A stretch of DNA of 64,000 nt, taken from a bacterium (lineage in GTDB: Archaea; Thermoplasmatota; E2; JACPAO01; JAHFTW01). The DNA lies in the NCBI GenBank assembly GCA_040390065.1, contig JAZJZE010000011.1:1-64000 (forward strand), in the 5' to 3' direction. The translations under genes and the position numbers were made by a program. Below the pieces are notes generated by a model. It was not told the origin of the DNA. It saw only the letters and a list, made by a program, of their open reading frames with translations, and searched no databases. Each line of letters begins with the position of its first letter. The stretch's first letter is position 1. This document shows positions 1 to 64,000 of the stretch, one piece after another.

Positions 1-125
1 CGGCAACTCCTCCTAGCCCTCCTTGCAAACCGGCGCGCGCAGGCTTCCTGGAAGTCATGAAACAGCCTCTAGCGGGCGCCGCGGACGGCGCTTCGACAAC
101 GGATATCTAGAGGCGGCCCTCTGGA

Positions 126-1523
126 ATGGCCATGCGGACGCTTGTGGTTGTTCCCGCCTTGATGATCGCCGCCATGTCGCTTGGCGGATGCTCCAGTTCA
201 CCGGGGGCCGCAGAGGCGTTCCCGCCCTGCAGCAAGTCGTTCACCCTCGTCGTGCCCGCCGCGACGTCGGACACCATCGCGCTCTATGAGCTCAACAATG
301 GCAACTACTCGCGCGTCGTGGCCATCACGTTCGAGTCGCCTGAGCAGGACGCCATGAAGCTGCCCAACCCCGAGATCCGCGTCATGGAGGGCTGCACCGT
401 CCGTCTCGAGGTCAAGAACAACAACGCCCTCGAGCACACCTTCCACCTGCACGGCGGCCTCATCCCGTGGGAGGACGACGGCGTCGACTACCTGACACAG
501 ATGCCCATCATGCCGGGCCAATCGTACAATTATACGTTCACTGCGATGAAAGCGGGGACGTACTGGTACCACTGCCACGTCGACGGCGCGCACCACATCG
601 ACCTCGGCATGTATGGCGCCTTCATCGTGGAGGAGCGCCACCCGCCCGTCCACGCCGACCGCGAGTATGTCCTCATGCTGGACGAGATGGACAACTGCCA
701 CGTGCACGGCAACGTCGACCCCGTGAACCCGCAGACGTCGGAGCAGTCGGGCGCTTTCTTCGAGAAGAACTCCTGTGCCGAGCGTTTCCTGCAGGACTAT
801 CTTGCGCAGAACCGCATCGGCACCGCAGGGGCGGGCACCATTCCCCAACAAGTGAAAGACACGGCGTGTCCGCCGCTTGCCGACCAACCAGGCGACACCG
901 CCGAGGTCCAGCGCGCCAAGGCGCAGGCCCGGGCATCCCTCGGCTGCGAGGGGGAGCACGCGCACGGCACACCCCCGGCCCAACAGACGCCGCGCACGTG
1001 GTGGCCGGAGACGATGCCGGTCTACGTCCCCGTCTACAACACGTATCTCATCAACGGCAAGGCGTTCCCTGACACGCCCGTCCTCGCCGTGAAGCAGGGT
1101 GAGACCATCCGCATCCGCCTCATCAATGCGGGCAACGAGATGCATGCGTTCCACTTGCATGGCCACACGTTGCACGTCATGTATCGCGACGGCTACCCCC
1201 TCGGCACGGCAGCCTTCGACGCCGACACGTTGTCCATCGGTCCTGGCGAGCGCTACGACTTCTTCGTCGACGCCAACAATCCGGGATTGTGGATGATCCA
1301 CGACCAGAACGGCCTTGCCACGATGAACGACGACCAGCATCCTGGCGGCATGGTGACGTGCCTGGCCTACGACGGCTTCTCGCTGCACGGCTCGCCACCC
1401 GTCAACGCCTTCGCCATGCAGCGTGCGCTGGACTGCAACACGGCGGCGCTTGCCATCCTTGGCCACAAGCACCCAGGCATGGGCGCCCCCGCCGCGGTCA
1501 ATGATTTCACCCTCGGCGGGTAA
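126..1523 (+). CDS. Two-domain multicopper oxidase lipoprotein
   Basis: Lipobox-like LGGC; cupredoxin motifs HTFHLHG, YWYHCHVDGAHHIDLGM (T1 site), HAFHLHGH and WMIHDQ. Confidence 0.9.
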   Translation: MAMRTLVVVPALMIAAMSLGGCSSSPGAAEAFPPCSKSFTLVVPAATSDTIALYELNNGNYSRVVAITFESPEQDAMKLPNPEIRVMEGCTVRLEVKNNNALEHTFHLHGGLIPWEDDGVDYLTQMPIMPGQSYNYTFTAMKAGTYWYHCHVDGAHHIDLGMYGAFIVEERHPPVHADREYVLMLDEMDNCHVHGNVDPVNPQTSEQSGAFFEKNSCAERFLQDYLAQNRIGTAGAGTIPQQVKDTACPPLADQPGDTAEVQRAKAQARASLGCEGEHAHGTPPAQQTPRTWWPETMPVYVPVYNTYLINGKAFPDTPVLAVKQGETIRIRLINAGNEMHAFHLHGHTLHVMYRDGYPLGTAAFDADTLSIGPGERYDFFVDANNPGLWMIHDQNGLATMNDDQHPGGMVTCLAYDGFSLHGSPPVNAFAMQRALDCNTAALAILGHKHPGMGAPAAVNDFTLGG

Positions 1524-1589
1524 CCGCAGCCTCCTCGCTCGCGTGAAGCGACCACAGCCCTTTTGTGGAACGCCATCCCATGGCCCGCC

Positions 1590-1763
1590 ATGGCAGGCTT
1601 GGAGCTTGGGGACGTCGTCCTGATCGGCGCCGTCGCGACCGTGGGATTCACGCTTCTCTGCTACTGGTATTCCGGCGTGATGGCCAAGCGGAACTGGTCC
1701 TACCAAGTCAAGCCCAAACCCAAGAAGGCTGCGGCGGAACAGCCGGGCGCCGCTAAGCCGTAA
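1590..1763 (+). CDS. Small single-pass membrane protein
   Basis: Hydrophobic helix followed by a Lys/Pro tail; fills the gap between the MCO gene and tmk. Confidence 0.6.
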   Translation: MAGLELGDVVLIGAVATVGFTLLCYWYSGVMAKRNWSYQVKPKPKKAAAEQPGAAKP

Positions 1764-2364
1764 GAGCGCCGCGGACCGCGGCGAGGGCTGCCTTGGCGAG
1801 ACCGTCGGCCCGCTGGTCTGCGTCGAGGACCACGAAACGCGCCGGCTCCGCTTTGGCAAGCGCCAGGTAGTTCGCCCGCACCTGCCGCAGGAATGCCACC
1901 TTCTCGTACGGCGTGGTGGCACCACGGCTTGCCGTCCGGGCGACGGCCTTCTCCGGGTCGCTGTCGAAGAGGACGACGCGGTCCGGTTCAGGGCACCATC
2001 CGGCGTGCAGGCCGCGAAGGAAGGCTGCGGGGTCCGCCACAGCGCCGGCGAGTGTCACGGATTGGTAGGCGAGCGACGAGTGGATGAAGCGATCGCACAA
2101 CACGAGTTCGCCGGCGGCGCGGTGCTGCTCGATCTCGGCGACGTGGCGGGCGCGGTCGGCGGCGAAGAGGAAGGCGACGCTCAGCGGGGGCCAGTGCTCA
2201 GCGATGGCGCGGCGCACCCAGTCTCCCGTCGGCCCGGCGGTCTCCTCGCGCGTCGGCCAGACGGCGACGCCCTCGCTGCGCAACTCCTGCGCCACGCGTT
2301 TCAGCGTCGAGGACTTGCCGGAGCCGTCGATACCCTCGAGCGTGACAAACGGTGCGCGGGCCAT
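1753..2364 (-). CDS. tmk: Thymidylate kinase
   Basis: FVTLEGIDGSGKSS P-loop, LFAADR and VLCDRFIHSSLAYQ motifs; start trimmed to ATG 2364. Confidence 0.95.
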   Translation of the reverse strand: MARAPFVTLEGIDGSGKSSTLKRVAQELRSEGVAVWPTREETAGPTGDWVRRAIAEHWPPLSVAFLFAADRARHVAEIEQHRAAGELVLCDRFIHSSLAYQSVTLAGAVADPAAFLRGLHAGWCPEPDRVVLFDSDPEKAVARTASRGATTPYEKVAFLRQVRANYLALAKAEPARFVVLDADQRADGLAKAALAAVRGALTA

Positions 2365-2381
2365 CGCGTCGTGCAGCCTCG

Positions 2382-2654
2382 TCACTCCAGATGACTGTGC
2401 ACGCCGCAGTACTTCGAGCCGAAGCGCGGCGTGTTCTGGCATGGGTCGCCGAAGGGGTCGAGTGCGGGGCACGCGTTCGACTTGGCGGCAACCTTGGGCT
2501 TGGCGCCCTTCGCCTTCTTGCCTGCCTTCGCGGGCGCCTTGCGGGCCGGCGCCTTGCGTGGGGCAGCCTTGCGGGCCTTTGCGGCGGGCTTGCTGGAGGC
2601 TTTGGGCTTGGCCTTCGCGGCCTTGGACTTGGGGGAGCGGCGGGTCTTGGGCAT
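2382..2654 (-). CDS. Histone H1-like Lys/Ala/Pro-rich protein with C-terminal CCCH zinc-finger-like motif
   Basis: MPKTRRSPKSKAAKAKPK... followed by C-x9-C-x10-C-x2-H. Confidence 0.75.
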   Translation of the reverse strand: MPKTRRSPKSKAAKAKPKASSKPAAKARKAAPRKAPARKAPAKAGKKAKGAKPKVAAKSNACPALDPFGDPCQNTPRFGSKYCGVHSHLE

Positions 2655-2711
2655 GCTGACCGACGCGCCATGGGAAATCCGCCTTAAAAGCACGAACCTG
2701 CTGTCACAGGC

Positions 2712-3164
2712 GTGCCTGGACGCTGGTTCGAGGAGTTCGCGGTGGGCCAACGCTTCGACCACGCGCAGCGCGTCACCGTCACACAAGCGGACAACGCCGC
2801 GTTCTGCCGCCTGACCCGCAACACGCAGCCCTTGCACCTGGACGAGGCGTACGCGCGCACCACTCCGTTCGGCGGCATCATCGTGAACGGCCTGCTGACT
2901 TTCAGTCTCGCCGTCGGCGTCAGCGTCGAGGAGACCACGGCCGGCACGTTGGTCGCCAACCTCGGCTACGAGGACGTCAAGCACGCCAACCCGGTCATCC
3001 CCGGGGACACCCTGCGCTTCGTCACCGACGTCGTCGCCGTCCGGCCGTCGCAGAAGCCCGGTCGCGGCGTCGTCACACTCCGGCACACGGCCTTCAACCA
3101 GAAGGGCGAAGAGGTGTGCGGCTTCAACCGCATCGTCATGGTGCAGACGAGGCCGACGCCATGA
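2712..3164 (+). CDS. MaoC family dehydratase
   Basis: GRWFEEFAVGQ, NTQPLHLD and PVIPGDTL hot-dog-fold motifs. Confidence 0.92.
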   Translation: MPGRWFEEFAVGQRFDHAQRVTVTQADNAAFCRLTRNTQPLHLDEAYARTTPFGGIIVNGLLTFSLAVGVSVEETTAGTLVANLGYEDVKHANPVIPGDTLRFVTDVVAVRPSQKPGRGVVTLRHTAFNQKGEEVCGFNRIVMVQTRPTP

Positions 3165-4096
3165 CACGCCACGGCCGCCTCGGCCTCCCGGAGAAGGACT
3201 GGAGCGACGATGTCACCAAAGGCCCGCTTGGCGGCGTGCCGAGGCTGCGGTCGCTCCTGTACACGCCGGCGGACCGCGGCGACCGCATCAAGGCCGCGCT
3301 GGTCGAAGGGAAGGCCGACGTCGTCGTCGCCGACCTCGAGGACGCGGTCGCTCCCGGCCGCAAGGCGGAGGCGCGCAAGCAGCTCGTCGCCGCGTGGGCG
3401 GCGGTGCCGCGCGGGCGGACCCTACGAGCCGTCCGCATCAACCGTTGGCCGAGTCCGGAGGCTGAGGCCGACCTCGATGCCGTCTTGCCCGGCCGCCCCG
3501 ACCTCATCGCCGTTCCCAAGTGCGAAGTGCCGGCCGCCTTGCACACGCTGGACAGCCGACTCAAGGCCTTCGAGGCCAGCTCCGGCCTTCTGCTGGGCTC
3601 ACTCAAGGTCATGATCATCCTGGAGACGGCGGCCGGCGTGCTGGCTGCCCGCGAGCTGGCAGGGGCGGCCAAACGCATCGCCGCCGTGGCCTTCGGCGCC
3701 GAAGACCTCGCGGCCGATGCCGGCCTGCGGCGCAGCCCGGGCAACGCGGAGGTGGCCGTGCCTCGCGCCTTGGTGGCGCTGGCCGCAGCGGCCGCAGGCG
3801 TCGCGGCCATCGACATGATCACGGCGGATGCACGCGACTTGGAGCGCACGGCGCGCGAAACCGCCGAAGCGCGCGCTCTAGGCTATTCCGGCAAGATGTG
3901 CATCCATCCCCTGCAGGTCGTCGCGGTGCACGAGGCGCTGCGGCCCACAGCCTCGGAGATCGAATGGGCGCGGAAGGTGGTCGCCGCCGTCGGCGCCGCG
4001 GGCGTCACGGAGGGCGGCGTCGTCGTCGTGGATGGCAAGATGGTGGACGTGCCCTTCATCCGCCAGGCACGACGCATCCTTGCAGACGCGGCCTAG
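3161..4096 (+). CDS. HpcH/HpaI / CitE-like CoA-ester lyase
   Basis: RSLLYTP, DLEDAV, VRIN, LETAAG, FGAEDL, GKMCIHP and DGKMVD motifs; ATGA overlap with the MaoC gene. Confidence 0.92.
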   Translation: MTRHGRLGLPEKDWSDDVTKGPLGGVPRLRSLLYTPADRGDRIKAALVEGKADVVVADLEDAVAPGRKAEARKQLVAAWAAVPRGRTLRAVRINRWPSPEAEADLDAVLPGRPDLIAVPKCEVPAALHTLDSRLKAFEASSGLLLGSLKVMIILETAAGVLAARELAGAAKRIAAVAFGAEDLAADAGLRRSPGNAEVAVPRALVALAAAAAGVAAIDMITADARDLERTARETAEARALGYSGKMCIHPLQVVAVHEALRPTASEIEWARKVVAAVGAAGVTEGGVVVVDGKMVDVPFIRQARRILADAA

Positions 4097-4503
4097 ACCT
4101 GCTGCGGGGCTCGGGCCAACCAGAGCCGCGCCAGAAGCACGACCAGCACGGCCTCCACGAGTGTCGCCGCGGCGTCGACCGTCGTGACCGGTTCCACCTC
4201 GCCGGCTCCCGGGCCGAAGGCTGGGATGCCGATTGTTCGCGTGACGGCCCACAAGGCGAGGATGGCGAGGTTGCCCAGGATTCCCGCTAGGTAGACGGGT
4301 CGGCGGGCCCGCTCCCAGGGCCAGGCCGGGGACTCGATGCCGCGCGTCACGAGAAGGAGGCCGAGAAGGCCTTGGCAAACGCCGGCCACGAGGAAGAAGG
4401 CGCCGTAGCCCCACCATTCGGCAAAGTGCTGCGGCGCGACGCCGCCATGGATGCCCGCGGCGGCGATGGAGAGCCAACCCGCAGTGCGTTCGAGGCGGCG
4501 CAC
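4093..4503 (-). CDS. Four-helix membrane protein
   Basis: Four hydrophobic segments; HFAEWWGYGAFF motif. Confidence 0.75.
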   Translation of the reverse strand: MRRLERTAGWLSIAAAGIHGGVAPQHFAEWWGYGAFFLVAGVCQGLLGLLLVTRGIESPAWPWERARRPVYLAGILGNLAILALWAVTRTIGIPAFGPGAGEVEPVTTVDAAATLVEAVLVVLLARLWLARAPQQV

Positions 4504-4581
4504 GTTCCTGGCAGTCCGTCCCGGCCGTATACAAGGCTTGGCCGGGCATTGTTATAAGCAGCCCCCTCGAGATGAGGGTGT

Positions 4582-6342
4582 ATGGAAGAAGCGGCCGCCG
4601 CGGTCGTGCCCAGGGTTGCCTCGGGGGCGGGGTCGTGGTTCGAACGGCTGCGAGCTTGGCTGCCCCAGGGGCGCGGCCTGCCCCAGGCCGAATGGCACGT
4701 GCGCCACCGGGCCATCGTGTTCATCATCTTCGGCCACGCCATCGGCTTGGCCATCTTCGGCCTCACGCAGGGTTGGCCGGCCAGCTACGCCTTGGGCGAG
4801 ACTGCCGTCATCGCCGCGCTCGGCGGCATTGCCGCCATGCGTGCCCTGTCACGGTCGATGCGGGCCGGCGTCGCGGCCCTTGCTCTCGTCGTGAGTTCCG
4901 CCGTGCTGACGCAGTTCTGGCACGGCGTCATCGAGGGCCACTTCCACTTCTTCGTCATCGTCGCGCTCATCAGCCTGTACCAGGACTGGGTGCCTTTCCT
5001 GCTGGCGATTCTCTTCGTCGCCCTCGACCACGGCCTCGTCGGCACCCTCCTGCCGCAGTGGGTCTACAACCACCAGGACGCCCTCGACCACCCATGGAAG
5101 TGGGCGGCAATCCACGCAACACTCGTCTTGTCGGAGTGCGTGGCCCTGATCGTCGTCTGGCGCGCCAACGAGAAGTCCCGCGAAGAGACGGACCGCATCC
5201 TGCGCTCCGCTGGCGAAGGCATCGTCGGCATCGACGCCGAGTGCCGCATCACGTTCATGAACCCGGCCGCCCGCAAGATGATGGGCGATGGCACGGGCGA
5301 CCGGCACAGCGGAAAGCCCCTCTACGAGATCGTCCTCGGCGAGGACAACTGCCCGCTCTTCGACGGGCCGGGCATCCTGCGACGCACCGCAGGCCCGATC
5401 CAGGCCGAGGGGTACCTGTCCCGCAGCGACGGCACGAAGATGGCGGTCGAGCTTCTGTGCACCCCAATCGAAGGCCGCGCCCATGCCGAAGGGGCCGTCG
5501 TGGCATTCCGCGACATCACGGAGCGCAAGGCGGCACTCCTCGACCGCGCACTGGCCCAGCACCAGGAGCGCGAACTGCAACGCCTGCAGGAAGTCAACAC
5601 CTTCAAGACGCAATTCATGAACATGGCGGCGCACGAACTCAACACGCCGCTCACACCCATCAAGGTGCAGCTGCACATGCTGAAGACGTCGGCCGATTCG
5701 CCGCCCATGGATGCGCACCGCAACGCCATCCAGATGTTGGACCGCAACTTCCGGCGCCTGTCGGAACTGGTCGGCGAGATCCTCGACTCGTCGCGTCTGC
5801 AAGGCAACCGGCTCGCGGTGCGTCCCGAGACCATCGACCTCGCCCCCGCCGTGCGGCAAGTCGCGGAGTCCTTCGCCCCCCTGGCCCGCGAAGCGAAGGT
5901 GAAGCTCGAATGCGACCTCCCCGCGACGCTGCCGTGCGTGGCCGACCCGCTGCGGGTCTCGCAGGCGCTCTACAATCTCCTCTCCAATGCCGTGAAGTTC
6001 ACGCCCTCTGGTGGCCGGATCGGGGTGCGCGCCAGGGCGGATGGCGGCGACGTGGTCGTCACGGTGACGGACAGCGGCATCGGCCTCAGCGAGCAGCAGA
6101 TCGCCCGGCTGTTCCAGCCGTTCTCGCAGGTGCACGAGAGCCAACTGGCATCGAACCCTGGGTCCGGCCTCGGGCTGTACATCTCACGCGGCATTGCCCA
6201 ACTGCACGGCGGCGACCTCGGCGTCCAGAGCGCAGGGCCTGGCAAAGGCTCGTCCTTCACCATGCGTCTGCCGGCCCGCGGCAAGGGCGACGCCCAGATT
6301 GCCGACCCGTTTGCGCCGCGGCAATCCGCGGCCGGCGCGTAG
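4582..6342 (+). CDS. Membrane sensor histidine kinase (multi-TM + PAS + HisKA + HATPase)
   Basis: AAHELNTPLT H-box, NLLSNAVKFT N-box, DSGIG and GSGLGL G-boxes; PAS segment EGIVGID...NPAA. Confidence 0.95.
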   Translation: MEEAAAAVVPRVASGAGSWFERLRAWLPQGRGLPQAEWHVRHRAIVFIIFGHAIGLAIFGLTQGWPASYALGETAVIAALGGIAAMRALSRSMRAGVAALALVVSSAVLTQFWHGVIEGHFHFFVIVALISLYQDWVPFLLAILFVALDHGLVGTLLPQWVYNHQDALDHPWKWAAIHATLVLSECVALIVVWRANEKSREETDRILRSAGEGIVGIDAECRITFMNPAARKMMGDGTGDRHSGKPLYEIVLGEDNCPLFDGPGILRRTAGPIQAEGYLSRSDGTKMAVELLCTPIEGRAHAEGAVVAFRDITERKAALLDRALAQHQERELQRLQEVNTFKTQFMNMAAHELNTPLTPIKVQLHMLKTSADSPPMDAHRNAIQMLDRNFRRLSELVGEILDSSRLQGNRLAVRPETIDLAPAVRQVAESFAPLAREAKVKLECDLPATLPCVADPLRVSQALYNLLSNAVKFTPSGGRIGVRARADGGDVVVTVTDSGIGLSEQQIARLFQPFSQVHESQLASNPGSGLGLYISRGIAQLHGGDLGVQSAGPGKGSSFTMRLPARGKGDAQIADPFAPRQSAAGA

Positions 6343-6347
6343 CAGGG

Positions 6348-6527
6348 CTAGCGGCCGAGGACGCGTCGTCCTGCAGGGCGGTTGCGGATCAGGCCCGTGC
6401 CGCCCTTCGTCTTGCGGGCGCGGGCGCGGACGGCCTTCATGGCGCGCGCCTTCTTGAGGGCGGCCAGTTGGGCGGGAGTGGCTTTGCGCTTTCCTCGCTT
6501 TGCGGACTTTTTGCGTGCGGGGGCCAT
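6348..6527 (-). CDS. Small highly basic protein (putative nucleic-acid binding)
   Basis: 59 aa, MAPARKKSAKRGKRKATPAQLAALKKAR. Confidence 0.6.
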   Translation of the reverse strand: MAPARKKSAKRGKRKATPAQLAALKKARAMKAVRARARKTKGGTGLIRNRPAGRRVLGR

Positions 6528-6596
6528 GGGGCACCGCACCGTCATGGGGCGTTCTGGTTATAGTCGCAAGGGGTGGCGGCGGTCTTGCTCGGCTAG

Positions 6597-6826
6597 GCCC
6601 CGTTGGCCGACGGCCGCGCGACTGTAGCGGTGAAGACGTCCGCCTTCGACCTGCAAACAGGTCGTTCATTTGCGTCGTGATGCCACATAGCGGCGGGGGG
6701 CGCTGCCCCCCGCGCCTGTCCCCCCGCGAGGGGACTGCGTCCCCCTCGGCCCCCTGCCGGCTCGCCCTACGGGCTCGCCCCGTTGGCCGACGGCCGCGTG
6801 ACCGTGGCGGTAAAGACGTCCGCCTT
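6597..6826. repeat. 50-bp direct repeat (6597-6646 / 6777-6826) duplicating the 3' end of the BNR gene, with GC hairpins between
   Basis: 46/50 identical, offset 180 bp; hairpins GCGGGGGGCGCTGCCCCCCGC and GGGGACTGCGTCCCC lie between the copies. Confidence 0.85.
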
Positions 6827-8398
6827 GTGATTCCTCGTGTCGACCCACACAGGATGGGCCGCGCCCCACGACGACGCCGTCTGCCGGTAGTCGCCGAGGA
6901 AGATGGCGCCGTTCTGGTGGTGGCTGTACTGCTCGTCGCTCGACGAGTTCGAGACGCGTAGTGGTGACGAGAAGGTGCGGCCGCCGTCCAGGCTGAAGGC
7001 GTAGAACGTGTCGAAGAGGTGGTTGTTCGGGTCGACGCGGCGGTCCTGCCACGCCAGGTCCACGGTGCCGTCCGGTCCGGCGCTGACGTCCGGCATGAAC
7101 TGGTCGCCGCGCTGGCTCCCGTCGTCTGCGGCGATGTCGTGGATCCACGCCACAGGCGTCCAGGTGCGGCCACCGTCGTGGCTTGCCGTGAGCATCGTGC
7201 GGCCCGAGCCTGACTTGGCGTCCATCCACGTCACATAGATGGAGCCCCCGAAGGGGCCGGAGCTGCGGTCCACCGACAGGCTGGGGAAGCCGCTGACGCG
7301 GAACGCCGAGCCGTTCAAGGACGAGAAGCCGTTCATGAGGGCGTTGACGGGGTCGGTGTAGTTGCCGACCAGGGTGGGTTGCGACCAGCGCAATCCGTCC
7401 TGGCTGTGCAGGACGACGATGTGCCCGCCCGAGCCGACGGCGCCCATGTAGGCTGTGCCGTTGGCGGCGAAGTCGACCCATGGAACGTAGACGTCGCCGG
7501 CGACGGGGAGGCCCCCCGCCTGGTCGGGCTGCGTCCAGGAGGCGCCTTGGTTCGCGGAAGTGGCGCAGACGGTGCGGGCCGGGACGGGTTGGTCGGCGGG
7601 GACCGGCGGATCCGGGTAGGGTGGAGCGCCGACGCCTTGAGTCAAGGCGTTGTAGTCGTCGCGCACGGCGCCGGACGCCCAGGCGTCCTGGTCCCAGCAT
7701 AGAAGGACGAGGCCGCTGGAGTGGCCGGGCGTGGCCGGGCCGACGGCAATCCACATCTTGTCGTTCTGCAGGCGCGGCCCGAAGGCGACCTGGACCGGTG
7801 CGCCCCATGTGTCGCCGCCGTCGTGCGACGTGAGGACGTACATGGCGCTGCAGGTCCAGAACCAGTCGTTGAGGCCGCCCGGCGGGATGTTGCCGCGGCC
7901 CGTTGCGGAACCGGATGCCGGGTCGCACTGGTACGGCATGACCGCCCAGTACGCTGAACCATCGGGGCCGAAGGCGACGACCGGGTCCGTGGCGCAGTAG
8001 AAGCGCGACAGGCCCTGGGGGTCCACTTGCGGCTGTTGCCCCGCGGCGGCGTCGGCGCGCGCCTTCCACGGCGAGTACGGCAGGTTGGCGTTCTTCCAAG
8101 TCGCCCCGCCATCATGGCTCGAGTAGATGCCGTCCCAGACGCATTCGCCGGCAAACGGCTGCGTGTAGTCCTTCCCCGTCGCGATGATGTTGAGCGCGTT
8201 CTTCGGGTTCACGGCGACCGAGAGTTCGTTGGCTTGGCGCGAGACCGGGTCGACGGTGACCTGCTGGTTCACGTGACCGCCCACCGCGACGACTTGCGCG
8301 GCGGCGATGTCCGCCGGCGGCTGCGTCTCGGTGCAGCCGGCGAACAACGGGACGGCGGCAAGGAGGGCAAGAAGGGACGCCATGGCGGCAGGACGCAT
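6767..8398 (-). CDS. BNR/Asp-box (sialidase-like) beta-propeller lipoprotein
   Basis: Lipobox FAGC; repeated SHDGGATW, SHDGGDTW, SHDGGRTW, SLDGGRTF. Confidence 0.88.
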   Translation of the reverse strand: MRPAAMASLLALLAAVPLFAGCTETQPPADIAAAQVVAVGGHVNQQVTVDPVSRQANELSVAVNPKNALNIIATGKDYTQPFAGECVWDGIYSSHDGGATWKNANLPYSPWKARADAAAGQQPQVDPQGLSRFYCATDPVVAFGPDGSAYWAVMPYQCDPASGSATGRGNIPPGGLNDWFWTCSAMYVLTSHDGGDTWGAPVQVAFGPRLQNDKMWIAVGPATPGHSSGLVLLCWDQDAWASGAVRDDYNALTQGVGAPPYPDPPVPADQPVPARTVCATSANQGASWTQPDQAGGLPVAGDVYVPWVDFAANGTAYMGAVGSGGHIVVLHSQDGLRWSQPTLVGNYTDPVNALMNGFSSLNGSAFRVSGFPSLSVDRSSGPFGGSIYVTWMDAKSGSGRTMLTASHDGGRTWTPVAWIHDIAADDGSQRGDQFMPDVSAGPDGTVDLAWQDRRVDPNNHLFDTFYAFSLDGGRTFSSPLRVSNSSSDEQYSHHQNGAIFLGDYRQTASSWGAAHPVWVDTRNHKADVFTATVTRPSANGASP

Positions 8399-8526
8399 GC
8401 CCGGGACGGACCCGCGCCGGCCCTTGAGCGTTGTGTCGGGACGCCTTGGCAGTTGCCGGGGCACCACGACAGTGAAGCGACAGATGTTATGTAGCGGCCC
8501 GGAATGGCCGCCCCCAGGTGCACCTG

Positions 8527-9120
8527 ATGTCCCGCCTCCTGATTCTGTTGGCCACCGCTGTGGTCTTGTTTGCCCCGACCGCAACCGCCGGTCCCACAGA
8601 CCCGACGGTCGCCGTCGCCCTTGCCAACCCGCCCACCGAAGTGACGGCGCAGGGCAGCACGGGAGTCCCCCTCACCTTCAACATCGGCGTGCAAAACATC
8701 TACTGCCTGCCCGGCCCCGGCCACCTCACCATCACCCTTGTGGCCTCGGGCAGCGACGGCAATGCAACGGGCAACAGCACCGGCATTTCGGCATCCATCA
8801 GCCCGGGAAGCGTTGACATCCTACTGCCGACGGCCATGCAAGACTACACGACCACCTCGAGCGCGACGTTGACGCTCAGCGCCAAGGCCAGCGGCAAGGG
8901 GACCGTCACCGTGACGCCCACGATCGGCGCCTTGACCGGCTGCACTGGCGTGACGCCATCCGGCACGGGCACGCCTACGTCCATCCCTGTCGTCTTCAAC
9001 CTGTCCGGCAGCACGATGACCGCGACGGGCGCCGACGAGGCACCTGTGCCGGGCCTTGACCTGCCGCTCTTGGCAATCGCCGTCGTCGGCGCCGTGCTCT
9101 TGGCCCGCCGCAAGCAGTAA
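8527..9120 (+). CDS. Secreted Thr/Gly-rich protein with C-terminal PGF-CTERM-like sorting signal
   Basis: Signal peptide; C-terminal VPGL + TM helix + RRKQ. Confidence 0.8.
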   Translation: MSRLLILLATAVVLFAPTATAGPTDPTVAVALANPPTEVTAQGSTGVPLTFNIGVQNIYCLPGPGHLTITLVASGSDGNATGNSTGISASISPGSVDILLPTAMQDYTTTSSATLTLSAKASGKGTVTVTPTIGALTGCTGVTPSGTGTPTSIPVVFNLSGSTMTATGADEAPVPGLDLPLLAIAVVGAVLLARRKQ

Positions 9121-9125
9121 GCGAC

Positions 9126-10043
9126 TTACTTGGCCGAGGCGGCCTTCAACCACTGCTCGATGCGTGCGCGCAACGCCGCAAACGATTGCGCCGAGTGCAA
9201 TTGCTCCTCGCCGACGCCGAAGTGGAAGTCGTAGCCGTGGCCGATTGCGGCGGCCTGCTCTTGCGGCATGCCGTTGCCTGGACTGCGCACGAAGACCAGG
9301 ACCGAGAACGCGAGGTCGAGGCGGCGCAGCTGCAATGCGTCGAAGGCCAGCGCCTTGAGGTCCGCGGCACCGATGGAGCTGGGCACGATGTCCAACATGA
9401 GGAGGGCGCCGTTCTCGAGTTCGATGACGAGGTCCGCGGCGTGGCTTGTCGCGTGGCCCTCAGGGAGAGGGAGCATCAGGTTGTGCTGGGTGCGCACGAC
9501 GCCGGCGCCGATCTTCGGGTGGACGACGAAGTGCGAGCCCTTGGGCTGCTGCACCTTCGTCCCTGGCGCGCCGATGTCGCGGAACAGGGCTTCGGCGAGG
9601 ACTGAGCGCGCCAGAGGGATGGAACCACCGTCCAGCGTCAGGCCGAGCGCACGTGATGCCGGCGGCGGTGCGCTGGGCGGCGCAGCGGCGGGCGCCGCCG
9701 CCTGGTTTCCCAGCTTGCGCGGTTTGGCGGCAGGCAGGGGCGGCGCTCCTGGGACCTGCATCGGGGGCGCGCCCGCCAGGTGGACGTCCAGGCCGCCTGG
9801 GACGTTCGTGCCGGGCGGCGGGACTTCCTGGTGGTCCGCGTTGAGGACGATCGCCTTGCCGTGGCGCACCGGCACGGGTTCTGTGATCACGGTGATCTCG
9901 TCGTCGCGCACTTCGTCGAGCACGCGCTGCGCAGGGTCGCGCGGCTTGGTCGGGTCGGCGGCGCCGCGGCGCTTGGGCTGCACGGACTTGAAGCCGGTGC
10001 GGCCCATGAGGTCGCCTTTGAGGGTCTTCTTGACGATGCGCAC
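9126..10043 (-). CDS. Hypothetical protein (Pro-rich linker, C-terminal alpha/beta domain)
   Basis: Good codon bias; GTG start preceded by AGGTGA; divergent from the actin operon. Confidence 0.7.
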   Translation of the reverse strand: MRIVKKTLKGDLMGRTGFKSVQPKRRGAADPTKPRDPAQRVLDEVRDDEITVITEPVPVRHGKAIVLNADHQEVPPPGTNVPGGLDVHLAGAPPMQVPGAPPLPAAKPRKLGNQAAAPAAAPPSAPPPASRALGLTLDGGSIPLARSVLAEALFRDIGAPGTKVQQPKGSHFVVHPKIGAGVVRTQHNLMLPLPEGHATSHAADLVIELENGALLMLDIVPSSIGAADLKALAFDALQLRRLDLAFSVLVFVRSPGNGMPQEQAAAIGHGYDFHFGVGEEQLHSAQSFAALRARIEQWLKAASAK

Positions 10044-10645
10044 GGCGTCACCTGACAGGAGGGGGCACCACTTGGGCCATGGCAACGCCGCAGCGCCGTG
10101 CCCTGGCCTTCGCCGTGCATCCCATCCGATGGGCGCGACACCGTGGCCGGGCATAGCGTTTTCCATGCGAAACGGTGCTTCAGGATGGCGAATTTTGCGA
10201 TTTCCAGGCACGACAATCCGCTGGCTTCTCCAATAACATCATCAGAATAGATTGAATGTTTTTCCCTGTCGGCGCAAGTGCTCTCGACGGCCGTCCAAGC
10301 TGCCGGGACGAACGCTACGAGCGCGCAATGGCCGGCTGGACGGCCAAGGCCATCATTTCCGGTCGACGGTCCGAGCCTCCTGCCGCGTCCCGTCGGTCGC
10401 ATTGGACCCATGCGATGGACCCGAAACCCATCGTCCGGGCCTGCCGCGCTTGGCCTGTGCCCCGTTTCCTGCGTCTCGACCGGCGACCCGTCGCAACAGA
10501 AGGTGAAAACGGGTTTCCTCCTGGCGAGGGCATAACCGTAAATAGGCCCCCCCCTTCGAGGGGTTCCAACCACGAATATCCAGGAGAGTCCCTTCGGGGA
10601 CCTCCGGGACAATTCTGGTACCACCACATTTTGGAGGCTACTGAC

Positions 10646-11668
10646 ATGGCAAAGGGACTGGATGTCGGCACGATGAACATCATCGCCGCCGAGCGCCACG
10701 GGGACAAGACCACACTCACGCAGCAGCGCAACTCGTTCGTCGAGATCGAGTACTCCGACGTTGCTGAAAAGATGCTGGCGCGCAGCGACGTGCTCTACAT
10801 CAAGAAGGACAACCAAGTCTTCATCGTCGGTGAAGACGCGTTGAACTTCGCCAACATCTTCAACACGGCGACGCGCCGCCCGATGCAGAAGGGCATCCTG
10901 TCGCGCGACGAGAAGTCGGCCATCCCGATGATCCGCTTGATCATCGAGCGCCTGGTCGGCGCCCCGAAGGAGTCCGGCGAGATCCTGTACTACACGTCCC
11001 CGGCCCGCCCGGTCGACGCCCCGAACCAGGACGTCCTGTACCACCAGAAGACCATCGAGTCCATCCTGCGCAAGCTGGACTACACGCCCCGCGTCATCAA
11101 CGAAGGCATGGCCGTCGTCTACTCGGAGCTCGCGGACAACCAGTTCACCGGTCTCGGCGTCTCGTTCGGCGCCGGCATGACCAACATGTGCGTCTCGCAC
11201 TACGGTCTCCCGGTCATGACGACCGCAGTCGCCCGCGGCGGCGACTGGATCGACCAGCAGGTCGCTGAGGCGACCGGCCACTCCAAGGACCGCGTCACCG
11301 CAATCAAGGAGCGCGAATTCGAGATCAACCCGGAGAACCCGGCCGGCGAGGTCCAGAGCGCCCTCACCATCTACTACGACAACCTCGTCGAGTACGCCAT
11401 CCGCACCCTGAAGCGCGAGCTCGCCAAGGCGAAGGTCGAGGAAGGCCTCACGATCCCGGTCGCCATCACTGGCGGAACGGCCTCGTGCAAAGGCTTCAAG
11501 GACCTCTTCGAGCGCCGCATCTACGAGGCCAACCTGCCCTTCGAGATCTCGAAGGTCAAGATGGCCCGCAGCCCGCTCTACTCGGTCGCCATGGGCACCC
11601 TCGTCGCCGCTCGCGCTGAAGAAGCCGAGACCCTCGAGGAACTCGTCGCAGTCGACTCGAAGAAGTAA
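10646..11668 (+). CDS. volA: Volactin-like actin-fold ATPase
   Basis: MAKGLDVGTMNI phosphate-1, QQRNSFVEIEYSD, RRPMQKGIL, INEG, GVSFGAGMTN phosphate-2, ITGGTA adenosine motif; GGAGG RBS; recalled similarity to haloarchaeal volactin. Confidence 0.88.
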   Translation: MAKGLDVGTMNIIAAERHGDKTTLTQQRNSFVEIEYSDVAEKMLARSDVLYIKKDNQVFIVGEDALNFANIFNTATRRPMQKGILSRDEKSAIPMIRLIIERLVGAPKESGEILYYTSPARPVDAPNQDVLYHQKTIESILRKLDYTPRVINEGMAVVYSELADNQFTGLGVSFGAGMTNMCVSHYGLPVMTTAVARGGDWIDQQVAEATGHSKDRVTAIKEREFEINPENPAGEVQSALTIYYDNLVEYAIRTLKRELAKAKVEEGLTIPVAITGGTASCKGFKDLFERRIYEANLPFEISKVKMARSPLYSVAMGTLVAARAEEAETLEELVAVDSKK

Positions 11669-11703
11669 TCGCCTCGACGCGATAGGCCACCCGAGGATGC
11701 ACT

Positions 11704-12747
11704 ATGTCTGAACTTGAGAACCAATACTCCAGCTTGTTCGGTACCAAGACTTCGAAGGGCCAGTTGCGCGGAGGATTCCTCCTCCTCGCACTCGGCGTCG
11801 TCCTCGGTCTGGCCGCCCTTATTCTCTTTTTCCTATCCTACCAGGCCACCGGCCAGGACCAGACCACGTGGCGCCACCTGGCGCTGCCCCTGGGAACTGC
11901 TGCCTTCGGCCTGATCCTGCTGGGCATCACCGTTGCCCTGCCGACCACCACCGGGCTGCGCGTTGCCGCCTGGGTCGGGATCGTGTGCACGCTCGGCGGC
12001 GCGATGCTGCTGGCGTTCCACTACCCGAACAACTTCAACGTCTCGGCGCAGAACCGCGGCAAGGGTGTCGCGGACTACCTGCCCCTTGACCTCGGCCTGT
12101 ACGTCATCGGCCTTGGCCTGCAACTTGCGGCCATCGTGTCGAGCATCGTGGGCTTCTACCTCGGCCGCGTCGGCCCCGCCGCAAAGGCGGAGGGCGACGA
12201 GGACGACGAGACCTACGGCCCCGGCTACGAGGTCCCCGACTGGGTCGTCGAGCGCGACATCGAGTACGCCATGAAGAAGTTCGGCGTCGAAGTCGTGGGC
12301 GGCAAAGGCTCGGCATCGGCCGGCATGAAGGTCAACATCAACGACTCCTTCGGCGCCAACATGACGATCGGCGGCCTCGGCAAGGCCCGCACGGTCCAAC
12401 TGGACTCGACGCAGGTCGACGAGGGTGTCACGCAGCTCTCCGGTGTCCGCCCCAACAAGAAGGGCGCGCTGCCGGGCGAGTGGGCGGACGAGTCCACGAA
12501 GGCCCTCATCGCCTTCCGCAAGCAGAAGTCGGCCAACCCGACCATGTACACTCCCAAGAAGCGTGGATTCTGGGCCCGCCTGTTCGGCGGCCGCTCCAAG
12601 GCCACGCCTGCCGCAAGCGGCGCATCGGCGGCCCCCAAGGCCGCGGTCCCGACCAACGGCAACACGGGCAAATTCGTCGGCCGCGGCAAGACCATCGTCA
12701 TCGACGATGAGGCCCCGGCACGCGGCAAGAAGGGCGGCTCCAACTGA
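11704..12747 (+). CDS. Four-TM membrane protein with cytoplasmic tail (DUF7139-like, volactin-associated)
   Basis: Four TM helices with LP...YPNNFN...DY...LY pattern; VERDIEYAM motif in the tail. Confidence 0.75.
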   Translation: MSELENQYSSLFGTKTSKGQLRGGFLLLALGVVLGLAALILFFLSYQATGQDQTTWRHLALPLGTAAFGLILLGITVALPTTTGLRVAAWVGIVCTLGGAMLLAFHYPNNFNVSAQNRGKGVADYLPLDLGLYVIGLGLQLAAIVSSIVGFYLGRVGPAAKAEGDEDDETYGPGYEVPDWVVERDIEYAMKKFGVEVVGGKGSASAGMKVNINDSFGANMTIGGLGKARTVQLDSTQVDEGVTQLSGVRPNKKGALPGEWADESTKALIAFRKQKSANPTMYTPKKRGFWARLFGGRSKATPAASGASAAPKAAVPTNGNTGKFVGRGKTIVIDDEAPARGKKGGSN

Positions 12748-12770
12748 GGGCCGCCAACGAGGCGGTCACC

Positions 12771-15017
12771 ATGAGCAAAGCAAACCCCGCAGACGAGGCC
12801 CAGAAGAGGGCGGCCCGCATGGCTGCCTTCAGCTCCAAGGTCACCGAGGAAGAGGACGCGGCCGTCGCCGTGCGCTCCTTCAATGAGGCCAAGGCGGGCT
12901 CCGCCGGTTCCAAGGAGTACGACCCGAAGACCGGCGCCGTCAGGGCCGGCGCGGGCGGTTCCGCCCCGGGGCCCAAGGCCAACGTCAAGACGGTCTCGGA
13001 CGACGAGTTGTTTGCCGAGATCGACGCCGCCGTGGCTGCCGAGGAGAAGAAGAGCGGCCGCACCGTGGTCGAACCTGTTGCACCGCCCGTCGAGGCCCCC
13101 AAGCCGTCGGCGCCTGCGGCCCTTTCCGCGAAGCGTTTGGCCGCAATGGCCGCCGCCGCGGTGGACCGCCCCGAGGTGCGCGACACGAGCACGCCGGCCA
13201 AGGAGGCCGCAGCCCGTCTCGTCGACTTGGGCGATGTCGAGGTCCAGAAGCCGGTCGCGTCGCGGCCGAAGCACCTGGACACCGACGAGGCGTCCTTCGA
13301 GGTCAACGCCCCGAAGGCGTCCGCCCCGCGTCACCTCTCCCCCGCCGTGACGGAGGGCGAAATCGACATCCGCGCGCCCAAGCCGCACGCCGTGTCGGCT
13401 GGCACCGGCAAGAGCGGCGCCGGCCACTTCGACGTCAAGCGTGACGCCGCCGAGGCGTCGGCCCCCCTCAAGATCCGCAGCCCCACCGAGGACGAGTTCT
13501 CGGTCAAGATGGACAAGGAGGACAAGCCGGCGCCCAAAATCCAGTCGCCGGCCGAGTCGGAGTTCGCAGTCAAGTCGGACGCGCAGAGCTCCGACCTTGC
13601 CAAGTCCGCGACGGAGAAGGTCCAGGAGCTCGTCGACGCCGCGCAGCCCATCGAGCTGCCGCGCAAGGCCTCCAAGCCGGCCGCCGCGCCGCTGCCGCAC
13701 CGGAAAGCCGAGATCCATCATGAGGCCCGGCGCGAGCTGCCCCGCATGAAGTCGCCCGGCGACGAGAGCATCACGACCCACCGCGACGCTCAAGCCAAGC
13801 CGCTGCCGCACATGCGCAGCGCGGGCGACGAGACGTTCGCCACTCGTCGCGATGCGGAGTCCAGCAAGCATGCGCCCAAGCTGCGCAGCGCGGGCGACGA
13901 GGCGGTCGCAGTGAAGCGCGACGCGGAGTCGCGCATGCCGCCCACCCTCGCCGCGCTTGCAGAGGCCAACTTCGAGACGCGCACGGACCGCCGCGAGGGC
14001 GAGGCCGCGCCGAAGCTACGCTCGCCCGCCGATTCCGCCTTCGAGGCCCGTCAGGACCGCGACCAGCGCGAGACACCAAAGTTCCGCGCCCAGGGCGAGG
14101 CCCTGTTCGAGGCCAAGCAGGACCGTGAGCACCGCGAGGCGCCGAAGCTGCGCAGCCCCGCCGAGGCGCATTTCGAGGCCAAGCAGGACCGTGAGCACCG
14201 CGAGGCGCCGAAGCTGCGCAGCCCCGCCGAGGCGAAGTTCGAGGCCAAGGTCGACCGCCGCGAGTCCGACCTGCCCAAGTTCCGTTCCCCAGGAGAAGCC
14301 TCGTTCGAGGCGAAACAGGACAAGGAGCAGCGCACCATGCCGAAGTTCCGAGCCGCCGAGACACCGTTCGAGGCCAAGGTCGACCGCCGCGAGTCGGATC
14401 TGCCCAAGTTCCGCGCGCCCGGCGAATCGGCCTTCGAGGCCAAGATGGACAAGGAGCACCGCGAGATGCCGAAGTTCCGTTCACCGGCTGACGCCCAGTT
14501 CGAGACGAAGCGGGACGCCGAAGCCAAGCCCCTGCCGAAGATCCGTTCACCGGCTGACGCCCAGTTCGAGACGCGCCGCGACGCCGAGGCCAAGCCTCTG
14601 CCGAAACTGCGCTCGCCGACCGAGGGCCACATCGAGGCCAAGCAGGACGCCCGCGCGAAGGAGCTGCCCCGCATGCGCAGCCCTGCCGACGTCGAGGCGT
14701 TCGAGACGCGCCGCGACGCCGAGGCCAAGCCGTTGCCGCGCATGCGCAACGCGACGGACGCCGACAGCTACGAGGCCAAGCTGGCCTGGCAGCAGAAGAA
14801 GGTCACCGGCATGGTGAGCGCCGCCGACGCCGAGGCGTACGACACGAAGCACGACCGCGAGACGCGCGAGCGCAGCCACGTCAACAACCCTGGCCAAGGC
14901 GAATTCGATGTCAAGATGGAGCACGAATCCGTCTGGACGACGCAACCGCGCCGTGATATCGACGCAGCGTCGATTGAAGGCAAGGGTGCCTCCAAGCCGA
15001 AGTCCAAGAAGGCGTAG
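12771..15017 (+). CDS. Charged tandem-repeat protein (about 20 copies of a ~22-aa repeat)
   Basis: Repeat consensus PK[LF]RSP[AG][ED]xxFE[AT]KxD[RKA]Exxxx; strong codon bias; co-oriented with the actin gene. Confidence 0.88.
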   Translation: MSKANPADEAQKRAARMAAFSSKVTEEEDAAVAVRSFNEAKAGSAGSKEYDPKTGAVRAGAGGSAPGPKANVKTVSDDELFAEIDAAVAAEEKKSGRTVVEPVAPPVEAPKPSAPAALSAKRLAAMAAAAVDRPEVRDTSTPAKEAAARLVDLGDVEVQKPVASRPKHLDTDEASFEVNAPKASAPRHLSPAVTEGEIDIRAPKPHAVSAGTGKSGAGHFDVKRDAAEASAPLKIRSPTEDEFSVKMDKEDKPAPKIQSPAESEFAVKSDAQSSDLAKSATEKVQELVDAAQPIELPRKASKPAAAPLPHRKAEIHHEARRELPRMKSPGDESITTHRDAQAKPLPHMRSAGDETFATRRDAESSKHAPKLRSAGDEAVAVKRDAESRMPPTLAALAEANFETRTDRREGEAAPKLRSPADSAFEARQDRDQRETPKFRAQGEALFEAKQDREHREAPKLRSPAEAHFEAKQDREHREAPKLRSPAEAKFEAKVDRRESDLPKFRSPGEASFEAKQDKEQRTMPKFRAAETPFEAKVDRRESDLPKFRAPGESAFEAKMDKEHREMPKFRSPADAQFETKRDAEAKPLPKIRSPADAQFETRRDAEAKPLPKLRSPTEGHIEAKQDARAKELPRMRSPADVEAFETRRDAEAKPLPRMRNATDADSYEAKLAWQQKKVTGMVSAADAEAYDTKHDRETRERSHVNNPGQGEFDVKMEHESVWTTQPRRDIDAASIEGKGASKPKSKKA

Positions 15018-15077
15018 GCCACCCGGCGGCGGTTGCAACGGCGGCGTGGTGGTCTGACCCGCCTTTCGTCGTCACCA

Positions 15078-16766
15078 TCAATTCTTGCGGCGACGGCCTG
15101 CGATGAGGAACACCGTCGGCACGGTGATGACTGCTGCCAGGGCGCCTGCGGCCCCCACAAGGGGCCATGGGATGCCGCGTCCGAGGGGGCTTGCACCGCT
15201 GGTCCCGGACGTCGGAACGCTTGCCGCAAGCAGCCGGAACTCGGGCTGGCATGCGTCGCCAACACCGTCGTGGTTGGCGTCGGTCTGGTCGCCGTTTGGT
15301 TCGGTGGGGCAGTTGTCCAGGAAGGTGTGCTGCACCACGTCATCCGCAAACGGTTCGTTGGGGACGCCGTCGCCGTCGATGTCGGGGTCGCAGGAATCGC
15401 CCAGGAGGTCCTCGTCCATGTTGGCTTGCTCGCGGTTGGCCGTGGCCGGACAGTTGTCGCGTGCGTCGGGCACGCTGTCGTAGTCCAGGTCGCTGGGCTG
15501 TGCCGGAGGCGGCGGCGGGGGCGGCGGCGGGTTGCCTGTGATGCACATGCCGCCGCTGCTTCGGGCCGAATCCGCGGCCCACGTCTTGCCCGATGGGCAT
15601 GGCGTGGGGTCGCAGGGGTCGCCGATAGAGTCCAGGTCCGAGTCCTCCTGTTCGTGGTTGGGCACCGCGGCACAGTTGTCGGACCGGTCCTCGATGCCGT
15701 CGAGGTCGGAGTCGAGGGAACTGGAGCGTTCGTTGTCCTCCACCGGGTGGTCGCACGTCATCACGAAGGCGGTGCTGGCGGCGCGGCCGAAGACGCCGGA
15801 GCCGGCGGCGAAGATCATGTCGGGTCCCGTCACCGCTCCCGAGGCCATCTCGCTGGAGGCAATGAGCATGGAGCCCATGGTGTGCCACTGCCACGTCGTC
15901 GGGTCGAGGGCTTCCACCACGTCGACATTGAAGTTGCTGACCGTGCCGCCGATCACGAACAAGTCGCCGCCGCACAGGCCTGCGATGGCGTTGGCGCGCG
16001 GTGTCGGCATCGCGGGGCCCAGGCTCCAGGCGTTCGTGCCGGGGTCGAAGATCTGCACGAGGCCGATGTCGGTCCCCGCGCCCGGGCCGGTCTCGCCGCC
16101 GAAGACGTACACCTTGCCGTTGTAGGCCAGCGTGGCGTACACGTCGGCGGCCGCCGTCGGCATCGCCGGCCCCGTCGTCCAGGAGTCCGTCGCTACGTGG
16201 TAGATCTCCATGGTATTGATTGGTGGCCCGCAGTAGGGGGCGGCGCAGAGGCGGCCACCGACGACGTAGATGTCGTTGCCGATGACGGCGGAGCCCAATC
16301 CGGCCCGGGCCGTCGGCATGGGGGCTCCCGTACTCCAGGAATTGGCCACCGGGTCGTAGATCTCCACGTTGTTGCAGACCGGACTGCACGGTTTGCCGCC
16401 GATGGCGTACAGGGAAGCATGGCCATTGGGGGCGACGGCTACGGCGCCCGTCAGCTCCGAGCGCCCCACCGAGGCCGCCGGGAGGGTCGTCCACGTATCG
16501 GCGACGGGGTCGTAGGCCGACAGCGGTGTCCCCATGGGATAGCCGTGGCTGACGTAGAACTTCCCGCCGATGTAGCCGCCGGCCATGCCTTCAAGACCGG
16601 TCCCCAGAGGAGCCCCGGCTTGCCAGGTCGTGGTCGGAAGGGCAGCCGCCGACGAGGCGTGCGCCAGGAGCGGCAGCATGACCAAGCAGGCGCCGCCCGC
16701 CACGAGAAACAACGCCACCCGCCGGCTCGGCAATGGCCAGCGCACGCGACCGGACTCGTCCACCAT
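15078..16766 (-). CDS. Kelch-repeat beta-propeller + thrombospondin type 3 repeat surface protein
   Basis: Kelch repeats (IYVVGG, YDPVANSWSTGAPMPTAR), DxDxDG..DNC TSP3 repeats, C-terminal TM + RRRK. Confidence 0.9.
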   Translation of the reverse strand: MVDESGRVRWPLPSRRVALFLVAGGACLVMLPLLAHASSAAALPTTTWQAGAPLGTGLEGMAGGYIGGKFYVSHGYPMGTPLSAYDPVADTWTTLPAASVGRSELTGAVAVAPNGHASLYAIGGKPCSPVCNNVEIYDPVANSWSTGAPMPTARAGLGSAVIGNDIYVVGGRLCAAPYCGPPINTMEIYHVATDSWTTGPAMPTAAADVYATLAYNGKVYVFGGETGPGAGTDIGLVQIFDPGTNAWSLGPAMPTPRANAIAGLCGGDLFVIGGTVSNFNVDVVEALDPTTWQWHTMGSMLIASSEMASGAVTGPDMIFAAGSGVFGRAASTAFVMTCDHPVEDNERSSSLDSDLDGIEDRSDNCAAVPNHEQEDSDLDSIGDPCDPTPCPSGKTWAADSARSSGGMCITGNPPPPPPPPPAQPSDLDYDSVPDARDNCPATANREQANMDEDLLGDSCDPDIDGDGVPNEPFADDVVQHTFLDNCPTEPNGDQTDANHDGVGDACQPEFRLLAASVPTSGTSGASPLGRGIPWPLVGAAGALAAVITVPTVFLIAGRRRKN

Positions 16767-16847
16767 GGCCCATCCAGCCGGAAAGGGGGGTATGAAGTTT
16801 CTCGCCAGGTTCTGCAGCGGCCGAACCCAATCCCGGGCCGCTGCCGC

Positions 16848-18464
16848 TCAGATGACGGTGCCGTGGCCCTTCCTGGGCAATGGCAGGTGCTTGTTGCTGG
16901 CCGCCTCGAGTCGGGCGATGACTTCGCTGCGTAGTTGGCTGGGAGGGACGATGTGGTCGACGATGAGGTCGTTGGCGGCAGCGTGGATGTCGACGTCGCG
17001 GTTGTATTCCGCCCGCTTGTCGGCGATGAAGCGCTCACGCTCACGCGGGTCCGCGATCTTTGCGATGTGGTTGGCGTACACGGCGTTGATGGCGGCTTCG
17101 GCCCCCATGACGGCGATCTCCGCTCCAGGAAGGGCCAGGGTCGCCTCCGGTTCGAAGGCGGGGCCGCACATGGCGTAGATGCCGGCGCCGTATGCCTTGC
17201 GGATGACGATGCAAAGTTTCGGGACCGTCGCCGTGGACGTCGCGTAGATGAAGCGCTTGCCCCGCTTCAGGATGCCTTGCGCCTCGACGGCCGAACCGAC
17301 CATGAATCCGGGCGTGTCGCACAGGTACAGAAGCGGGATGTTGTAGGCGTCGCAGGTGAGGATGAACTCGGCCGCCTTGTCCGCGGATTGCGGGAAGATG
17401 GCGCCCGCCCGGTGCGCGGTGTTGTTGGCGACGACGCCGACCACGATGCCGCCGACGCGGGCCAGTCCCGTGATGAGTTCCTGCGCGTGGCCGGGCTTGA
17501 TCTCGAGCCATGAGCCGCCGTCGACGAGCGTGTGGATGGCCTCGTGCATGTCGAATGCCTTGTTGGGGTCGGCCGGCACGAGCATCTCGAGCTCCGTTGG
17601 GCTGCGTTCCGGTTGCTCCGGTGCGAAGCGGGGCGGCCGCTCGTCGCAGTTGTCCGGCAGGTACGACAGGAGGCGCCACACGGCTTCGGCGGCCTCATCC
17701 TCGGAGTCCACGACGAGGTGGCAAGAGCCCGATTCCGTCATGTGGAAATCCGCGCCGCCAAGTTCCTGCATGGTGACCTTCTCCCCCGTCACCATCTCGA
17801 CCATGCGGGGACTGGCGATGCACAGGGCGGCCATGCCGCGCACCATGATGCTGAAGTCGCAGAAGACCGGCGTGTAGGCGGCGCCCGCGACGCATGGGCC
17901 ATACAGCACCGAGATCTGCGGGATCTTTCCCGAGAGGATCGAGTGGTTGTAGAAGTATTTCCCGATGCCGCGGTTGTTGGCGAAGAAGCCGGCCTGGTCC
18001 GTGATGCGCGCGCCGGACGAGTCGATGAGGTAGAGGATGGGCTTCTGCGCCCGCATGGCGCGCTCCTGGACACGCAAGAACTTCTCGACGCCGCGCTCCG
18101 CCATCGAGCCCGCCTTGACGGTGTAATCATTGGCGATGACCATGACCGTGCGCTCGCCCATCTTTCCCGCCCCCGTCACCATGCCGTCGGCGGCCAGCCC
18201 TTCGTCCGCTTTCTGGTTGTTGGCAAACAGGCCGTCCTCGTACGACAGGCCGTCCGGGAAGAACAGCCGCAGCCGGTCGCGCACGAACAGCTTGCCCTCG
18301 TCGCTCAACCTGTCGCGGTACTTCTGCGGGCCGCCCTGCTGCAGCCTGGCGATGGCCTCGAGGAGCTTGGCCTCCCGCGTCGCACCCTTGGCTTCGGGGG
18401 CGGGTTCACTGGGGGCCGGGGCGACGGCGGGCGCGGCGGCCATCGGGGTCCGGCGTGCAGTCAT
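16848..18464 (-). CDS. Acyl-CoA carboxylase, carboxyltransferase subunit
   Basis: DYTVKAGS, DSSGAR, CVAGAAY, DTPGFMVG, RKAYGAG motifs. Confidence 0.95.
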   Translation of the reverse strand: MTARRTPMAAAPAVAPAPSEPAPEAKGATREAKLLEAIARLQQGGPQKYRDRLSDEGKLFVRDRLRLFFPDGLSYEDGLFANNQKADEGLAADGMVTGAGKMGERTVMVIANDYTVKAGSMAERGVEKFLRVQERAMRAQKPILYLIDSSGARITDQAGFFANNRGIGKYFYNHSILSGKIPQISVLYGPCVAGAAYTPVFCDFSIMVRGMAALCIASPRMVEMVTGEKVTMQELGGADFHMTESGSCHLVVDSEDEAAEAVWRLLSYLPDNCDERPPRFAPEQPERSPTELEMLVPADPNKAFDMHEAIHTLVDGGSWLEIKPGHAQELITGLARVGGIVVGVVANNTAHRAGAIFPQSADKAAEFILTCDAYNIPLLYLCDTPGFMVGSAVEAQGILKRGKRFIYATSTATVPKLCIVIRKAYGAGIYAMCGPAFEPEATLALPGAEIAVMGAEAAINAVYANHIAKIADPRERERFIADKRAEYNRDVDIHAAANDLIVDHIVPPSQLRSEVIARLEAASNKHLPLPRKGHGTVI

Positions 18465-18528
18465 GGCCCGGCAAGGTGCGCAGGGCCATTTCAAGGGCAC
18501 GACTGACGCCGAGGCGCCGCAACGACCT

Positions 18529-19014
18529 CTAGTACGGCTCGATGTCGACGATGACCCGGTTTGCCTCGACGGCCTGCCCGGCCTCGCCGTGCACGGCCGA
18601 CACGATGCCGGCCACCGGGGAGCGCACGTCGTTTTGCATCTTCATGGCCTCGAGCACGAAGAGGACGTCCCCGACCTGCACGGGCTGGCCGGCTTTGACG
18701 CGCACCGTGTCGAGCTTGCCGGCCATGGGGGGGCGGATGCGCGCGGCGGCCTGGGAGCCGCCGACGCCAGTGGCGCCCGCGCGCTGCACGCTCAAGACGG
18801 CCCAGGCGGTCTCCGAGCCGTCGACGAAGAGCCGCCCGTCGCGCAATTCGATCGGCAGATTGGTCCCGGCAAGCCGTGCGATGCGCTTGTTGCCCGTGCC
18901 GGTGACCTTGATGTCGAAGCTGTCGCCGTCGACCACGGCCAGGTACGTGCCGTCGGGGCGCAGGACGAGGTCGACGTCCAGGGCGGCGGAGTCCAGCCGA
19001 AGTGTCGCGCGCAT
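18529..19014 (-). CDS. Biotin carboxyl carrier protein
   Basis: LEAMKMQN biotinylation motif; TGATG overlap with the upstream gene. Confidence 0.92.
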   Translation of the reverse strand: MRATLRLDSAALDVDLVLRPDGTYLAVVDGDSFDIKVTGTGNKRIARLAGTNLPIELRDGRLFVDGSETAWAVLSVQRAGATGVGGSQAAARIRPPMAGKLDTVRVKAGQPVQVGDVLFVLEAMKMQNDVRSPVAGIVSAVHGEAGQAVEANRVIVDIEPY

Positions 19015-20543
19015 CACTCGGTCCCCCAGTCGCGCCGGCCGCCGGCGGTCACGATGGCCGGCCCGGAATTGCGCGTCTTCATGGCTGCAAGGCCGCCGGG
19101 GAAAGACTCCAGGGCGGCAGCAACGGCCGCGGCCCGCACGCGCGCCGCGCGCACGAGGACCTCGGCAACACCGTGCTCCTCCAGGAAGCGCGTCGTGAGG
19201 TTGCCGGCGCGGAACTGGGGATGCGAGAAGAGGAGGCGGTGGAAGTCGCGGTTCGTGGAGAAGCCCCCGACTTGCAGTTCCGACAAGGCCCGCAGCATGC
19301 GGCCGCAATTCGTCTCGCGGTCCGGCGCATGCGTGACGAGTTTCATGACAAGCGAATCGTAGTCGCTTGGCACCGTCCATCCCTCATACAAGGCGGTGTC
19401 GACGCGGACGCCGGGGCCGGACGGGACCGTGAGGCGGGCAACGGGCCCTGGGCTCGGGGCAAAGCCTCGGGCAGGCTCCTCCGCGTTGATGCGCGCCTCG
19501 AAGGCGTGGCCGCGAAGGACGACGTCCTCCTGGCGGATGGACAGGACCTCGCCCGCCGCGATGCGCAACTGCCACTGCACGATGTCGATGCCCGTCACAA
19601 GTTCGGTGACCGGGTGCTCGACTTGCAGGCGCGTGTTCATCTCGTTGAAGGCGAACGTCCCGCGCACCTTGCCAGGCGTCTTGGTGTGGCGACCGTTGGG
19701 CACGGGTGGCTCATAGAGGAACTCCATGGTGCCTGCGCCTTGGTAGCCGACACGTTTGGCGAGGGCGACGGCCATCTCGCCAAGTTCCGCGCGCTGCGGT
19801 GCGGACAGGGCGGGACTTGGAGCCTCCTCCACGAGCTTCTGGTGGCGCCGCTGGATGGAGCATTCGCGTTCGCCCAGGTGGATGACGTTGCCATGCGCGT
19901 CGGCGAGGATCTGCACCTCGATGTGGCGTGGCCGCTCGAGGTACTTTTCCAGGAAGACCTCTGACGAACCAAACGCGGCCTCCGCCTGCGCCGTCGCCGC
20001 GGCAAACTGCGATTCCAGGTGGTCGGAGGTGCGCACGACGCGCATGCCGATGCCGCCGCCGCCATGCGCCGCCTTGAGGATGACCGGGTAGCCGATGCGT
20101 TTGGCTTCCTGCTTCGCCACGGCCGCGTCACGCAATGCGACGGAACCCGCCGCGACGGGGACGCCGGCCGCCTGGGCATGGGCGCGGGCCGTGACCTTGC
20201 TCCCCATCGCATCCATCGCCGAGGGAGGCGGGCCGATCCAGACCAGTCCTGCCTTGATGACCGCGCGGGCGAAGGCCGCGTTCTCGGACAGGAATCCGTA
20301 TCCTGGGTGGACGGCGTCGCAGCCTTTGTCCTTGGCGGCGGCAATGAGGCGTTCGCCGACGAGGTATGAGTCACGGCTCGGCGCGGTGCCGACGTGAACG
20401 GCGGCGTCGGCCATGCGGACATGCATGGCGTCCTTGTCCGCGTCGGAGTAGACGGCGACGGCCCCGATGCCCATCTCGCGGCACGCCCGGATGACGCGGA
20501 CGGCGATCTCCGAGCGGTTGGCCACAAGGACGCGCCGGAGCAA
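19014..20543 (-). CDS. accC: Biotin carboxylase subunit
   Basis: VANRSEIA, HPGYGFLSEN, GGGGIGM, RECSIQRRHQK, EMNTRLQVEH. Confidence 0.95.
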   Translation of the reverse strand: MLRRVLVANRSEIAVRVIRACREMGIGAVAVYSDADKDAMHVRMADAAVHVGTAPSRDSYLVGERLIAAAKDKGCDAVHPGYGFLSENAAFARAVIKAGLVWIGPPPSAMDAMGSKVTARAHAQAAGVPVAAGSVALRDAAVAKQEAKRIGYPVILKAAHGGGGIGMRVVRTSDHLESQFAAATAQAEAAFGSSEVFLEKYLERPRHIEVQILADAHGNVIHLGERECSIQRRHQKLVEEAPSPALSAPQRAELGEMAVALAKRVGYQGAGTMEFLYEPPVPNGRHTKTPGKVRGTFAFNEMNTRLQVEHPVTELVTGIDIVQWQLRIAAGEVLSIRQEDVVLRGHAFEARINAEEPARGFAPSPGPVARLTVPSGPGVRVDTALYEGWTVPSDYDSLVMKLVTHAPDRETNCGRMLRALSELQVGGFSTNRDFHRLLFSHPQFRAGNLTTRFLEEHGVAEVLVRAARVRAAAVAAALESFPGGLAAMKTRNSGPAIVTAGGRRDWGTE

Positions 20544-20567
20544 CGCAGGACGCAGGCCTGAGGGGCT

Positions 20568-21908
20568 TCAAGAAGCCTGGGGCGCGGCTCCCGCCAGGAT
20601 GACCGTGCCGGTGGACAGGTCGAGGGCGAGGTCGCGGCCCTGCATCTGCGCCGACGGCACATGCGTGGCATAGCCTGCCTCGATGCTGGGCGTGCCGATG
20701 AGGGTCGTGAGGGTCGCGCCCATGGCGACGTGGTTCATCGAGGCGCCGGCGTACGAGCTTGCACCAATCGCCTGCACGGTCGCGCTTGTGTGGCATCCGC
20801 CCGACCCTTCCGCGATGGCGACGGCGATGGCCCAGTTGAGCTGCGTGGGGGCGCCCACCAGTGGCTGGGAGTCGACCTTCTTGTTGCCGAAGCAGTCGAT
20901 GTTGACGTCGAACGTTCCGGCGCCGCGGTCGTGGACCAGCGTGACGTCGCTGATCCCCCAACCCTGGGCAAAGCCGCTGTCTGCGGTGAAGGTGCCATCG
21001 CGAATGGCCAGGCCGGGGGCAGGGGAGGTCGGCGTGGCGGACGTGTAGGCGGCGGGCGTCGTGCGCAGTTCATAGGCGAACGTGAAGACGTTGGGCGCGG
21101 TACCGTAGACGAAGTCGGCGCCGTAGTATAGGAAGTCGTCGAAGCCCGTGCCGGTACCGTGCGGGGCCATTTGGGCGCCTTGGCCGTGCACGGTGAAGTT
21201 GGCGATCATGTCGGCCTGCGTCTTGTCTGCGTCTTCCTTGGAGTAGTCGATGTGGTGGTCGAGGACACGCATCGCGTAGCCCGTCGGCGCGGTGCCGCCC
21301 TTGGCCACGACGACGATGCCGATGGTCTTGCCGGCCTCGAGGCCGGTGGCGCTCATCGTGGCAAGCGAGGGAGCAAACGACGGCGTCGTGGCATGGAACG
21401 CCGCAGGCACCCCGGGGCTGGTCTGGATCCGGTATTCGAGCGGCATGCTGCCGATGGACATGAGTTGGGACGCCTTGCCATCCTCCAGGGTGAAGATGAA
21501 GAGCTGCAGCGCGCCGACTGTGGCGCCGGCGGGGATGACTGGACCGACCTCGAAGGAGATTTCCTTGCGGCCTTGGTAGTCGTGGGGCGCGCTCGCCGGA
21601 ACGACCCAGCGGAAGCCGGCAAGGCTGCCCGCGTCGGATGACGTCACGGGGAAGAACCACCACGGCGCGGTCAGGGCGTCAATGGCCGAGGGATCGGGCG
21701 CCCCGGTCGATGTAAGGGTCGTGTTCCCCGTCGGGGAATCGGGGTTGACGGGCCGCACGGCTGCCGGCGGCAGCGCGCCAGGTCCGGCCGGGCCGGGGGC
21801 GCTACTCGGCGCAGTGTTCGGGCCGGACGTCGGGGAATCGGTCGACTTGCCGCCGCAACCGGCAACAAGCAGGCAAAGCACGGCCACCATGGACCACCAG
21901 GCTTGCAT
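20568..21908 (-). CDS. Hypothetical lipoprotein
   Basis: Lipobox VAGC, Pro/Thr linker, beta-rich body. Confidence 0.8.
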   Translation of the reverse strand: MQAWWSMVAVLCLLVAGCGGKSTDSPTSGPNTAPSSAPGPAGPGALPPAAVRPVNPDSPTGNTTLTSTGAPDPSAIDALTAPWWFFPVTSSDAGSLAGFRWVVPASAPHDYQGRKEISFEVGPVIPAGATVGALQLFIFTLEDGKASQLMSIGSMPLEYRIQTSPGVPAAFHATTPSFAPSLATMSATGLEAGKTIGIVVVAKGGTAPTGYAMRVLDHHIDYSKEDADKTQADMIANFTVHGQGAQMAPHGTGTGFDDFLYYGADFVYGTAPNVFTFAYELRTTPAAYTSATPTSPAPGLAIRDGTFTADSGFAQGWGISDVTLVHDRGAGTFDVNIDCFGNKKVDSQPLVGAPTQLNWAIAVAIAEGSGGCHTSATVQAIGASSYAGASMNHVAMGATLTTLIGTPSIEAGYATHVPSAQMQGRDLALDLSTGTVILAGAAPQAS

Positions 21909-21958
21909 GGGCGCGACTTCCCGCAGGGGGCCTTAAGCTCTTTGGGCCAAGGCTCGCA

Positions 21959-23974
21959 TCAGCTTCGGCCGGCCGGCATGACGCGGGCTTGGAGCGCTGC
22001 GCGCATCTGTGCTTTGCGCGCCGCCGATGCCACCATGCAGTGGTCGAGCGCATCGGCAAGGTCGGCGGCGAGCACGACCTCGATGCGGCCGCGGTACCGG
22101 TGCTCCAGCAGGATGTCGTCCTTGTTTGCGGCGGGCACGATGGCCTGCGTGTAGCCAAGGTCGGCGGCGCCCTCGATCATCTGGGTGATGCCCTCGACGT
22201 GGCGCAGGCGGCCACTCACGGCCAACGCGCCGATGACGACGGTGTCTTGGCGGACGGGGATGTTCTCGAGTGCGCTGAGGCTTGCCGCCGCGGCTGCAGC
22301 GCCCAAGGCGGAGACGTCCGCGCCGACTTGTTGCAGCAGGGCCTGGACGTGCAGGTCGAGGCCGGCCATGTCGGCGCCGCGGAACCGCTTGAGGACTGCG
22401 CCCACTGTGTCGGCGACACCGAGGTCCTTCTGCAGGCCGCCGCCAAGGAAAAGGCTCCCTTTCTGGCGGTTCGAGGAGGCGGTCGCGTCCGCTTCGACGG
22501 GGACGACGATGCCGGCCGGTTCGCCCGTCTCGCCGGTGCCGAGGAAGGCGCAGCCAATGGCGCTGCCGACCTTGTTGCCGCCGACCTTGAGGGCTTCGCG
22601 CGCCGTGGAGACTTCGATGCCGCGCAGGGTCACCTGGTGTTCGAGGCTCATGCTCATGCGCTTGGCTGCCAGCACGTGGTCGACCGTGACGGAGGTTGCC
22701 GCCGTGTCGCGCGCGATGTCGCCGGCCGTACGCACGAGGCCTCCGAGTTCACGCAGGCGCAGCGTCAGTTTGCCGGTGTGGCCGCTGCGGCGTTGCGCTT
22801 CGCGGATGACTTCGGCGACGGCGGGGCCTTCGAAGTGGGGGATCTGGCCGTCACGGCGCACTTCCTGGGCAACAAAGCGCACGAGTTTGCGGCGGTTATC
22901 GTCGGTGTCGTCCATGACGGATTTGACGTAGACCTCGTAGCCGTAGCCGCGGATGCGCGAACGCAGCGCCGGGTGCAAGCCCTGCGTGCGATTGTCCGTG
23001 GGTGCGATGACGTCCATGTTGCCGGCCGCAACGAGGATGAAGTTGCACGGGACGGCGTCGGTCTTCGTCATGGCACCAGACGAACGTTCCGATTGGCCGG
23101 TAATGGAGAATTTCTTCTCCTGCATGGCCGTGAGAAGCGCTTGCTGCGATTCGAGCCGCAGCGTGTTGATCTCGTCGATGAACAGCAGGCCCTTGTGGCC
23201 GCGGTGGATGGCGCCGGGTTCGACGCGAAGGTGGGTCGGCGTTTCGAGGCCGCCGCTTTGGAACGGGTCATGGCGCACGTCGCCGAGGAGTGCTCCTGCG
23301 TGGCCGCCCGTGGCGTCGACGTAGGGGGCGGGGCTGGCTCCCTTGGGCCGCTCAATCAGGAGGTTCGGCACCATCTTGCCCGGCTTGCCGGCAATCTGGC
23401 GGCTGAAGCCCAGGAACACGATGGCGACGAGGAACATGAGCGCCATGACGAGGATGCTCGTCGAGTTCTGGCCAAGCGCGTAGAACCCGTAGATGCCGAT
23501 GCCGACAAGGACGAAGGCGATGACCGCCTCGACGGTGCGGTAGATGGCGTTGAGGCGTCGGGCCCGGGACTGCATCTTGTTGGCAAAGTCGCGGCCCTTG
23601 CCACCCGGCAGCACCTGGACGCGCGGCGTGTTCTTGTCCTTCGGGTTGGGCAGGACGAGCACGTCGTCGAGCTGGTCCGGCGGAAGGATCTGCGCCATGG
23701 CCTTGGCGATCATCGACTTGCCTGTGCCGGGGTCGCCCAGCAGCAACAAGTGACGGCGCTGGCGGGCCGCCTTCTTCGCGACCTCCACCGCTTCCTCCTG
23801 TCCAATGACTTCGTCAATGAGAAGTTGCGGCAATTCGACCTGCTCTGTCGTCCAGATGCCTTCCGCTTCGATCCACTGGTGGGGGTCGGGCTTCGACAGG
23901 CTGGAGCCGTTGCGGTGCACGCGCTGCGCCGCCGGCCGGCTGGCGGGTTTCGGGTTCGGGTTCTTGGATGCCAT
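21959..23974 (-). CDS. lonB: Archaeal membrane-anchored LonB-family ATPase/protease with degenerate protease site
   Basis: IDEVIGQEEA, GDPGTGKS, two TM helices, LLGDVRHDPFQSGGLETP, LFIDEI, HPALRSRIRGYGYE; true start is ATG 23974. Confidence 0.92.
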   Translation of the reverse strand: MASKNPNPKPASRPAAQRVHRNGSSLSKPDPHQWIEAEGIWTTEQVELPQLLIDEVIGQEEAVEVAKKAARQRRHLLLLGDPGTGKSMIAKAMAQILPPDQLDDVLVLPNPKDKNTPRVQVLPGGKGRDFANKMQSRARRLNAIYRTVEAVIAFVLVGIGIYGFYALGQNSTSILVMALMFLVAIVFLGFSRQIAGKPGKMVPNLLIERPKGASPAPYVDATGGHAGALLGDVRHDPFQSGGLETPTHLRVEPGAIHRGHKGLLFIDEINTLRLESQQALLTAMQEKKFSITGQSERSSGAMTKTDAVPCNFILVAAGNMDVIAPTDNRTQGLHPALRSRIRGYGYEVYVKSVMDDTDDNRRKLVRFVAQEVRRDGQIPHFEGPAVAEVIREAQRRSGHTGKLTLRLRELGGLVRTAGDIARDTAATSVTVDHVLAAKRMSMSLEHQVTLRGIEVSTAREALKVGGNKVGSAIGCAFLGTGETGEPAGIVVPVEADATASSNRQKGSLFLGGGLQKDLGVADTVGAVLKRFRGADMAGLDLHVQALLQQVGADVSALGAAAAAASLSALENIPVRQDTVVIGALAVSGRLRHVEGITQMIEGAADLGYTQAIVPAANKDDILLEHRYRGRIEVVLAADLADALDHCMVASAARKAQMRAALQARVMPAGRS

Positions 23975-26076
23975 CACTTGGCCTCTGCGACTGCAAGGTA
24001 TTGGGCGCGGCGGCGCGCCGTGACAAGGTACAGGACACCGGCGACCGCAGTCACGCCGACCATGGCGCCGACCGGGCCGATGGCCGGGTTGCCGACCGTG
24101 AGGGCCTGCGGCGAGGCGAGGATGGGTGGCGACGGCAGCGGCGGCGTCGTGATGCAGATGGTGTTCGCGCCCTGCGTGACGACGGTGCCGTACTGCATGG
24201 CGCCGTAGTCGTTGACGGCGAAGTAGAACAGGTCCTCTCCCGTCGTCTCGGTGTAGGACTGCAGGCCATCCTGGGAGTCGTCGAAGATGGACGGCTGCTC
24301 CGAGTATGCGTCGAGATTGTCCGCGTCGACCTTCGTGCCCAGTTCCATGCGCGCCGCGCCGATGGTCGGGTTGCACGCGTTGAACGTCGTCAGGATCTTG
24401 GTGAAGTCCTTGATGGCAACCGACGGCGGCTGCGGGTTCGTCGGGTCCGGCGGTATCGGGCTTGGCAGGTTGGACACGTTCGTGACGTGCTGCCACTCCA
24501 TGTACTCCAGGATGGAGGTCCGTTCGCGTTGCGAGATGGAGAGCGCCGTGACGGCGGCGTCGCGCACGTTCACGGAGCCGGCGAGGCGGTGCAGTTGCGG
24601 ACCCATGTCGACGCCGAGGTCGGTCCAATGGGTGCCGTACCAACCGAAGGCTGCGTGCACTTCCGCGCCGATGGGGCCGATGTGCTTCGTCGTGACCATG
24701 ACCATGTAACCGTCCTTCGTGGCGGCAAGAAGCGGGTGGCCGCCGATCATGTGCGTCGACTCGACCAGCGTCGTGTTTCCCGTTGCCGGGTCGATGCGCC
24801 AGATGTCGATCTCGCCGATGCGGGCCCGGCTGCGGGCGCTGTAGCCGCGCTCCACCTCGCAGGCGACGTAGACCTGGCCATCCCAGGCGACCGGGTTGGA
24901 GGCGTCCATGCACGGCCCAATGAGTTGGCGGTTTTCCAGGCGGTCCCAGGAATCGTCGGGCGCCGTCGTCGTGAAGGCGGCGTCGATCCAGCCGGGCATG
25001 CCGCGCGACGTCTGGCACGCGTCGCTCGCGTTGACGTTGCGCGCGTACTCGGTGCAGCGCTCGAACCACACCGCGCCGACGCGCTCCGGACCCGTCGCGG
25101 TCGACACTGCGGCCTTGCCGATGTCGGTGCTGTTGGCCGGCGGGCCATACGTGGCGTTGGCCGGTGGCGCGGGAGGCTCGTACGGCGGGATGTCGACGAC
25201 GTTGAGGGCCTGAATCGGGTTCATGGGTGTGCGGCCCTGCAGCTCGTAGCCGCCGCCGTACGCCTGGTTGACGGAGCCCTGGTCGCGGGTCGCGCCGGCC
25301 TTGAGGAGCCAAAGCGCCGAGCCGTACCCGGTGGTCGCGTTGCCGTTGTCGCGGCTGTAGAGGTAGCCGAGGTAGACGTTGCCGTCGCCGTCCATCGTGC
25401 AACTGGCAGATTCGCCGAGGCCGGGCGTGCCGATGGGCGGCTGGTCCTCCCACGTGATGCCTTGGTCATGCGACGTGAACGTCGTCTGCGCCTGGCTGGA
25501 GACGCGCGTTCGCGGCGTCGGGCCGTCGATGGCGTTGCCGTGCAGGCTGCAGAATGCCACCTCGCGCTCGTCGTTGCGGTTGACTGTGATCTGGGGATTG
25601 CCGAACCGGTACGTCGTCGCGGCGCGGCCGTTGGCCGTCACTCCCCCCGCGGTGTCGTAGATGCGGAACGGACAATCTGTGTAGTCGTAGCGGTCGCCCT
25701 GGATGCCTTCCGTGCTCGTGCCCAACGGGGCTAACGTCGTGGGGCAGCAGAACTGCAGGGGGCCACCCGCGCCAGAGCTCGGCGTCCCCTGGTTGCATTT
25801 CGCCGGGGCAAGGGCGTTGCCGTCGGCGTCGAGGAGCATCGGTGTCGGCGCGATGTCCATGCGGATGCTGCCCGGCTCATCCGCGAGGGCGGCCGGGATT
25901 GGTGCGAGGACGATGGACTTCGGGGCCAAGGCGGCCGGGGGATGCAGCGGCGCAGGGTAGCTGTCGGCATAGGCGCCGAAGCTGGCCGGGAAGGCGGAAA
26001 GGGCGCTCGACAAGGCTGGCGTCGCCATGGTGAAGGCCAAGAAGGCCAACCATCCGGCGGTGCCCAGGTTGCGCAT
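23974..26076 (-). CDS. Secreted, membrane-anchored beta-propeller-like protein
   Basis: Signal peptide, TSHDQGITW Asp-box, C-terminal TM + RRR; overlaps the lonB start. Confidence 0.8.
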   Translation of the reverse strand: MRNLGTAGWLAFLAFTMATPALSSALSAFPASFGAYADSYPAPLHPPAALAPKSIVLAPIPAALADEPGSIRMDIAPTPMLLDADGNALAPAKCNQGTPSSGAGGPLQFCCPTTLAPLGTSTEGIQGDRYDYTDCPFRIYDTAGGVTANGRAATTYRFGNPQITVNRNDEREVAFCSLHGNAIDGPTPRTRVSSQAQTTFTSHDQGITWEDQPPIGTPGLGESASCTMDGDGNVYLGYLYSRDNGNATTGYGSALWLLKAGATRDQGSVNQAYGGGYELQGRTPMNPIQALNVVDIPPYEPPAPPANATYGPPANSTDIGKAAVSTATGPERVGAVWFERCTEYARNVNASDACQTSRGMPGWIDAAFTTTAPDDSWDRLENRQLIGPCMDASNPVAWDGQVYVACEVERGYSARSRARIGEIDIWRIDPATGNTTLVESTHMIGGHPLLAATKDGYMVMVTTKHIGPIGAEVHAAFGWYGTHWTDLGVDMGPQLHRLAGSVNVRDAAVTALSISQRERTSILEYMEWQHVTNVSNLPSPIPPDPTNPQPPSVAIKDFTKILTTFNACNPTIGAARMELGTKVDADNLDAYSEQPSIFDDSQDGLQSYTETTGEDLFYFAVNDYGAMQYGTVVTQGANTICITTPPLPSPPILASPQALTVGNPAIGPVGAMVGVTAVAGVLYLVTARRRAQYLAVAEAK

Positions 26077-26213
26077 GCCGAAGCACGGGGAGGCTTGACA
26101 CTTAATCTTACCCGTCGCGGCCTCGCAACGTGCCCGACGCAGGCGTGCCGCAACGGTGAATGGGCGTGGCCCTCGGACCCCCGGTGCCCCAGCCGGTCGC
26201 CTCAAATAGCGAC

Positions 26214-26918
26214 ATGCGCAATGGTGAGGCCGTGCCAGCCCCCAAAACACCGCCAAAATCGCCGCCGACCCCACCTAACGACCCGTGGGCCAACTTCCCC
26301 GGAGGCAATCCGTTCGGCGCAGGGGCCCCGTTTGGCGCCAACCCCTTCGGCCCCGGCGGCCCGTTCGGCGGCTCCGGCGACCCCATGGCCAACATGGAGG
26401 CCTGGTTCCGCAACATGGGCATCGACCCGAACGAGTTCCGCAAACTCGTCGAGGAGATGCAACGCAACTTGCAGGAAGCGTTCAAGGAATGGGGCGCCGA
26501 CCCATCCAAATCCTTCGTCGGCGGTTTCCAGGTCAAGGTCGGCCCAGACGGCAAGCCCTCCATCAACACGTTCGGCAACAAGCCGCAAGTCAAGCCGACG
26601 GTGCCGGGCGCGAAGGGCATCGCCGCCATCGTGAGCGACGAACGCGAGCCCCTCACCGACGTCATCGACGAAGGCACCCGCATCGCCATCACCATGGAAC
26701 TTCCCGGCGTCACGCGCGACGATATCGACTTGCAGATGAACGAATCCGACCTGGAAATCTCCGTCGACTCCGAGCGCCGCAAGTACCACAAGCGCGTCAA
26801 GCTCCCGGCCGCCGTCGACCCCAAGACGACGACGGCCACCTACAACAACGGCGTCCTCGACGTCACCGTCAACAAGAAATCGGGCCCCGCCGGCGGCGTC
26901 AAGATCAAGGTGAAATGA
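26214..26918 (+). CDS. hsp20: Archaeal small heat shock protein Hsp20
   Basis: GFQVKVGPDGKP...FGN, REPLTDVID, ELPGV, YNNGVLDV; start codon uncertain. Confidence 0.92.
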   Translation: MRNGEAVPAPKTPPKSPPTPPNDPWANFPGGNPFGAGAPFGANPFGPGGPFGGSGDPMANMEAWFRNMGIDPNEFRKLVEEMQRNLQEAFKEWGADPSKSFVGGFQVKVGPDGKPSINTFGNKPQVKPTVPGAKGIAAIVSDEREPLTDVIDEGTRIAITMELPGVTRDDIDLQMNESDLEISVDSERRKYHKRVKLPAAVDPKTTTATYNNGVLDVTVNKKSGPAGGVKIKVK

Positions 26919-26996
26919 CCAACATGAGCCAAACCGGAGCGACCGCAACGGTCAAACACGAGGGCCATGGTCCGTGGCCGGGTCCGCAGGTGCACC

Positions 26997-27203
26997 ATGG
27001 GTGAAGAATTCGAGGAAGTCGACGACACCGGCGAAGAACTGTTCAACGAGGACCCCGACGATACGGCCACCGTGCTGCGTCCCGGCGTCAAGAAGCACGT
27101 CTGCCCGCATTGCGGCAGGTCCTTGGAATACCGGGTGGAAGGCCGCTTCGTCATGCGGTACTGTCCCAACAAAGAACACAAGAAGTACGAGGAAGAGGAC
27201 TAG
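26997..27203 (+). CDS. Small acidic zinc-ribbon protein
   Basis: CPHC...YCPNKEH motif. Confidence 0.65.
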   Translation: MGEEFEEVDDTGEELFNEDPDDTATVLRPGVKKHVCPHCGRSLEYRVEGRFVMRYCPNKEHKKYEEED

Positions 27204-27215
27204 GCCGCACGCGTC

Positions 27216-27870
27216 ATCCTGCTTGTCAAGGGCCAGCGCCCGATTCCTCATCCTCCGACGGCGACGTCCACGACGGAATCGCAGGAGACTTCGCCGCTTG
27301 CCCATGACCGACGGACATTGGAATCCACCGAATCCACAGAAACGCCCCCGGCCGGGGCGAGAGACGGCGAGCACCAAACGCCGCCGAAATTGAGTTCCGC
27401 AAGCATCCACGCCGTGGGGCCGGAGCCTTGGAAAGGCGAAGGCCCCACTGCTTGATGATCGACCTTTCTGAAGGTCGCGCGAGGGCCGCCGGGGGCGATG
27501 GCGCCAATGGTCCGACTTGTCTCGTCTGGCCTGAGCAAGGGCGGCCTCGGAAAACAGTGAACCATCTGAAAATGGGGGAAACCCGCTCATGGGGTTCTCA
27601 TGCATTTCATCGGGTTCACTGTTTTTCCAGGCCGCCCACACTCGCCGGCACCGAGCCACGGATACCACGGAATGCACGGAAGCGCTTCCGTGGGGCTCCG
27701 TGCGCATCCGTGGATTCCTGTTCCAGTGGAGACGAAACCAGCCGCGCGGCCACCCCGTCGAACGCGCCGCCGTCGGAGGTTGCGGTGGCCGCTGGTTTGC
27801 CGCGTTCTGCCCGGTGGATGCCGCATCACGCGGCCCACGGAACCACCGATACCCCGGATGAAACCGATTG
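27216..27870 (-). repeat. Composite structured non-coding repeat, copy 1 (inverted relative to 32230-32862)
   Basis: 27317-27641 is a near-identical reverse complement of about 32440-32766; flanks are more diverged; several internal hairpins. Confidence 0.85.
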
Positions 27871-28004
27871 ACGCATCCGCAGCGAATCCCCGCAACAGGT
27901 GAAACATGGTTTCCTCCGTTTCAGCGGGTTCACTGGGATCCCAGGCTGCCCACACCCGGCCACTGCCCGCAAACCGTAATGCGCCGCTCCAGCCTCACCG
28001 CGTC

Positions 28005-28364
28005 GTGCTCACCGCGGCCGACGCCAACGCCTTCGCCCAATCCTGGTTCGCGGCGTGGAACGCGCACGACCTCGACGCCATGATGGCGCACTACGCCGAC
28101 GGCATCGAGCACTCGTCGCCCTTCATCGCACGCTACAACGACGATGCGGCGTGCGCGCCGCTGCGGGGAAAATCCGCGGTGCGGTCCTACTTCGGCCGGG
28201 CGTTGGAGCGCAATCCTACGTTGCGTTTCGATCCGATGCACGTCGCCGTCGGCGTCTCGACGGTCGGTTTGGTGTATCGGCGCATGACGGGTGAAGTCGC
28301 CGTGGAGACGTTCGAGATGCGCGACGGGCTGGTCGTGCGGTCGGTTTCGCATTACGGAATCTGA
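28005..28364 (+). CDS. SnoaL/NTF2-like protein
   Basis: WFAAWNAHDLDAMMAHYADGIEHSSP...LRGKSAVRSYF. Confidence 0.88.
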   Translation: MLTAADANAFAQSWFAAWNAHDLDAMMAHYADGIEHSSPFIARYNDDAACAPLRGKSAVRSYFGRALERNPTLRFDPMHVAVGVSTVGLVYRRMTGEVAVETFEMRDGLVVRSVSHYGI

Positions 28365-28578
28365 CCACGACTTGTGCGGGAAGGGGGATGACGCCGATGA
28401 CACCGACCGCTCGTCGGTCGCAATCTCGGCGTCATCGGTGTTTCGATTCGCAGGGCCGTTCGGGATGCCGCCCGGGACCGCCGTATCACAGGCTCGTACG
28501 GCGTACTCGACCGCCGTGCCCCGTTGCCTCCCGGCCAATCATTTTCAACAGACCGCCCTATCGCCCCTGGGCAAGACC

Positions 28579-28833
28579 ATGCGCACCAGCGTCATCCTTG
28601 CAGGCCTGTTCCTGATTGCAACCTTCGGCGCCAGTCAAGCCAGCGCTGATGCGCCGCTGTACGGTTCGTGCACGGTGACGCCGACGAGCGCCGGCGTCTA
28701 CGGCTCGTGCCAGATCGGCCACCAGAACCCCATCCCAATCCAGGCGGGCTGCGACACCTGCGCGCCGCTCTGGGTGGGTCCGACATGCACGGTCGACGTG
28801 TACTGGACGAACTCGGGCGCGGGCTGCACGTAG
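28579..28833 (+). CDS. Small secreted Cys-rich protein (6 Cys)
   Basis: Signal peptide MRTSVILAGLFLIATFGASQASA followed by a ~61-aa Cys/Gly/Thr-rich mature part. Confidence 0.7.
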   Translation: MRTSVILAGLFLIATFGASQASADAPLYGSCTVTPTSAGVYGSCQIGHQNPIPIQAGCDTCAPLWVGPTCTVDVYWTNSGAGCT

Positions 28834-28909
28834 ACGCCTCGCTCGGCCGGAGACACGACAGAGCCCGCCTCGCGTTGGGTCCTGTTGCGCGCTCGGGGAG
28901 CTCGGGTCT

Positions 28910-29839
28910 TCACTTCGTCGTCACGACGCACCCGTCTTCCGTGATCACAAGTGTCGCCTCGGTCTGCGCCACCATGCCGCCGCTGGCTTCGCCGAGGGCC
29001 GGGTAGTGCTTGAGGAGCGCTTCCTTCTGCAACTGCTGCAGGTTGAATCCGAGTTTGGCGGGCTCGATTGCGTCTGTCAGCCAGCGTTCCGCAAACGGCA
29101 GTTTGGGGTAGCGCTTCTCGACGGTCGCCAGGACCTTCTTCATCGTCGGCAGGCGCATCGGCCGGCTGCGCTGGTAATGGTAGATGTTGCCGGGGCCGCA
29201 ATTGTCGACGCGGCCTGCAGCGCCGTCGGTGACGAAGGGCTCGCACGCCAGGACGTCGCCGATGCGCGGACGCTTGTTGACGTTCATCTTCACGTTGGGC
29301 ACGGTCAAGCCCGCGTGCAGGTTGTACGTCTCGAGGCTGTGGCCTGTGAGGTTCTGGATGGACTTGAAGCCGAAATCCTTGGCCGTGAGCTCGATGGCGG
29401 TGCCGACGGTGCCGAGGTCGACGTTGGGCCCGATGATCTCGATGGCCTCACGCAGGCAGGCCTCCGAGCATTCGATGAGGCGGGCATGCTTGCCCTTGCG
29501 TCCACCGTTGGCCGCGCCGACCTCGACCGTGCAGGCGTTGTCGGAGAGCGCGCCGTCCAGTTCCGCGCCGCAGTCGAGCTTCACGAGGTCGCCCTCCTTG
29601 AGCACGCTCACGTCATCGTGCGTCGGCGTGTAGTGCGCCGCCACGGAATTGATTGAGAGCGTGCAGGGAAAGGCTTGGCCGAGGCCCGCCTTGCGGATGT
29701 GCTCCTCGACGGCGGCGGCGACGTCCACCATGCGGGCGCCCGGCAGGCAAAGGCTGCGGCCGAGTTGCAGGGCCTCGTAGGAGACCTTGCCGGCGGTGAC
29801 CCACTTCTGGTACACCTCGGAGGATTCGACCACGGCCAC
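28910..29839 (-). CDS. map: Type II methionine aminopeptidase
   Basis: AFP, AAHYTP, VKLDCG, NLTGH, LHAG, CEPF motifs plus the type II insertion. Confidence 0.95.
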   Translation of the reverse strand: MAVVESSEVYQKWVTAGKVSYEALQLGRSLCLPGARMVDVAAAVEEHIRKAGLGQAFPCTLSINSVAAHYTPTHDDVSVLKEGDLVKLDCGAELDGALSDNACTVEVGAANGGRKGKHARLIECSEACLREAIEIIGPNVDLGTVGTAIELTAKDFGFKSIQNLTGHSLETYNLHAGLTVPNVKMNVNKRPRIGDVLACEPFVTDGAAGRVDNCGPGNIYHYQRSRPMRLPTMKKVLATVEKRYPKLPFAERWLTDAIEPAKLGFNLQQLQKEALLKHYPALGEASGGMVAQTEATLVITEDGCVVTTK

Positions 29840-29949
29840 GATGCGGCCACCCAGAAGGCGGGGATAACGGTTGTTGCCAGGGCGTGCAAGCCTTCGCTGG
29901 CCGAGGTGGGGATACGGCCATCGCCTTCACGGGGGCTGCCAAAGGTTCG

Positions 29950-30232
29950 TGGGCCATGGACGCGGCATCCATCCGGCGAAGCAAGGTCAAGGACCGGCCC
30001 CCGCAACCTCCGACGGCGGCGCGTTCGACGAGGTGGCCGCGCGGCTGGTTTCGGCATCGAAGAAACCACCGACGACGCCGATACCGCCGATGCGCCGCGT
30101 TCCGTGAATTCAGTGCCTTCTGTCCCTCGTCCGTGGCGAGTGTGGGAGGCCTTGGAGAACAGGAATCAAGTGCCGAGAAGCGGAACGGGTTCCTGTTCTC
30201 CGGCGCTCTCCGGTTCTCCCAGGCCGCCCGTG
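29950..30232 (+). repeat. Composite structured non-coding repeat, partial copy 2
   Basis: CAACCTCCGACGGCGGCGCGTTCGACGAGGTGGCCGCGCGGCTGG module, then a periodic tract, then the AGTGTGGGAGGCCT...CAGGCCGCCC palindromic module. Confidence 0.75.
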
Positions 30233-30334
30233 CCTGAAAGAAAGCGAAGTCGCCGAAGACTGGAAGGTCGCTTTCCGGTTTTTCCGCGGCTTCCCGGTCC
30301 TTCAGGCCCCCGGGCGGCCCCGCGCGCCTGACCC

Positions 30335-30871
30335 CTACTTCTTCTGCTTCGACATCGCGTCCTTGAGCATGTCGCCGATCGTGAGGCCGGCCCCGGCGGC
30401 AGCCTTCTTTTGGCCGGACACGGCGGGCGCGGGTCCCTCGACCTTCTCCAGGAGCTGGATGCCGAGTTCCTTCTGCATTCGGCGCGCGACGTCGTCGCTG
30501 GGGCGCAGCTTGCCGGCCTCGATGTGCTTCAGTTCCGGCACGCGGGCTTGCACTTTGTTTCCGAGGAATTCATGGGTCCAACCCTTGGCTTCGCGGGCCT
30601 TGTGGATGCGCGGCCCATAGTCCTCGACGAGGGTCCACGCCTCGGATTCGCCGCCGTAGACGGACTTCGTCTGCATGCGCTGCGCCCGGCGTTCGAGCCC
30701 CTGCTCCATGGAGGCCTTCGTGCCGGCGGGGGCGGGCGTGTCCATGGGCGTGCCGTACTTGGCGCACTCCAGGCCCAGGTTCATGACGGTGCCCTCCACC
30801 ATGTAGCGGCGTGTGCCGACCTTCTTGCCGCACATCTCGCACTCCTTCGTCGTGCCCATTCGTTCAGCCAT
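30335..30871 (-). CDS. mbf1: Archaeal multiprotein bridging factor 1
   Basis: CEMCG Zn ribbon, LVEDYGPRIHKARE HTH, C-terminal LTIGD; adjacent to PAN. Confidence 0.92.
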   Translation of the reverse strand: MAERMGTTKECEMCGKKVGTRRYMVEGTVMNLGLECAKYGTPMDTPAPAGTKASMEQGLERRAQRMQTKSVYGGESEAWTLVEDYGPRIHKAREAKGWTHEFLGNKVQARVPELKHIEAGKLRPSDDVARRMQKELGIQLLEKVEGPAPAVSGQKKAAAGAGLTIGDMLKDAMSKQKK

Positions 30872-30992
30872 GTGGATCGCCTGTGTTCGGAACAGACCCC
30901 TACAAGGGCCTTTGCACGTGGGCTTCCCAGGAGGAGCCCATGCAACCTTACGGCAAGCCCTAAAGCCCACTTCCATATGAAGCAATCCGGCA

Positions 30993-32216
<1,224 letters not shown>

Positions 32217-32229
32217 TCCCCCCCGGACG

Positions 32230-32862
32230 CGCCCGTCGGTGCCATCCGTGTTTCCGCGTACCCATGGGCTGAGGCATCCGTGGTGTGATGCCAAGCCGAT
32301 GGCCGGCCACGTCAACCTCCGACGGCGGCGGCTGCGACGAGGTGGCCGCGTGGCTGGATCGCGCTCCGACTTATCCACTGAGCTCACTGAGACGACCCGT
32401 TCAGTGAGTTCAGTGGGCTCAGTGGTTCGTCGGTCGTAGGCGTGGGCGGCCTGGAAAAACAGTGAACCCTAGAAAACGCCTGAAAGCCCCAACAGCGGGT
32501 TTCCCCCATTTTCAGATGGTTCACTGTTTTCCGAGGCCTCCCACACTCAGGCCAGACGAGACAAATCGGACCATTGGTGCAATCGCCGCCGGCGGCCCCG
32601 CGCGACCTTCAGAAAGGTCAATCATCAAGCAGTGGAGCCTTCGCCTTTCCAAGGCTCCGACCCCACGGCGTGGACGCTTGCGGAACTCAATTTCGGCGGC
32701 GTTTGGTGCTCGCCGTCTCTCGCCCCGGCCGGAGGCGTTTCTGTGGATTCGGTGGGCTCCAATGTCAGCCAGGCGTGGCGGCGAAGTCCCGTTCGATTTC
32801 CTCGTTGAAGGAGCCGCCGTCGGGGCTACGCAAATCGCTCATCGGCCTTCGACAAGCAGGTT
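32230..32862 (+). repeat. Composite structured non-coding repeat, copy 3
   Basis: Reverse complement of copy 1; contains the inverted repeat GGCCTGGAAAAACAGTGAACC...GGTTCACTGTTTTCCGAGGCC. Confidence 0.85.
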
Positions 32863-32977
32863 TGCCTTTGCCGCCATCCGGCCCGTTGTATCCAGCGTCC
32901 CTCCTGCTCTTGCCATGACTCTCTACTACCGCACCCTGCCCGTGCCCTTTATGCCCCCCTTGCCGGTGGCGCCACCG

Positions 32978-33568
32978 ATGGAAGTCCAAGAGGCCCTCCG
33001 CCAGGCCGATGCGCACCTCAAGAACGCGCAGGAGCTTGCCGGCCGCCCCGTCGGCAAGGAGGAGCTTCTCTACATGTGGGACAACCAGATCACGGCGTTG
33101 GACAATTTCCTCGCCGACACGGAGGCCGTTCCCGATCCCGGCTTCAAGGCCAAACGCGCCGACCTGCGCGACGTGAAGAAGAAACTCACCGACGCCGTCG
33201 TCGCCTTCGAGGCCCAAGCCGAGGGCGGCGCCCCCGAGGCTCCAGGCGAGGAGCCGTCGAAGGAGGAATGGGTGCAAGTCTACCTGGAGCAGGCGCAGGA
33301 CATGATCGGCCTCGTCAAGGAATCGCTTGGCGAGAAGGTCAAGTCCGTGCAGGACCTCGTGAAGTGGGAGGAGCCGCTCGCCGTCGTCAACGGCTACCTC
33401 GCGGACTCCGAGCCCTTCCAGGAGGCCAACCGTGACCTGCGCAAAGCCCGTAGCGTCGTACGCATGGCGCGCAAGGACCTGAAGGCCGCCATCGACGACG
33501 TCTTCGTGAAGTGGAAGGCCGCCGACCGCGCCTCCGCATCCTCGGGCGACGACGAGGACGACGACTAG
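32978..33568 (+). CDS. Hypothetical acidic helical protein with internal duplication
   Basis: Two similar halves (W...DNFLADTE / W...NGYLADSE); strong codon bias. Confidence 0.8.
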   Translation: MEVQEALRQADAHLKNAQELAGRPVGKEELLYMWDNQITALDNFLADTEAVPDPGFKAKRADLRDVKKKLTDAVVAFEAQAEGGAPEAPGEEPSKEEWVQVYLEQAQDMIGLVKESLGEKVKSVQDLVKWEEPLAVVNGYLADSEPFQEANRDLRKARSVVRMARKDLKAAIDDVFVKWKAADRASASSGDDEDDD

Positions 33569-33913
33569 ATGTTCACGGGCGCCCACGCCATCCTGTACAG
33601 CACGGACGCGGAGGCCGACCGGGCCTTCTTCCGCGACGTCCTCGAGTTCCCCCACGTCGACGCCGGCCATGGCTGGCTCATCTTCGCACTGCCGCCCTCG
33701 GAGGTCGCCGTCCATCCCGGCGAGGCAAACGGCGCGCACGAGCTGTACCTCACCTGCCGCGACCTCAAGGCCACCATGAAGACGCTCAAGGCAAGGAAGG
33801 TCAAGTGCGGCGACGTCACCGAGCAGCGCTGGGGCACGCTGACCCACATCCAGCTGCCCGGCGGCGGCACACTCGGGCTCTACCAGCCCAAACACCCGCT
33901 TGCGCACGGCTGA
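33569..33913 (+). CDS. VOC/glyoxalase family protein
   Basis: GAHAILYSTDAEADRAFFRDVL...GWLIFALPP...WG...LPGGG.LGLYQP. Confidence 0.9.
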   Translation: MFTGAHAILYSTDAEADRAFFRDVLEFPHVDAGHGWLIFALPPSEVAVHPGEANGAHELYLTCRDLKATMKTLKARKVKCGDVTEQRWGTLTHIQLPGGGTLGLYQPKHPLAHG

Positions 33914-33995
33914 GGACCTGCGCCAAGCCGGGTGGCAGACCTTAAATCGGCGCCCCAAGTCGGCGCAACGTCCCGGGACATCCCGGGGCAGCCAC

Positions 33996-34068
33996 GGGTC
34001 TGTGGTCTAGCGGTTATGACGTCACCTTGACATGGTGAATATCACCAGTTCAAATCTGGTCAGACCCA
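33996..34068 (+). tRNA. tRNA-Val(GAC)
   Basis: Acceptor stem GGGTCTG/CAGACCC-A, D arm TCTAGCGG, anticodon arm TCACC-TTGACAT-GGTGA, T arm ACCAG-TTCAAAT-CTGGT; TATA-like CTTAAAT at 33941. Confidence 0.95.
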
Positions 34069-34275
34069 CTGCACACGTCGAGTAGGATTGCGTCCCATCG
34101 CTGTTGGACGGAAAACGTGGGTCTGGATGGGCGCGAACGGCGGGCACGCCAACCCCCTGGTTTCGCCTGAACGCCTACAGACAGCGCTTCGTCCAGGCCC
34201 TTAACCATTATCAACGGGCCCGATGTAGCTACTGCGTGGTCGGTCACCGCATTCGCCTAGTGGAACCCGTTATCG

Positions 34276-35009
34276 TGGAGTTGCCGGGTGGGGTGCGTCT
34301 GCAACTGACCCTTCTTGGGGCCGCAACGCCTCCGGCTAGGCGTGGCCGCAAGCCCAGCCCGGCCACTCGTGCCTTGGTTGCGGCCTTGCAACAGGACGCC
34401 GCCGGGGGAATTGTCCGGGACCGTGCCGCATACCTTTCGATCCTGCGCCGCAGCGGCCACAATGGCTCAGCTGCAAGTGCTGGACTCATCGTGAATCGTG
34501 AAGCCAAACGCACCTTCGGCCACAGCCTCGGCCGCTTGACGGCCAGTCGAAGGCAGGGTCGCGCCGGCGCCGTCTTGCCGGCCCAAATGCGCAAGCGCCG
34601 GGGACGCAAACCGAACCCCGGAACGGTTGCCCTCATGCAGGCCCTATCCGCCGATGCCGCCTCCGGGCGCGTCCAGTCCCGTGTCGCGTACCTACGAATT
34701 CTCAGGCAAGGCGGCCATAAGGGTTCCAAAGCTAGCGCGTCTGCAATCCTGGCTCGAGAAGTACGCCGACACCTGGGTCACCCACTCGGACGACGAACAC
34801 GCACGCCCCGCATATACAAGGCCAAGTCGGGGGCCGGCCGCAAACCCACGCCAAACACGGTCGCCCTGCGCCAACGCCTAGCAACCGACAAAGCCGCCGG
34901 CGCCCTCCGAGACGCCACACACTACGTTCGCTGGCTCGTCGACCACGCCAACATTGGACTCAAGAAAGCGCGCCCGGTCGTGTACCGGGAATTGCGAGCC
35001 ATCAAGTAG
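34276..35009 (+). CDS. Basic protein with three GRKP (AT-hook-like) + helical domain repeats
   Basis: RRGRKPSPATRAL / RRGRKPNPGTVAL / AGRKPTPNTVAL units; start codon uncertain. Confidence 0.75.
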
Positions 35010-36561
35010 CCTGGCCGAGAAACGCAAAGCCCTCCTTGCGGGCGTCCGGATCCTCGTAGGCCATGGGCGTGCAGCTTGGCTCAACTTCCGGGTCTCGGGA
35101 AACACTTTCCCTCCCCTGAGCAACAGGAGGGGCTGCCACGCGGTTCGAACTTTCCGCAACTTTCCGCAAATTCCCTCAAACTGGTCTTTCAACTTTCCCT
35201 CCTGTTGGGAACCTTCCAGGAAACGAACCCGGCATCCTTGCGTCTTGGTGCGGCCGTGCGCGCCAAATCTTGGTCGGCCTGCCCTCCAGGCGGCCGGGCC
35301 ACGTCATTTCCCGCCCTCAGGTGGCCAAGTCCCTCTCCTGGGCAACAGCAAGGGCCACGCGGCCGGGGTCATCGCCCGCCACTTCCCTCGATCTGGTGCT
35401 TTCACTTTCTCGCCTGTTGGGCACTTCCCGCCAAACGAAACTCGAAGCCGACTTCACCCCGAGATTCTTCGGCCCCCCCCCGGCATTTTTCCAGAGGTGG
35501 CGGGCGCCGAAAAGACCAACGACCTCCATGCAGGCGGCGCCGGTCGGTCTCGATTGACGCGGGCGATGCGGGAAGTGGGCCTGCTGTGCTATCCGCGTCA
35601 CGCCAGGTGCACGCAACTGGCCGGCGATATGCAAACTGTTTCAAATTGCGTCAAAATGCACTTTCAAAATGTTCCCCTGTTGAGCAAAATGCTCCCGACG
35701 ACTCTGCCGAACGGAGGCACAAAACAAGTCGTCCCCTCTCACCGTGCCCCAGCGCGTTGCTTTCACTCGCCGCCTGGAAACCCAAGCCGGCCTGCACCAC
35801 TGCGACTACGTGTCGCAATCCCCAGTCGGAGAGTGCGCCCGTCCATGAAACCCCAGAGCGCTCGTCTGCGCTCCGCACCCTCCGGCCGTTAACCGGCACG
35901 ATAGCCGATGGAGGCTTGTTCTGCAACGAGAGCCGGGGCAACTCAAGGGCACCGGGTACCGCGGTCCTGAATGCTGCCCATGGAACGTCCAGGCAGACGG
36001 GAGAAGCATGTCCATTGGAAGCCGTATGGCGAAATCTCCTCTGGCTTTGGCCACAATGTGGGCCCGATTGCAGCTGCATCCAGTTCCAAGAGGCCCTCCA
36101 GGGCGTTCTGGAGTGACGTGCGCGGCGAGGGCCGGGGTTTCCGAACGTCCATAAAGACGGGGAAAACGCGTTTTCGCCAAGGAGTGCAAGTTGCCGAGCC
36201 TGAATCGGCGGCCCGGCGTCATCGAATCGCCTCGAACAGTCCCGCCTGGCGGGCGGCCATGGGCGCGGGTCGTAGGTGCGGGGCGGCAACGCGCGGATCC
36301 GGAAACAGAGGGTCCAGACTCTCCGGCCTGGTGTCGGCCGCTGGGCGACCGTTCCAGCCGACCTGGACGAAGCGATTGTCCAAGTGCCGAAGGAGTGTCG
36401 GGCGGTAGTGGGTGGGTTGCCAAGACACGGCGCGCACCGCATCGATTGCCTCAGGCGTCACGCAATCCCTCGAGGCCAAGGAGAACCTCGTCGAACTCAT
36501 GACAAAAGAGGCGCCCTAGCCGGCGTTACTCATTTCACCCCGGCTAGCGCCCAAAGAGCAA

Positions 36562-37131
36562 TCAACCATGGGACCCAGCCGGGATGCAATGCCACGAATT
36601 TGCGCAGCGTTGGCAGGTGACGAACATCGTTTTCCTGATTTTCTTCATGGGGAAGCGCCCTTTGACTTCGTCCAAACTCGTTCCATCCGTCGCTTGGATG
36701 AAGAAGCCCGTTTGGGACCCGCACCTTCTACAGCACAAAACCTGCCTGGCTTCGACCGTCTCATGCACGGGCCGCTTCGCCAACGGAGGTTCAGGCAGTC
36801 GCTGAGCGCAGGCCAGCGATTGGATTTGGCCCAGGTTTAGCCGCCAGGAGTGAGTTGCACGGGCTGGGCTGCTGAACCCGCCGGTTTCGTGCCTTTCAGC
36901 CGACACCAGCCCCTTCTCTTCGAGAATCCCGAACAGATGTCGGTCCTCGGGCGACAGGCCGTGATCATCAAGGCGTTCCGCGCCGCCAAACGCGGTTAGC
37001 ACGAGATGAGCGTCCTGGAGTGCTTCCTCGTGCCGGATGGCCACTAGCTGGGTCAGGGCGCTTGCAAGGCTTTCCACGGTGGTAGTTTGCGCAGCAAAGC
37101 CGTCAACGTTCGCCAAGCTCTGCCTCTCCAT
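36562..37131 (-). CDS. DUF6015-like winged-helix protein with C-terminal zinc ribbon
   Basis: VLTAFG...LDD..LSPEDRHLFGILEEKGLV...W.L pattern recalled from Thermoplasmata proteins; CRRC...CQRC. Confidence 0.7.
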   Translation of the reverse strand: MERQSLANVDGFAAQTTTVESLASALTQLVAIRHEEALQDAHLVLTAFGGAERLDDHGLSPEDRHLFGILEEKGLVSAERHETGGFSSPARATHSWRLNLGQIQSLACAQRLPEPPLAKRPVHETVEARQVLCCRRCGSQTGFFIQATDGTSLDEVKGRFPMKKIRKTMFVTCQRCANSWHCIPAGSHG

Positions 37132-37482
37132 CCCGCGATTTGCATCGAGACGGGCCGTCCGCCGCTCATTCCGCTCCCCCTGCCACCATGCAAAACCCCG
37201 TACCTTCATCCACGGGGAGGCAAACCACCGCGGCTTATGATTTGATTGGCTGCATTCGTCCGGCAGGCACTGGCCTGGCCCAATCGAGACAGAATCCTTG
37301 CCGCAGCCTGGGCTCGCGCCGGTGCCTTGTCGACGACCTCGGCGCCCCGGCCGCGGGCGCCAGCCCCGCGGCATGTGGAAGCCTCACCATCCGGCGCGCC
37401 GTCGCCGTCCCGCATGACACGCGCAAGCCCACACCTACGAAACCACCGGCCCGCCACAGGGAGCCGCCAAGGTGGTGGCGCG

Positions 37483-40400
37483 CTACCGTCGGCGGCGAAT
37501 GGTCACGCCGACGGCGCAGAGCCCCGCGACGCCCAAAATGGCGCCCACAAGCCCCACCAAGAAGGTGGGATCGGTGGCCGCGGGCGGGGCGCCGTCGCCC
37601 CTGCGTGCCGGAGACACGCTCACCGTGGCTGGATGCTGGTAGGTCGCTCCCGTCAGGCTGTCGCCGGTGCGCATCGTCACCTGGTATTCCCCGCTAGCCG
37701 CGTAGGCATGCGTGGTCGGGCCGGTGGTCATCTCAACTGGTGCGCCGTCGCCGAAGTCCCACAGATAGGATGGTGCCGAAATTGAGGGGGCGGCCGTGAC
37801 CAAGCCCCCAGGTCCGACCGTGAGCATGAATCCCGTGGCGGGGACGGCCGCAGCGTGGTTGACGGGCGGCATCGCCGAGACGCTGAAGGACACCATCGAC
37901 GACGCCGCTGCGAGGCCGTCACTGACTTCGACGATGAAGCCGTAGGTACCCGCTTCAACGACGGCGACGTGCACTTTGGATTCCGACGAGGCGGCGACGG
38001 GCACTGGCGGTCCGGCAAGCTGCGTCCAATGGAACGTCAGGAAATCGCCGTCTGCATCGCTTGACCGCGAGGCGTCCAGGGTGACGGTCTCGCCCACGTT
38101 TGCCCCACTGGGCGCGATGGCCTGCACCACCGGCAGGATGTTGCCGTTGTGCACCATGACCATGACTCCGTCGATGGCGGTTTTTTCGGCGAGGGAAGCG
38201 GTAACTTCGAAGTACAGGGCTACCGGGTCTCCTCGAACGTCGGGGGCCGTAAAGGAAGGATGTGCCGTACCCGCGCCAGCCAGCAAGATGTGCGGTCCTG
38301 CACTCTGGATCCATTCGAATGACGCACCGCCGGGTCCGGTCGCCTGTAAGCTGACCGGGGTGCCGGAGAGCGCGGTCAGCGGATTGCCTGCCTCGACGCC
38401 GAAGGCGGGAGGTGTCGAGGGGTCCGTTGGCTGCGAGGCGGGTGGCTGCGCCGGCGCAGGGTTCTGTGCCTGCCCGGTTGGCGCAAGGACCGACTGCACC
38501 CGGCACGTGGTGAGGCTTCGCCCGCCGTAGCCGTCGCGCGCCGTGAGGCAGACGCTGGGCGACCCGACGACGCCGAAGATGTGTGTGGGGTTGCGCGCGG
38601 ACGATGTGTAACCGTCGCCGAAGTCCCACGTCCACGCCGCGACGGCGTCGCCTTGGTCCGGGTCCGACGATCCGTCGACGAAGACGACGGCCTCGCCGAT
38701 GCGGGACGTGCTCGGCGCGGCCGTGAACCTTGCGGTGGGAACCTGGTTCACCTTCACTGTGATGGACACGGTCGCCGATGCGGAGGCACCGCCGCCGTCT
38801 GTCACGGTGTAGCTGAAAGATTCCGGCCCCACGTAGCCGGTGAGGGGTTTGTACTTGATGTCCGGCCCCGCGATGACGGCCGCACCGCCAGCCGACGGCA
38901 CCGTCACGGATGTCACGGCGAACGTCGACCACGAGGCGGGGCCGCCTGCCTCCGCATCAACATCGTTGATCGTGACGCGCGGGGCGAGCGCTGCAAGCGG
39001 CGTGTCCTTGATGATCGTGTAGGTGTCACCTGATGGCTGTGGCGTGTCGTTGACGCAAGCGACGTTCAAAGTTGCCGTGGCGGTGTTGACAGCGGCAAGG
39101 GCCGTTGCGTCGTAGAGTTGGTAGACGAAGGAATCTGTGCCGCAGAAGCCGGCATTCGGCCGGTAGGCGAAGGCACCGCTCGACGAAAGGGGCGTCGTGA
39201 GGCTGCCCTGGGAGGGCCCCGAGACGAGAGTCGATTGCAGGGTGTGGCCAGGTGGGTTCGGGTCGTTGCAAAGGACCCCACCGGGCGCGGCACAACCGGG
39301 GAGAGCCGTCGCCGCAAAGGGAGTTGCGCACAGCAAGGCCGGTGAAGCGCTGCAGTCCTCGTTGAGGTTGTACGTGTCTGCGGCGGCGGTAGGGGCGCCG
39401 GCAGCGCACGTCACCGTGATGGCAACGGTCACCGTGTTGAAGTCAACATTGTCCGTAACGTCGTGCAGCGTATACTGGAAGGAGTCCGGTCCGCAGTAGC
39501 CGATGGTGCCAGTGTAGGCGATGCCGCCTTTTGCAGCGAGGGTGAACGCGGCGGCGTGCGTGGGCCCGGAGGCCGCGACGAGGACCGCTTGGAGTGCATG
39601 GTTCGCGGTGTCCTGGTCGTTGCACAGGACGTCCGAGTAGGGGCCGCCGACGGTGGCGGGGGGAGTCGCGCAGAGCCCAGACACAAAGGCGGTCTCCTGC
39701 GCGACAGTGTATGCATCGCCGATGGCCGACGGCGCGGGTGGGGCTGCTCCATCGTTGTCCGCCACACTTGCCGTGACGGGAACGACGGAGATGCCGTTGT
39801 AGAAGGGGTCGGCGCTTGAGGCGCTGTGGCTGGTGACACCGGGGTGTGGGTTGGCTTCGGTGACAGCGTCGTCGACCGCACCCACGGTGATGGTTTGCGG
39901 CGAAGACCACGTCGCTGCCGTGAACGTTAGGGTGGCAGGCGCGCGTGTGACCTGGGCATCCGCGGTGACGGTGACCATGACGGCGGCCGTAGGTTGGCTG
40001 TTGAGTTTGACCGTGTAGGTATCGGTGGCGGCGCTGCCTTCGGCGACGGCGGTGCCACCGCCGGTTTCGGCGACGATGACGCCAGCCACGTCATTGTCGG
40101 TCACGGAGACGGCCAGCGAGCGGCTTGCACCGTCATACTTCGGGTCGTTCGAGCTCATCGAATGCAGGATCGAGGACAGGAGGGGGCTCGTCTCGGCCAC
40201 GGCATCATCGATTGCGGTGACCGTCACAGTTTGGGCCACGTTCCAGTTCGCCTGGCTGAACGTCAACGTGGCCGGCGTCGTGGTGACTTGCGGCGACGAC
40301 ATTGTCACCGTGACCGTCCCGACCGTGGGGTCTGCCGAACTGGCAGGCTTGAACGGCAGGCGGACCTGGTACGTATCCGTGGTGCCGCCTTCCGTGACGT

Positions 40401-40935
40401 CCGTCCCGGTCCCCGTGGGTACGAATATGACAGTGCCTCGGTCGTTGTCGTAGACAAGAATCTGGTATGTGTGACTCTGGCTCCCGTAGTCCGGCGTGCT
40501 CTGCGTGATGATGGTCGAGACGGACGGGTTGACGGGGTCGATGACGACGCCGTCCTCAAGGGCCGTAATCTGGTAGTTCTGGTCTTGGCCATAGGTGGAC
40601 GGGAAGAACTCGAACGAGGCTGGGCTCACCTGGATGTCTGCATTCTTGTAGTAGGAGTATGGCGTCCCCCCCGGCGATGGGGTCCCGCCCGGGATGAGGA
40701 AATCGACGCGCGGCGGCACGCCATCGGTCATGGCGCCGGTTGCCACTGCAATAATTCCATGGATGGTGAAGGACGTCGGCGGGTCGCCCTCGACGATCTC
40801 GAGGCCTGCGGCCGGAAGCGTCGTGGACCAGAAAGTATGGTTGGCCTGCGCGTGCGGGACGAGAGCGAGACCGAAAAGCAACACAGCCAAGCCCAGCCCC
40901 CGGCGCGCCCATCGATTTTCCCCCGCATCTCGCAC
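37483..40935 (-). CDS. Large surface adhesin (Calx-beta/cadherin-like, Ig-like and PKD domains, C-terminal TM)
   Basis: VTEGGTTDTY, LTF...NWNVAQTVTV, DSFQY/DSFVY, WTWDFGDG, YLWDFGDG, TM + RRRR. Confidence 0.88.
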   Translation of the reverse strand: MRDAGENRWARRGLGLAVLLFGLALVPHAQANHTFWSTTLPAAGLEIVEGDPPTSFTIHGIIAVATGAMTDGVPPRVDFLIPGGTPSPGGTPYSYYKNADIQVSPASFEFFPSTYGQDQNYQITALEDGVVIDPVNPSVSTIITQSTPDYGSQSHTYQILVYDNDRGTVIFVPTGTGTDVTEGGTTDTYQVRLPFKPASSADPTVGTVTVTMSSPQVTTTPATLTFSQANWNVAQTVTVTAIDDAVAETSPLLSSILHSMSSNDPKYDGASRSLAVSVTDNDVAGVIVAETGGGTAVAEGSAATDTYTVKLNSQPTAAVMVTVTADAQVTRAPATLTFTAATWSSPQTITVGAVDDAVTEANPHPGVTSHSASSADPFYNGISVVPVTASVADNDGAAPPAPSAIGDAYTVAQETAFVSGLCATPPATVGGPYSDVLCNDQDTANHALQAVLVAASGPTHAAAFTLAAKGGIAYTGTIGYCGPDSFQYTLHDVTDNVDFNTVTVAITVTCAAGAPTAAADTYNLNEDCSASPALLCATPFAATALPGCAAPGGVLCNDPNPPGHTLQSTLVSGPSQGSLTTPLSSSGAFAYRPNAGFCGTDSFVYQLYDATALAAVNTATATLNVACVNDTPQPSGDTYTIIKDTPLAALAPRVTINDVDAEAGGPASWSTFAVTSVTVPSAGGAAVIAGPDIKYKPLTGYVGPESFSYTVTDGGGASASATVSITVKVNQVPTARFTAAPSTSRIGEAVVFVDGSSDPDQGDAVAAWTWDFGDGYTSSARNPTHIFGVVGSPSVCLTARDGYGGRSLTTCRVQSVLAPTGQAQNPAPAQPPASQPTDPSTPPAFGVEAGNPLTALSGTPVSLQATGPGGASFEWIQSAGPHILLAGAGTAHPSFTAPDVRGDPVALYFEVTASLAEKTAIDGVMVMVHNGNILPVVQAIAPSGANVGETVTLDASRSSDADGDFLTFHWTQLAGPPVPVAASSESKVHVAVVEAGTYGFIVEVSDGLAAASSMVSFSVSAMPPVNHAAAVPATGFMLTVGPGGLVTAAPSISAPSYLWDFGDGAPVEMTTGPTTHAYAASGEYQVTMRTGDSLTGATYQHPATVSVSPARRGDGAPPAATDPTFLVGLVGAILGVAGLCAVGVTIRRRR

Positions 40936-41135
40936 GTTCTTGCCGCAAGCGCGACGCCCACTGGACCAATCCATAACTGAACACCCTGGAACACCGCCTT
41001 AAGTTTTGTCGCCGGGCCGAGTGTAGCCAAAGGACAACGAATGGGCCGGACTTAGCCAATCGGTGGCCCTCATGCAGCCAATCGAGTTATGACGTGCACA
41101 TGATTGCTCGCCTTTTGCCCCGCACGGGGGTCGAG

Positions 41136-41876
41136 ATGAACTGCATGAACACCAAACCAACACTGATGACCTTCGCCGCCATCGCACTGGCAGCAACCAT
41201 GGTCGCACCCGGCGCCAGCGCCGTCGTCGTCCAAGCCACGCACCACCAAACCGCAGGCGGAACGCCGGTCTTCGGCTCCCTCTGGGGTTGCATCGTCGTC
41301 TCCTGCAGCAACCTGCTCGAGGACTCCACGGACCACCTCAGCCTCAACACGCCGACCTACCTCGTCGCGGCCCGCATCATGTACGCCGGAACCGCTGCCT
41401 GCGGCGACGGCATCTACCGCCCTGGCCTGTGCCAGCCCGGCGGCGCGGACAACCAGGCCTACTTCTACGGCCGCGGCACGCAGGCACCACTGACCGGCGC
41501 CTTCCCAGCCATTTGCATCCTCGCTGACGGCGACCCGGGCGCGACGGGCTTCCCGAACAACGACGGTGGCTCCGGCGCCGTCGACTTCGGCATGACCTAC
41601 TCCGTCTGGCAGAACGTGCCCTTTGTCCAGAACGGTGTCATGTTCGCCAACGGCGGCACGACGACCTCGAGCGGCCCGTACTTCGTGTCGGACTTCCTGG
41701 TCATTGGCACCGGCACGGACGTGAACTTCCAGGTCAACATCTACAACCCGAACACCACGGCCTGCAACTCGTGGTTTGATGCGGACGCCGGCGCTGACGT
41801 TGATGCCGGTGAGACGACCTCCATCACGCCGACCAACGGCAACAGCGACTGGGTCACCTTGCACCTGGTCTACTAG
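41136..41876 (+). CDS. Secreted Cys-containing beta-rich protein
   Basis: Signal peptide; strongly C-ending codons; pyrimidine/T-tract downstream. Confidence 0.8.
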   Translation: MNCMNTKPTLMTFAAIALAATMVAPGASAVVVQATHHQTAGGTPVFGSLWGCIVVSCSNLLEDSTDHLSLNTPTYLVAARIMYAGTAACGDGIYRPGLCQPGGADNQAYFYGRGTQAPLTGAFPAICILADGDPGATGFPNNDGGSGAVDFGMTYSVWQNVPFVQNGVMFANGGTTTSSGPYFVSDFLVIGTGTDVNFQVNIYNPNTTACNSWFDADAGADVDAGETTSITPTNGNSDWVTLHLVY

Positions 41877-41946
41877 ACCAGTGCGGATGCAGAATTCCCA
41901 GCCTCCTCCCCCTTTTTCTATCCGCCGCACTCCTCCCGGTCTTGCC

Positions 41947-43101
41947 ATGACTTGTCGTCCCATCGCCGGCTTCACCGCCGTGTTTCTTGTCCTCCTTCTT
42001 GCCGCACCCCTGCCGGCGTCCGCCGAAGCGCAGGCTCAACCCGCGGGCGCAGTGGAGCAGGCCGCACTTGCCCGCATCGAGCAGCAAATCCGCGACCTGG
42101 CGGCCGCAAATCCAAAGCTCCCGGGACCGACGTTTGCGTGGAACGCCATGGCCGCTGACCGGCCGGACCTTGCCGTGCGGGATGCAGCGCGCGAACTGGC
42201 CTTCTACCGATGGCGCGCGTGGCTCGACTTTGACGAGAATCACCATTCCTCCCTCACAGGTCGCCAGGCATTGGACCGGGCCCGCAGCGAGTCCGCGGCC
42301 ATGCAGGCCGAGGCCCTTGCGACGATGCATGCGTTGGATGACTCCCCCGTCGCCGGCTCCGGGCCGGAACTGGAAGACGGCGTTGCCCGCGCCTTGCCTG
42401 CTGCTGGCATCGTCACCCAGTCGCCCTATGTCGACAATTTCCTCCTTTCCTGGCAGCGGCGCTACGCAGACAACGCGACCGACCTGAGCCCGCTCATCAC
42501 GGTCATGGCCGCATTCGAGGCATCACGGATCCTCATGCAAGAGTTGCCGCCCCCTGCGCGCGGCGCAAGCGTCGTGGCCGCTCTCGACGAAGGGACCGCC
42601 CGCCGAGTCCATGAAAACGTCACGTACTGGATTGGATCCAGCGATCTCCCAAGTGTGGTGGCGGGGGCGGGCGAATCGTATTACCAGGATGCCCTCGAAG
42701 CGCAGCGCCCCCTTGCAGCCTTGGTCTATATGCTGGCGGCCGAGATGGCCCACGAGCAATCCGAGATTGGCGCCGAAATCGGCGCGAAGGGCTACGACAT
42801 GCCCGCGACCTTGCGCTCGATGCATGACGAAGGGATGGGCTGGAAGCCTTCGATGCTCACTCGCGAGGCGGTCGATCTTGCCGGTTTCGTGCTCGAGGAC
42901 GGGCGCATCGCCGAAAACGAATCCGGACTCGCAATCGAAGCCGTGGCGCGCCTCGCCATGGTGCGGCTCCTGCACGGGGAGTCGCCTCCAGTCGAGTACA
43001 GTCGGGCGCCATCGCAAGATTCCCCCGGCGTGGGAGAACTCGGCGCGTCCCTGATGGTCCTCATTGCGGCCCTCCTGGTCTCGCGGCGCCGTCGGTCCTG
43101 A
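41947..43101 (+). CDS. Secreted helical protein with PGF-CTERM-like anchor
   Basis: Signal peptide; C-terminal SPGVG + TM + RRRRS. Confidence 0.75.
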   Translation: MTCRPIAGFTAVFLVLLLAAPLPASAEAQAQPAGAVEQAALARIEQQIRDLAAANPKLPGPTFAWNAMAADRPDLAVRDAARELAFYRWRAWLDFDENHHSSLTGRQALDRARSESAAMQAEALATMHALDDSPVAGSGPELEDGVARALPAAGIVTQSPYVDNFLLSWQRRYADNATDLSPLITVMAAFEASRILMQELPPPARGASVVAALDEGTARRVHENVTYWIGSSDLPSVVAGAGESYYQDALEAQRPLAALVYMLAAEMAHEQSEIGAEIGAKGYDMPATLRSMHDEGMGWKPSMLTREAVDLAGFVLEDGRIAENESGLAIEAVARLAMVRLLHGESPPVEYSRAPSQDSPGVGELGASLMVLIAALLVSRRRRS

Positions 43102-43175
43102 CGCCGAGCTGGGGCAATCGCGAGCGGGCCTCTTGCAGCCAAAGGGGCTATGTCTGTCCCGTCCATCGTTCCCTG

Positions 43176-44666
43176 ATGCGCGCCATCGCAGTTTTCGGCC
43201 TATGCCTCGCCATGCTGGTTCCCACGGTCGCGTCCCTGGCACTTCCTGCGCCCGCCGCGGCGCCCGCCACGATGCAGGCCAATACAGCCAGCCCACTATG
43301 GAGTGCATTGCGTGAATCGGGGCGCACCCCAGCCCAGTGGGCGGTCCTTCTGACCTCGGACGCGGATGGCAACCACAGGACCGATTTCCTGGACGTCCTG
43401 CTTTCCATTGCTGCCGCGACCGGCCACCTCCAGACACCGGTCGAACTCCTTGTGTACGCCGATGCGGGCGGCCGGGCGTCGCTATTGGCCACCCAGCCGG
43501 GTGCCACATCCATCGACGGCGCGGGCGCAGTCTTCCTCCAGGCGGCCTTGAGCCGCGTCGCTTCCCTGGCAAGCCAGCCAGGTGTGTCTCTTGTCGTTTG
43601 GGAACCCCGTGCCTACGTCGACGGCACGTCGAACAACCCGGCAAGCAGCAACCCGGCAGGTTTGGCCCAGATTGGAATCCACCAAGGGGACCAGGCGTGG
43701 AGCGCCGGCTATGCGGGCTCGGGCGTCAAGATTGCCATCATCGATACCGGCGCAGACATCGGCCACCAAGCCCTCGATGGGGGCAAGGTGACCGCGTTCA
43801 AGGACTGCGTCGGCAGCGGCGCCACGTCGTACGACAACAACGGCCATGGAACGCATGTGGCGTCCATCGCCGCGGGGGACGACGGCACGGACTTCCGCGG
43901 AATCGCCTACCAAGCCGATCTCGTCATCGTGAAGGTCTTGGATGCGGCCGGCAGCGGTTCTCTCGCCGGATTCCAGTGTGGCATCACGTGGCTAAAGAAC
44001 GGCGGCTCGCCGCGCGCAGACGTGGCCTCCATGTCGGCCGGACTCGCCGTTCCGCCCTTGGGCATCACGACGCTGAACGGCGGCGAAACCGACCTGTTCG
44101 GGTGGGACACCGTTGCGCAGCAGCTCCCCGGCGCCGTCGACATGCCGTTTGCCATTGCCGCCGGAAACTGGGTCTCGACGGCCTACACGGACGTCAGCGG
44201 CGTCGACGAGACGACGCATGTCGGCGTCAACGGGGTCAACCAAGTATCTTCCCCGGGCTTCGCCAACGGAATCATCGCCGTCGGCGCAGTCGACAACAAG
44301 CAGGCCCCAGCCAGCTTTACGGCCCTTGGCCCAGGAAAGCATGGCACAATCTACAAGCCCGACGTGGCCGCCATGGGCGTCGACACGTGGGGCGCCGCCT
44401 ACGGCAGCACCTCGTACTACGTGCAGTGGTCGGGGACAAGCATGGCCACACCCCTTGCCGCTGGCGCGCTGGCCCTACTCGTCGACAAGGACAACACACT
44501 CACCTATACCCAGTACAACGACGCCCTACGCAACGGTGCCGGCCCCGGCTGTATCGTGGCCCTCAGTGGCGCAGGTTGCCTGGCAGGACTCAACGAGGTT
44601 CCCGACCCCAATTTCGTGGTTGGCTTCGGCGTCGTGAAGGCAAAGACAAGTCTCGACCTCATCTGA
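43176..44666 (+). CDS. Secreted S8 subtilisin-like serine protease
   Basis: Catalytic triad IIDTG / NGHGTHVA / GTSMATP; AAGN oxyanion motif. Confidence 0.95.
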   Translation: MRAIAVFGLCLAMLVPTVASLALPAPAAAPATMQANTASPLWSALRESGRTPAQWAVLLTSDADGNHRTDFLDVLLSIAAATGHLQTPVELLVYADAGGRASLLATQPGATSIDGAGAVFLQAALSRVASLASQPGVSLVVWEPRAYVDGTSNNPASSNPAGLAQIGIHQGDQAWSAGYAGSGVKIAIIDTGADIGHQALDGGKVTAFKDCVGSGATSYDNNGHGTHVASIAAGDDGTDFRGIAYQADLVIVKVLDAAGSGSLAGFQCGITWLKNGGSPRADVASMSAGLAVPPLGITTLNGGETDLFGWDTVAQQLPGAVDMPFAIAAGNWVSTAYTDVSGVDETTHVGVNGVNQVSSPGFANGIIAVGAVDNKQAPASFTALGPGKHGTIYKPDVAAMGVDTWGAAYGSTSYYVQWSGTSMATPLAAGALALLVDKDNTLTYTQYNDALRNGAGPGCIVALSGAGCLAGLNEVPDPNFVVGFGVVKAKTSLDLI

Positions 44667-44770
44667 CGCGTGGTGGTCATGAGGGGCCGGCGCGGCCGAG
44701 GTTCCCCACGAGGGTTCACCGGGCCAACCTTTAGGACGCCTCCCCATCATGACGAGTCGGCCGTGAGGTT

Positions 44771-45307
44771 ATGGTGTCGGTCGGCACGTCAATGTTGGTT
44801 CTAGGCGCGCTTCTGCTCCTCCTAGCGCCGGGCGCAAGCGCAGGCGTCTGGGTGGATGGGGAGACGACGTCGGACAACCCCCGCGACCTGACCATCGACC
44901 GCACGGCTGGGCCGTGGAACGTCTTGCACTGGAAGGCACCGTCCGCCACGGACGGACGGACACTCACGGGCTACTGGGTGTACCGTGACCCGGGGACCTC
45001 GACCTTCGACCCAGCGACCGACTCGTATTTCATCCCCATTTCATCGGGGACGGCGTTCACGGACACCGCGTGGCCGTATTCGCAAGCCGCGCTCTACTAC
45101 GTGACCGCCGTCTTCCAAGATCCGGTGAGTGGCGTGGTCACCCAGAGTTGGCCAAGTGTTCCGGCCCCGTCATACAGTCTGCCCGCGGGCCACATCGCCT
45201 GGCCGTGTCAGCCCTTGGACTATGATGCCGCCGCCTCGGTCCCGACGGCCACGGCTGACCCCGTTTGTCTCCTGCGGTATTGGAAAGCCCTTCACGTACC
45301 GCCGTAG
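44771..45307 (+). CDS. Secreted FN3-like protein (paralog A)
   Basis: LHWKAP...GYWVYR...FTDT...YYVTA. Confidence 0.75.
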   Translation: MVSVGTSMLVLGALLLLLAPGASAGVWVDGETTSDNPRDLTIDRTAGPWNVLHWKAPSATDGRTLTGYWVYRDPGTSTFDPATDSYFIPISSGTAFTDTAWPYSQAALYYVTAVFQDPVSGVVTQSWPSVPAPSYSLPAGHIAWPCQPLDYDAAASVPTATADPVCLLRYWKALHVPP

Positions 45308-45628
45308 ACCCACCGCTTGCCGGGGGGACACCAACTGCCGACGAATCTTTGGCCAAAGCATGCGGGCGGCCCGCAGCTGTGGGGGCCGTTGCGAACGGGG
45401 AAAGCGCGTGGGGGTGGAGTGACCAAGACCGGCGTGGTGGATTGTCCGGATCCACGGTCGGTGAGTCGGCTGCTGATTTGCCGCCCCCATACGCAACCCC
45501 CTCCCTGCACCGAAATGCAAGAGTCGTTTGGCTAGATGGGGATATGGCGTGCCGCATGTAGCCAATCTTGTTATATGGGCCCCGTCGGTCGTGCTCTTGC
45601 GGCAAGATTTGCCGCGAGGTGGTGTTCA

Positions 45629-46147
45629 GTGAGGACTCTATTCGCCATGTTGGTTCTGACCATGACGGTGGCCTGTGCGCCGCCCGCAACCGCCGACCCT
45701 TTGCCGGTCAACTGGGTCATGACGCCAGGCCATGTGGGCTTCTGGGCCGATGGCATGACGACCACAAACCACCCGACGGACCTTTCCCTCAGCCGCTCCG
45801 CGACCTCCAACGAGTTGTCGTGGAACGCTCCCCTGTTCTCCGACGGGCGGACGTTGGTCGGCTACTACGTTTACCGACTCCCTGGAGACGCGCAGCTTGA
45901 CCCCGTTACATCGTTCTACGTAACAACAGGCACGTCCCTTTCCGACACGACAGCCGACCCCACGCACCCGTATGTGTACATGGCCACGGCCGAATTCCAA
46001 GATGCGTCGACGGGGCAGTTCACCCAAAGCCTGCCGGGGAACGTCGCTGTGGCGTTTGCCGGTGGATACCCGCACTGCATGACACCGCAATACAACCTTG
46101 CAGTCTTTCCCTATGTCTTCGTGGACGCTGGCTGCATCATTCCCTGA
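45629..46147 (+). CDS. Secreted FN3-like protein (paralog B)
   Basis: LSWNAP..DGRTLVGYYVYR...SDT...YMATA; clearly paralogous to 44771-45307. Confidence 0.75.
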   Translation: MRTLFAMLVLTMTVACAPPATADPLPVNWVMTPGHVGFWADGMTTTNHPTDLSLSRSATSNELSWNAPLFSDGRTLVGYYVYRLPGDAQLDPVTSFYVTTGTSLSDTTADPTHPYVYMATAEFQDASTGQFTQSLPGNVAVAFAGGYPHCMTPQYNLAVFPYVFVDAGCIIP

Positions 46148-46152
46148 GTGAC

Positions 46153-47676
46153 ATGGGCCGGATTCTCGTTGTCGTAATGCTGGCCATTTTGCTGACCATG
46201 CCGGTCGCGGCCGCTGACCCCTTGCCTTTCCTGTCGGGCAGCACGCGGGAGGCTTCCCTCGTCGGCGACGTGCAGGCCACGGGAGACCTGTCCTATTTCG
46301 CGTCGCTTGGCCGCCACGACCAACAGGACCCGGCGTCCAGGCTTCCGCCTGGTTCGCCAGAGATTGCTCCGACGACCATCACTCTTTTTGCTGAGTCGGT
46401 CGATGCGCAGACGGACGTTATGCGCTCCGATCCAACGGTGCTGTTCGTGGGGCCCGTGCAGAGCTACTCGGTGGAGAACCGGACGTTTGCGGGCGGAGTG
46501 TCGTTTTCATCCTCGGCAATTCGGCCAGGGTTCGATTTCTTTCTCGCGCCATCGCCGGGTCGGCCGCTTCCCCGGGTCAGCCTGTCGGCAGATTCCGGTG
46601 TGTTGCGGGCGGTGCCTGCACCTGGCAAGGAGTCGAACAAGATTGTGGCAGGACCGCATGAAGCGCTTCCGTCGGCCGGCCAAGCAACCATGGCCTGGAC
46701 CCCCGTGTCGTCTTGGCGTACGCTTTCGGTCGAGGGAGATTTCACGCTCGTCGCTTGGGAGATGGACTTCCACGCCACCTCGAGCGAAGCGGCGGTTGAC
46801 CTTGCGACTGGTTACGTCTTCAAGCCGGCTGCCCCCGTTCCAACGGGGGACGTAAACACCGTGGGATCAGTGGAGATGCGTCAGACTTACCTCGCCGTCC
46901 ATGCCGGAACGATTAGCTTCACCTTCGCTGCCGCGCCGACGGCGCAATTGGACTTCTCTGCCGTCCATGCCAACGTCGGCTATCAGGTGACGCTTCCGGA
47001 CGCCGACGGGTCCGTGCAAGGCCCGGCGGGGCCCGAGGCGTTCAGTCGTCGAGATGTGTTCGTCCAGGGCATCCTGGAGGTGTCGTTCGCCGACGCGGGC
47101 GCGACCGTCTTCGACGCCAGGGTTTCCGGTGACGCGGCGCAGGCGGTCGTGGGCGGCAAGGTCTATCACTTCTCGCCTCAGGGGAGCGTTGGGGCTCGTG
47201 GCGTCGCCGTGACCCCCACCGCGTGGCTTCCCGTCGCTGGTGGCGCAGTGGTGGTCGCCGGCCTCGGTGCCTATGCGCGACGGCGGTCTCAAGTGAAGAG
47301 GATGAACCACCTGGAGCTTCTCATGGAGGCGGCCATGTACAGGGACGCCGCCCGCTCGGCTGGTCGCCTAGTCCGGTCGCGCCGCCACGGGCAGGATGCC
47401 CAAGTCATCCAAACCGTGTCGCTTCTTCGCCTTGGGCGGCTGCCCGAAGCGCAGGCGTGCCTGCGGTCATGGCGCGGGCCGCAGGCAGCCACGGTGGATT
47501 ACCTGTGGGCATTCCTCCACGCGCTCCGGGGCGAGTCGCGCGAAGCCCGCATCCGACTCGACCAATGTCTCGCAAAGGACCGCGAAATGCACTTGGAGAT
47601 TGACACGAATCCGGTTTTCCAGCGGTTGTCCAAGCCGGCCGGGCCGGCAGCACACGAGGCTGGTGCATACACATAG
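46153..47676 (+). CDS. Membrane protein: extracellular beta domain, TM helix, cytoplasmic TPR-like tail
   Basis: Signal peptide, TM WLPVAGGAVVVAGLGAY, helical TPR-like C-terminus. Confidence 0.75.
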   Translation: MGRILVVVMLAILLTMPVAAADPLPFLSGSTREASLVGDVQATGDLSYFASLGRHDQQDPASRLPPGSPEIAPTTITLFAESVDAQTDVMRSDPTVLFVGPVQSYSVENRTFAGGVSFSSSAIRPGFDFFLAPSPGRPLPRVSLSADSGVLRAVPAPGKESNKIVAGPHEALPSAGQATMAWTPVSSWRTLSVEGDFTLVAWEMDFHATSSEAAVDLATGYVFKPAAPVPTGDVNTVGSVEMRQTYLAVHAGTISFTFAAAPTAQLDFSAVHANVGYQVTLPDADGSVQGPAGPEAFSRRDVFVQGILEVSFADAGATVFDARVSGDAAQAVVGGKVYHFSPQGSVGARGVAVTPTAWLPVAGGAVVVAGLGAYARRRSQVKRMNHLELLMEAAMYRDAARSAGRLVRSRRHGQDAQVIQTVSLLRLGRLPEAQACLRSWRGPQAATVDYLWAFLHALRGESREARIRLDQCLAKDREMHLEIDTNPVFQRLSKPAGPAAHEAGAYT

Positions 47677-47714
47677 CCGCGCGGCGCGATGGGGAAGGCA
47701 GCCGGTCCCGCATC

Positions 47715-48140
47715 GTGCAACTGATTGGGAGCGAACCCGGCATCAACAAGACCACGCTTTGCCGGGAATTGGGCCTCGGCTGGGGAACTGTTTCGCACCA
47801 CCTGCGCGTGTTGACGCGCCGTGGACTCGTTGCGGCCTACGGTCGTGGAAAGGAAGTCCACTGGTTCCCCTGCAGCGTCGATGAGGCCCAGTACCGATGG
47901 TTGTGCGTGCTGCACGATGGCCGGGCGGCGTCAATCGTCAATCATCTCGAGAGGCGTCCCGGCCTGCGGTTGAGTGACCTTTCGGACTCAATCGGGATTT
48001 CGCGGAAAGTCATCCGGCGTCACCTGTCGCAGCTGGGGGAAGAGGGCTTGGTGACCCACGAAGGCGAAACACAGCGGCGCTACCGTTTGCAGCGGCCTCT
48101 TCTCCCTGCGGGGCCGGACGACGTGAGCCATCGACAATGA
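47715..48140 (+). CDS. Tandem winged-helix transcriptional regulator (COG3398-like)
   Basis: EPGINKTTLCRELGLGWGTVSHHLRVL and RPGLRLSDLSDSIGISRKVIRRHL; start codon uncertain. Confidence 0.85.
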   Translation: MQLIGSEPGINKTTLCRELGLGWGTVSHHLRVLTRRGLVAAYGRGKEVHWFPCSVDEAQYRWLCVLHDGRAASIVNHLERRPGLRLSDLSDSIGISRKVIRRHLSQLGEEGLVTHEGETQRRYRLQRPLLPAGPDDVSHRQ

Positions 48141-48373
48141 CCCGACGCCTGTTTGCTGGCGCCGACGTTGAGCCGAATGGTGCAAACGCTGCGGCCCCCC
48201 GGTCTCCTCGCGGTCCTCGACTGGGCTGAACCGCCGGCCCCGACCGCGCAGTCCAGGGATCGGACCACAGCGGCTACCCACGGGAGGTAGCCCGGATCCG
48301 GCTTGTCTTGTCTTTGAAATCCGGCCCACCCCGTTCAATAGGTCTGGTGCCTGGTATGGCGTCGGTGCCAAAA

Positions 48374-48673
48374 ATGCGCTACGCCATCGTCTACGCCTTG
48401 CTTCTGCTGGCCACAGCAGTCCCGACCGCCACCGCCGATACAGGCGTGTGCGCCTTCCGCTCCGAGACCTGCGGCAACGACGGCTCATCCAGCTGCCCGA
48501 CCTGCGTCATCTTGCCCAGTGGCGAATTGGGCGGCTGCGTGCGCTATCCCGACTGCATGGCGGTCCCAGTTCCCTGCCACCCCGACCCGGGGTCCGGGGC
48601 TACCATTTACTGCACCCAGAACAGCTTTGGAGATGGCGTCTGTTATGGGTCAGTCACGGCAGGCGAAGCGTAG
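48374..48673 (+). CDS. Secreted Cys-rich mini-protein, copy 1 (9 Cys)
   Basis: Signal peptide + DTGVCAFRS..CGNDGSS...GCVRYPDC...YCTQNS.GDG.CY. Confidence 0.85.
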   Translation: MRYAIVYALLLLATAVPTATADTGVCAFRSETCGNDGSSSCPTCVILPSGELGGCVRYPDCMAVPVPCHPDPGSGATIYCTQNSFGDGVCYGSVTAGEA

Positions 48674-49063
48674 GTGTTCCAGGCGTCTTGCATGAGTTTC
48701 TGCGGGTCTTGTGGGGCCCTGATTTCATTTTCCCTCCTATTTTGCCACTTCTCGATCAGGTGAATCCGGCCCGTAGGGCCCATGCGCGTCGTGTGCCCCG
48801 GTCTCGGCTGGCCCCCTGGTTTCGTCAACGATTTTCGGGGCGGCCGGATGAAAACAACTCGCAGCGAGCCTCAAATTGTCGCAAAATGGTCCAAACAGCC
48901 CTTTCAAAATGTTAAGGTGTTGGGCAAAATGCGCCGACCCTCAAACCCGGCATCACCCAAAAACAACACCCTCGCCGGGAGAGCACCATCCCATGCAAGC
49001 CTGGTCAGGATACTGTGGCGCGGCCGTCAAGGATGGCTTTCTCCGTTCGTGACCTTGTCACGT

Positions 49064-49495
49064 TTAGCGCCAGCTGCCGTGCAAGAACACCCGTCGGTGT
49101 TGGCCTTCCCTGAGGAACTCGATGAACGGGTCATGGCCGGGCTCCGTCCATTGGATTGCCTTGGCAAGTCCGTCGTTGGCCTTGTCTTCGGCCTCGATGC
49201 CGCCGTCGGCGAGCAACCGGAAATTTGCCGAAGGCAAACCGGCGTTGACGAGGCAAAGCCGGATGTGGCCGTAAAACGTGTATTTTCCGCCCCCCTTCGA
49301 GGCCGTGAGGTCGCCAAAATCCACGGGCTGAACCCTCCACGCTGCTTTGGGACACGGCAAATCGCCGTTTGGGTTTTCGCAGAACATCGTGGAGGCCGGA
49401 TTGAATCGCGCATGGATGTTTGCGCCCATCCGCTTCCAGAAATCTTCCGCCGCCGTTGCGGCGTCCACTTTGTCAGATATCGAAATGGAAGCCAT
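49064..49495 (-). CDS. Hypothetical protein
   Basis: ORF with globular composition; atypical codon usage. Confidence 0.5.
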   Translation of the reverse strand: MASISISDKVDAATAAEDFWKRMGANIHARFNPASTMFCENPNGDLPCPKAAWRVQPVDFGDLTASKGGGKYTFYGHIRLCLVNAGLPSANFRLLADGGIEAEDKANDGLAKAIQWTEPGHDPFIEFLREGQHRRVFLHGSWR

Positions 49496-49628
49496 GGGGG
49501 GCGCAACGCGTGCCGCGAGAAAGGACTTTGGGCGGAGCACGTATTTCCTTAGGGAAAGCCCGCAGAGGATTGCGGTGCCTCGGGAGCGGAACAAGCTCCT
49601 TCAAGACTCTCGTGGGAATAGCCGGACC

Positions 49629-49886
49629 ATGGCCAACCCGTGGCTCAACATCGTCGGTTTGTGCGCCGACTTCGTAGGCGTTCTCGTTTTCTTCTGGGGC
49701 ATCTACATTCCGAAGGACGCTCTTCAGCGCATGAAAATGGAGGTCGCCCAGGTGGGCACTATTGGCGGTGGCGGGCCGGACCAGCTCATGAAGGATCGTG
49801 AGCAATCCATCAAGATAGGTATGTGGGGCACCCTTCTTTTAGCGATCGGCTTCCTGTTTCAGCTTGCGGGAAGTTGGCCGAACTAG
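49629..49886 (+). CDS. Small two-TM membrane protein
   Basis: LNIVGLCADFVGVLVFF ... GTLLLAIGFLFQL. Confidence 0.7.
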   Translation: MANPWLNIVGLCADFVGVLVFFWGIYIPKDALQRMKMEVAQVGTIGGGGPDQLMKDREQSIKIGMWGTLLLAIGFLFQLAGSWPN

Positions 49887-50096
49887 GTCTCGAGGTGGCC
49901 AGGGAACGCGGTGTAATCCCGACGAGGATTTCGCCACGGTTTGGGGACTAATCCTGGGGACAAGGGCACCGTCGCGCTGCTAGGCCTCGACGGTCCTTCT
50001 TGATCTACGAGCGGGCCCGCGCGTGCAAGACTTTGTGCGTCTCGGTTCCGCCGTCTTGTAGGGGCGACCTCAAATCGTGTCGCAGAATGCGCAACC

Positions 50097-50834
50097 ATGG
50101 CTCACCCGGGTCGCGTTCGCTGGCGCCGCGTGTTCGCTGACCTCGAGGTTATCGCGGACAAATGGACGTCAAGGCCGTTCCGGCGCCGCACTGCCAACCT
50201 GGCATTCTATTGGCTCCTCGCAATTGCTGTCGGGGGCGGGTTCCTGTGGGTTGAGTTCCATCCGCTGGTGGGCCCCAAGCAGCACCCGACGTGGGTCGAC
50301 GCAAGTCAGGACGCACTTATTGGATTCATGTTCTCCGCCCTGGCGGGGTACTCCTTTCACTTCAGACCGAGGCCACGGACCTGGGCCGAGCCTAGCGACG
50401 CCGAGACTCAACTTATCGCCGCGCAAATCTCCTCGTTACGAGAAGGTCGGGACAGCAATCGCGTCAAGTGGTTGGCGGCAGTTCTGGTGGTTCATACGGC
50501 GACCTTCAGCCTGTTCGGGTGGCTCCTGGACAAGCATGTGGCGACCGACCGCTTTCCAGGCCAACAATTGGTGGCCGTCGGTCTGACTGCGGCGTGGCTA
50601 GTGTGTTGGGGTGCCGCGGCCTCAATCTTGGAGTATGCGTACCGATTGAGAACGGCTGTTGATTTCCTGGCCAAGGGCCACAAGGGCCTGGTGGGCGACT
50701 TCTTCCGGTCCGTTCATCAGCCACTCCCCACTTCAGTCGTCCATGCGGCCGTTCCCCTCGCGCTCTTCCTTCTGGGAGGATACTGGGCACAGGTTTCCCT
50801 GAACGTCTGGGTCCGGATTCTAGGCTGGGCATGA
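50097..50834 (+). CDS. Multi-pass membrane protein
   Basis: About five hydrophobic helices; convergent with the HExxH gene. Confidence 0.6.
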   Translation: MAHPGRVRWRRVFADLEVIADKWTSRPFRRRTANLAFYWLLAIAVGGGFLWVEFHPLVGPKQHPTWVDASQDALIGFMFSALAGYSFHFRPRPRTWAEPSDAETQLIAAQISSLREGRDSNRVKWLAAVLVVHTATFSLFGWLLDKHVATDRFPGQQLVAVGLTAAWLVCWGAAASILEYAYRLRTAVDFLAKGHKGLVGDFFRSVHQPLPTSVVHAAVPLALFLLGGYWAQVSLNVWVRILGWA

Positions 50835-50909
50835 CGCACAACCCTGGGTAGGATTGCTGGAGGGCGAGCGTAAATCACCAGGCCCCTTTTCGTGGCGAGC
50901 CCTACCTGG

Positions 50910-51938
50910 CTACGCGGGACCCGGGATTGCCCAGGCACGTTCATGCCCATCATCTGAGGTATTTCGGGCGAAGAACACCTGTGCATCGAAGTCATAGCCG
51001 TGGCCGTCGAGGTCCATGGGTCGCAGGATACCCCGTGCCCGTCGCACGACGTCGGCAAACACGTCCTTCATCTCGCCGCGGATGCGTCCCCATTCCGTTT
51101 CAGGGTCGACGGATAGCGCCATGAGACAGGAAAGGTCCGACGCGAACTTGCGCAAGAGGAACGCCAAGCGCCCCTCGGCCTCGTGCCGGTCGCGAAGTTC
51201 GAAAAAGCCTGTTTCTAGTGCGGTGATGAGTGCAAGGGCGATAAGGGACTCCGTGAAGACCCCGTGGAAGACGACGTAGGCGGACCGGCGGTCGTCGGCT
51301 TGGCCGGTGATGGCGGATGCGCGCACCTGGTCCCATGGGGCAGGGTCCGGGAACATAGACGAGAAGAGTGTGTGGCCGCATTGGTGGGCTACGTCCTCCG
51401 TGAGGCCGGGAACGGACACGTGCTTGGGGAGGCTCAGGAACGATATGCCGTGCAGGGCCTCCGTTGCGAATGACCGCAGCCGCTCCTGCCGGGAGAATAC
51501 GAATCCCCGCGTCGTCGCCTGCAAGAGGCGCCAGTAGGCCGGGACAAGAGCCTCAAGGGCATTCAGGGCCTTTGCGAGCGTGGCCATAGCTGCCTCGTCG
51601 TGGACGACCTCCAAAAGCACGGATTGGTCCTCCTCGGGGGTGTACGTCTGGAGCAGCAAATCCATTGCGGTGTACACCGTGAAGTCGCGGATCTCGGCCC
51701 TGCCGTCTCTGGTCGGGGCGAGCACGGAACGCTCGATGGCCCGGCCTGGCTCCGGCTGCCGGGCTGCTGCAAGGAGAAGGGGGTGGAGGAACGCGGCGTC
51801 GTCTGAAAAGTCGAGCCGCGCGAAGGCGTCGGGGGCCATCCGGTAGACGAGGATGCGATGCTGCATCGACCGCTGGTGTTGCCCGAGGAGGGCACGTTCT
51901 TGCCAGTGCGGCCAATCGAGTTCAACGCGGCGGGTCAT
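50910..51938 (-). CDS. HExxH-type (aKG-HExxH-like) peptide modification enzyme, HQCGH variant
   Basis: SFATEALHGISFL, EDVAHQCGHTLF and DDRRSAYVVFHGVFTE follow the family layout; lies directly downstream of a precursor-like ORF. Confidence 0.8.
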   Translation of the reverse strand: MTRRVELDWPHWQERALLGQHQRSMQHRILVYRMAPDAFARLDFSDDAAFLHPLLLAAARQPEPGRAIERSVLAPTRDGRAEIRDFTVYTAMDLLLQTYTPEEDQSVLLEVVHDEAAMATLAKALNALEALVPAYWRLLQATTRGFVFSRQERLRSFATEALHGISFLSLPKHVSVPGLTEDVAHQCGHTLFSSMFPDPAPWDQVRASAITGQADDRRSAYVVFHGVFTESLIALALITALETGFFELRDRHEAEGRLAFLLRKFASDLSCLMALSVDPETEWGRIRGEMKDVFADVVRRARGILRPMDLDGHGYDFDAQVFFARNTSDDGHERAWAIPGPA

Positions 51939-51962
51939 GCGAAAGGCACCACCTAGATCGGC

Positions 51963-52223
51963 CTAGCGGGACAGCTCCTTGGGCGTGACTGGGCCGCGCA
52001 GCGCCATCATGGCATCGAGCTTCTGGAACACCGGCACGAGCTCGGGAATCCAGATTCCGGTGGCCTGGTAGAAGCAGTTGTGGCAGCCAGAGTAGCTTCC
52101 GCCAGTGATGCGGGTCATCAGCTTGTTGACATCAGCCGAGCCGGCCTTGCGCAGGAACTCGTCGAGCGACATCGTTTGCGCCTTGTGCGGCGTTTCGGGC
52201 TTCATGGTGGTTGAGTACGTCAT
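51963..52223 (-). CDS. Putative RiPP precursor peptide with double-glycine leader
   Basis: MSLDEFLRKAGSADVNKLMTRITGG|SYSGCHNCFYQ...; alternative starts at 52205 and 52172. Confidence 0.75.
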   Translation of the reverse strand: MTYSTTMKPETPHKAQTMSLDEFLRKAGSADVNKLMTRITGGSYSGCHNCFYQATGIWIPELVPVFQKLDAMMALRGPVTPKELSR

Positions 52224-52351
52224 TCTTTCAGTTCTCCATGTGCGCTCATCCAGGCCCCGGGATGCCCAGCCGAGCACGGAAGCACATGAATTGGGGGCGG
52301 GAGTTAGGCCTTGGGCGTGTGGAAAAATTACAAAAGTCCCAACCTAACCAA

Positions 52352-52368
52352 TTTCATTAAATATGAAA
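52352..52368 (-). promoter_or_regulatory. AT-rich palindrome / candidate promoter-operator of the RiPP locus
   Basis: TTTCAT-TAAAT-ATGAAA within an unusually AT-rich patch about 130 bp upstream of the precursor. Confidence 0.5.
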
Positions 52369-52611
52369 CTCCGGGCGAAGAATCACGCCGCTCGCCCGAA
52401 CTCCTGCTTCGCAATTTCCGGACCAGCAAGGCCACGCTGAATGATGCGCGCCCACGCGACGCAGGCGTCATGGATCCATCGGAGCAGGCCGCCAGCGGTC
52501 CACGCACGATGCCGTAATGGATTGTGTGCTCCAGCCAAATTCGGCCTCGGGGGGAGGTTCGGCCGGGAACCCTCTACCCTATTGTGGCGATTTCCCCTCT
52601 GCCACCTGAGC

Positions 52612-53294
52612 ATGAGGCTGTCATCCGACGAGAGCAAGGTCTTGCAGGCGCTGCTCCAGTCCTATCGTACTGATGCCAAGTGGCCCTCCTTTGGCGGCCT
52701 GCACCGCCGCCTTGCGCTCCAGCTCGACGGCGAGCTCGGCGACGTAGTATCGTCATTGCTTCGAAAGGTTGGCCAACCCGAAGTGCGCTTCGAGTGGGGG
52801 GACTTGGTCCGTTTGCCCCCCGGGCCATCTTGATGGACGAACATGTCGAGCAGACCTACAGCGTTCTGCTCCGAGCACTACCACTTCTGAAGGATTTCTA
52901 CCTACGAGCGAACGAAAAGCCAAGGGTCACCCATCAATACTTCTTGGACATGGGATGGAGTCAGTGCGATGTTTGGCGGCTCCACAACCTCTGCATGTCG
53001 CAGCGATTCTGGTCCGACATGGGCTCCACTCCGGAGACCGGTACCTGGGTGATGGATCTCACGCCGGAGATTACGAGATACGCAAAGGCCGGCTCGGCAA
53101 AGGAACTCTGGGGCTGGCTTGCGAAAGATGAGCGGAAGTGGAGGAAGCGCGCCCGTCGGCCGGACACGGGCCCTTTGGGGCAGCCTACCAAGGCCGGCCG
53201 TGAGTGGATGGCCCATTACATCGTGCCGTTGATACTTGGTGTGCTCGGCGCCGTCATCGCTGGCGCCATCTTGTGGCGACTCGGATTGCACTAG
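52612..53294 (+). pseudogene. Probably frameshifted gene with C-terminal TM helix
   Basis: ORFs 52612-52833 and 52833-53294 join (LVRLPPRAILMDEH) if one C is added to the C6 run at 52816-52821. Confidence 0.55.
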
Positions 53295-53442
53295 GGCCGC
53301 CATGACGGCCCGCCACAGCGCGAGACGAAGCCGAGCCCGCAATCACCCGTGGTGGCTTGTGACACGGCCCCGGGTTTGCGGCAGGTCCCTAACAATCTCC
53401 GAGGCGGGACATCACACAGAAAAGCCTCTTGCGCCACACCCC

Positions 53443-53757
53443 ATGACAACCCCGATGCCCACTCCAAATGCGCCACGCTTCAACGCAGCTGCGGGGGCCC
53501 TTCACACGGCCATCGCGCAACTTGCCGGATTCATGGCGCAGCGCCCAATCTCGGAAGCGTCATTCCAGACGCCATCAAATCCCGAGGGGCAGACAAGTCC
53601 CCGCCTGCGGGCCGCTGCGGAGCTTACCCAAATCCTGTTGGAAATTCCCCAAATCAACGGGCCAGCCATGGGCGAAAGAGAGGGAATTGAAACGCTGGGA
53701 AACCTGTTCGTGGACGTGGGGGAAATTCTTCAACGGGTGGGCCCAAACCTGCCCTAG
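53443..53757 (+). CDS. Hypothetical protein
   Basis: Helical-looking ORF (LRAAAELTQILLEIP...LGNLFVDVGEILQ). Confidence 0.45.
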   Translation: MTTPMPTPNAPRFNAAAGALHTAIAQLAGFMAQRPISEASFQTPSNPEGQTSPRLRAAAELTQILLEIPQINGPAMGEREGIETLGNLFVDVGEILQRVGPNLP

Positions 53758-53823
53758 TAGGTAATCCCGTTTAGACGGAGCCAGGCGTGGATTGTGGACC
53801 TTTTGCGAACCTTTCGTGGTTCG

Positions 53824-55308
53824 CTAGGCCTTTTCCGAAAGAGCCGCGACCGTCTCCTTGGCAATTTCAAGCATTTTCCTGGCGTCCGTCTGGCTGCTGG
53901 TTTCTCCGTGCAGGATGGAGTTACGTTTCCGGTTGTAGGCGATAATCTTGGCGGCCGTCGCCGGAGGAAGCCACCCTGCGATTTCCAGGCCGCCTGCCAT
54001 TTGGACCGTTTGCCAGGCTGCGTCTGACTTGGTGCCTTGCGCGCCCGTCGCCTTGCGGAGAAGGCCTTCCCAGGATTCGTTGAGGCGGCGCTCCACGACC
54101 GTCCACGCCAGGAAGAACGCCTGGCGCCATTCCTCGTCGTCCAAGTGGCTCTCCGCTTCCAGGAGCGCGACATGCCAAGCTGCCGCTGGGTCACTGAGGC
54201 TTGCCGACGCTTTGCGAAAGGCGGTCGCCACGGTGGTCTTGGATATCCAGGCGCTTCCAAGCCAAACCCGTTCGGCGACCTTGACTGGCGGGCGATCCTG
54301 CGGGACGAAACCCCATGACGAGTACTCAATGGGTCCCGTGGAGTTCCTGCGCACAATAAACGGCGCTAGGTCTTGCGGCCTAAGATGCGCAGTCTTGTGG
54401 TCACCTCGGCGCAGGTGAACGCAGACGAGGTTGAGAAAGCGCTGCGCCTTCTTCTTGTCGGCACACTCGATACCGATGCTTCCCTCTTATGTCGCAAAGG
54501 CCGCGCCCAGTGGCGTCTTCACCTCGACGATTCTAGTGCCAGGACTCCCGCTCGTGAAAGGGCCCCACAACAGTTCTGCCATCGTCGAGGCAGGATGCTT
54601 TCCGATGTTGCAAGGCGGGTAAAGTCGGCTGGCATATCCGCTGGGAGGCGGCTCGACGTAAGGAACGGGCGGGGTCGGGATCGTTTGCCGGACTTCGCGT
54701 AGGTAGTGGCGCCGCCGTTCCCGGTTGCCTCGTGCCTCGCGGAAAAATTGGTCAACAAAATCAGCAGGATTTCTTTGCAGCAGGTACCCGTGGAATACGA
54801 CAGAGCCGTGGTTCGCATCCCACCCCTGTAGGTACAAGGCCGAGTCTTCGCGAGACGGATTCATGAGGTGCACGCGAAGGGTATCGAAAATGCTGCCAAT
54901 CTGCCGGGCGAGGTGGTCGCTTAGGCGCCCCCTGCTCGTGGGATCCCGGACCGAGAAGACCGGACCACGCCGCTTGAGCTTGACCGGCCATTGGAACCAG
55001 GGTTCCGCATACAATTCCTCGAGAACCCGTTGGAGGTCCTTGGGCTCGAATGGCCCCCAACTGTAGGTCACGCCATCTGAAAGGCTTGGCCAATGCATGG
55101 CAACGACAAAGTGAAACTCCGTGTCTGGCCAGCTTCTCATCCACAGGTGGGCAAACTGGGTCGGGCGGCCAAGCCGCTGTGATACGTGAACCAAGCGTCG
55201 GACGGGGGCGTCCTCGCTGCGGGCCCGCTTCCGGTACTCCTCGATGAGGCGAGCAAACCATGCAAGCGCTCGCGCATCTTGGCGAGGCACTGGTTTCTCA
55301 TCCACCAT
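53824..55308 (-). pseudogene. HEPN-domain (ApeA-like) protein interrupted by one in-frame TAA
   Basis: Both ORF halves share a frame and the intervening codons are open; the only stop is at 54487-54489; C-terminal AWTVVE...RNSILHG (Rx4H). Confidence 0.7.
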
Positions 55309-55785
55309 GTCGCGGACGCCATGCCCATTGAAAACAGGGCGCTTGGAGCACGGCACTGGTGTTAGATTGTCGAAGCCGCGCTAGAAGCGTGGGCGGCCGA
55401 CGAAAAATCGGCGAGGAAGTGCGGGTGGGCGCGTCGTCGCGATGGGCAGGGTCCCTTTTTGGATCGGTGCCCTCGTGAAATCCCCTCATGGCTTGCGCCG
55501 CCCACCACTAGGCGGGCGAGGCCGTTCATTCCTTGGGCTGTGCGGCTAGATGCCAGCACAAACCCTCGCTTCCCCTGAGCCGGTCGCGGCGATGGGTTCG
55601 CTTCGTTTCGGCAATGGAATGCCGGGGCTACTTTGGATAGATTGGGCCCATTCATCACGCGCTTTCCCTCCTGTCGGTTCGGCCTGCCGTCTACTGGGTC
55701 ACGTTGCCCAGGCGTTGGACGTGCCTTACCAATCCATCGTCCTGACGAGAAACCGAAAGAGGGGCAGAGGGCTCGAACCGAGGCG

Positions 55786-56109
55786 TCACAGGTTCCGCGT
55801 GTCAACTGTGGTGTGCCCCACGTTGGCCGACGCGTAGCAAAGGCCGTCTCCAAAGCTGTTCTGCGTGCAGTAGACGGTAGCCCCGAAGCCCGTGTACGGC
55901 TGGCAGGGAACAGGGGCGTCCAAGCAGTCCGGGTAGCGCACACAGCCACTCAGTTCGCTTCCGGGCAAGACCCAGCAGGCAGGGTACCCGGACGAGCCGT
56001 CGTTGCCGCACGCGTCGGAGCGGAACGCGCACACCCCCGTGTCGGCGGAGACGGTCGGGACAACGGCAAGGGCCGCGAGCAGGAGTATGCCGGCAAGGAT
56101 GGGTCGCAT
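55786..56109 (-). CDS. Secreted Cys-rich mini-protein, copy 2 (8 Cys)
   Basis: Signal peptide; mature region nearly identical to copy 3. Confidence 0.85.
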   Translation of the reverse strand: MRPILAGILLLAALAVVPTVSADTGVCAFRSDACGNDGSSGYPACWVLPGSELSGCVRYPDCLDAPVPCQPYTGFGATVYCTQNSFGDGLCYASANVGHTTVDTRNL

Positions 56110-56250
56110 CAGGGACACCAAGCCAGGCAAGGCTGCCCGTTCGACATCCTTTGTGGAGAAAAAACCGGCATGCCGGAGCCGTAACGCGCCAGCCGCGGCC
56201 CGACGAGGCCGACTTGGAAGGTGTGCCTGAAGTCAGCCCCGCGGGAGTCG

Positions 56251-57558
56251 TCAGCGAACGCCCGCAAGGCCCCAATAGACATCCTGATCGTCGGTTGCCC
56301 AGACGACGTGGTCGCTTCCGTCTGGCCCGATCGCGACTTGCAGGAAGTCCCCGAGCGGGGGCGTGCCGCCGCATGAGGAGTAGCCCGTCGTGCAGATGAC
56401 CTTCGTGGAGACGGGCTCGTCTGTCATGGCCAGCCTCGTGATGGCCGGCGTGATGGAGGCGGCATCCAGGATGTCCACCAGGTAAGGTCGCCAAGGGCCC
56501 TTCACCTTGTTGGGGTCGCCGGGATGCCCGGGCGCGGCGTAGAACGCAACGGCTGCGTGGCCCGCCGCGGCGGCGGCGATCCAGGGGCTGGCGGCCGCGC
56601 CGCCCGGGTCCGAGACGCGCACCGGCGCCATCCAGGTTGCACCATGGTCGGAGCTCGCGGAATAGAACACCTGGGCGTTGCCGTCCTTGAGCTCGGCCCA
56701 GGTGGCGTATAGGTTGTTGGCGGCGTCGGCAGCGACGGATACGAACGTGTAGTCCGTGGGGTTCGTCGTATCGAGGACCTTGGCCGCAACGAACGTCTGG
56801 CCCGCGTCCCGGCTTACATAGGCGTTGACCCCGTCGCCGTTGTTGCCGACGACGATTGTGCCGTCGGGCGCGATGGCGATGCCACTGGCCCCAGCAGGCG
56901 GCGCTTCGACCACGGGCGTCTGTTGCGCGAAGGTGAGGCCGCCGTCCGTCGACACGGCGACCCAGAGCTGCGTGATGGCGCCGACGAAGTTGAGTTGGCT
57001 GATCCATGTCACCGCGACGAGATCACCCTCGCCGGCGGCAACCCATTCCCTGTCTCCCCAGGGGACTGCGAGCGCGGCTGCATTGCGGACCAGCCAGGTT
57101 CGTCCTGCGTCGTTCGACCTCGACACGGTCACCGATGCCAGGGTCAGGTCGACGAAGTACGCGGTCCCTTGCGGGCTGACGGCCAAGTCGCCTTCCATGC
57201 CATACGGTAGGTTGCTGACGCCGGTGGCCGCGTCCACGGGTTCGACCTCGGCGAAGCCGGTCCCGTTGTGCGCCACCCATAGCCGGCTCGATTGGACACC
57301 GTCGACGCCGCGCTCCTGATGCAGGCCTTCGGCCGCCGTGACGTAGATTGTCCCGTCGGGCCCGACCTTGACGCTCGGTTCAAAGCCGACGCCGGCCTGG
57401 TTGACTTTGAGGTTGGCCAGCACCGAGAGGACGCGCCCCGGTACGATGGGGTCGATAGCTGGCGCGTCCGGCACGGTGGGCGCCGCAGGGCCGCGGCCCG
57501 GCTGGACGCAGCCAGCCAGAACGATGAGCGCTAGCAGGAGAACGGCCGAATGGCGCAT
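56251..57558 (-). CDS. BNR/Asp-box (sialidase-like) lipoprotein
   Basis: Lipobox LAGC; SNDAGRTW, STDGGLTF, SRDAGQTF, SSDHGATW. Confidence 0.88.
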   Translation of the reverse strand: MRHSAVLLLALIVLAGCVQPGRGPAAPTVPDAPAIDPIVPGRVLSVLANLKVNQAGVGFEPSVKVGPDGTIYVTAAEGLHQERGVDGVQSSRLWVAHNGTGFAEVEPVDAATGVSNLPYGMEGDLAVSPQGTAYFVDLTLASVTVSRSNDAGRTWLVRNAAALAVPWGDREWVAAGEGDLVAVTWISQLNFVGAITQLWVAVSTDGGLTFAQQTPVVEAPPAGASGIAIAPDGTIVVGNNGDGVNAYVSRDAGQTFVAAKVLDTTNPTDYTFVSVAADAANNLYATWAELKDGNAQVFYSASSDHGATWMAPVRVSDPGGAAASPWIAAAAAGHAAVAFYAAPGHPGDPNKVKGPWRPYLVDILDAASITPAITRLAMTDEPVSTKVICTTGYSSCGGTPPLGDFLQVAIGPDGSDHVVWATDDQDVYWGLAGVR

Positions 57559-57667
57559 GCGAGTCAAGGCGATCATGTCCATCACCGGCTCGGCCCTTAA
57601 GGGGAGCTTGGAGAGATTGTTGGCATGAGGGACGAGAACTCGGAAAAGCAAAAGAACCCGTCCCCGA

Positions 57668-59326
57668 GTGTTCGCCGTCGTGGCCGACCGACCGTCCCGG
57701 CATTCTGCGGTCTGGCCGTGCCTCATCCTCCTGCTTTTGACGGGCTGCGCGGCGGCAGTGCCGCTTGCAACCACGGCAGGTCGCGACATGGACCCGCCCG
57801 GAAGCGAGAGGGGCGAGGCGCCGGCCAATGCCACGCAGCGGACGCCCCACCGCTCAGCGTCGGCTGTGGAGGTGACCTTCGATGACACGAACTACTTGGC
57901 CACGCAACACGTCACCCTTTCCAACGATTACGGCGGCGCCCCGGCGGCCCGCGTGCACCTGGCCACGCCCCGCGGTGGCGTGATGGCGCGGCCTGGCCAA
58001 CGTAATGCGTACGAAGTCGAGGCGGTCCTGCACGCGCGAGGCCCCACCGAACAATCGGCGCGCAACCAAATCGCCGCCATGCACGTCGTGGCGCGCGACC
58101 GCCTGGGCCAAGGAAAGCTGTTCCTTGACGTCGACGTGGAATTGGCGGCCGCCAAGTCCGATTTCCCCTGGGATGCCCTGGACACCTTGGGCGGCACGCC
58201 CAGGTGGGCCGATATCGTTGCCACGTTGCCCGCCGAAGCGGACCATGACCTCGATGCGCAGACGACCGACGACGCCCTGGCTGTGACTGGGCTGCGTGGG
58301 CAGTACCTCGATTTGCAGACGACGACGGGTCGGCTCGCGGTTGACGGCCAATGGGCGGCAGCCCGTCTGCGAACCACCTATGGCGACCTCGACTTGAGTG
58401 GGGAGTACTCCGAGGCGTCAGCCACAACTGAACGGGGCAGCATTTTCGTGCGCGGCACCTACGGCGACTTCCAGGCGGTGAGCCAAAGCGGCGAGATCCG
58501 CGGCACGGTGCACCCACAAGACGGTGCCCGCCACGCCCTTTCCACCGAGGATGGACCCATCCACTGGGACCTCGAGCAGACTCCCCTGTTTGGACTCAAC
58601 CTGACCGCCGCCTCTTCGCGCGGCCAGGCACAACTGAGCGTGGCCGGCGTGGCGACGCAGGGTCAGGGCGAGTTGCACCAAGCCGTCCATGCCGACGCGT
58701 GGCAGGTGGTGACGGTCCAGGCCTCAAGTGACCGCGGCGACGTCGTCCTCAGCGCACCCGCCGTCGTGGCTGTCGGGAACAGGCCGTTCGACTTGCAGGT
58801 CGGGACGGCGTTGCTCGGCCTCGGGGCCATCGCCGTCGCCGCGAAGCTGTTCGGCGGACGCCTCCTCGCACTGTTCACCCGTCTCGACACGAACCAGGTC
58901 CTCAACCACCGGCGGCGGCAAGCCATCATGGACCACGTCACGGAAAATCCTGGGCGATCCTTTAGCGACCTGCGCCGCGACATCGGGCTGCCCAACGGCG
59001 TCCTGGTCCATCACCTTCGCGTCCTCGCGGCCCATGGGCTGCTTGTCTCGAAGGGCCGCGGCAACCGCCGGTGCTATTATGCACCGCGGGCCGCCGTCCA
59101 TCCGTACCTGACGACGGTCCAGGCCAGGATCCTGGCCGCCCTGGATGCTGAACCAGGCATCACCCAACAGGAGCTTCGTGACCGCGTCGGCATCCCGCGT
59201 GGCACGCTCGGATACCATCTCGGCGTCCTCCGAGACGCGGGCCTGCTGCATGAAGCCAAGAAAGGCCGCTTTACGCGATACGCGCCCACTGCGCCGAATG
59301 CCGTGGACAACGCAAAGCCCTCGTAA
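57668..59326 (+). CDS. Membrane-tethered regulator: DUF4097-like beta-solenoid ectodomain + TM + tandem winged helix
   Basis: LTGC lipobox; TTTG/TTYG/TERG/SQSG repeats; TM, then LFTRL...RRQAIMDHVTENPG and EPGITQQEL HTH units. Confidence 0.85.
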   Translation: MFAVVADRPSRHSAVWPCLILLLLTGCAAAVPLATTAGRDMDPPGSERGEAPANATQRTPHRSASAVEVTFDDTNYLATQHVTLSNDYGGAPAARVHLATPRGGVMARPGQRNAYEVEAVLHARGPTEQSARNQIAAMHVVARDRLGQGKLFLDVDVELAAAKSDFPWDALDTLGGTPRWADIVATLPAEADHDLDAQTTDDALAVTGLRGQYLDLQTTTGRLAVDGQWAAARLRTTYGDLDLSGEYSEASATTERGSIFVRGTYGDFQAVSQSGEIRGTVHPQDGARHALSTEDGPIHWDLEQTPLFGLNLTAASSRGQAQLSVAGVATQGQGELHQAVHADAWQVVTVQASSDRGDVVLSAPAVVAVGNRPFDLQVGTALLGLGAIAVAAKLFGGRLLALFTRLDTNQVLNHRRRQAIMDHVTENPGRSFSDLRRDIGLPNGVLVHHLRVLAAHGLLVSKGRGNRRCYYAPRAAVHPYLTTVQARILAALDAEPGITQQELRDRVGIPRGTLGYHLGVLRDAGLLHEAKKGRFTRYAPTAPNAVDNAKPS

Positions 59327-59436
59327 CCCAGGCGACCGCCGCGAGGCCGGCCGACAGGCCGAACTCCGCTCCACGCTCCCTATGTTGCACCTCAGCGTCC
59401 GTCACAAGCAGGGCTACCTGCCCCAGAAGATTCCCC

Positions 59437-60726
59437 ATGAACATCCGCGTTCTTGCTGCCCTTGCAATCCTTCTCGCCGGCTGCGCCACCACGCAACCGA
59501 CGACGGCACCGACTGACGCGACGCCGGCCACGACCGCGGCGGACCAGGTGGCCAAGGACGTGACGGTCCCGTCCGCTCCATCGACCGGCCCTCGGCCGCC
59601 CACCAGGTTGTATGACGCCTGCGACAAGTTATGCGAACCAAGCGTCACAGTCGACGGCAAGGCTCGACTCGTCGTCACCGAGACCATGCAGCGCAAGGGC
59701 GGGTACCTGGCCGTAATTGACGGAAACGGGACCGTTGCGCGCGTGGCCTACCCTCCCACACCGTCCGGCACGACGGCTGACGCCTTCCAACAGGACAACC
59801 TCGTCCAGACGGATTCCCAAGGCCGTCTCGTGTTCTCCGCAATGGTGTCGGACTGGTTCCCCAATGGCCAGCACGCCTACTTCAACACGGTCGGGCTGCA
59901 AGTCGCCGTATCGCCGGACAGCGGCCGCACCTGGTCCTCCAACGTCCTCGTCACGATCCCGGCCCTCGCGGCGCCGCTGCATGACCGCCAATGGCTGGCC
60001 TTTGGACCGGATAACGTCATGTACCTCGTGTTCCAGCAGATTCCCACCGGCATCTGGGCTGCGCGGTCCGACGATGGCGGCAGCACCTTCCAGACGGCAA
60101 TGCCGGTGGCAACCCATGCCGATCGGCTGTACGTCCGGGCAAGCGGCTTGCCCGCGGTCGACCACGACGGTCGACTCGTTGTTCCGTATTTCGCGGTCCT
60201 CGACCCGACAACGACGGACACGGAAGCCTCAGCTACGGTCAGGATCGCCGTCTCGACGGACAAGGGCCTTACGTTCACGCAGACCATCGTCGCCGTGGAA
60301 CCAAGCGACCACGGAGCCTGGCCCACCGTCGTGGCCGACGATGGCAATGGCCTTCATCTATCCTGGGCGTCGGCGACCGAGGGAGTCTTGGTGGCGCACT
60401 CGGCGGATCATGGCGCCACGTGGACCGCCGCAACTGCCTGGGTGAAGGAAGGTGTCATCCCGGAGCAGACGTGGATGGCGACAACGCCACAGAAGACGCT
60501 CCTGGTGGCGTGGTATGCCAAGGACGGGAACGGCCACGTCCTGCGCCTGGCGCGCGGCGGAGCCAACTACGCGGACCCCCAAGAGGAAGCCATCACGATG
60601 TCCCCGAAGCTCGCGGGCGGACAGCCCTCCACCGACTTCCCAAACTTCACTGTCATGGCGGACGGCACCGTCGCATCGGTCTGGGGGGAGACCGATGCGG
60701 GCGTGACCCTGGGACTTACTCGATAG
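59437..60726 (+). CDS. BNR/Asp-box (sialidase-like) lipoprotein
   Basis: Lipobox LAGC; SPDSGRTW, SDDGGSTF, STDKGLTF, SADHGATW. Confidence 0.88.
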   Translation: MNIRVLAALAILLAGCATTQPTTAPTDATPATTAADQVAKDVTVPSAPSTGPRPPTRLYDACDKLCEPSVTVDGKARLVVTETMQRKGGYLAVIDGNGTVARVAYPPTPSGTTADAFQQDNLVQTDSQGRLVFSAMVSDWFPNGQHAYFNTVGLQVAVSPDSGRTWSSNVLVTIPALAAPLHDRQWLAFGPDNVMYLVFQQIPTGIWAARSDDGGSTFQTAMPVATHADRLYVRASGLPAVDHDGRLVVPYFAVLDPTTTDTEASATVRIAVSTDKGLTFTQTIVAVEPSDHGAWPTVVADDGNGLHLSWASATEGVLVAHSADHGATWTAATAWVKEGVIPEQTWMATTPQKTLLVAWYAKDGNGHVLRLARGGANYADPQEEAITMSPKLAGGQPSTDFPNFTVMADGTVASVWGETDAGVTLGLTR

Positions 60727-60785
60727 GCAACCAAGACCGTTCCAGAAAAAAGGGGGAATGGGGAAGAGGGCTCGAGCTAGAGGCG

Positions 60786-61106
60786 TCACAGGTTCCGCGT
60801 GTCAACCGCGGTGTGCCCCACGTTGGCGGACGCGTAGCAAAGGCCGTCTCCATAGCTGTTCTGCGTACAGTAGACGGTGGCCCCGAAGCCCGTGTACGGC
60901 TGGCATGGAACAGGGGCGTCCAGGCAGTCGGGGTAGCGGACACAGCCGTTCAGCTCGTTTCCGGGCAAGATCCAGCAGGCAGGGTACCCGGACGAGCCGT
61001 CGTTGCCGCACGCGTCGGAGCGGAACGCGCACACCCCCGTGTCTGCGGTAGCGGTCGGGACTGCTGCGGCCAGCAGAAGCAAGGCGTAGACGATGGCGTA
61101 GCGCAT
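60786..61106 (-). CDS. Secreted Cys-rich mini-protein, copy 3 (8 Cys)
   Basis: Signal peptide like copy 1, mature region like copy 2. Confidence 0.85.
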   Translation of the reverse strand: MRYAIVYALLLLAAAVPTATADTGVCAFRSDACGNDGSSGYPACWILPGNELNGCVRYPDCLDAPVPCQPYTGFGATVYCTQNSYGDGLCYASANVGHTAVDTRNL

Positions 61107-61441
61107 GTTTGGCACCCGATACGCGACAATGGACCCGGTCTATTGAAGCGTCTGGTGAACAAGCCGAGACTGGCCGCGCTCCTCACGACGCATTGCCTGC
61201 GGCGCAGGGAGAGACCACGCAGGGTATCAGGTCCGCCGGCGACGCGCACGTCCATCGACTTTTCTCCTTCAACAGCCGGCGTGGTTTGACTGCATGGTGG
61301 CCCTTGCGCGGCTGACCAACGGCGAGTGGGGCGGCATCGAGGTATTACCGGCGCCGTGGCGCGGCCGGGGACGACCACAGCGTCATTACCAGATAGGAGG
61401 AGGCCTCGGAGGGACCGGTTACAGGTGCCCCGTCTCTCGGC

Positions 61442-63496
61442 ATGTTCACCACACGCCTTTTGACCCGGCCGCTCCAGTCAGTGCGCGTGGCCAGCGGCGG
61501 GGCAATCCGTGTCGCCGTGGCGATTACCCTGCTCGCGGCCGCCGCCGCCTTTGCAGCAGCCCCGCATGGGGCCGTGGTCGAACCTTCGCGGCTCTCGTAT
61601 GGCGACCACGCCGTGTATCACGTTTCTCGATTCGACGACTCGGGCCACGCCGTCTCCAGCCCGGTCCAGCGACTCGACGTCGACGTAGGCGCCACGACGA
61701 CGGTCGCCGATCACGCCGGGCGGCCGCGCCTTGCCACTCCTTTGGAGTTCAGCTTCGGTAAGACTGAAGCCGGGCGCGAGGCACAATTCATTCGCAGCTA
61801 CTGGCTCGACGGCAGCGACGCCGTATCCGTCAGTACCCAAGGCCACATGTGGCGGGGCAAGGCAAGCTTGCCGGCGCTTTCCAATTCCTCCACGGATTCC
61901 ACTCAATCCGTTTCCTGGCACGACATCCTTTGGGACGCCGCACCAATGCCGTGTGGATTCGGGTTGGTTGGACCCGAAAAGGCTGGCGCCGATTGCCGGA
62001 CCCATTGGACGGCCGGCTCGCCGTGGGCCGATGACATTGAGGGCCCTCTGGCTGACCTCTTCGGCTCGCCCGGCCCCGGCCACTCCGCTTACCGCCTCTC
62101 GCTCGTAGGGACTGGCCGCTCGCGCCTCGATTGGTCCACGCCGTCGACGGTGGCGGCCCTGCCTGCGCTCGTACAAGCCCCCCGCTCGATGCAAGGGCCA
62201 GGCGGCACAGGCCCGGGAATCTTCCTTCTCGGCGACGCCCTCCGGGCCATGCAGAACGACCCGGCGGACGCAAGTGCCAGGGACCTTGTCCGACGCCATG
62301 CGGACGCCTACCTGGCGTACGCCCGGTCATACGAGGCGGTCAACGCCGCAGGGCAAACCCAAGTGGCTTGGCACCTCGCCGTCGTCGGCGGTACAGAACG
62401 CGTCGAACGGGCGGTCACCCGCGAAGCAGCTCCAGTTCCTGGCCTGCCGCCCGTCACCCGGGTTGTCCATCCGTCGTCCATGGAGTATGCGATAGACGCT
62501 GCCCCGGCCACCCTGGCCCCATCCTTCCTCGCCCCCTCCCGTATGGCCTCCATCGACTCATTGCAGGTCGCTTTCTTGGCTGCCACGGGCCAGCAGCCTA
62601 CGGGCTGGGGTTTTTCCATCGCCTGCCCCAGCCTTTCCTGCCTGACGATTGACGTCCATGTGCAAGTATTCAAGGAGGAATTGTACCCCGCAGGCGCGAA
62701 CGGCGTTGGCTGGCAACGCAATGTGGCCTCCCGTGACCGCCTCGACGCGTCAGGTGATGGAACATTCTTGGGCCTTGGCCACGCCGCCTTCGGCCAACCC
62801 ACGCCAAACATCCTGGCAACCGGCCCCCTGGGCGAACGCGACCCGGCACAGCCTTCGAGGATGCCTTGGCCGGTCACGCCCGCCACTGTGGCAGCCGGCA
62901 CGCTCGGCCTCCTTGGCGCCATCCTGGCCCTTTCGCCCGCCTGGAAATACGCCGTCGCCCTATTCTCGAGGATTGAGGCATCGCGCATGCTCGACCACCC
63001 GGTGCGGCGAAGGGTCTACGACTTGGTGCAGGAGGATCCAGGAATCCATGCGCGGCTCGTCGCAACGCGCCTGGGCATCGCCGGAAACACGGCGGTCCAT
63101 CACCTCGCTCGGCTCGTCGGCGCCGGCTACATCGGCGAACGCCGCATCGCAGGCTACCACTGCTACTTCCCGCGCTCCGGCCTTGACGAACGCCTGCAAT
63201 CCGCCATTCCAGCTTTGAAATCAAGAGGCGCCACGGCCGTTCTGAACACCGTTGCCGCCCAAGGCTCGCCGTCCTTCCGCAGCCTCATGGCCGCCACAGG
63301 CCTGGGATACGCCACCGTCCACCACCACGCCGAATCCCTTTGGAAGGCAGGCCTGCTTTCCGCCGAGCGTGATGGCCGCACACGGCGCTTCCGCCTCACC
63401 GAACTTGGCCGGCGTATCCAGGAGCAGGCCTTGGCGAGTATCGGGAGGTTCCCCACGCAGCCTAAGAATCCCGCACAGTTGGGTGGACATGCATGA
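61442..63496 (+). CDS. Membrane-tethered regulator: large ectodomain + TM + tandem winged helix
   Basis: Signal peptide, TM, then LFSRIEASRMLDHPVRRRVYDLVQEDPGI and a second HTH. Confidence 0.85.
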   Translation: MFTTRLLTRPLQSVRVASGGAIRVAVAITLLAAAAAFAAAPHGAVVEPSRLSYGDHAVYHVSRFDDSGHAVSSPVQRLDVDVGATTTVADHAGRPRLATPLEFSFGKTEAGREAQFIRSYWLDGSDAVSVSTQGHMWRGKASLPALSNSSTDSTQSVSWHDILWDAAPMPCGFGLVGPEKAGADCRTHWTAGSPWADDIEGPLADLFGSPGPGHSAYRLSLVGTGRSRLDWSTPSTVAALPALVQAPRSMQGPGGTGPGIFLLGDALRAMQNDPADASARDLVRRHADAYLAYARSYEAVNAAGQTQVAWHLAVVGGTERVERAVTREAAPVPGLPPVTRVVHPSSMEYAIDAAPATLAPSFLAPSRMASIDSLQVAFLAATGQQPTGWGFSIACPSLSCLTIDVHVQVFKEELYPAGANGVGWQRNVASRDRLDASGDGTFLGLGHAAFGQPTPNILATGPLGERDPAQPSRMPWPVTPATVAAGTLGLLGAILALSPAWKYAVALFSRIEASRMLDHPVRRRVYDLVQEDPGIHARLVATRLGIAGNTAVHHLARLVGAGYIGERRIAGYHCYFPRSGLDERLQSAIPALKSRGATAVLNTVAAQGSPSFRSLMAATGLGYATVHHHAESLWKAGLLSAERDGRTRRFRLTELGRRIQEQALASIGRFPTQPKNPAQLGGHA

Positions 63497-64000
63497 AGCT
63501 GGTTCCCATCGCCGTGCTCTCCCTACTCGTCGCCGGATGCGCGACGCCCAATCACCCGACGACCGCCGAGTCGACGGATCCAATCATCGTGTCAGCTCCC
63601 GATGATTACTCGTACCTCAACCAGACGAACCAGGCCAACCGCTCCCACATCCACGACTACTGGGGAGGCCGGACACAGCTGACCGAAATGGACACCAACA
63701 GGAGTGGCCGCGAGCAATGGGTCACCACGGGGAACTCGGCCACGCAGTGGAACCTTGAAGACTTCGTCCTGCCCCCGGGCAGCGTGATTCCCCAAGGAAC
63801 TGCCGCCGTGACCGTCACAGTGACCATCACGCCGGCGGCCGGCGACAAGTACCGGGACGTGTCGCTGACATACCGCACCGCCGCTGGCGCCGATAACGTG
63901 ACCGGGCCCCTTCCCGCGGACAAACCCATCCGCATCGCCACGCTGGCCGCCGATGCCGACTTGCCGCACCAGATGCTCTCGGCCTGGCGATTTCGCGTCA
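63493..64000 (+). CDS. Lipoprotein, truncated by the window end
   Basis: MKLVPIAVLSLLVAGC lipobox; ATGA overlap with the previous gene; frame appears open to the edge. Confidence 0.75.
   Translation, partial: MKLVPIAVLSLLVAGCATPNHPTTAESTDPIIVSAPDDYSYLNQTNQANRSHIHDYWGGRTQLTEMDTNRSGREQWVTTGNSATQWNLEDFVLPPGSVIPQGTAAVTVTVTITPAAGDKYRDVSLTYRTAAGADNVTGPLPADKPIRIATLAADADLPHQMLSAWRFRV

Follow-up and report, generated by a model that had tools for sequence, protein, structure and literature searches.

Several actin-like filaments have dedicated adaptors, among them ParM–ParR, MamK–MamJ, and MreB–RodZ. In Haloferax, the actin homolog volactin (VolA, HVO_2015) forms dynamic filaments and affects cell shape, properties known for Haloferax only (PMC10869688), and the attachment of the filament tips and the identity of the binding partners are questions that its discoverers raised. 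The gene HVO_2015 adjoins HVO_2016, which encodes a CdpA-like protein, an adjacency that is already in print (PMC12126565). According to the same report, CdpA itself (HVO_0739) anchors the FtsZ ring to the membrane, and midcell localization and FtsZ ring organization are experimental properties of this type of protein (PMC12126565).

The locus described here lies in a window of 64,000 nucleotides, by which we mean the whole stretch of DNA that was analyzed, and consists of three + strand open reading frames of 340, 347, and 748 aa (genes 1 to 3; products P0001, P0002, and P0003) separated by gaps of 35 bp (11669–11703) and 23 bp (12748–12770) (Table 1). The genes on either side (9126–10211 and 15078–16766) are both on the opposite strand, which sets the three co-oriented genes apart as a self-contained block. 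Their third-position GC is 0.84–0.89, with a regional GC of 0.63–0.70. The first ORF is open already from 10256; two observations support the start of gene 1 at 10646, namely that M1 and A2 do not vary among 61 aligned volactins and that a GGAGG motif lies 8 nt upstream, and the starts of genes 2 and 3 are preceded by weaker GAGG-type motifs. The host is a Thermoplasmatota archaeon of soil or groundwater and not a salt-lover: 12 of 14 organism-named EF-2 matches carry Thermoplasmat- names and none of the 14 is haloarchaeal, and the proteome is non-acidic, with a median pI of 7.15 versus 4.48 in haloarchaeal loci. A first-pass annotation of this DNA had described three co-oriented, closely spaced genes with strong codon bias in a non-halophilic, probably Thermoplasmatota host, and it was accurate on each of these points, down to the coordinates and the gap lengths.

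Table 1. Coordinates of the features of the volactin locus within the window
Feature	Position	Strand	Basis
Shine-Dalgarno-like GGAGG, putative, 8 nt before the volactin ATG	10634..10638	+	read from sequence
volA-like gene, volactin-family actin-fold ATPase, 340 aa (P0001)	10646..11668	+	Pfam PF25216
P0002 gene, DUF7139/CdpA-like membrane protein (347 aa) corresponding to Haloferax HVO_2016	11704..12747	+	Pfam PF23600
Four-helix membrane domain of P0002, residues 18-156	11755..12171	+	AlphaFold2, block pLDDT 90-98
Predicted volactin contact segment of P0002, cytoplasmic, residues 170-249	12211..12450	+	complex-model interface list
Repeat protein, 748 aa (P0003): small N-terminal module, disordered 22-aa array, C-terminal helices	12771..15017	+	ORF
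N-terminal module of P0003, residues 6-94, motif RMAAFS...VAVRSF...PKTG	12786..13052	+	AlphaFold2 pLDDT 60-79
22-aa unit array of P0003, residues about 232-680	13464..14810	+	repeat finder, motif anchor

Gene 1 encodes a volactin, as had been proposed. Its product matches the Pfam Volactin family at full length (406.3 bits against a cut-off of 35, E 1.5e-121, residues 1–322 of 340 on profile positions 1–321 of 321), while the sister actin families score far lower (MreB 28 bits, FtsA 20, Salactin 14.6), and it is 57–61% identical to 49 haloarchaeal volactins, with 57% for the Haloferax gibbonsii orthologue. Eight residues (D6, G8, T9, G175, G177, T179, G276, and G277) are invariant in the 61 aligned volactins including gene 1; we take them to be the nucleotide-binding motifs (phosphate 1, phosphate 2, and adenosine) of the actin fold, which the Haloferax protein shares. 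A profile search of solved structures found no volactin, the closest solved relative being an actin-like ATPase (the MamK-like entries 5ljw/5jyg, E 1e-7). As to whether gene 1 clusters with volactin, the point on which the first-pass annotation could have been refuted, quick trees put it inside the Pfam family but outside the haloarchaeal clan (a split with support of 100), in a deep-branching clade made up of its order (support 86–90); rooting these trees with a salactin outgroup is unreliable, given branches of 5 + 5. The product also differs from its Haloferax counterpart in coming from a non-halophilic host and in being near-neutral (47 acidic and 41 basic residues), and the order of the volactin gene and its DUF7139 neighbor is reversed, with volactin first.

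Gene 2 belongs to the family of that same neighbor, matching Pfam DUF7139 with 72.4 bits (cut-off 30) over residues 3–153, and no solved relative was found by sequence (best E 0.12). Four membrane helices (residues 18–47, 51–78, 83–106, and 126–156) were predicted by AlphaFold2 with pLDDT above 90, followed by a tail of 190 residues in which shorter helices (179–192, 235–247, and 259–277) are separated by low-confidence stretches, in agreement with the earlier description of a four-helix membrane protein with a cytoplasmic tail. CdpA and HVO_2016 have the same plan, in which the four-helix DUF7139 domain is joined to a flexible stretch in the cytoplasm and to a C-terminal portion (PMC12126565). 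P0002 is nonetheless only 20–28% identical to the haloarchaeal volactin-adjacent copies, and it differs from both proteins in a lineage-specific basic C-terminal tail (residues about 281–347).

The pairing of these two genes extends far beyond the window. Of 100 loci examined, 80 from named genomes and 20 from further Thermoplasmatota, 90 have a DUF7139-type gene no more than 1.5 kb from volactin, placed upstream on the volactin strand in 68, downstream in 16, and head to head in 6; one more has such a gene at 1.7 kb, six have none, and three are cut at a contig end. The two genes are thereby adjacent in 91 of the 97 decidable loci from haloarchaea and Thermoplasmatota, and the six loci in which no DUF7139-type neighbor was detectable belong to Halorubrum (five) and Natronomonas (one). 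Among non-acidic Halobacteriota, adjacency was found in 13 of 14 loci, with one exception (locus L148). Volactin was present in 41 of the 401 Thermoplasmatota genomes sampled and in 88 of the 401 sampled from Halobacteriota, mostly with the DUF7139 partner. The volactin tree and the membrane-protein tree have their major clades in common, and in both a low-GC Thermoplasmatota family is nested among the non-acidic Halobacteriota (SH-aLRT 97 and 95–99, respectively). The volactin/DUF7139 pair is an old, co-inherited unit of haloarchaea, non-halophilic Halobacteriota, and Thermoplasmatota. The wide adjacency, the three gene arrangements, the mirrored gene trees, and the predicted complex described below are new. 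The first-pass annotation, which had placed a cytoskeletal module in a host where it was not known to have been characterized, stood in part: the membrane gene is co-conserved with volactin far beyond this lineage, but the pairing is not special to the host, being the general state and that of Haloferax as well. The co-conservation expected of both downstream genes likewise holds across lineages for gene 2, but for gene 3 only within its own order.

A complex of volactin with the cytoplasmic part of P0002 was modeled with ipSAE values of 0.83, 0.82, and 0.84, against 0.00 for the best of three controls, which favors the suggestion that the actin binds the tail of the membrane protein. Of 80 solved complexes, 58 reached the ipSAE mark used, as did 2 of 110 mismatched pairs, counts that are only rough here because our own alignments were used. 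The runs share at least 64% of contacts, the partner has a pLDDT of only 52–56, and the score is one of model confidence; since neither P0002 nor volactin has a solved counterpart, a score arising from memorized structure is unlikely. The predicted contact segment of P0002 comprises helices 179–192 and 235–247 and a strand-like stretch at 219–233, and the family-wide conserved residues D185, A189, and L245 lie inside the interface, with D239 flanked by it. On the volactin side, the contacts fall on a hairpin (17–27), a hinge (159–167), and the C-terminal helix (308–328), which by sequence position and actin anatomy we take to match the barbed-end cleft used by actin-binding proteins. Docking at a cleft of this type would mean that the gene 2 product tethers filaments to the membrane.

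We consider it probable that the three genes form a volactin cytoskeleton locus in which gene 2 is the filament anchor and gene 3 an order-specific accessory of the filament or the anchor. Gene 1 would supply an actin-like ATPase whose Haloferax orthologue forms dynamic filaments that meet the membrane by their tips only, and gene 2 a four-helix membrane protein of the CdpA family whose conserved cytoplasmic helices would dock on volactin and tether the filaments, most likely by their ends. The principle would be that of ParM–ParR, MamK–MamJ, and MreB–RodZ, in which a gene in the vicinity supplies the protein that links a prokaryotic actin-like polymer to cargo or to a membrane, but here the adaptor family is unrelated, the adaptor is a polytopic membrane protein, and the docking site is a modeled one. 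Gene 3, added within the order, would contribute a cytoplasmic, mostly disordered protein with about 17–20 short repeated motifs, most likely a multivalent accessory of the filament or of its anchor. Read in this way, the gene 2 family is a concrete and widely conserved candidate for what holds the tips of volactin filaments at the membrane, and the predicted interface names residues that bear on the questions posed by the discoverers of volactin. Volactin is not a haloarchaeal specialty and usually occurs with the same partner, so the results from Haloferax may apply to many uncultured archaea of soil, sediment, and groundwater.

The repeats of gene 3 were recovered at both the nucleotide and the protein level. 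Tandem Repeats Finder reported, at 14007–14636, a period of 66 nt (22 aa) together with 129–132 nt arrays (scores 166–353), and a motif anchor placed 17 units at residues 234–680 with a spacing of exactly 22 in 12 of 16 cases, bearing out a 748-aa protein with 16–17 tandem repeats of 22 aa, for which the earlier epithet "giant" is an overstatement. The unit has the core P-[KR]-[MLF]-[RK]-[SN]-x-x-[DE], an aromatic residue at positions 11–12, and D at position 16. Across nine orthologues, 76 units retain the core with a spacing of 22 or 23, in proteins of 690–941 aa. AlphaFold2 gave a mean pLDDT of 44 and repeats without secondary structure, and modeled the N-terminal module as three short strands between two helices. 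No family was found for P0003 in Pfam or NCBIfam, and only 32 matches at E ≤ 0.001 were found among 1.84 billion representatives. The N-terminal motif is common to proteins of about 290 aa in a sister family, whose profile matches gene 3 (E 2.1e-18), and nine of the 12 other genomes of the genus carry gene 3 or a shorter protein with this motif, as do two genomes of the sister family, in one of which it again adjoins the membrane gene. Gene 3 is confined to its own order and fast-evolving.

This distribution also feeds the strongest alternative, that the functional unit is the volactin/DUF7139 pair only and that gene 3 is an unrelated gene next door by chance in this order, which we regard as a real but clearly less likely reading. 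None of the 20 other Thermoplasmatota loci and none of the haloarchaeal loci examined has gene 3 next to volactin, and in one genome (G029) the relative of gene 3 lies on another contig, where neither a volactin nor a DUF7139 gene occurs for about 6 kb upstream and 4 kb downstream; a disordered product without a family sits well with such a passenger. The repeat proteins in the same position in sister genera have no significant similarity to P0003 (BLASTP E 0.87; hhalign probability 2%) and are not demonstrably homologous to it. Against chance adjacency, gene 3 follows gene 2 by 23 bp on the same strand, repeat proteins with a 20–22 aa period occupy this slot in at least four genera, and in the sister genera no space separates the stop of the membrane gene from the third gene, which abuts or overlaps it (L034 and L038, in the latter with a start at 8932 versus a stop at 8935). 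All 12 genomes of the class that match the profile of the relative also carry volactin, these genomes being kin and not independent.

Less probable still is that gene 2 is a true CdpA equivalent working with FtsZ/SepF, its position reflecting a link between division and volactin instead of a dedicated anchor. The domain plan shared with CdpA is compatible with this, as is the finding that P0002 is the sole DUF7139 match in the host genome (89% complete) versus two or three copies per genome in five haloarchaea, and a pull-down of Haloferax CdpA is reported to have enriched volactin (Log2FC 2.5, p 0.06; PMC12126565). In the membrane-protein tree, however, P0002 groups with the volactin-adjacent copies of its own order (support 99), whereas six haloarchaeal CdpA-type copies form a separate clade (support 100), which places P0002 outside CdpA in the strict sense (HVO_0739 type). 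The known partners of CdpA are division proteins, whereas the partner predicted for P0002 from its conserved cytoplasmic helices is volactin, with the wide gap between model and control scores given above. The two roles are not mutually exclusive, and a bold reading that the trees allow is that volactin tethering would be ancestral for the DUF7139 family, with the haloarchaeal division anchor CdpA as a later duplicate.

That the locus partitions DNA in the manner of ParM/ParR or salactin, with an actin-like motor and a DNA-binding adaptor, is very improbable: an actin-like ATPase gene followed by small adaptor genes is, as is generally known, the classic partition layout, salactin aids DNA partitioning (PMC10746226), and the short sister-family relatives of gene 3 have long basic K/A/P-rich N-terminal tails that could bind nucleic acid, but gene 3 of the window has no such tail, Pfam and NCBIfam revealed no DNA-binding domain or family in genes 2 and 3, the region upstream (10150–10700) holds only two-copy matches of 10–15 nt and no centromere-like array, the conserved partner is an integral membrane protein, and the locus is chromosomal and conserved across phyla.

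Returning to gene 3 as an accessory within the volactin locus, its design recalls nebulin repeats and tandem WH2 arrays, in which many short, core-bearing units, largely unfolded, accompany an actin-type polymer, here one encoded by a neighboring gene. The likeness is in design only: gene 3 has no sequence similarity to either, and its unit is 22 aa, while the nebulin unit is about 35 aa and WH2 about 17–22 aa with an LKKV-type motif. That its product is a filament-binding scaffold, as the first-pass annotation had it, is a guess, and the sharper version, in which each 22-residue unit binds one volactin subunit so that the protein lies along the filament or gathers subunits, seems to us improbable. 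Were it true, gene 3 would be a prokaryotic counterpart of nebulin or of the tandem WH2 nucleators and would determine, at the anchor, how long or how stable filaments are or how they nucleate, and the variation in unit number among species (690–941 aa) would tune filament length. Gene 3 may be the first case of an archaeal actin with a disordered, multivalent accessory.

Allowing for possible DNA carry-over, RNA-library contigs from four runs in three studies (at least 85% alike) cover volactin, and one of them spans the end of volactin and the start of gene 2.

The locus is real and well delimited: as regards its first two genes it is an ordinary volactin-family locus, and the whole is an order-specific three-gene variant. 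The co-oriented, closely spaced genes reported in the first-pass annotation were recovered as ORFs separated by gaps of 35 and 23 bp, and their strong codon bias is reflected in a third-position GC of 0.84-0.89. The block is flanked on either side by opposite-strand genes, and a GGAGG or GAGG motif lies 6-9 nt 5' of each of the three start codons. A longer form of the first ORF, reaching far upstream, was discarded because all 61 aligned volactin relatives start at M-A-K-G-L-D. Upstream of volactin, matches to two-copy repeats occurred at chance level only; a promoter scan returned zero sites of the sigma-70 type, a consensus not relevant to archaea, and a terminator scan gave 4 terminator-like sites against 4.1 expected. 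Volactin is covered by contigs, at least 85% alike, from four RNA libraries of three studies (ice, sediment, and soil), DNA carry-over being possible. A single contig bridges 11668 to 11704, from the end of volactin to the start of gene 2, two other boundary-crossing contigs being left uncounted since one side holds fewer than 31 letters; cover is thin over gene 2 and sparse over gene 3, and the contigs cannot rank the genes.

Features of the volactin locus and its flanks
Feature	Position	Strand	Description
Gene 1, volactin	10646-11668	+	ORF, 340 aa
Gene 2, DUF7139 membrane protein	11704-12747	+	ORF, 347 aa
Gene 3, repeat protein	12771-15017	+	ORF, 748 aa
Upstream neighbour	9126-10211	-	361 aa, divergently oriented from volactin
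BNR-repeat protein	6767-8584	-	secreted
Surface-type protein	15078-16766	-	Kelch and thrombospondin type-3 repeats, membrane anchor
Carboxyl transferase	16848-18500		propionyl-CoA carboxylase-type

Gene 1 had been read as an actin-fold ATPase, and its product aligns with the full length of the Pfam Volactin profile, scoring 406 bits where the cut-off is 35, against 28 bits for MreB, 20 for FtsA, and 15 for Salactin among the sister actin families; NCBIfam has no volactin model, and the best match there, MamK at 38 bits, falls far below the MamK cut-off. Identity is 57-61% to 49 haloarchaeal volactins and 76-97% to relatives from its own order. No volactin structure has been solved, the nearest solved chains to the volactin profile being those of an actin-like ATPase (5ljw/5jyg, E 1e-7). 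Ta0583 and crenactin were absent among solved chains at E<=1 for the gene 1 protein and at E<=0.01 for the profile, and are therefore not close relatives of gene 1 by sequence.

The host is, as proposed, a non-halophilic member of the Thermoplasmatota. Among the 14 organism-named matches to the genome's EF-2, drawn from 120 matches listed, 12 bear names beginning with Thermoplasmat-, one is from Euryarchaeota, one from WOR-3, and none from haloarchaea, and the median pI of the crude proteome (1530 ORFs) is 7.15 vs 4.48 for 461 ORFs from haloarchaeal loci; given these EF-2 relatives and the near-neutral proteome, the host is not a salt-in halophile. The 14 closest volactin loci are labelled Thermoplasmata or Thermoplasmatota archaeon (10), 'uncultured Halobacteriales' (3, from third-party assemblies), and Methanobacteriota (1), the Halobacteriales labels probably being wrong.

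Gene 2 encodes a DUF7139 protein (Pfam, 72 bits), and the four transmembrane segments and cytoplasmic tail predicted from the DNA are borne out by an AlphaFold2 model (62-row alignment, mean pLDDT 71.7) in which four membrane helices are confident and three further helices are cytoplasmic (residues 179-192, 235-247, and 259-277), with low-confidence stretches between them. The cytoplasmic part can be aligned across 62-72 relatives, D185, A189, W197, G198, D239, L245, D262, and L268 being invariant or nearly so, and the last ~65 residues are lineage-specific. PMC12126565 describes HVO_2016 of Haloferax, which adjoins the volactin gene HVO_2015, as a 'CdpA-like protein' carrying four membrane segments, and CdpA as an anchor of the FtsZ ring with a disordered linker between its membrane domain and its small C-terminal domain. 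Five haloarchaeal genomes each carry 2-3 DUF7139 genes, of which one adjoins volactin and a CdpA-type copy lies apart from it; in the window's genome (89% complete), DUF7139 occurs as the volactin-linked copy only.

The pairing of genes 1 and 2 is widespread. Across 100 volactin loci (80 from named genomes and 20 further Thermoplasmatota) searched with a membrane-protein HMM, 90 have the membrane-protein gene no more than 1.5 kb from volactin. It is upstream on the same strand in 68 (all haloarchaea and a low-GC Thermoplasmatota family), downstream in 16 (the window's order and one other), and head to head in six, one of which was scored as convergent owing to an over-long ORF call. The remaining ten comprise one locus with the gene at 1.7 kb, three cut at a contig end, and six with none detectable within ~7 kb either side of volactin (~3 kb upstream in L083), namely those of five Halorubrum (L043, L060, L083, L089, and L093) and Natronomonas sp. 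LN261 (L086). With 401 genomes sampled per phylum, volactin itself was found in 41 from Thermoplasmatota and in 88 from Halobacteriota, the phylum of Haloferax; of 14 examined among the latter with GC 0.37-0.51 and a non-acidic volactin, 13 have the membrane gene directly upstream.

The phylogenies were quick IQ-TREE runs with SH-aLRT support only. Haloarchaeal volactins form one clan (support 100), with every non-halophile sequence on the opposite side; the window's order is a separate clade (86-90), and one low-GC Thermoplasmatota family nests among the non-acidic Halobacteriota (97). The membrane-protein tree repeats these clades and this nesting (95-99); the two genes have therefore been co-inherited, with at least one joint transfer, and the nesting in both trees suggests that the pair crossed from one phylum to another. 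In the membrane-protein tree, the haloarchaeal CdpA-type copies (100) are split from the volactin-adjacent copies (97). With a salactin root (n=3), the volactin tree had branches measuring 5 + 5 changes per column, the outgroup attaching beside the haloarchaea; because the branches are long and the acidic composition is shared, this root was judged unreliable, and no direction of transfer was drawn.

Further volactin copies were also observed. Some genomes of the same order have a second, very divergent volactin directly behind the membrane gene, in the order volactin, membrane gene, volactin, and in one the whole pair is duplicated in tandem; these cases are the loci L032 (8269-10101), L006/L020, and L033 (10314-11294), the second copy in L033 appearing frameshifted. 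In several haloarchaea, a second volactin-like domain opens frames of 1184-1253 aa, i.e., a fused long form (genomes G634, at C38:30224-31171, G654, G754, G562, and G759); no DUF7139 gene lies beside it in L162, the one such locus examined. A much more divergent volactin-like gene of another Thermoplasmatota family (L145, G070:C18:126-1142; 225 bits vs ~400 for others), located at a contig start, has no DUF7139 gene in the 6 kb downstream.

The proposed check of volactin against the membrane-protein tail was made by modelling a complex of volactin and the gene 2 fragment 160-300, from alignments of 61 and 62 rows respectively, which gave ipSAE values of 0.83, 0.82, and 0.84, the best of three controls reaching 0.00. 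Of 80 solved complexes, 58 reached the ipSAE mark, as did 2 of 110 mismatched pairs, counts that apply only roughly here, where our own alignments were used. At least 64% of contacts agree among runs, with a partner pLDDT of at least 52. The model supports binding of the two proteins, short of showing it. Modelled contacts fall on gene 2 residues 170-195 and 219-249 and on volactin residues 15-27, 48-64, 90-103, 121-143, 159-167, 186-188, and 308-328, the tightest pairing gene 2 230-233 with volactin 21-25 and gene 2 237-242 with volactin 316-324 and 159-163. Residues 219-233 of gene 2 have low confidence when modelled alone, which suggests folding on binding. In actin, the cleft between subdomains 1 and 3 is the dock of many actin binders and of ParR, and the volactin hinge before the second phosphate motif, together with the C-terminal helix, presumably corresponds to this cleft by sequence position. 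Were that assignment right, the gene 2 site on volactin would be accessible at filament ends alone. Such a predicted end-only site would fit the filament tip attachment seen in Haloferax, as described in PMC10869688. No solved complex resembling this one exists for either protein.

The locus and its relatives turn a one-line literature hint into a specific, testable anchor hypothesis. The accessible text of PMC10869688, PMC12126565, PMC10746226, PMC12050087, PMC12186497, and two preprints mentions no pair outside Haloferax, binding interface, or repeat protein; supplements may hold distribution data, those possibly listing volactin or CdpA-like genes outside haloarchaea belonging to PMC10869688 (Supplementary Note 5, Fig. 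8) and PMC12126565 (Fig. 1a data). Among the matches listed, 'volactin' is in no title and in the abstracts of the discovery paper and its preprint only.

Gene 3 belongs to no family in Pfam or NCBIfam and has 32 matches at E<=0.001 among 1.84 billion representatives. The 22-aa tandem repeat holds: 76 units across nine orthologues retain its core, P-[KR]-[MLF]-[RK]-[SN]-x-x-[DE], at a spacing of 22 or 23. An AlphaFold2 model (9 rows, mean pLDDT 44) has a small N-terminal module (residues 6-94, pLDDT 60-79), an unstructured repeat region, and two C-terminal helices (661-701); an ESM Atlas search with the N-terminal part returned no usable feature match and structure rows all at TM <0.35. The N-terminal motif recurs in ~290-aa proteins, the profile of which, run against 197 genomes of the class, matches 12 (the window's own, 9 of the 12 others of the genus, and two of a sister family). 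The gene 3 relative again directly follows the membrane gene in the genome G025 and is placed elsewhere in G029; in sister genera (L034, L035, and L038), the slot is filled by other repeat proteins with a ~20-aa period. Comparison with the L038 protein did not establish homology to gene 3 (a BLASTP E of 0.87; an hhalign probability of 2% with E 0.024 over 32 columns), and the likeness of their motifs by eye is only a lead.

The 361-aa neighbour is kept directly upstream of volactin in nine loci of the genus and two of a sister family (L032 and L033) and is not in that place in L034, L035, and L038; perhaps this is a fourth gene of the association, or perhaps the gene order is simply conserved. 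A Pfam search of this protein, a 200-aa secreted neighbour, and the third-gene relatives returned no family. The carboxyl transferase follows the locus in L038 too.

What the first reader, a model, noticed from the sequence alone, without database searches (positions are those of the whole stretch)
13435..14930. Unrecognised ~22-aa repeat (PK[LF]RSP..xxFEAKxD) as a possible actin-binding ruler
Seen: about 18 consecutive units plus a few degenerate earlier ones. Some are near-exact 66-bp DNA duplications (about 14107-14240 and 14470-14600), which shows ongoing expansion. The protein has no signal peptide or TM helix and is likely disordered. Inference: one repeat may bind one actin protomer, by analogy with (not homology to) nebulin or WH2 arrays. 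I do not recognise the motif from any known family.
Basis: partly seen in the sequence, partly recalled or inferred. Interest (0 to 1): 0.7.

Follow-up and report, generated by a model that had tools for sequence, protein, structure and literature searches.

The report
Repeat protein in archaeal volactin operon
A disordered protein built from about nineteen copies of a 22-residue motif is the third gene of an archaeal actin (volactin) operon, which makes it a candidate partner of that little-known cytoskeleton, though binding is not yet shown.

Summary
ORF 12771-15017 (+, 748 aa) carries a 22-aa repeat. Identity at lag 22 is 0.336, against a maximum of 0.148 in 1000 shuffles. There are 14 clean units, or 19 by a unit HMM (aa 234-700), and two young 66-bp duplications (97% and 89% identical). 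The protein has no TM segment, no Pfam hit and no PDB relative, and AF2 predicts the array as disordered.

It is the third gene after volactin (PF25216, E 1.5e-121) and a 4-TM DUF7139 protein, with gaps of 35 and 23 nt. All 10 same-genus genomes that hold the repeat gene keep this order. Two sister genera carry an unrelated 20-aa repeat protein (about 19 units) at the same position. Haloarchaea and the rest of the phylum have volactin without it.

Motif positions stay conserved while their codons diverge synonymously, so the units look like selected binding modules. One complex prediction (2 volactin + 3 units) gave weak support: 0.33, best control 0.02.

Verdict: this is a lineage-specific, probably multivalent accessory of the volactin cytoskeleton. 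Direct binding is plausible but unproven. A strict one-unit-per-protomer ruler is not supported, because unit length (20, 22 or 23 aa) and number (14-23) both vary.

The parts
10646..11668 (+). volactin (actin-family) gene, first gene of the cluster; GGAGG lies 7 nt before the ATG
   Evidence: PF25216 E 1.5e-121, residues 1-322 of 340. 60% identical to Haloferax volactin orthologues. Upstream sequence read.
11704..12747 (+). DUF7139 membrane protein: four hydrophobic segments in aa 19-154, then a soluble C-terminal half of about 190 aa. Candidate membrane anchor.
   Evidence: PF23600 E 4e-20. Hydropathy windows. A DUF7139 homologue lies beside volactin in 65 of 80 loci. Gap to volactin is 35 nt.
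12771..15017 (+). repeat protein P0001 (748 aa), third gene; GAGG lies about 10 nt before the ATG; 23-nt gap after DUF7139
   Evidence: Full-length orthologues at 44-77% identity. GC by codon position is 0.70/0.51/0.89.
12783..12950 (+). conserved N-terminal domain (aa 5-60: helix, three short strands and a short helix; RMAAFSxK..VAVRSFNEA..KTG)
   Evidence: AF2 pLDDT 84.4 on alignment A6. Also found in short 175-335 aa proteins. No fold match in the PDB.
12999..13052 (+). conserved helix DDELFAEIDAAVxAEE (aa 77-94)
   Evidence: pLDDT about 80. Invariant columns D77, L80, E83, I84, A86-V88.
13218..13739 (+). degenerate modules (VDLGDVEVQKP, ASFEVNAP, GEIDIRAP, HFDVKRD, DEFSVKMD, SEFAVKSD) and a conserved helix at aa 271-291
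   Evidence: The first module resembles the unit amplified in a sister genus, but this is not statistically significant.
13740..14804 (+). core array of 22/23-aa units P-[KR]-hydrophobic-R-[SN]-[PA]-x-[DE]-x-x-[FY]-E-[AVT]-[KR]-x-D-x-[EQ]-x-[KR]-x-[LA]
14107..14239 (+). two 66/67-bp copies, 97% identical (young duplication)
   Evidence: TRF.
14470..14601 (+). two 66-bp copies, 89% identical
   Evidence: TRF.
14751..14975 (+). conserved C-terminal module (YEAKLAW ... NPGQxEFDVKxEHESVWTT..KRD)
   Evidence: Invariant columns Y667-D729 in 10 orthologues. Helices 661-703 at pLDDT 50-65.

Best explanation
P0001 is a cytoplasmic, intrinsically disordered, charge-balanced tandem-repeat protein. It is co-expressed with volactin and the DUF7139 membrane protein and acts as a lineage-specific accessory of the volactin cytoskeleton. 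Each 22/23-aa unit is a short linear binding module: a proline-bracketed basic/hydrophobic turn (PK-hydrophobic-RSP) followed by an acidic/aromatic stretch (DxxFEAKxD). The array of about 14-23 modules binds many volactin subunits at once. It would lie along, stabilise, bundle or seed filaments in the manner of a microtubule- or actin-associated protein. The conserved N- and C-terminal modules would dock the protein to something else, most plausibly the cytoplasmic half of DUF7139 at the membrane. What is shown: the repeat, the operon position, the restricted co-occurrence, the predicted disorder, and position-specific conservation. What is inferred: binding to volactin, the geometry, and the docking role of the ends.
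For: Operon: gaps of 35 and 23 nt, same strand, each gene preceded by a GAGG-type motif. Synteny: volactin -> DUF7139 -> repeat gene in 10 of 10 genomes of the genus (G000 included) in which the repeat gene was found. The 3 same-genus genomes without it are 65-76% complete. One has its contig ending inside DUF7139, and the other two also lack a volactin match.

Position in sister genera: in two sister genera of the same family (3 genomes) the gene directly after DUF7139, overlapping its stop by 4 nt, encodes a different repeat protein. It has about 19 units of exactly 20 aa in the one complete copy. The slot therefore holds a long repeat array whatever the unit.

Co-occurrence: the N-domain profile was found in 10 of 401 sampled genomes of the phylum. 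All 10 hits lie on the volactin contig, next to volactin.

Units look selected. Across 191 HMM-detected units from 10 orthologues: P at position 1 in 149/149, a hydrophobic residue at position 3 in 169/169, D/E at position 8 in 182/183, K/R at position 14 in 170/185, D at position 16 in 169/185. Between 10 units of P0001 the motif codons have dS 0.86 with dN 0.23, while variable codons have dN 1.16 and dS 0.66. The motif set was chosen by conservation, so only its dS is informative.

Disorder: AF2 pLDDT is below 50 over the array. About 40% of array residues are charged, with K+R 96 and D+E 93.

Complex prediction (2 volactin + 3 units + 2 ATP): score 0.33, best of 3 controls 0.02. The mark was reached by 58 of 80 solved complexes and 2 of 110 mismatched pairs. 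At 0.60 or under it was reached by only 7 of those 80, and by both mismatches that passed. The tool therefore rates this as weak support. The runs agree in at least 89% of contacts, and partner pLDDT is at least 49.

Literature (passages read): volactin filaments in Haloferax bridge the cytoplasm and touch the membrane with their tips, and no partner is named (PMC10869688).
Against: No contact map was returned. The complex score lies in the band where, by the tool's own calibration, a pass is more often wrong than right unless the prior is good.

Volactin does without this protein in most lineages. It was over the Pfam cut-off in 42 of 401 phylum genomes, against 10 with the N-domain. None of the 64 haloarchaeal loci and none of 15 further loci from the phylum had a long periodic ORF beside volactin.

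The 20-aa proteins show no significant sequence similarity to P0001: BLASTP best E 0.87, and hhalign E 0.059 over 21 columns. 'Same slot' may therefore be replacement rather than homology.

In the closest analogue, MamJ, the repetitive domain is reported as dispensable (title of Scheffel & Schuler 2007, seen only in a reference list).

Gene neighbourhood alone is weak evidence for binding. All co-occurrence comes from a few related genera, which are not independent.
Confidence: 0.4

Rival explanations
1. Tether with a hypervariable spacer (MamJ-like). The conserved N- and C-terminal modules do the binding, to volactin and/or DUF7139. The repeat array is a flexible, length-adjustable linker or entropic bristle whose units bind nothing.
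For: The only confidently folded or conserved parts are the ends: N-domain pLDDT 84 and an invariant C-terminal motif. Unit number varies from 14 to 23 in complete orthologues, and young duplications show rapid turnover. A different unit fills the same slot in sister genera. Short relatives (175-335 aa) keep the N-domain with only a few modules. The MamJ repetitive domain is reported as hypervariable and not required (reference title only).
Against: A pure spacer should keep its composition, not its register. Here about 10 of 22 positions are nearly fixed across 191 units, while the same codons have diverged synonymously. The weak complex pass was obtained with array units alone.
Confidence: 0.22
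2. The units bind something other than volactin, for example the cytoplasmic C-terminal half of DUF7139 (clustering many anchors) or another client. The array would then be a scaffold at the filament's membrane attachment site.
For: DUF7139 is the immediate upstream gene. In sister genera it overlaps the repeat gene's start by 4 nt, which suggests translational coupling. Volactin and DUF7139 are the widely conserved pair (65 of 80 loci). Volactin tips contact the membrane in Haloferax.
Against: The replaced-volactin control scored 0.02, but DUF7139 itself was never offered as a partner.
Confidence: 0.12
3. One reading: one unit per volactin protomer, with the protein setting or templating a fixed filament length (nebulin-like).
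For: Everything cited for direct binding applies. In addition, a unit made of a helix of about 14 residues plus a proline-rich linker of about 8 residues could span roughly 4.5-5 nm. That is near the ~5 nm subunit repeat assumed for such filaments in PMC10746226 (passage). The span is my estimate, not a computation. Unit counts cluster around 19 in both repeat types, but only one complete 20-aa protein was seen.
Against: Unit length is 20, 22 or 23 aa, and the number ranges from 14 to 23 among close species. Volactin filaments in Haloferax are dynamically unstable and span the cell. About 19 units would measure only around 0.1 micrometre. No structural evidence for register.
Confidence: 0.1
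4. The array folds into a regular solenoid or rod (for example a beta-helix with one 22-aa coil per unit) and is a structural element in its own right.
For: The nearest structural neighbour of the ESM Atlas's own model is a beta-helix (peptidase G2 / pectate-lyase-like) cluster, TM 0.44 over 401 residues. The core A-x-A-x-F-x-A pattern alternates small or hydrophobic residues with polar ones.
Against: That model has pLDDT 0.46 and pTM 0.38. AF2 with an alignment predicts no strands there. About 40% of residues are charged and only about 2 per unit are large hydrophobics. The 23-aa variant shifts the alternation.
Confidence: 0.04
5. Chance neighbour: a fast-evolving low-complexity protein with no functional tie to volactin.
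For: The family is tiny: 32 hits at E<=1e-3 among 1.84 billion representatives, many of them fragments or false friends. One short relative (G036) lies on another contig, away from volactin.
Against: Synteny holds in 10 of 10 genomes. The gaps are operon-like. The slot is also filled by repeat proteins in sister genera. The N-domain was never seen in a genome without volactin.
Confidence: 0.05

Closest known systems
MamJ with the actin-like MamK (magnetotactic bacteria)
   Same: A repeat-rich, largely disordered protein that interacts with an actin-family filament and links it to a membrane-bound structure (passages of PMC5059902). Its repeat domain is hypervariable (reference title only). That mamJ is encoded beside mamK is recalled, not seen in a call.
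   Different: No sequence similarity: Pfam found nothing at E<=10. MamJ is acidic, whereas P0001 is charge-balanced with pI 8.2. MamJ's repeats are reported as dispensable, whereas here the unit motif looks selected. Different domain of life and a different actin family.
Nebulin (vertebrate thin-filament ruler)
   Same: A long array of short modules proposed to bind one actin subunit each. The array is disordered or helical when alone. These properties are recalled, not tested.
   Different: Nebulin modules are about 35 aa with an SDxxYK motif (recalled). Here units are 20-23 aa with no such motif and no Pfam nebulin hit. Copy number is not fixed.
Tandem WH2 nucleators (Spire, Cobl, VopL/VopF) and thymosin-beta4
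   Same: Short modules of about 20 aa, repeated, each binding one actin subunit. The module combines an amphipathic stretch with a basic LKKT-like turn (recalled). P0001 units have hydrophobic-E-A-K..D followed by L-P-K-hydrophobic-R.
   Different: No WH2 Pfam hit. WH2 arrays have 3-4 modules, not 14-23. Binding site unknown here.
Arcadin-2 with crenactin
   Same: An archaeal protein encoded in the actin gene cluster that binds the actin through a short linear C-terminal segment of 17 aa in the hydrophobic groove (PMC5173319, passages).
   Different: Arcadin-2 has a single binding helix and depolymerises filaments. It has no tandem array and no sequence similarity.
Tau/MAP2 family on microtubules
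   Same: A disordered, multivalent filament side-binder with imperfect repeats that fold only on the lattice (recalled).
   Different: Different polymer, 31-32 aa repeats, eukaryotic.
BspA-type leucine-rich repeats (false friend)
   Same: Two LRR-like proteins share the first half of the unit (PKLK[TS]MG..CF) at a 22-23 aa period. phmmer E-values were 3e-11 and 6.5e-9 at 21-24% identity.
   Different: The second half of the P0001 unit is fully charged and lacks the hydrophobic core positions. No LRR Pfam hit at E<=10. E-values in periodic sequences add up and overstate the similarity.

Membership tests
Volactin operon (context, not the repeat itself) | The neighbouring gene is a volactin-family actin | tested here: met
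   PF25216 E 1.5e-121, full-length match.
Volactin operon (context, not the repeat itself) | A DUF7139 membrane protein is paired with volactin | tested here: met
   PF23600 E 4e-20. The pair is seen in 65 of 80 loci. Both families ring in the Haloferax volcanii control.
Nebulin repeat | Module of about 35 aa matching the Pfam nebulin model / SDxxYK motif (motif recalled) | tested here: not met
   0 Pfam families at E<=10. The period is 22 aa.
Nebulin repeat | One module binds one actin protomer | not testable with these tools
   Only a weak complex score, with no contacts given.
WH2 domain | Match to the WH2 profile (amphipathic helix plus LKK[TV], recalled) | tested here: not met
   0 Pfam families at E<=10.
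MamJ-like acidic repetitive protein | Encoded beside an actin-family gene (recalled for MamJ; not seen in a call) | tested here: met
MamJ-like acidic repetitive protein | Strongly acidic composition | tested here: not met
   pI 8.21; in the array K+R 96 vs D+E 93.
MamJ-like acidic repetitive protein | Sequence homology to MamJ | tested here: not met
   No Pfam family. No such hit among 32 relatives in 1.84 billion proteins.
Leucine-rich repeat (BspA type) | LRR profile match and a hydrophobic core in both halves of the unit | tested here: not met
   No Pfam hit. Unit positions 14-21 are charged or polar.
Intrinsically disordered tandem-repeat protein | No stable predicted fold in the array; low hydropathy; high charge | tested here: met
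   pLDDT below 50 and no secondary structure over most of aa 152-632. GRAVY -1.0.
New family defined here (N-domain RMAAFSxK..VAVRSF + modules + ESVWTT tail) | N-domain profile A6 and the conserved C-terminal motif | tested here: met
   A6 hit E 9.7e-27 in G000. C-terminal invariant columns.

The most novel reading that the evidence does not exclude
Each 20-23 aa unit clamps one volactin protomer. The protein would then template or stabilise a strand of about 19 subunits (~0.1 micrometre) growing from the DUF7139 membrane anchor. That would be the first nebulin/Spire-like ruler or nucleator for a prokaryotic actin. It would also have evolved twice in sister genera, by amplifying two different modules to a similar copy number.
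Probability: 0.12. Interest if true: 0.85.

Novelty: new variant of a known kind. Interest (0 to 1): 0.55.

Why it matters
Volactin was described only in 2024, and in the papers I could search no partner, anchor or regulator is named. Searches: 'volactin' gave 17 papers; passages of PMC10869688 contain no mention of HVO_2014, HVO_2016 or an operon; 'DUF7139' gave 0 papers.

This locus gives two concrete, testable candidates. The first is the widely conserved DUF7139 membrane protein, a possible tip anchor. The second is a lineage-specific multivalent repeat protein, a possible filament-associated factor. If the units bind volactin, it would show that decorating an actin-family polymer with an array of short linear motifs also arose in archaea outside the Asgard/TACK lineages. 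It would also provide a small peptide tool for probing volactin filaments.

Tried and rejected
Homology of the 22-aa and 20-aa repeat proteins. BLASTP gave a best E of 0.87. The unit HMM found 0 units in the 20-aa proteins. hhalign gave only 21 C-terminal columns, at E 0.059 and probability 0.9%. Common origin is suggested by position and by look-alike modules (VDLGDVEVQKP in P0001 against VDLGEIEVQST in L013), but it is not shown.

Fold of the N-domain. Foldseek against the PDB found 0 matches at E<=0.001; the best was E 5.6. A PDB sequence search with the orthologue profile found 0 at E<=1.

ESM Atlas. There was no usable feature hit. The structural neighbours of its low-confidence model (beta-helix, TM 0.44) are not trustworthy.

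The sigma-70 promoter and terminator scan is uninformative for an archaeon: 0 promoters, and 4 terminator-like sites against 4.4 expected.

Expression. One DNA run holds 0.96 of the sampled words and may be the source sample. RNA-library runs held only 0.07-0.09. I laid X1, X5, X6 and X14 at 85% likeness; all are contigs. Relatives' contigs from RNA libraries of two studies lie on the volactin gene. One 799-nt X6 contig has pieces on the DUF7139 gene, with a joint at the volactin stop / DUF7139 start. Cover of the repeat gene was thin in X6 and X5 and nearly nil in X14. Contigs in an RNA library do not prove transcription, cannot rank genes, and a part without cover means nothing. I therefore draw no conclusion on expression or habitat.

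A literature search for archaeal actin-associated tandem-repeat or disordered proteins (31 papers held at least 5 of the 6 terms, 15 were listed) showed nothing relevant in the listing.

Weak repeat hits in the representative search (P0013, P0016 LRR-like; P0026, P0031, P0033 with 11-aa repeats) were inspected and rejected as periodic or compositional matches.
Full report
WHAT IS THERE. The finding lies in ORF 12771-15017 (+), 748 aa (P0001). Tandem Repeats Finder reports period-66 arrays at 14040-14249 and 14467-14605. At protein level the region aa 222-678 has 33.6% identity at lag 22. In 1000 shuffles the best lag averaged 12.2% and never exceeded 14.8%. Fourteen units of 21-23 aa align cleanly. 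An HMM built from them finds 19 units between aa 234 and 700, which is nt 13470-14870. The protein has no hydrophobic segment (maximum Kyte-Doolittle window 1.06). GRAVY is -1.0 and pI 8.2. In the array, K+R is 96 and D+E is 93. Pfam gives nothing even at E<=10, and a profile of 10 orthologues finds no PDB sequence at E<=1. AF2 with those orthologues gives mean pLDDT 44.9. The array is unstructured. Only aa 5-60, 77-94, 271-291 and 638-703 are modelled with some confidence.

CONTEXT. The gene upstream (10646-11668) is a full-length volactin (PF25216, E 1.5e-121). The next gene (11704-12747) is a DUF7139 protein (PF23600, E 4e-20) with four hydrophobic segments and a soluble C-terminal half. 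The three genes are on one strand with gaps of 35 and 23 nt, and each is preceded by a GAGG-type motif. Downstream, on the other strand, lie a secreted Kelch/TSP3 protein and an acyl-CoA carboxyltransferase.

RELATIVES. The word-indexed search found 4 relatives, one named only 'hypothetical protein [Thermoplasmata archaeon]'. The exhaustive search of 1.84 billion representatives found 32 at E<=1e-3 and 10 at E<=1e-10. Most are fragments. About ten short proteins (175-335 aa) share only the N-terminal domain. A few periodic false friends also appeared, LRR-like proteins and proteins with 11-aa repeats.

In the held genomes the window's order has 38 genomes, all of which were searched. Matches that cover the repeat region occur in 10 genomes of the window's genus, G000 included. 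In each the order is volactin, DUF7139, repeat gene on one contig. The three genus members without a match are 65-76% complete. In one the contig ends inside DUF7139 (L022). In the other two volactin was not found either. One genome of another genus (G019, 83% complete) has only the C-terminal 57 residues at a contig end, beside the same carboxyltransferase gene. Volactin was not found there.

Two genomes of a second family have short proteins that share the N-domain. One lies directly after volactin-DUF7139 (G032) and one lies on another contig (G036).

A DIFFERENT REPEAT IN THE SAME SLOT. In two sister genera of the same family (G015, G017, G029) the gene after DUF7139 overlaps its stop by 4 nt. 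It encodes a protein built from units of exactly 20 aa ([AP]D[AT]SD[LM]xPGxxEVQxxxRRx). There are about 19 units in the one complete copy (600 aa); the other two copies are cut by contig ends. It has no significant similarity to P0001. One degenerate module of P0001 and the modules of the short relatives do look like its unit.

Elsewhere volactin lacks such a neighbour. Among 80 named loci found with a volactin profile, 65 have a DUF7139 homologue next to volactin and 8 have the P0001 homologue. None of the 64 haloarchaeal loci has a long periodic ORF there. Their order is DUF7139 then volactin. Fifteen further volactin loci from the phylum also showed none. In an even sample of 401 genomes of the phylum, volactin passed its cut-off in 42 and the N-domain profile hit 10, all of them beside volactin. 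These are a few related genera, so the counts describe a pattern and are not an independent statistical test.

ARE THE UNITS FUNCTIONAL MODULES? Across 191 HMM-detected units from 10 orthologues:
- position 1 is P in 149/149
- position 3 is M/L/I/F in 169/169
- position 8 is D/E in 182/183
- position 13 is A/V/T in 181/184
- position 14 is K/R in 170/185
- position 16 is D in 169/185
- position 20 is K/R in 153/161

HMM detection favours good matches, so these figures are upper bounds. Between ten units of P0001 the median dN is 0.53 and dS 0.81, and 32 of 43 usable pairs have dN/dS below 1. At the motif codons dS is 0.86 with dN 0.23. At the other codons dN is 1.16 and dS 0.66. The motif set was picked for conservation, so the informative part is that those codons have diverged synonymously. 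The likeness of units is therefore not just recent copying. Unit spacing is 22 or 23 aa depending on species, and complete orthologues have 14-23 units.

BINDING. The score was 0.33 (runs 0.33, 0.27, 0.34) and the best of 3 controls was 0.02. The mark was reached by 58 of 80 solved complexes and 2 of 110 mismatched pairs. At 0.60 or under it was reached by only 7 of those 80, and by both mismatches that passed. The tool calls this weak support. The runs agree in at least 89% of contacts and partner pLDDT is at least 49. No interface was returned. The calibration holds only roughly here, because my own alignments and a ligand were used.

READING. The safest statement is that this is a lineage-specific third component of the volactin-DUF7139 module. 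I take the position-specific conservation, the independent presence of a second repeat array in the same slot, and the weak complex pass to favour a multivalent binder of volactin (confidence 0.4). The alternatives are a tether whose array is only a spacer (0.22) and a scaffold for DUF7139 or another client (0.12). The strict ruler (0.1) is a special case of the binder. Variable unit length and number speak against it, as do the dynamic, cell-spanning filaments reported for Haloferax (passage). A span of 4.5-5 nm per unit, near the ~5 nm subunit repeat assumed in the salactin paper (passage), is only my estimate from helix and extended-chain rises.

KNOWN RELATIVES IN FUNCTION. The nearest analogue is MamJ with MamK. 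The interaction and the acidic nature come from passages. The dispensable repetitive domain comes only from a reference title. That the two genes are neighbours is recalled. Arcadin-2 shows that an archaeal actin-cluster protein can bind through a 17-aa linear segment in the hydrophobic groove. The properties of nebulin, WH2 arrays and tau are recalled. P0001 is a member of none of these by sequence.

Supplements of papers were closed, and Supplementary Note 5 and Fig. 8 of the volactin paper may bear on neighbourhood or distribution. The organism is known only from metagenome bins. The unit number in this assembly may be imperfect, because no listed contig piece of the best DNA run spans the two near-identical unit pairs.

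Noticed in passing
L048:9135-9815 (-) and 36 other haloarchaeal loci of L039-L102: In 37 of 64 haloarchaeal volactin loci a convergent gene within 400 nt after volactin encodes a zinc-ribbon protein (CxxC...CxxCG, ESW..A..RF) with a long acidic low-complexity or repeat tail. This is a second, unrelated disordered-tail protein kept beside volactin.
   Followed up: partly
L048:9616-10926 (+) (Haloferax gibbonsii): A tubulin-superfamily (FtsZ/CetZ-like by its N-terminal GVGQAGGN motif; my reading, not a Pfam call) gene lies two genes from volactin in Haloferax.
   Followed up: no
L019:3448-4458 (G036) and L018:4477-5457 (G037): In a sister family the slot after DUF7139 holds a second, divergent volactin paralogue (51% identical to the window's) instead of a repeat protein. 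In G037 it appears frameshifted, as two adjacent Pfam pieces.
   Followed up: partly
L017 (G035): 1951-6332: Tandem duplication of the whole pair, in the order DUF7139-volactin-DUF7139-volactin.
   Followed up: no
window 14136-14204 and 14506-14566: No listed contig piece of the best DNA run (X1) spans these stretches, which are the near-identical units. A hole proves nothing, but the unit count in the assembly could be off by a unit or two.
   Followed up: no
window 15078-16766 (-): A protein with four or more Kelch motifs and three thrombospondin type-3 repeats (Pfam) and a hydrophobic N-terminus that looks like a signal peptide (my reading of the sequence, not a tool call). It is convergent with the repeat gene. 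The carboxyltransferase behind it (16848-18500) is also the neighbour of the repeat gene fragment in G019 and lies near the locus in G017.
   Followed up: partly
P0018, P0022, P0024, P0025, P0028, P0029, P0032, P0034, P0035: The short relatives carry a strongly basic K/R/A/P-rich N-terminal tail (histone-H1-like composition) before the N-domain. P0001 lacks this tail. It could bind nucleic acid or acidic lipid.
   Followed up: no
window 21959-25453 (-): An archaeal LonB-type protease (AAA+, LonB LID and Lon_C hits). The listed ORF is 1164 aa, probably over-extended at its N-terminus in this GC-rich DNA.
   Followed up: no
window 57668-59326 and 61442-63496 (+): Two proteins with HVO_0163-type N-terminal HTH domains, one of them with a DUF4097 'toastrack' domain.
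   Followed up: no
window 9126-10236 (both strands): The long ORFs directly upstream of volactin (361 aa on - and 322 aa on +) have no Pfam hit. Which of them is real, if either, was not settled.
   Followed up: no
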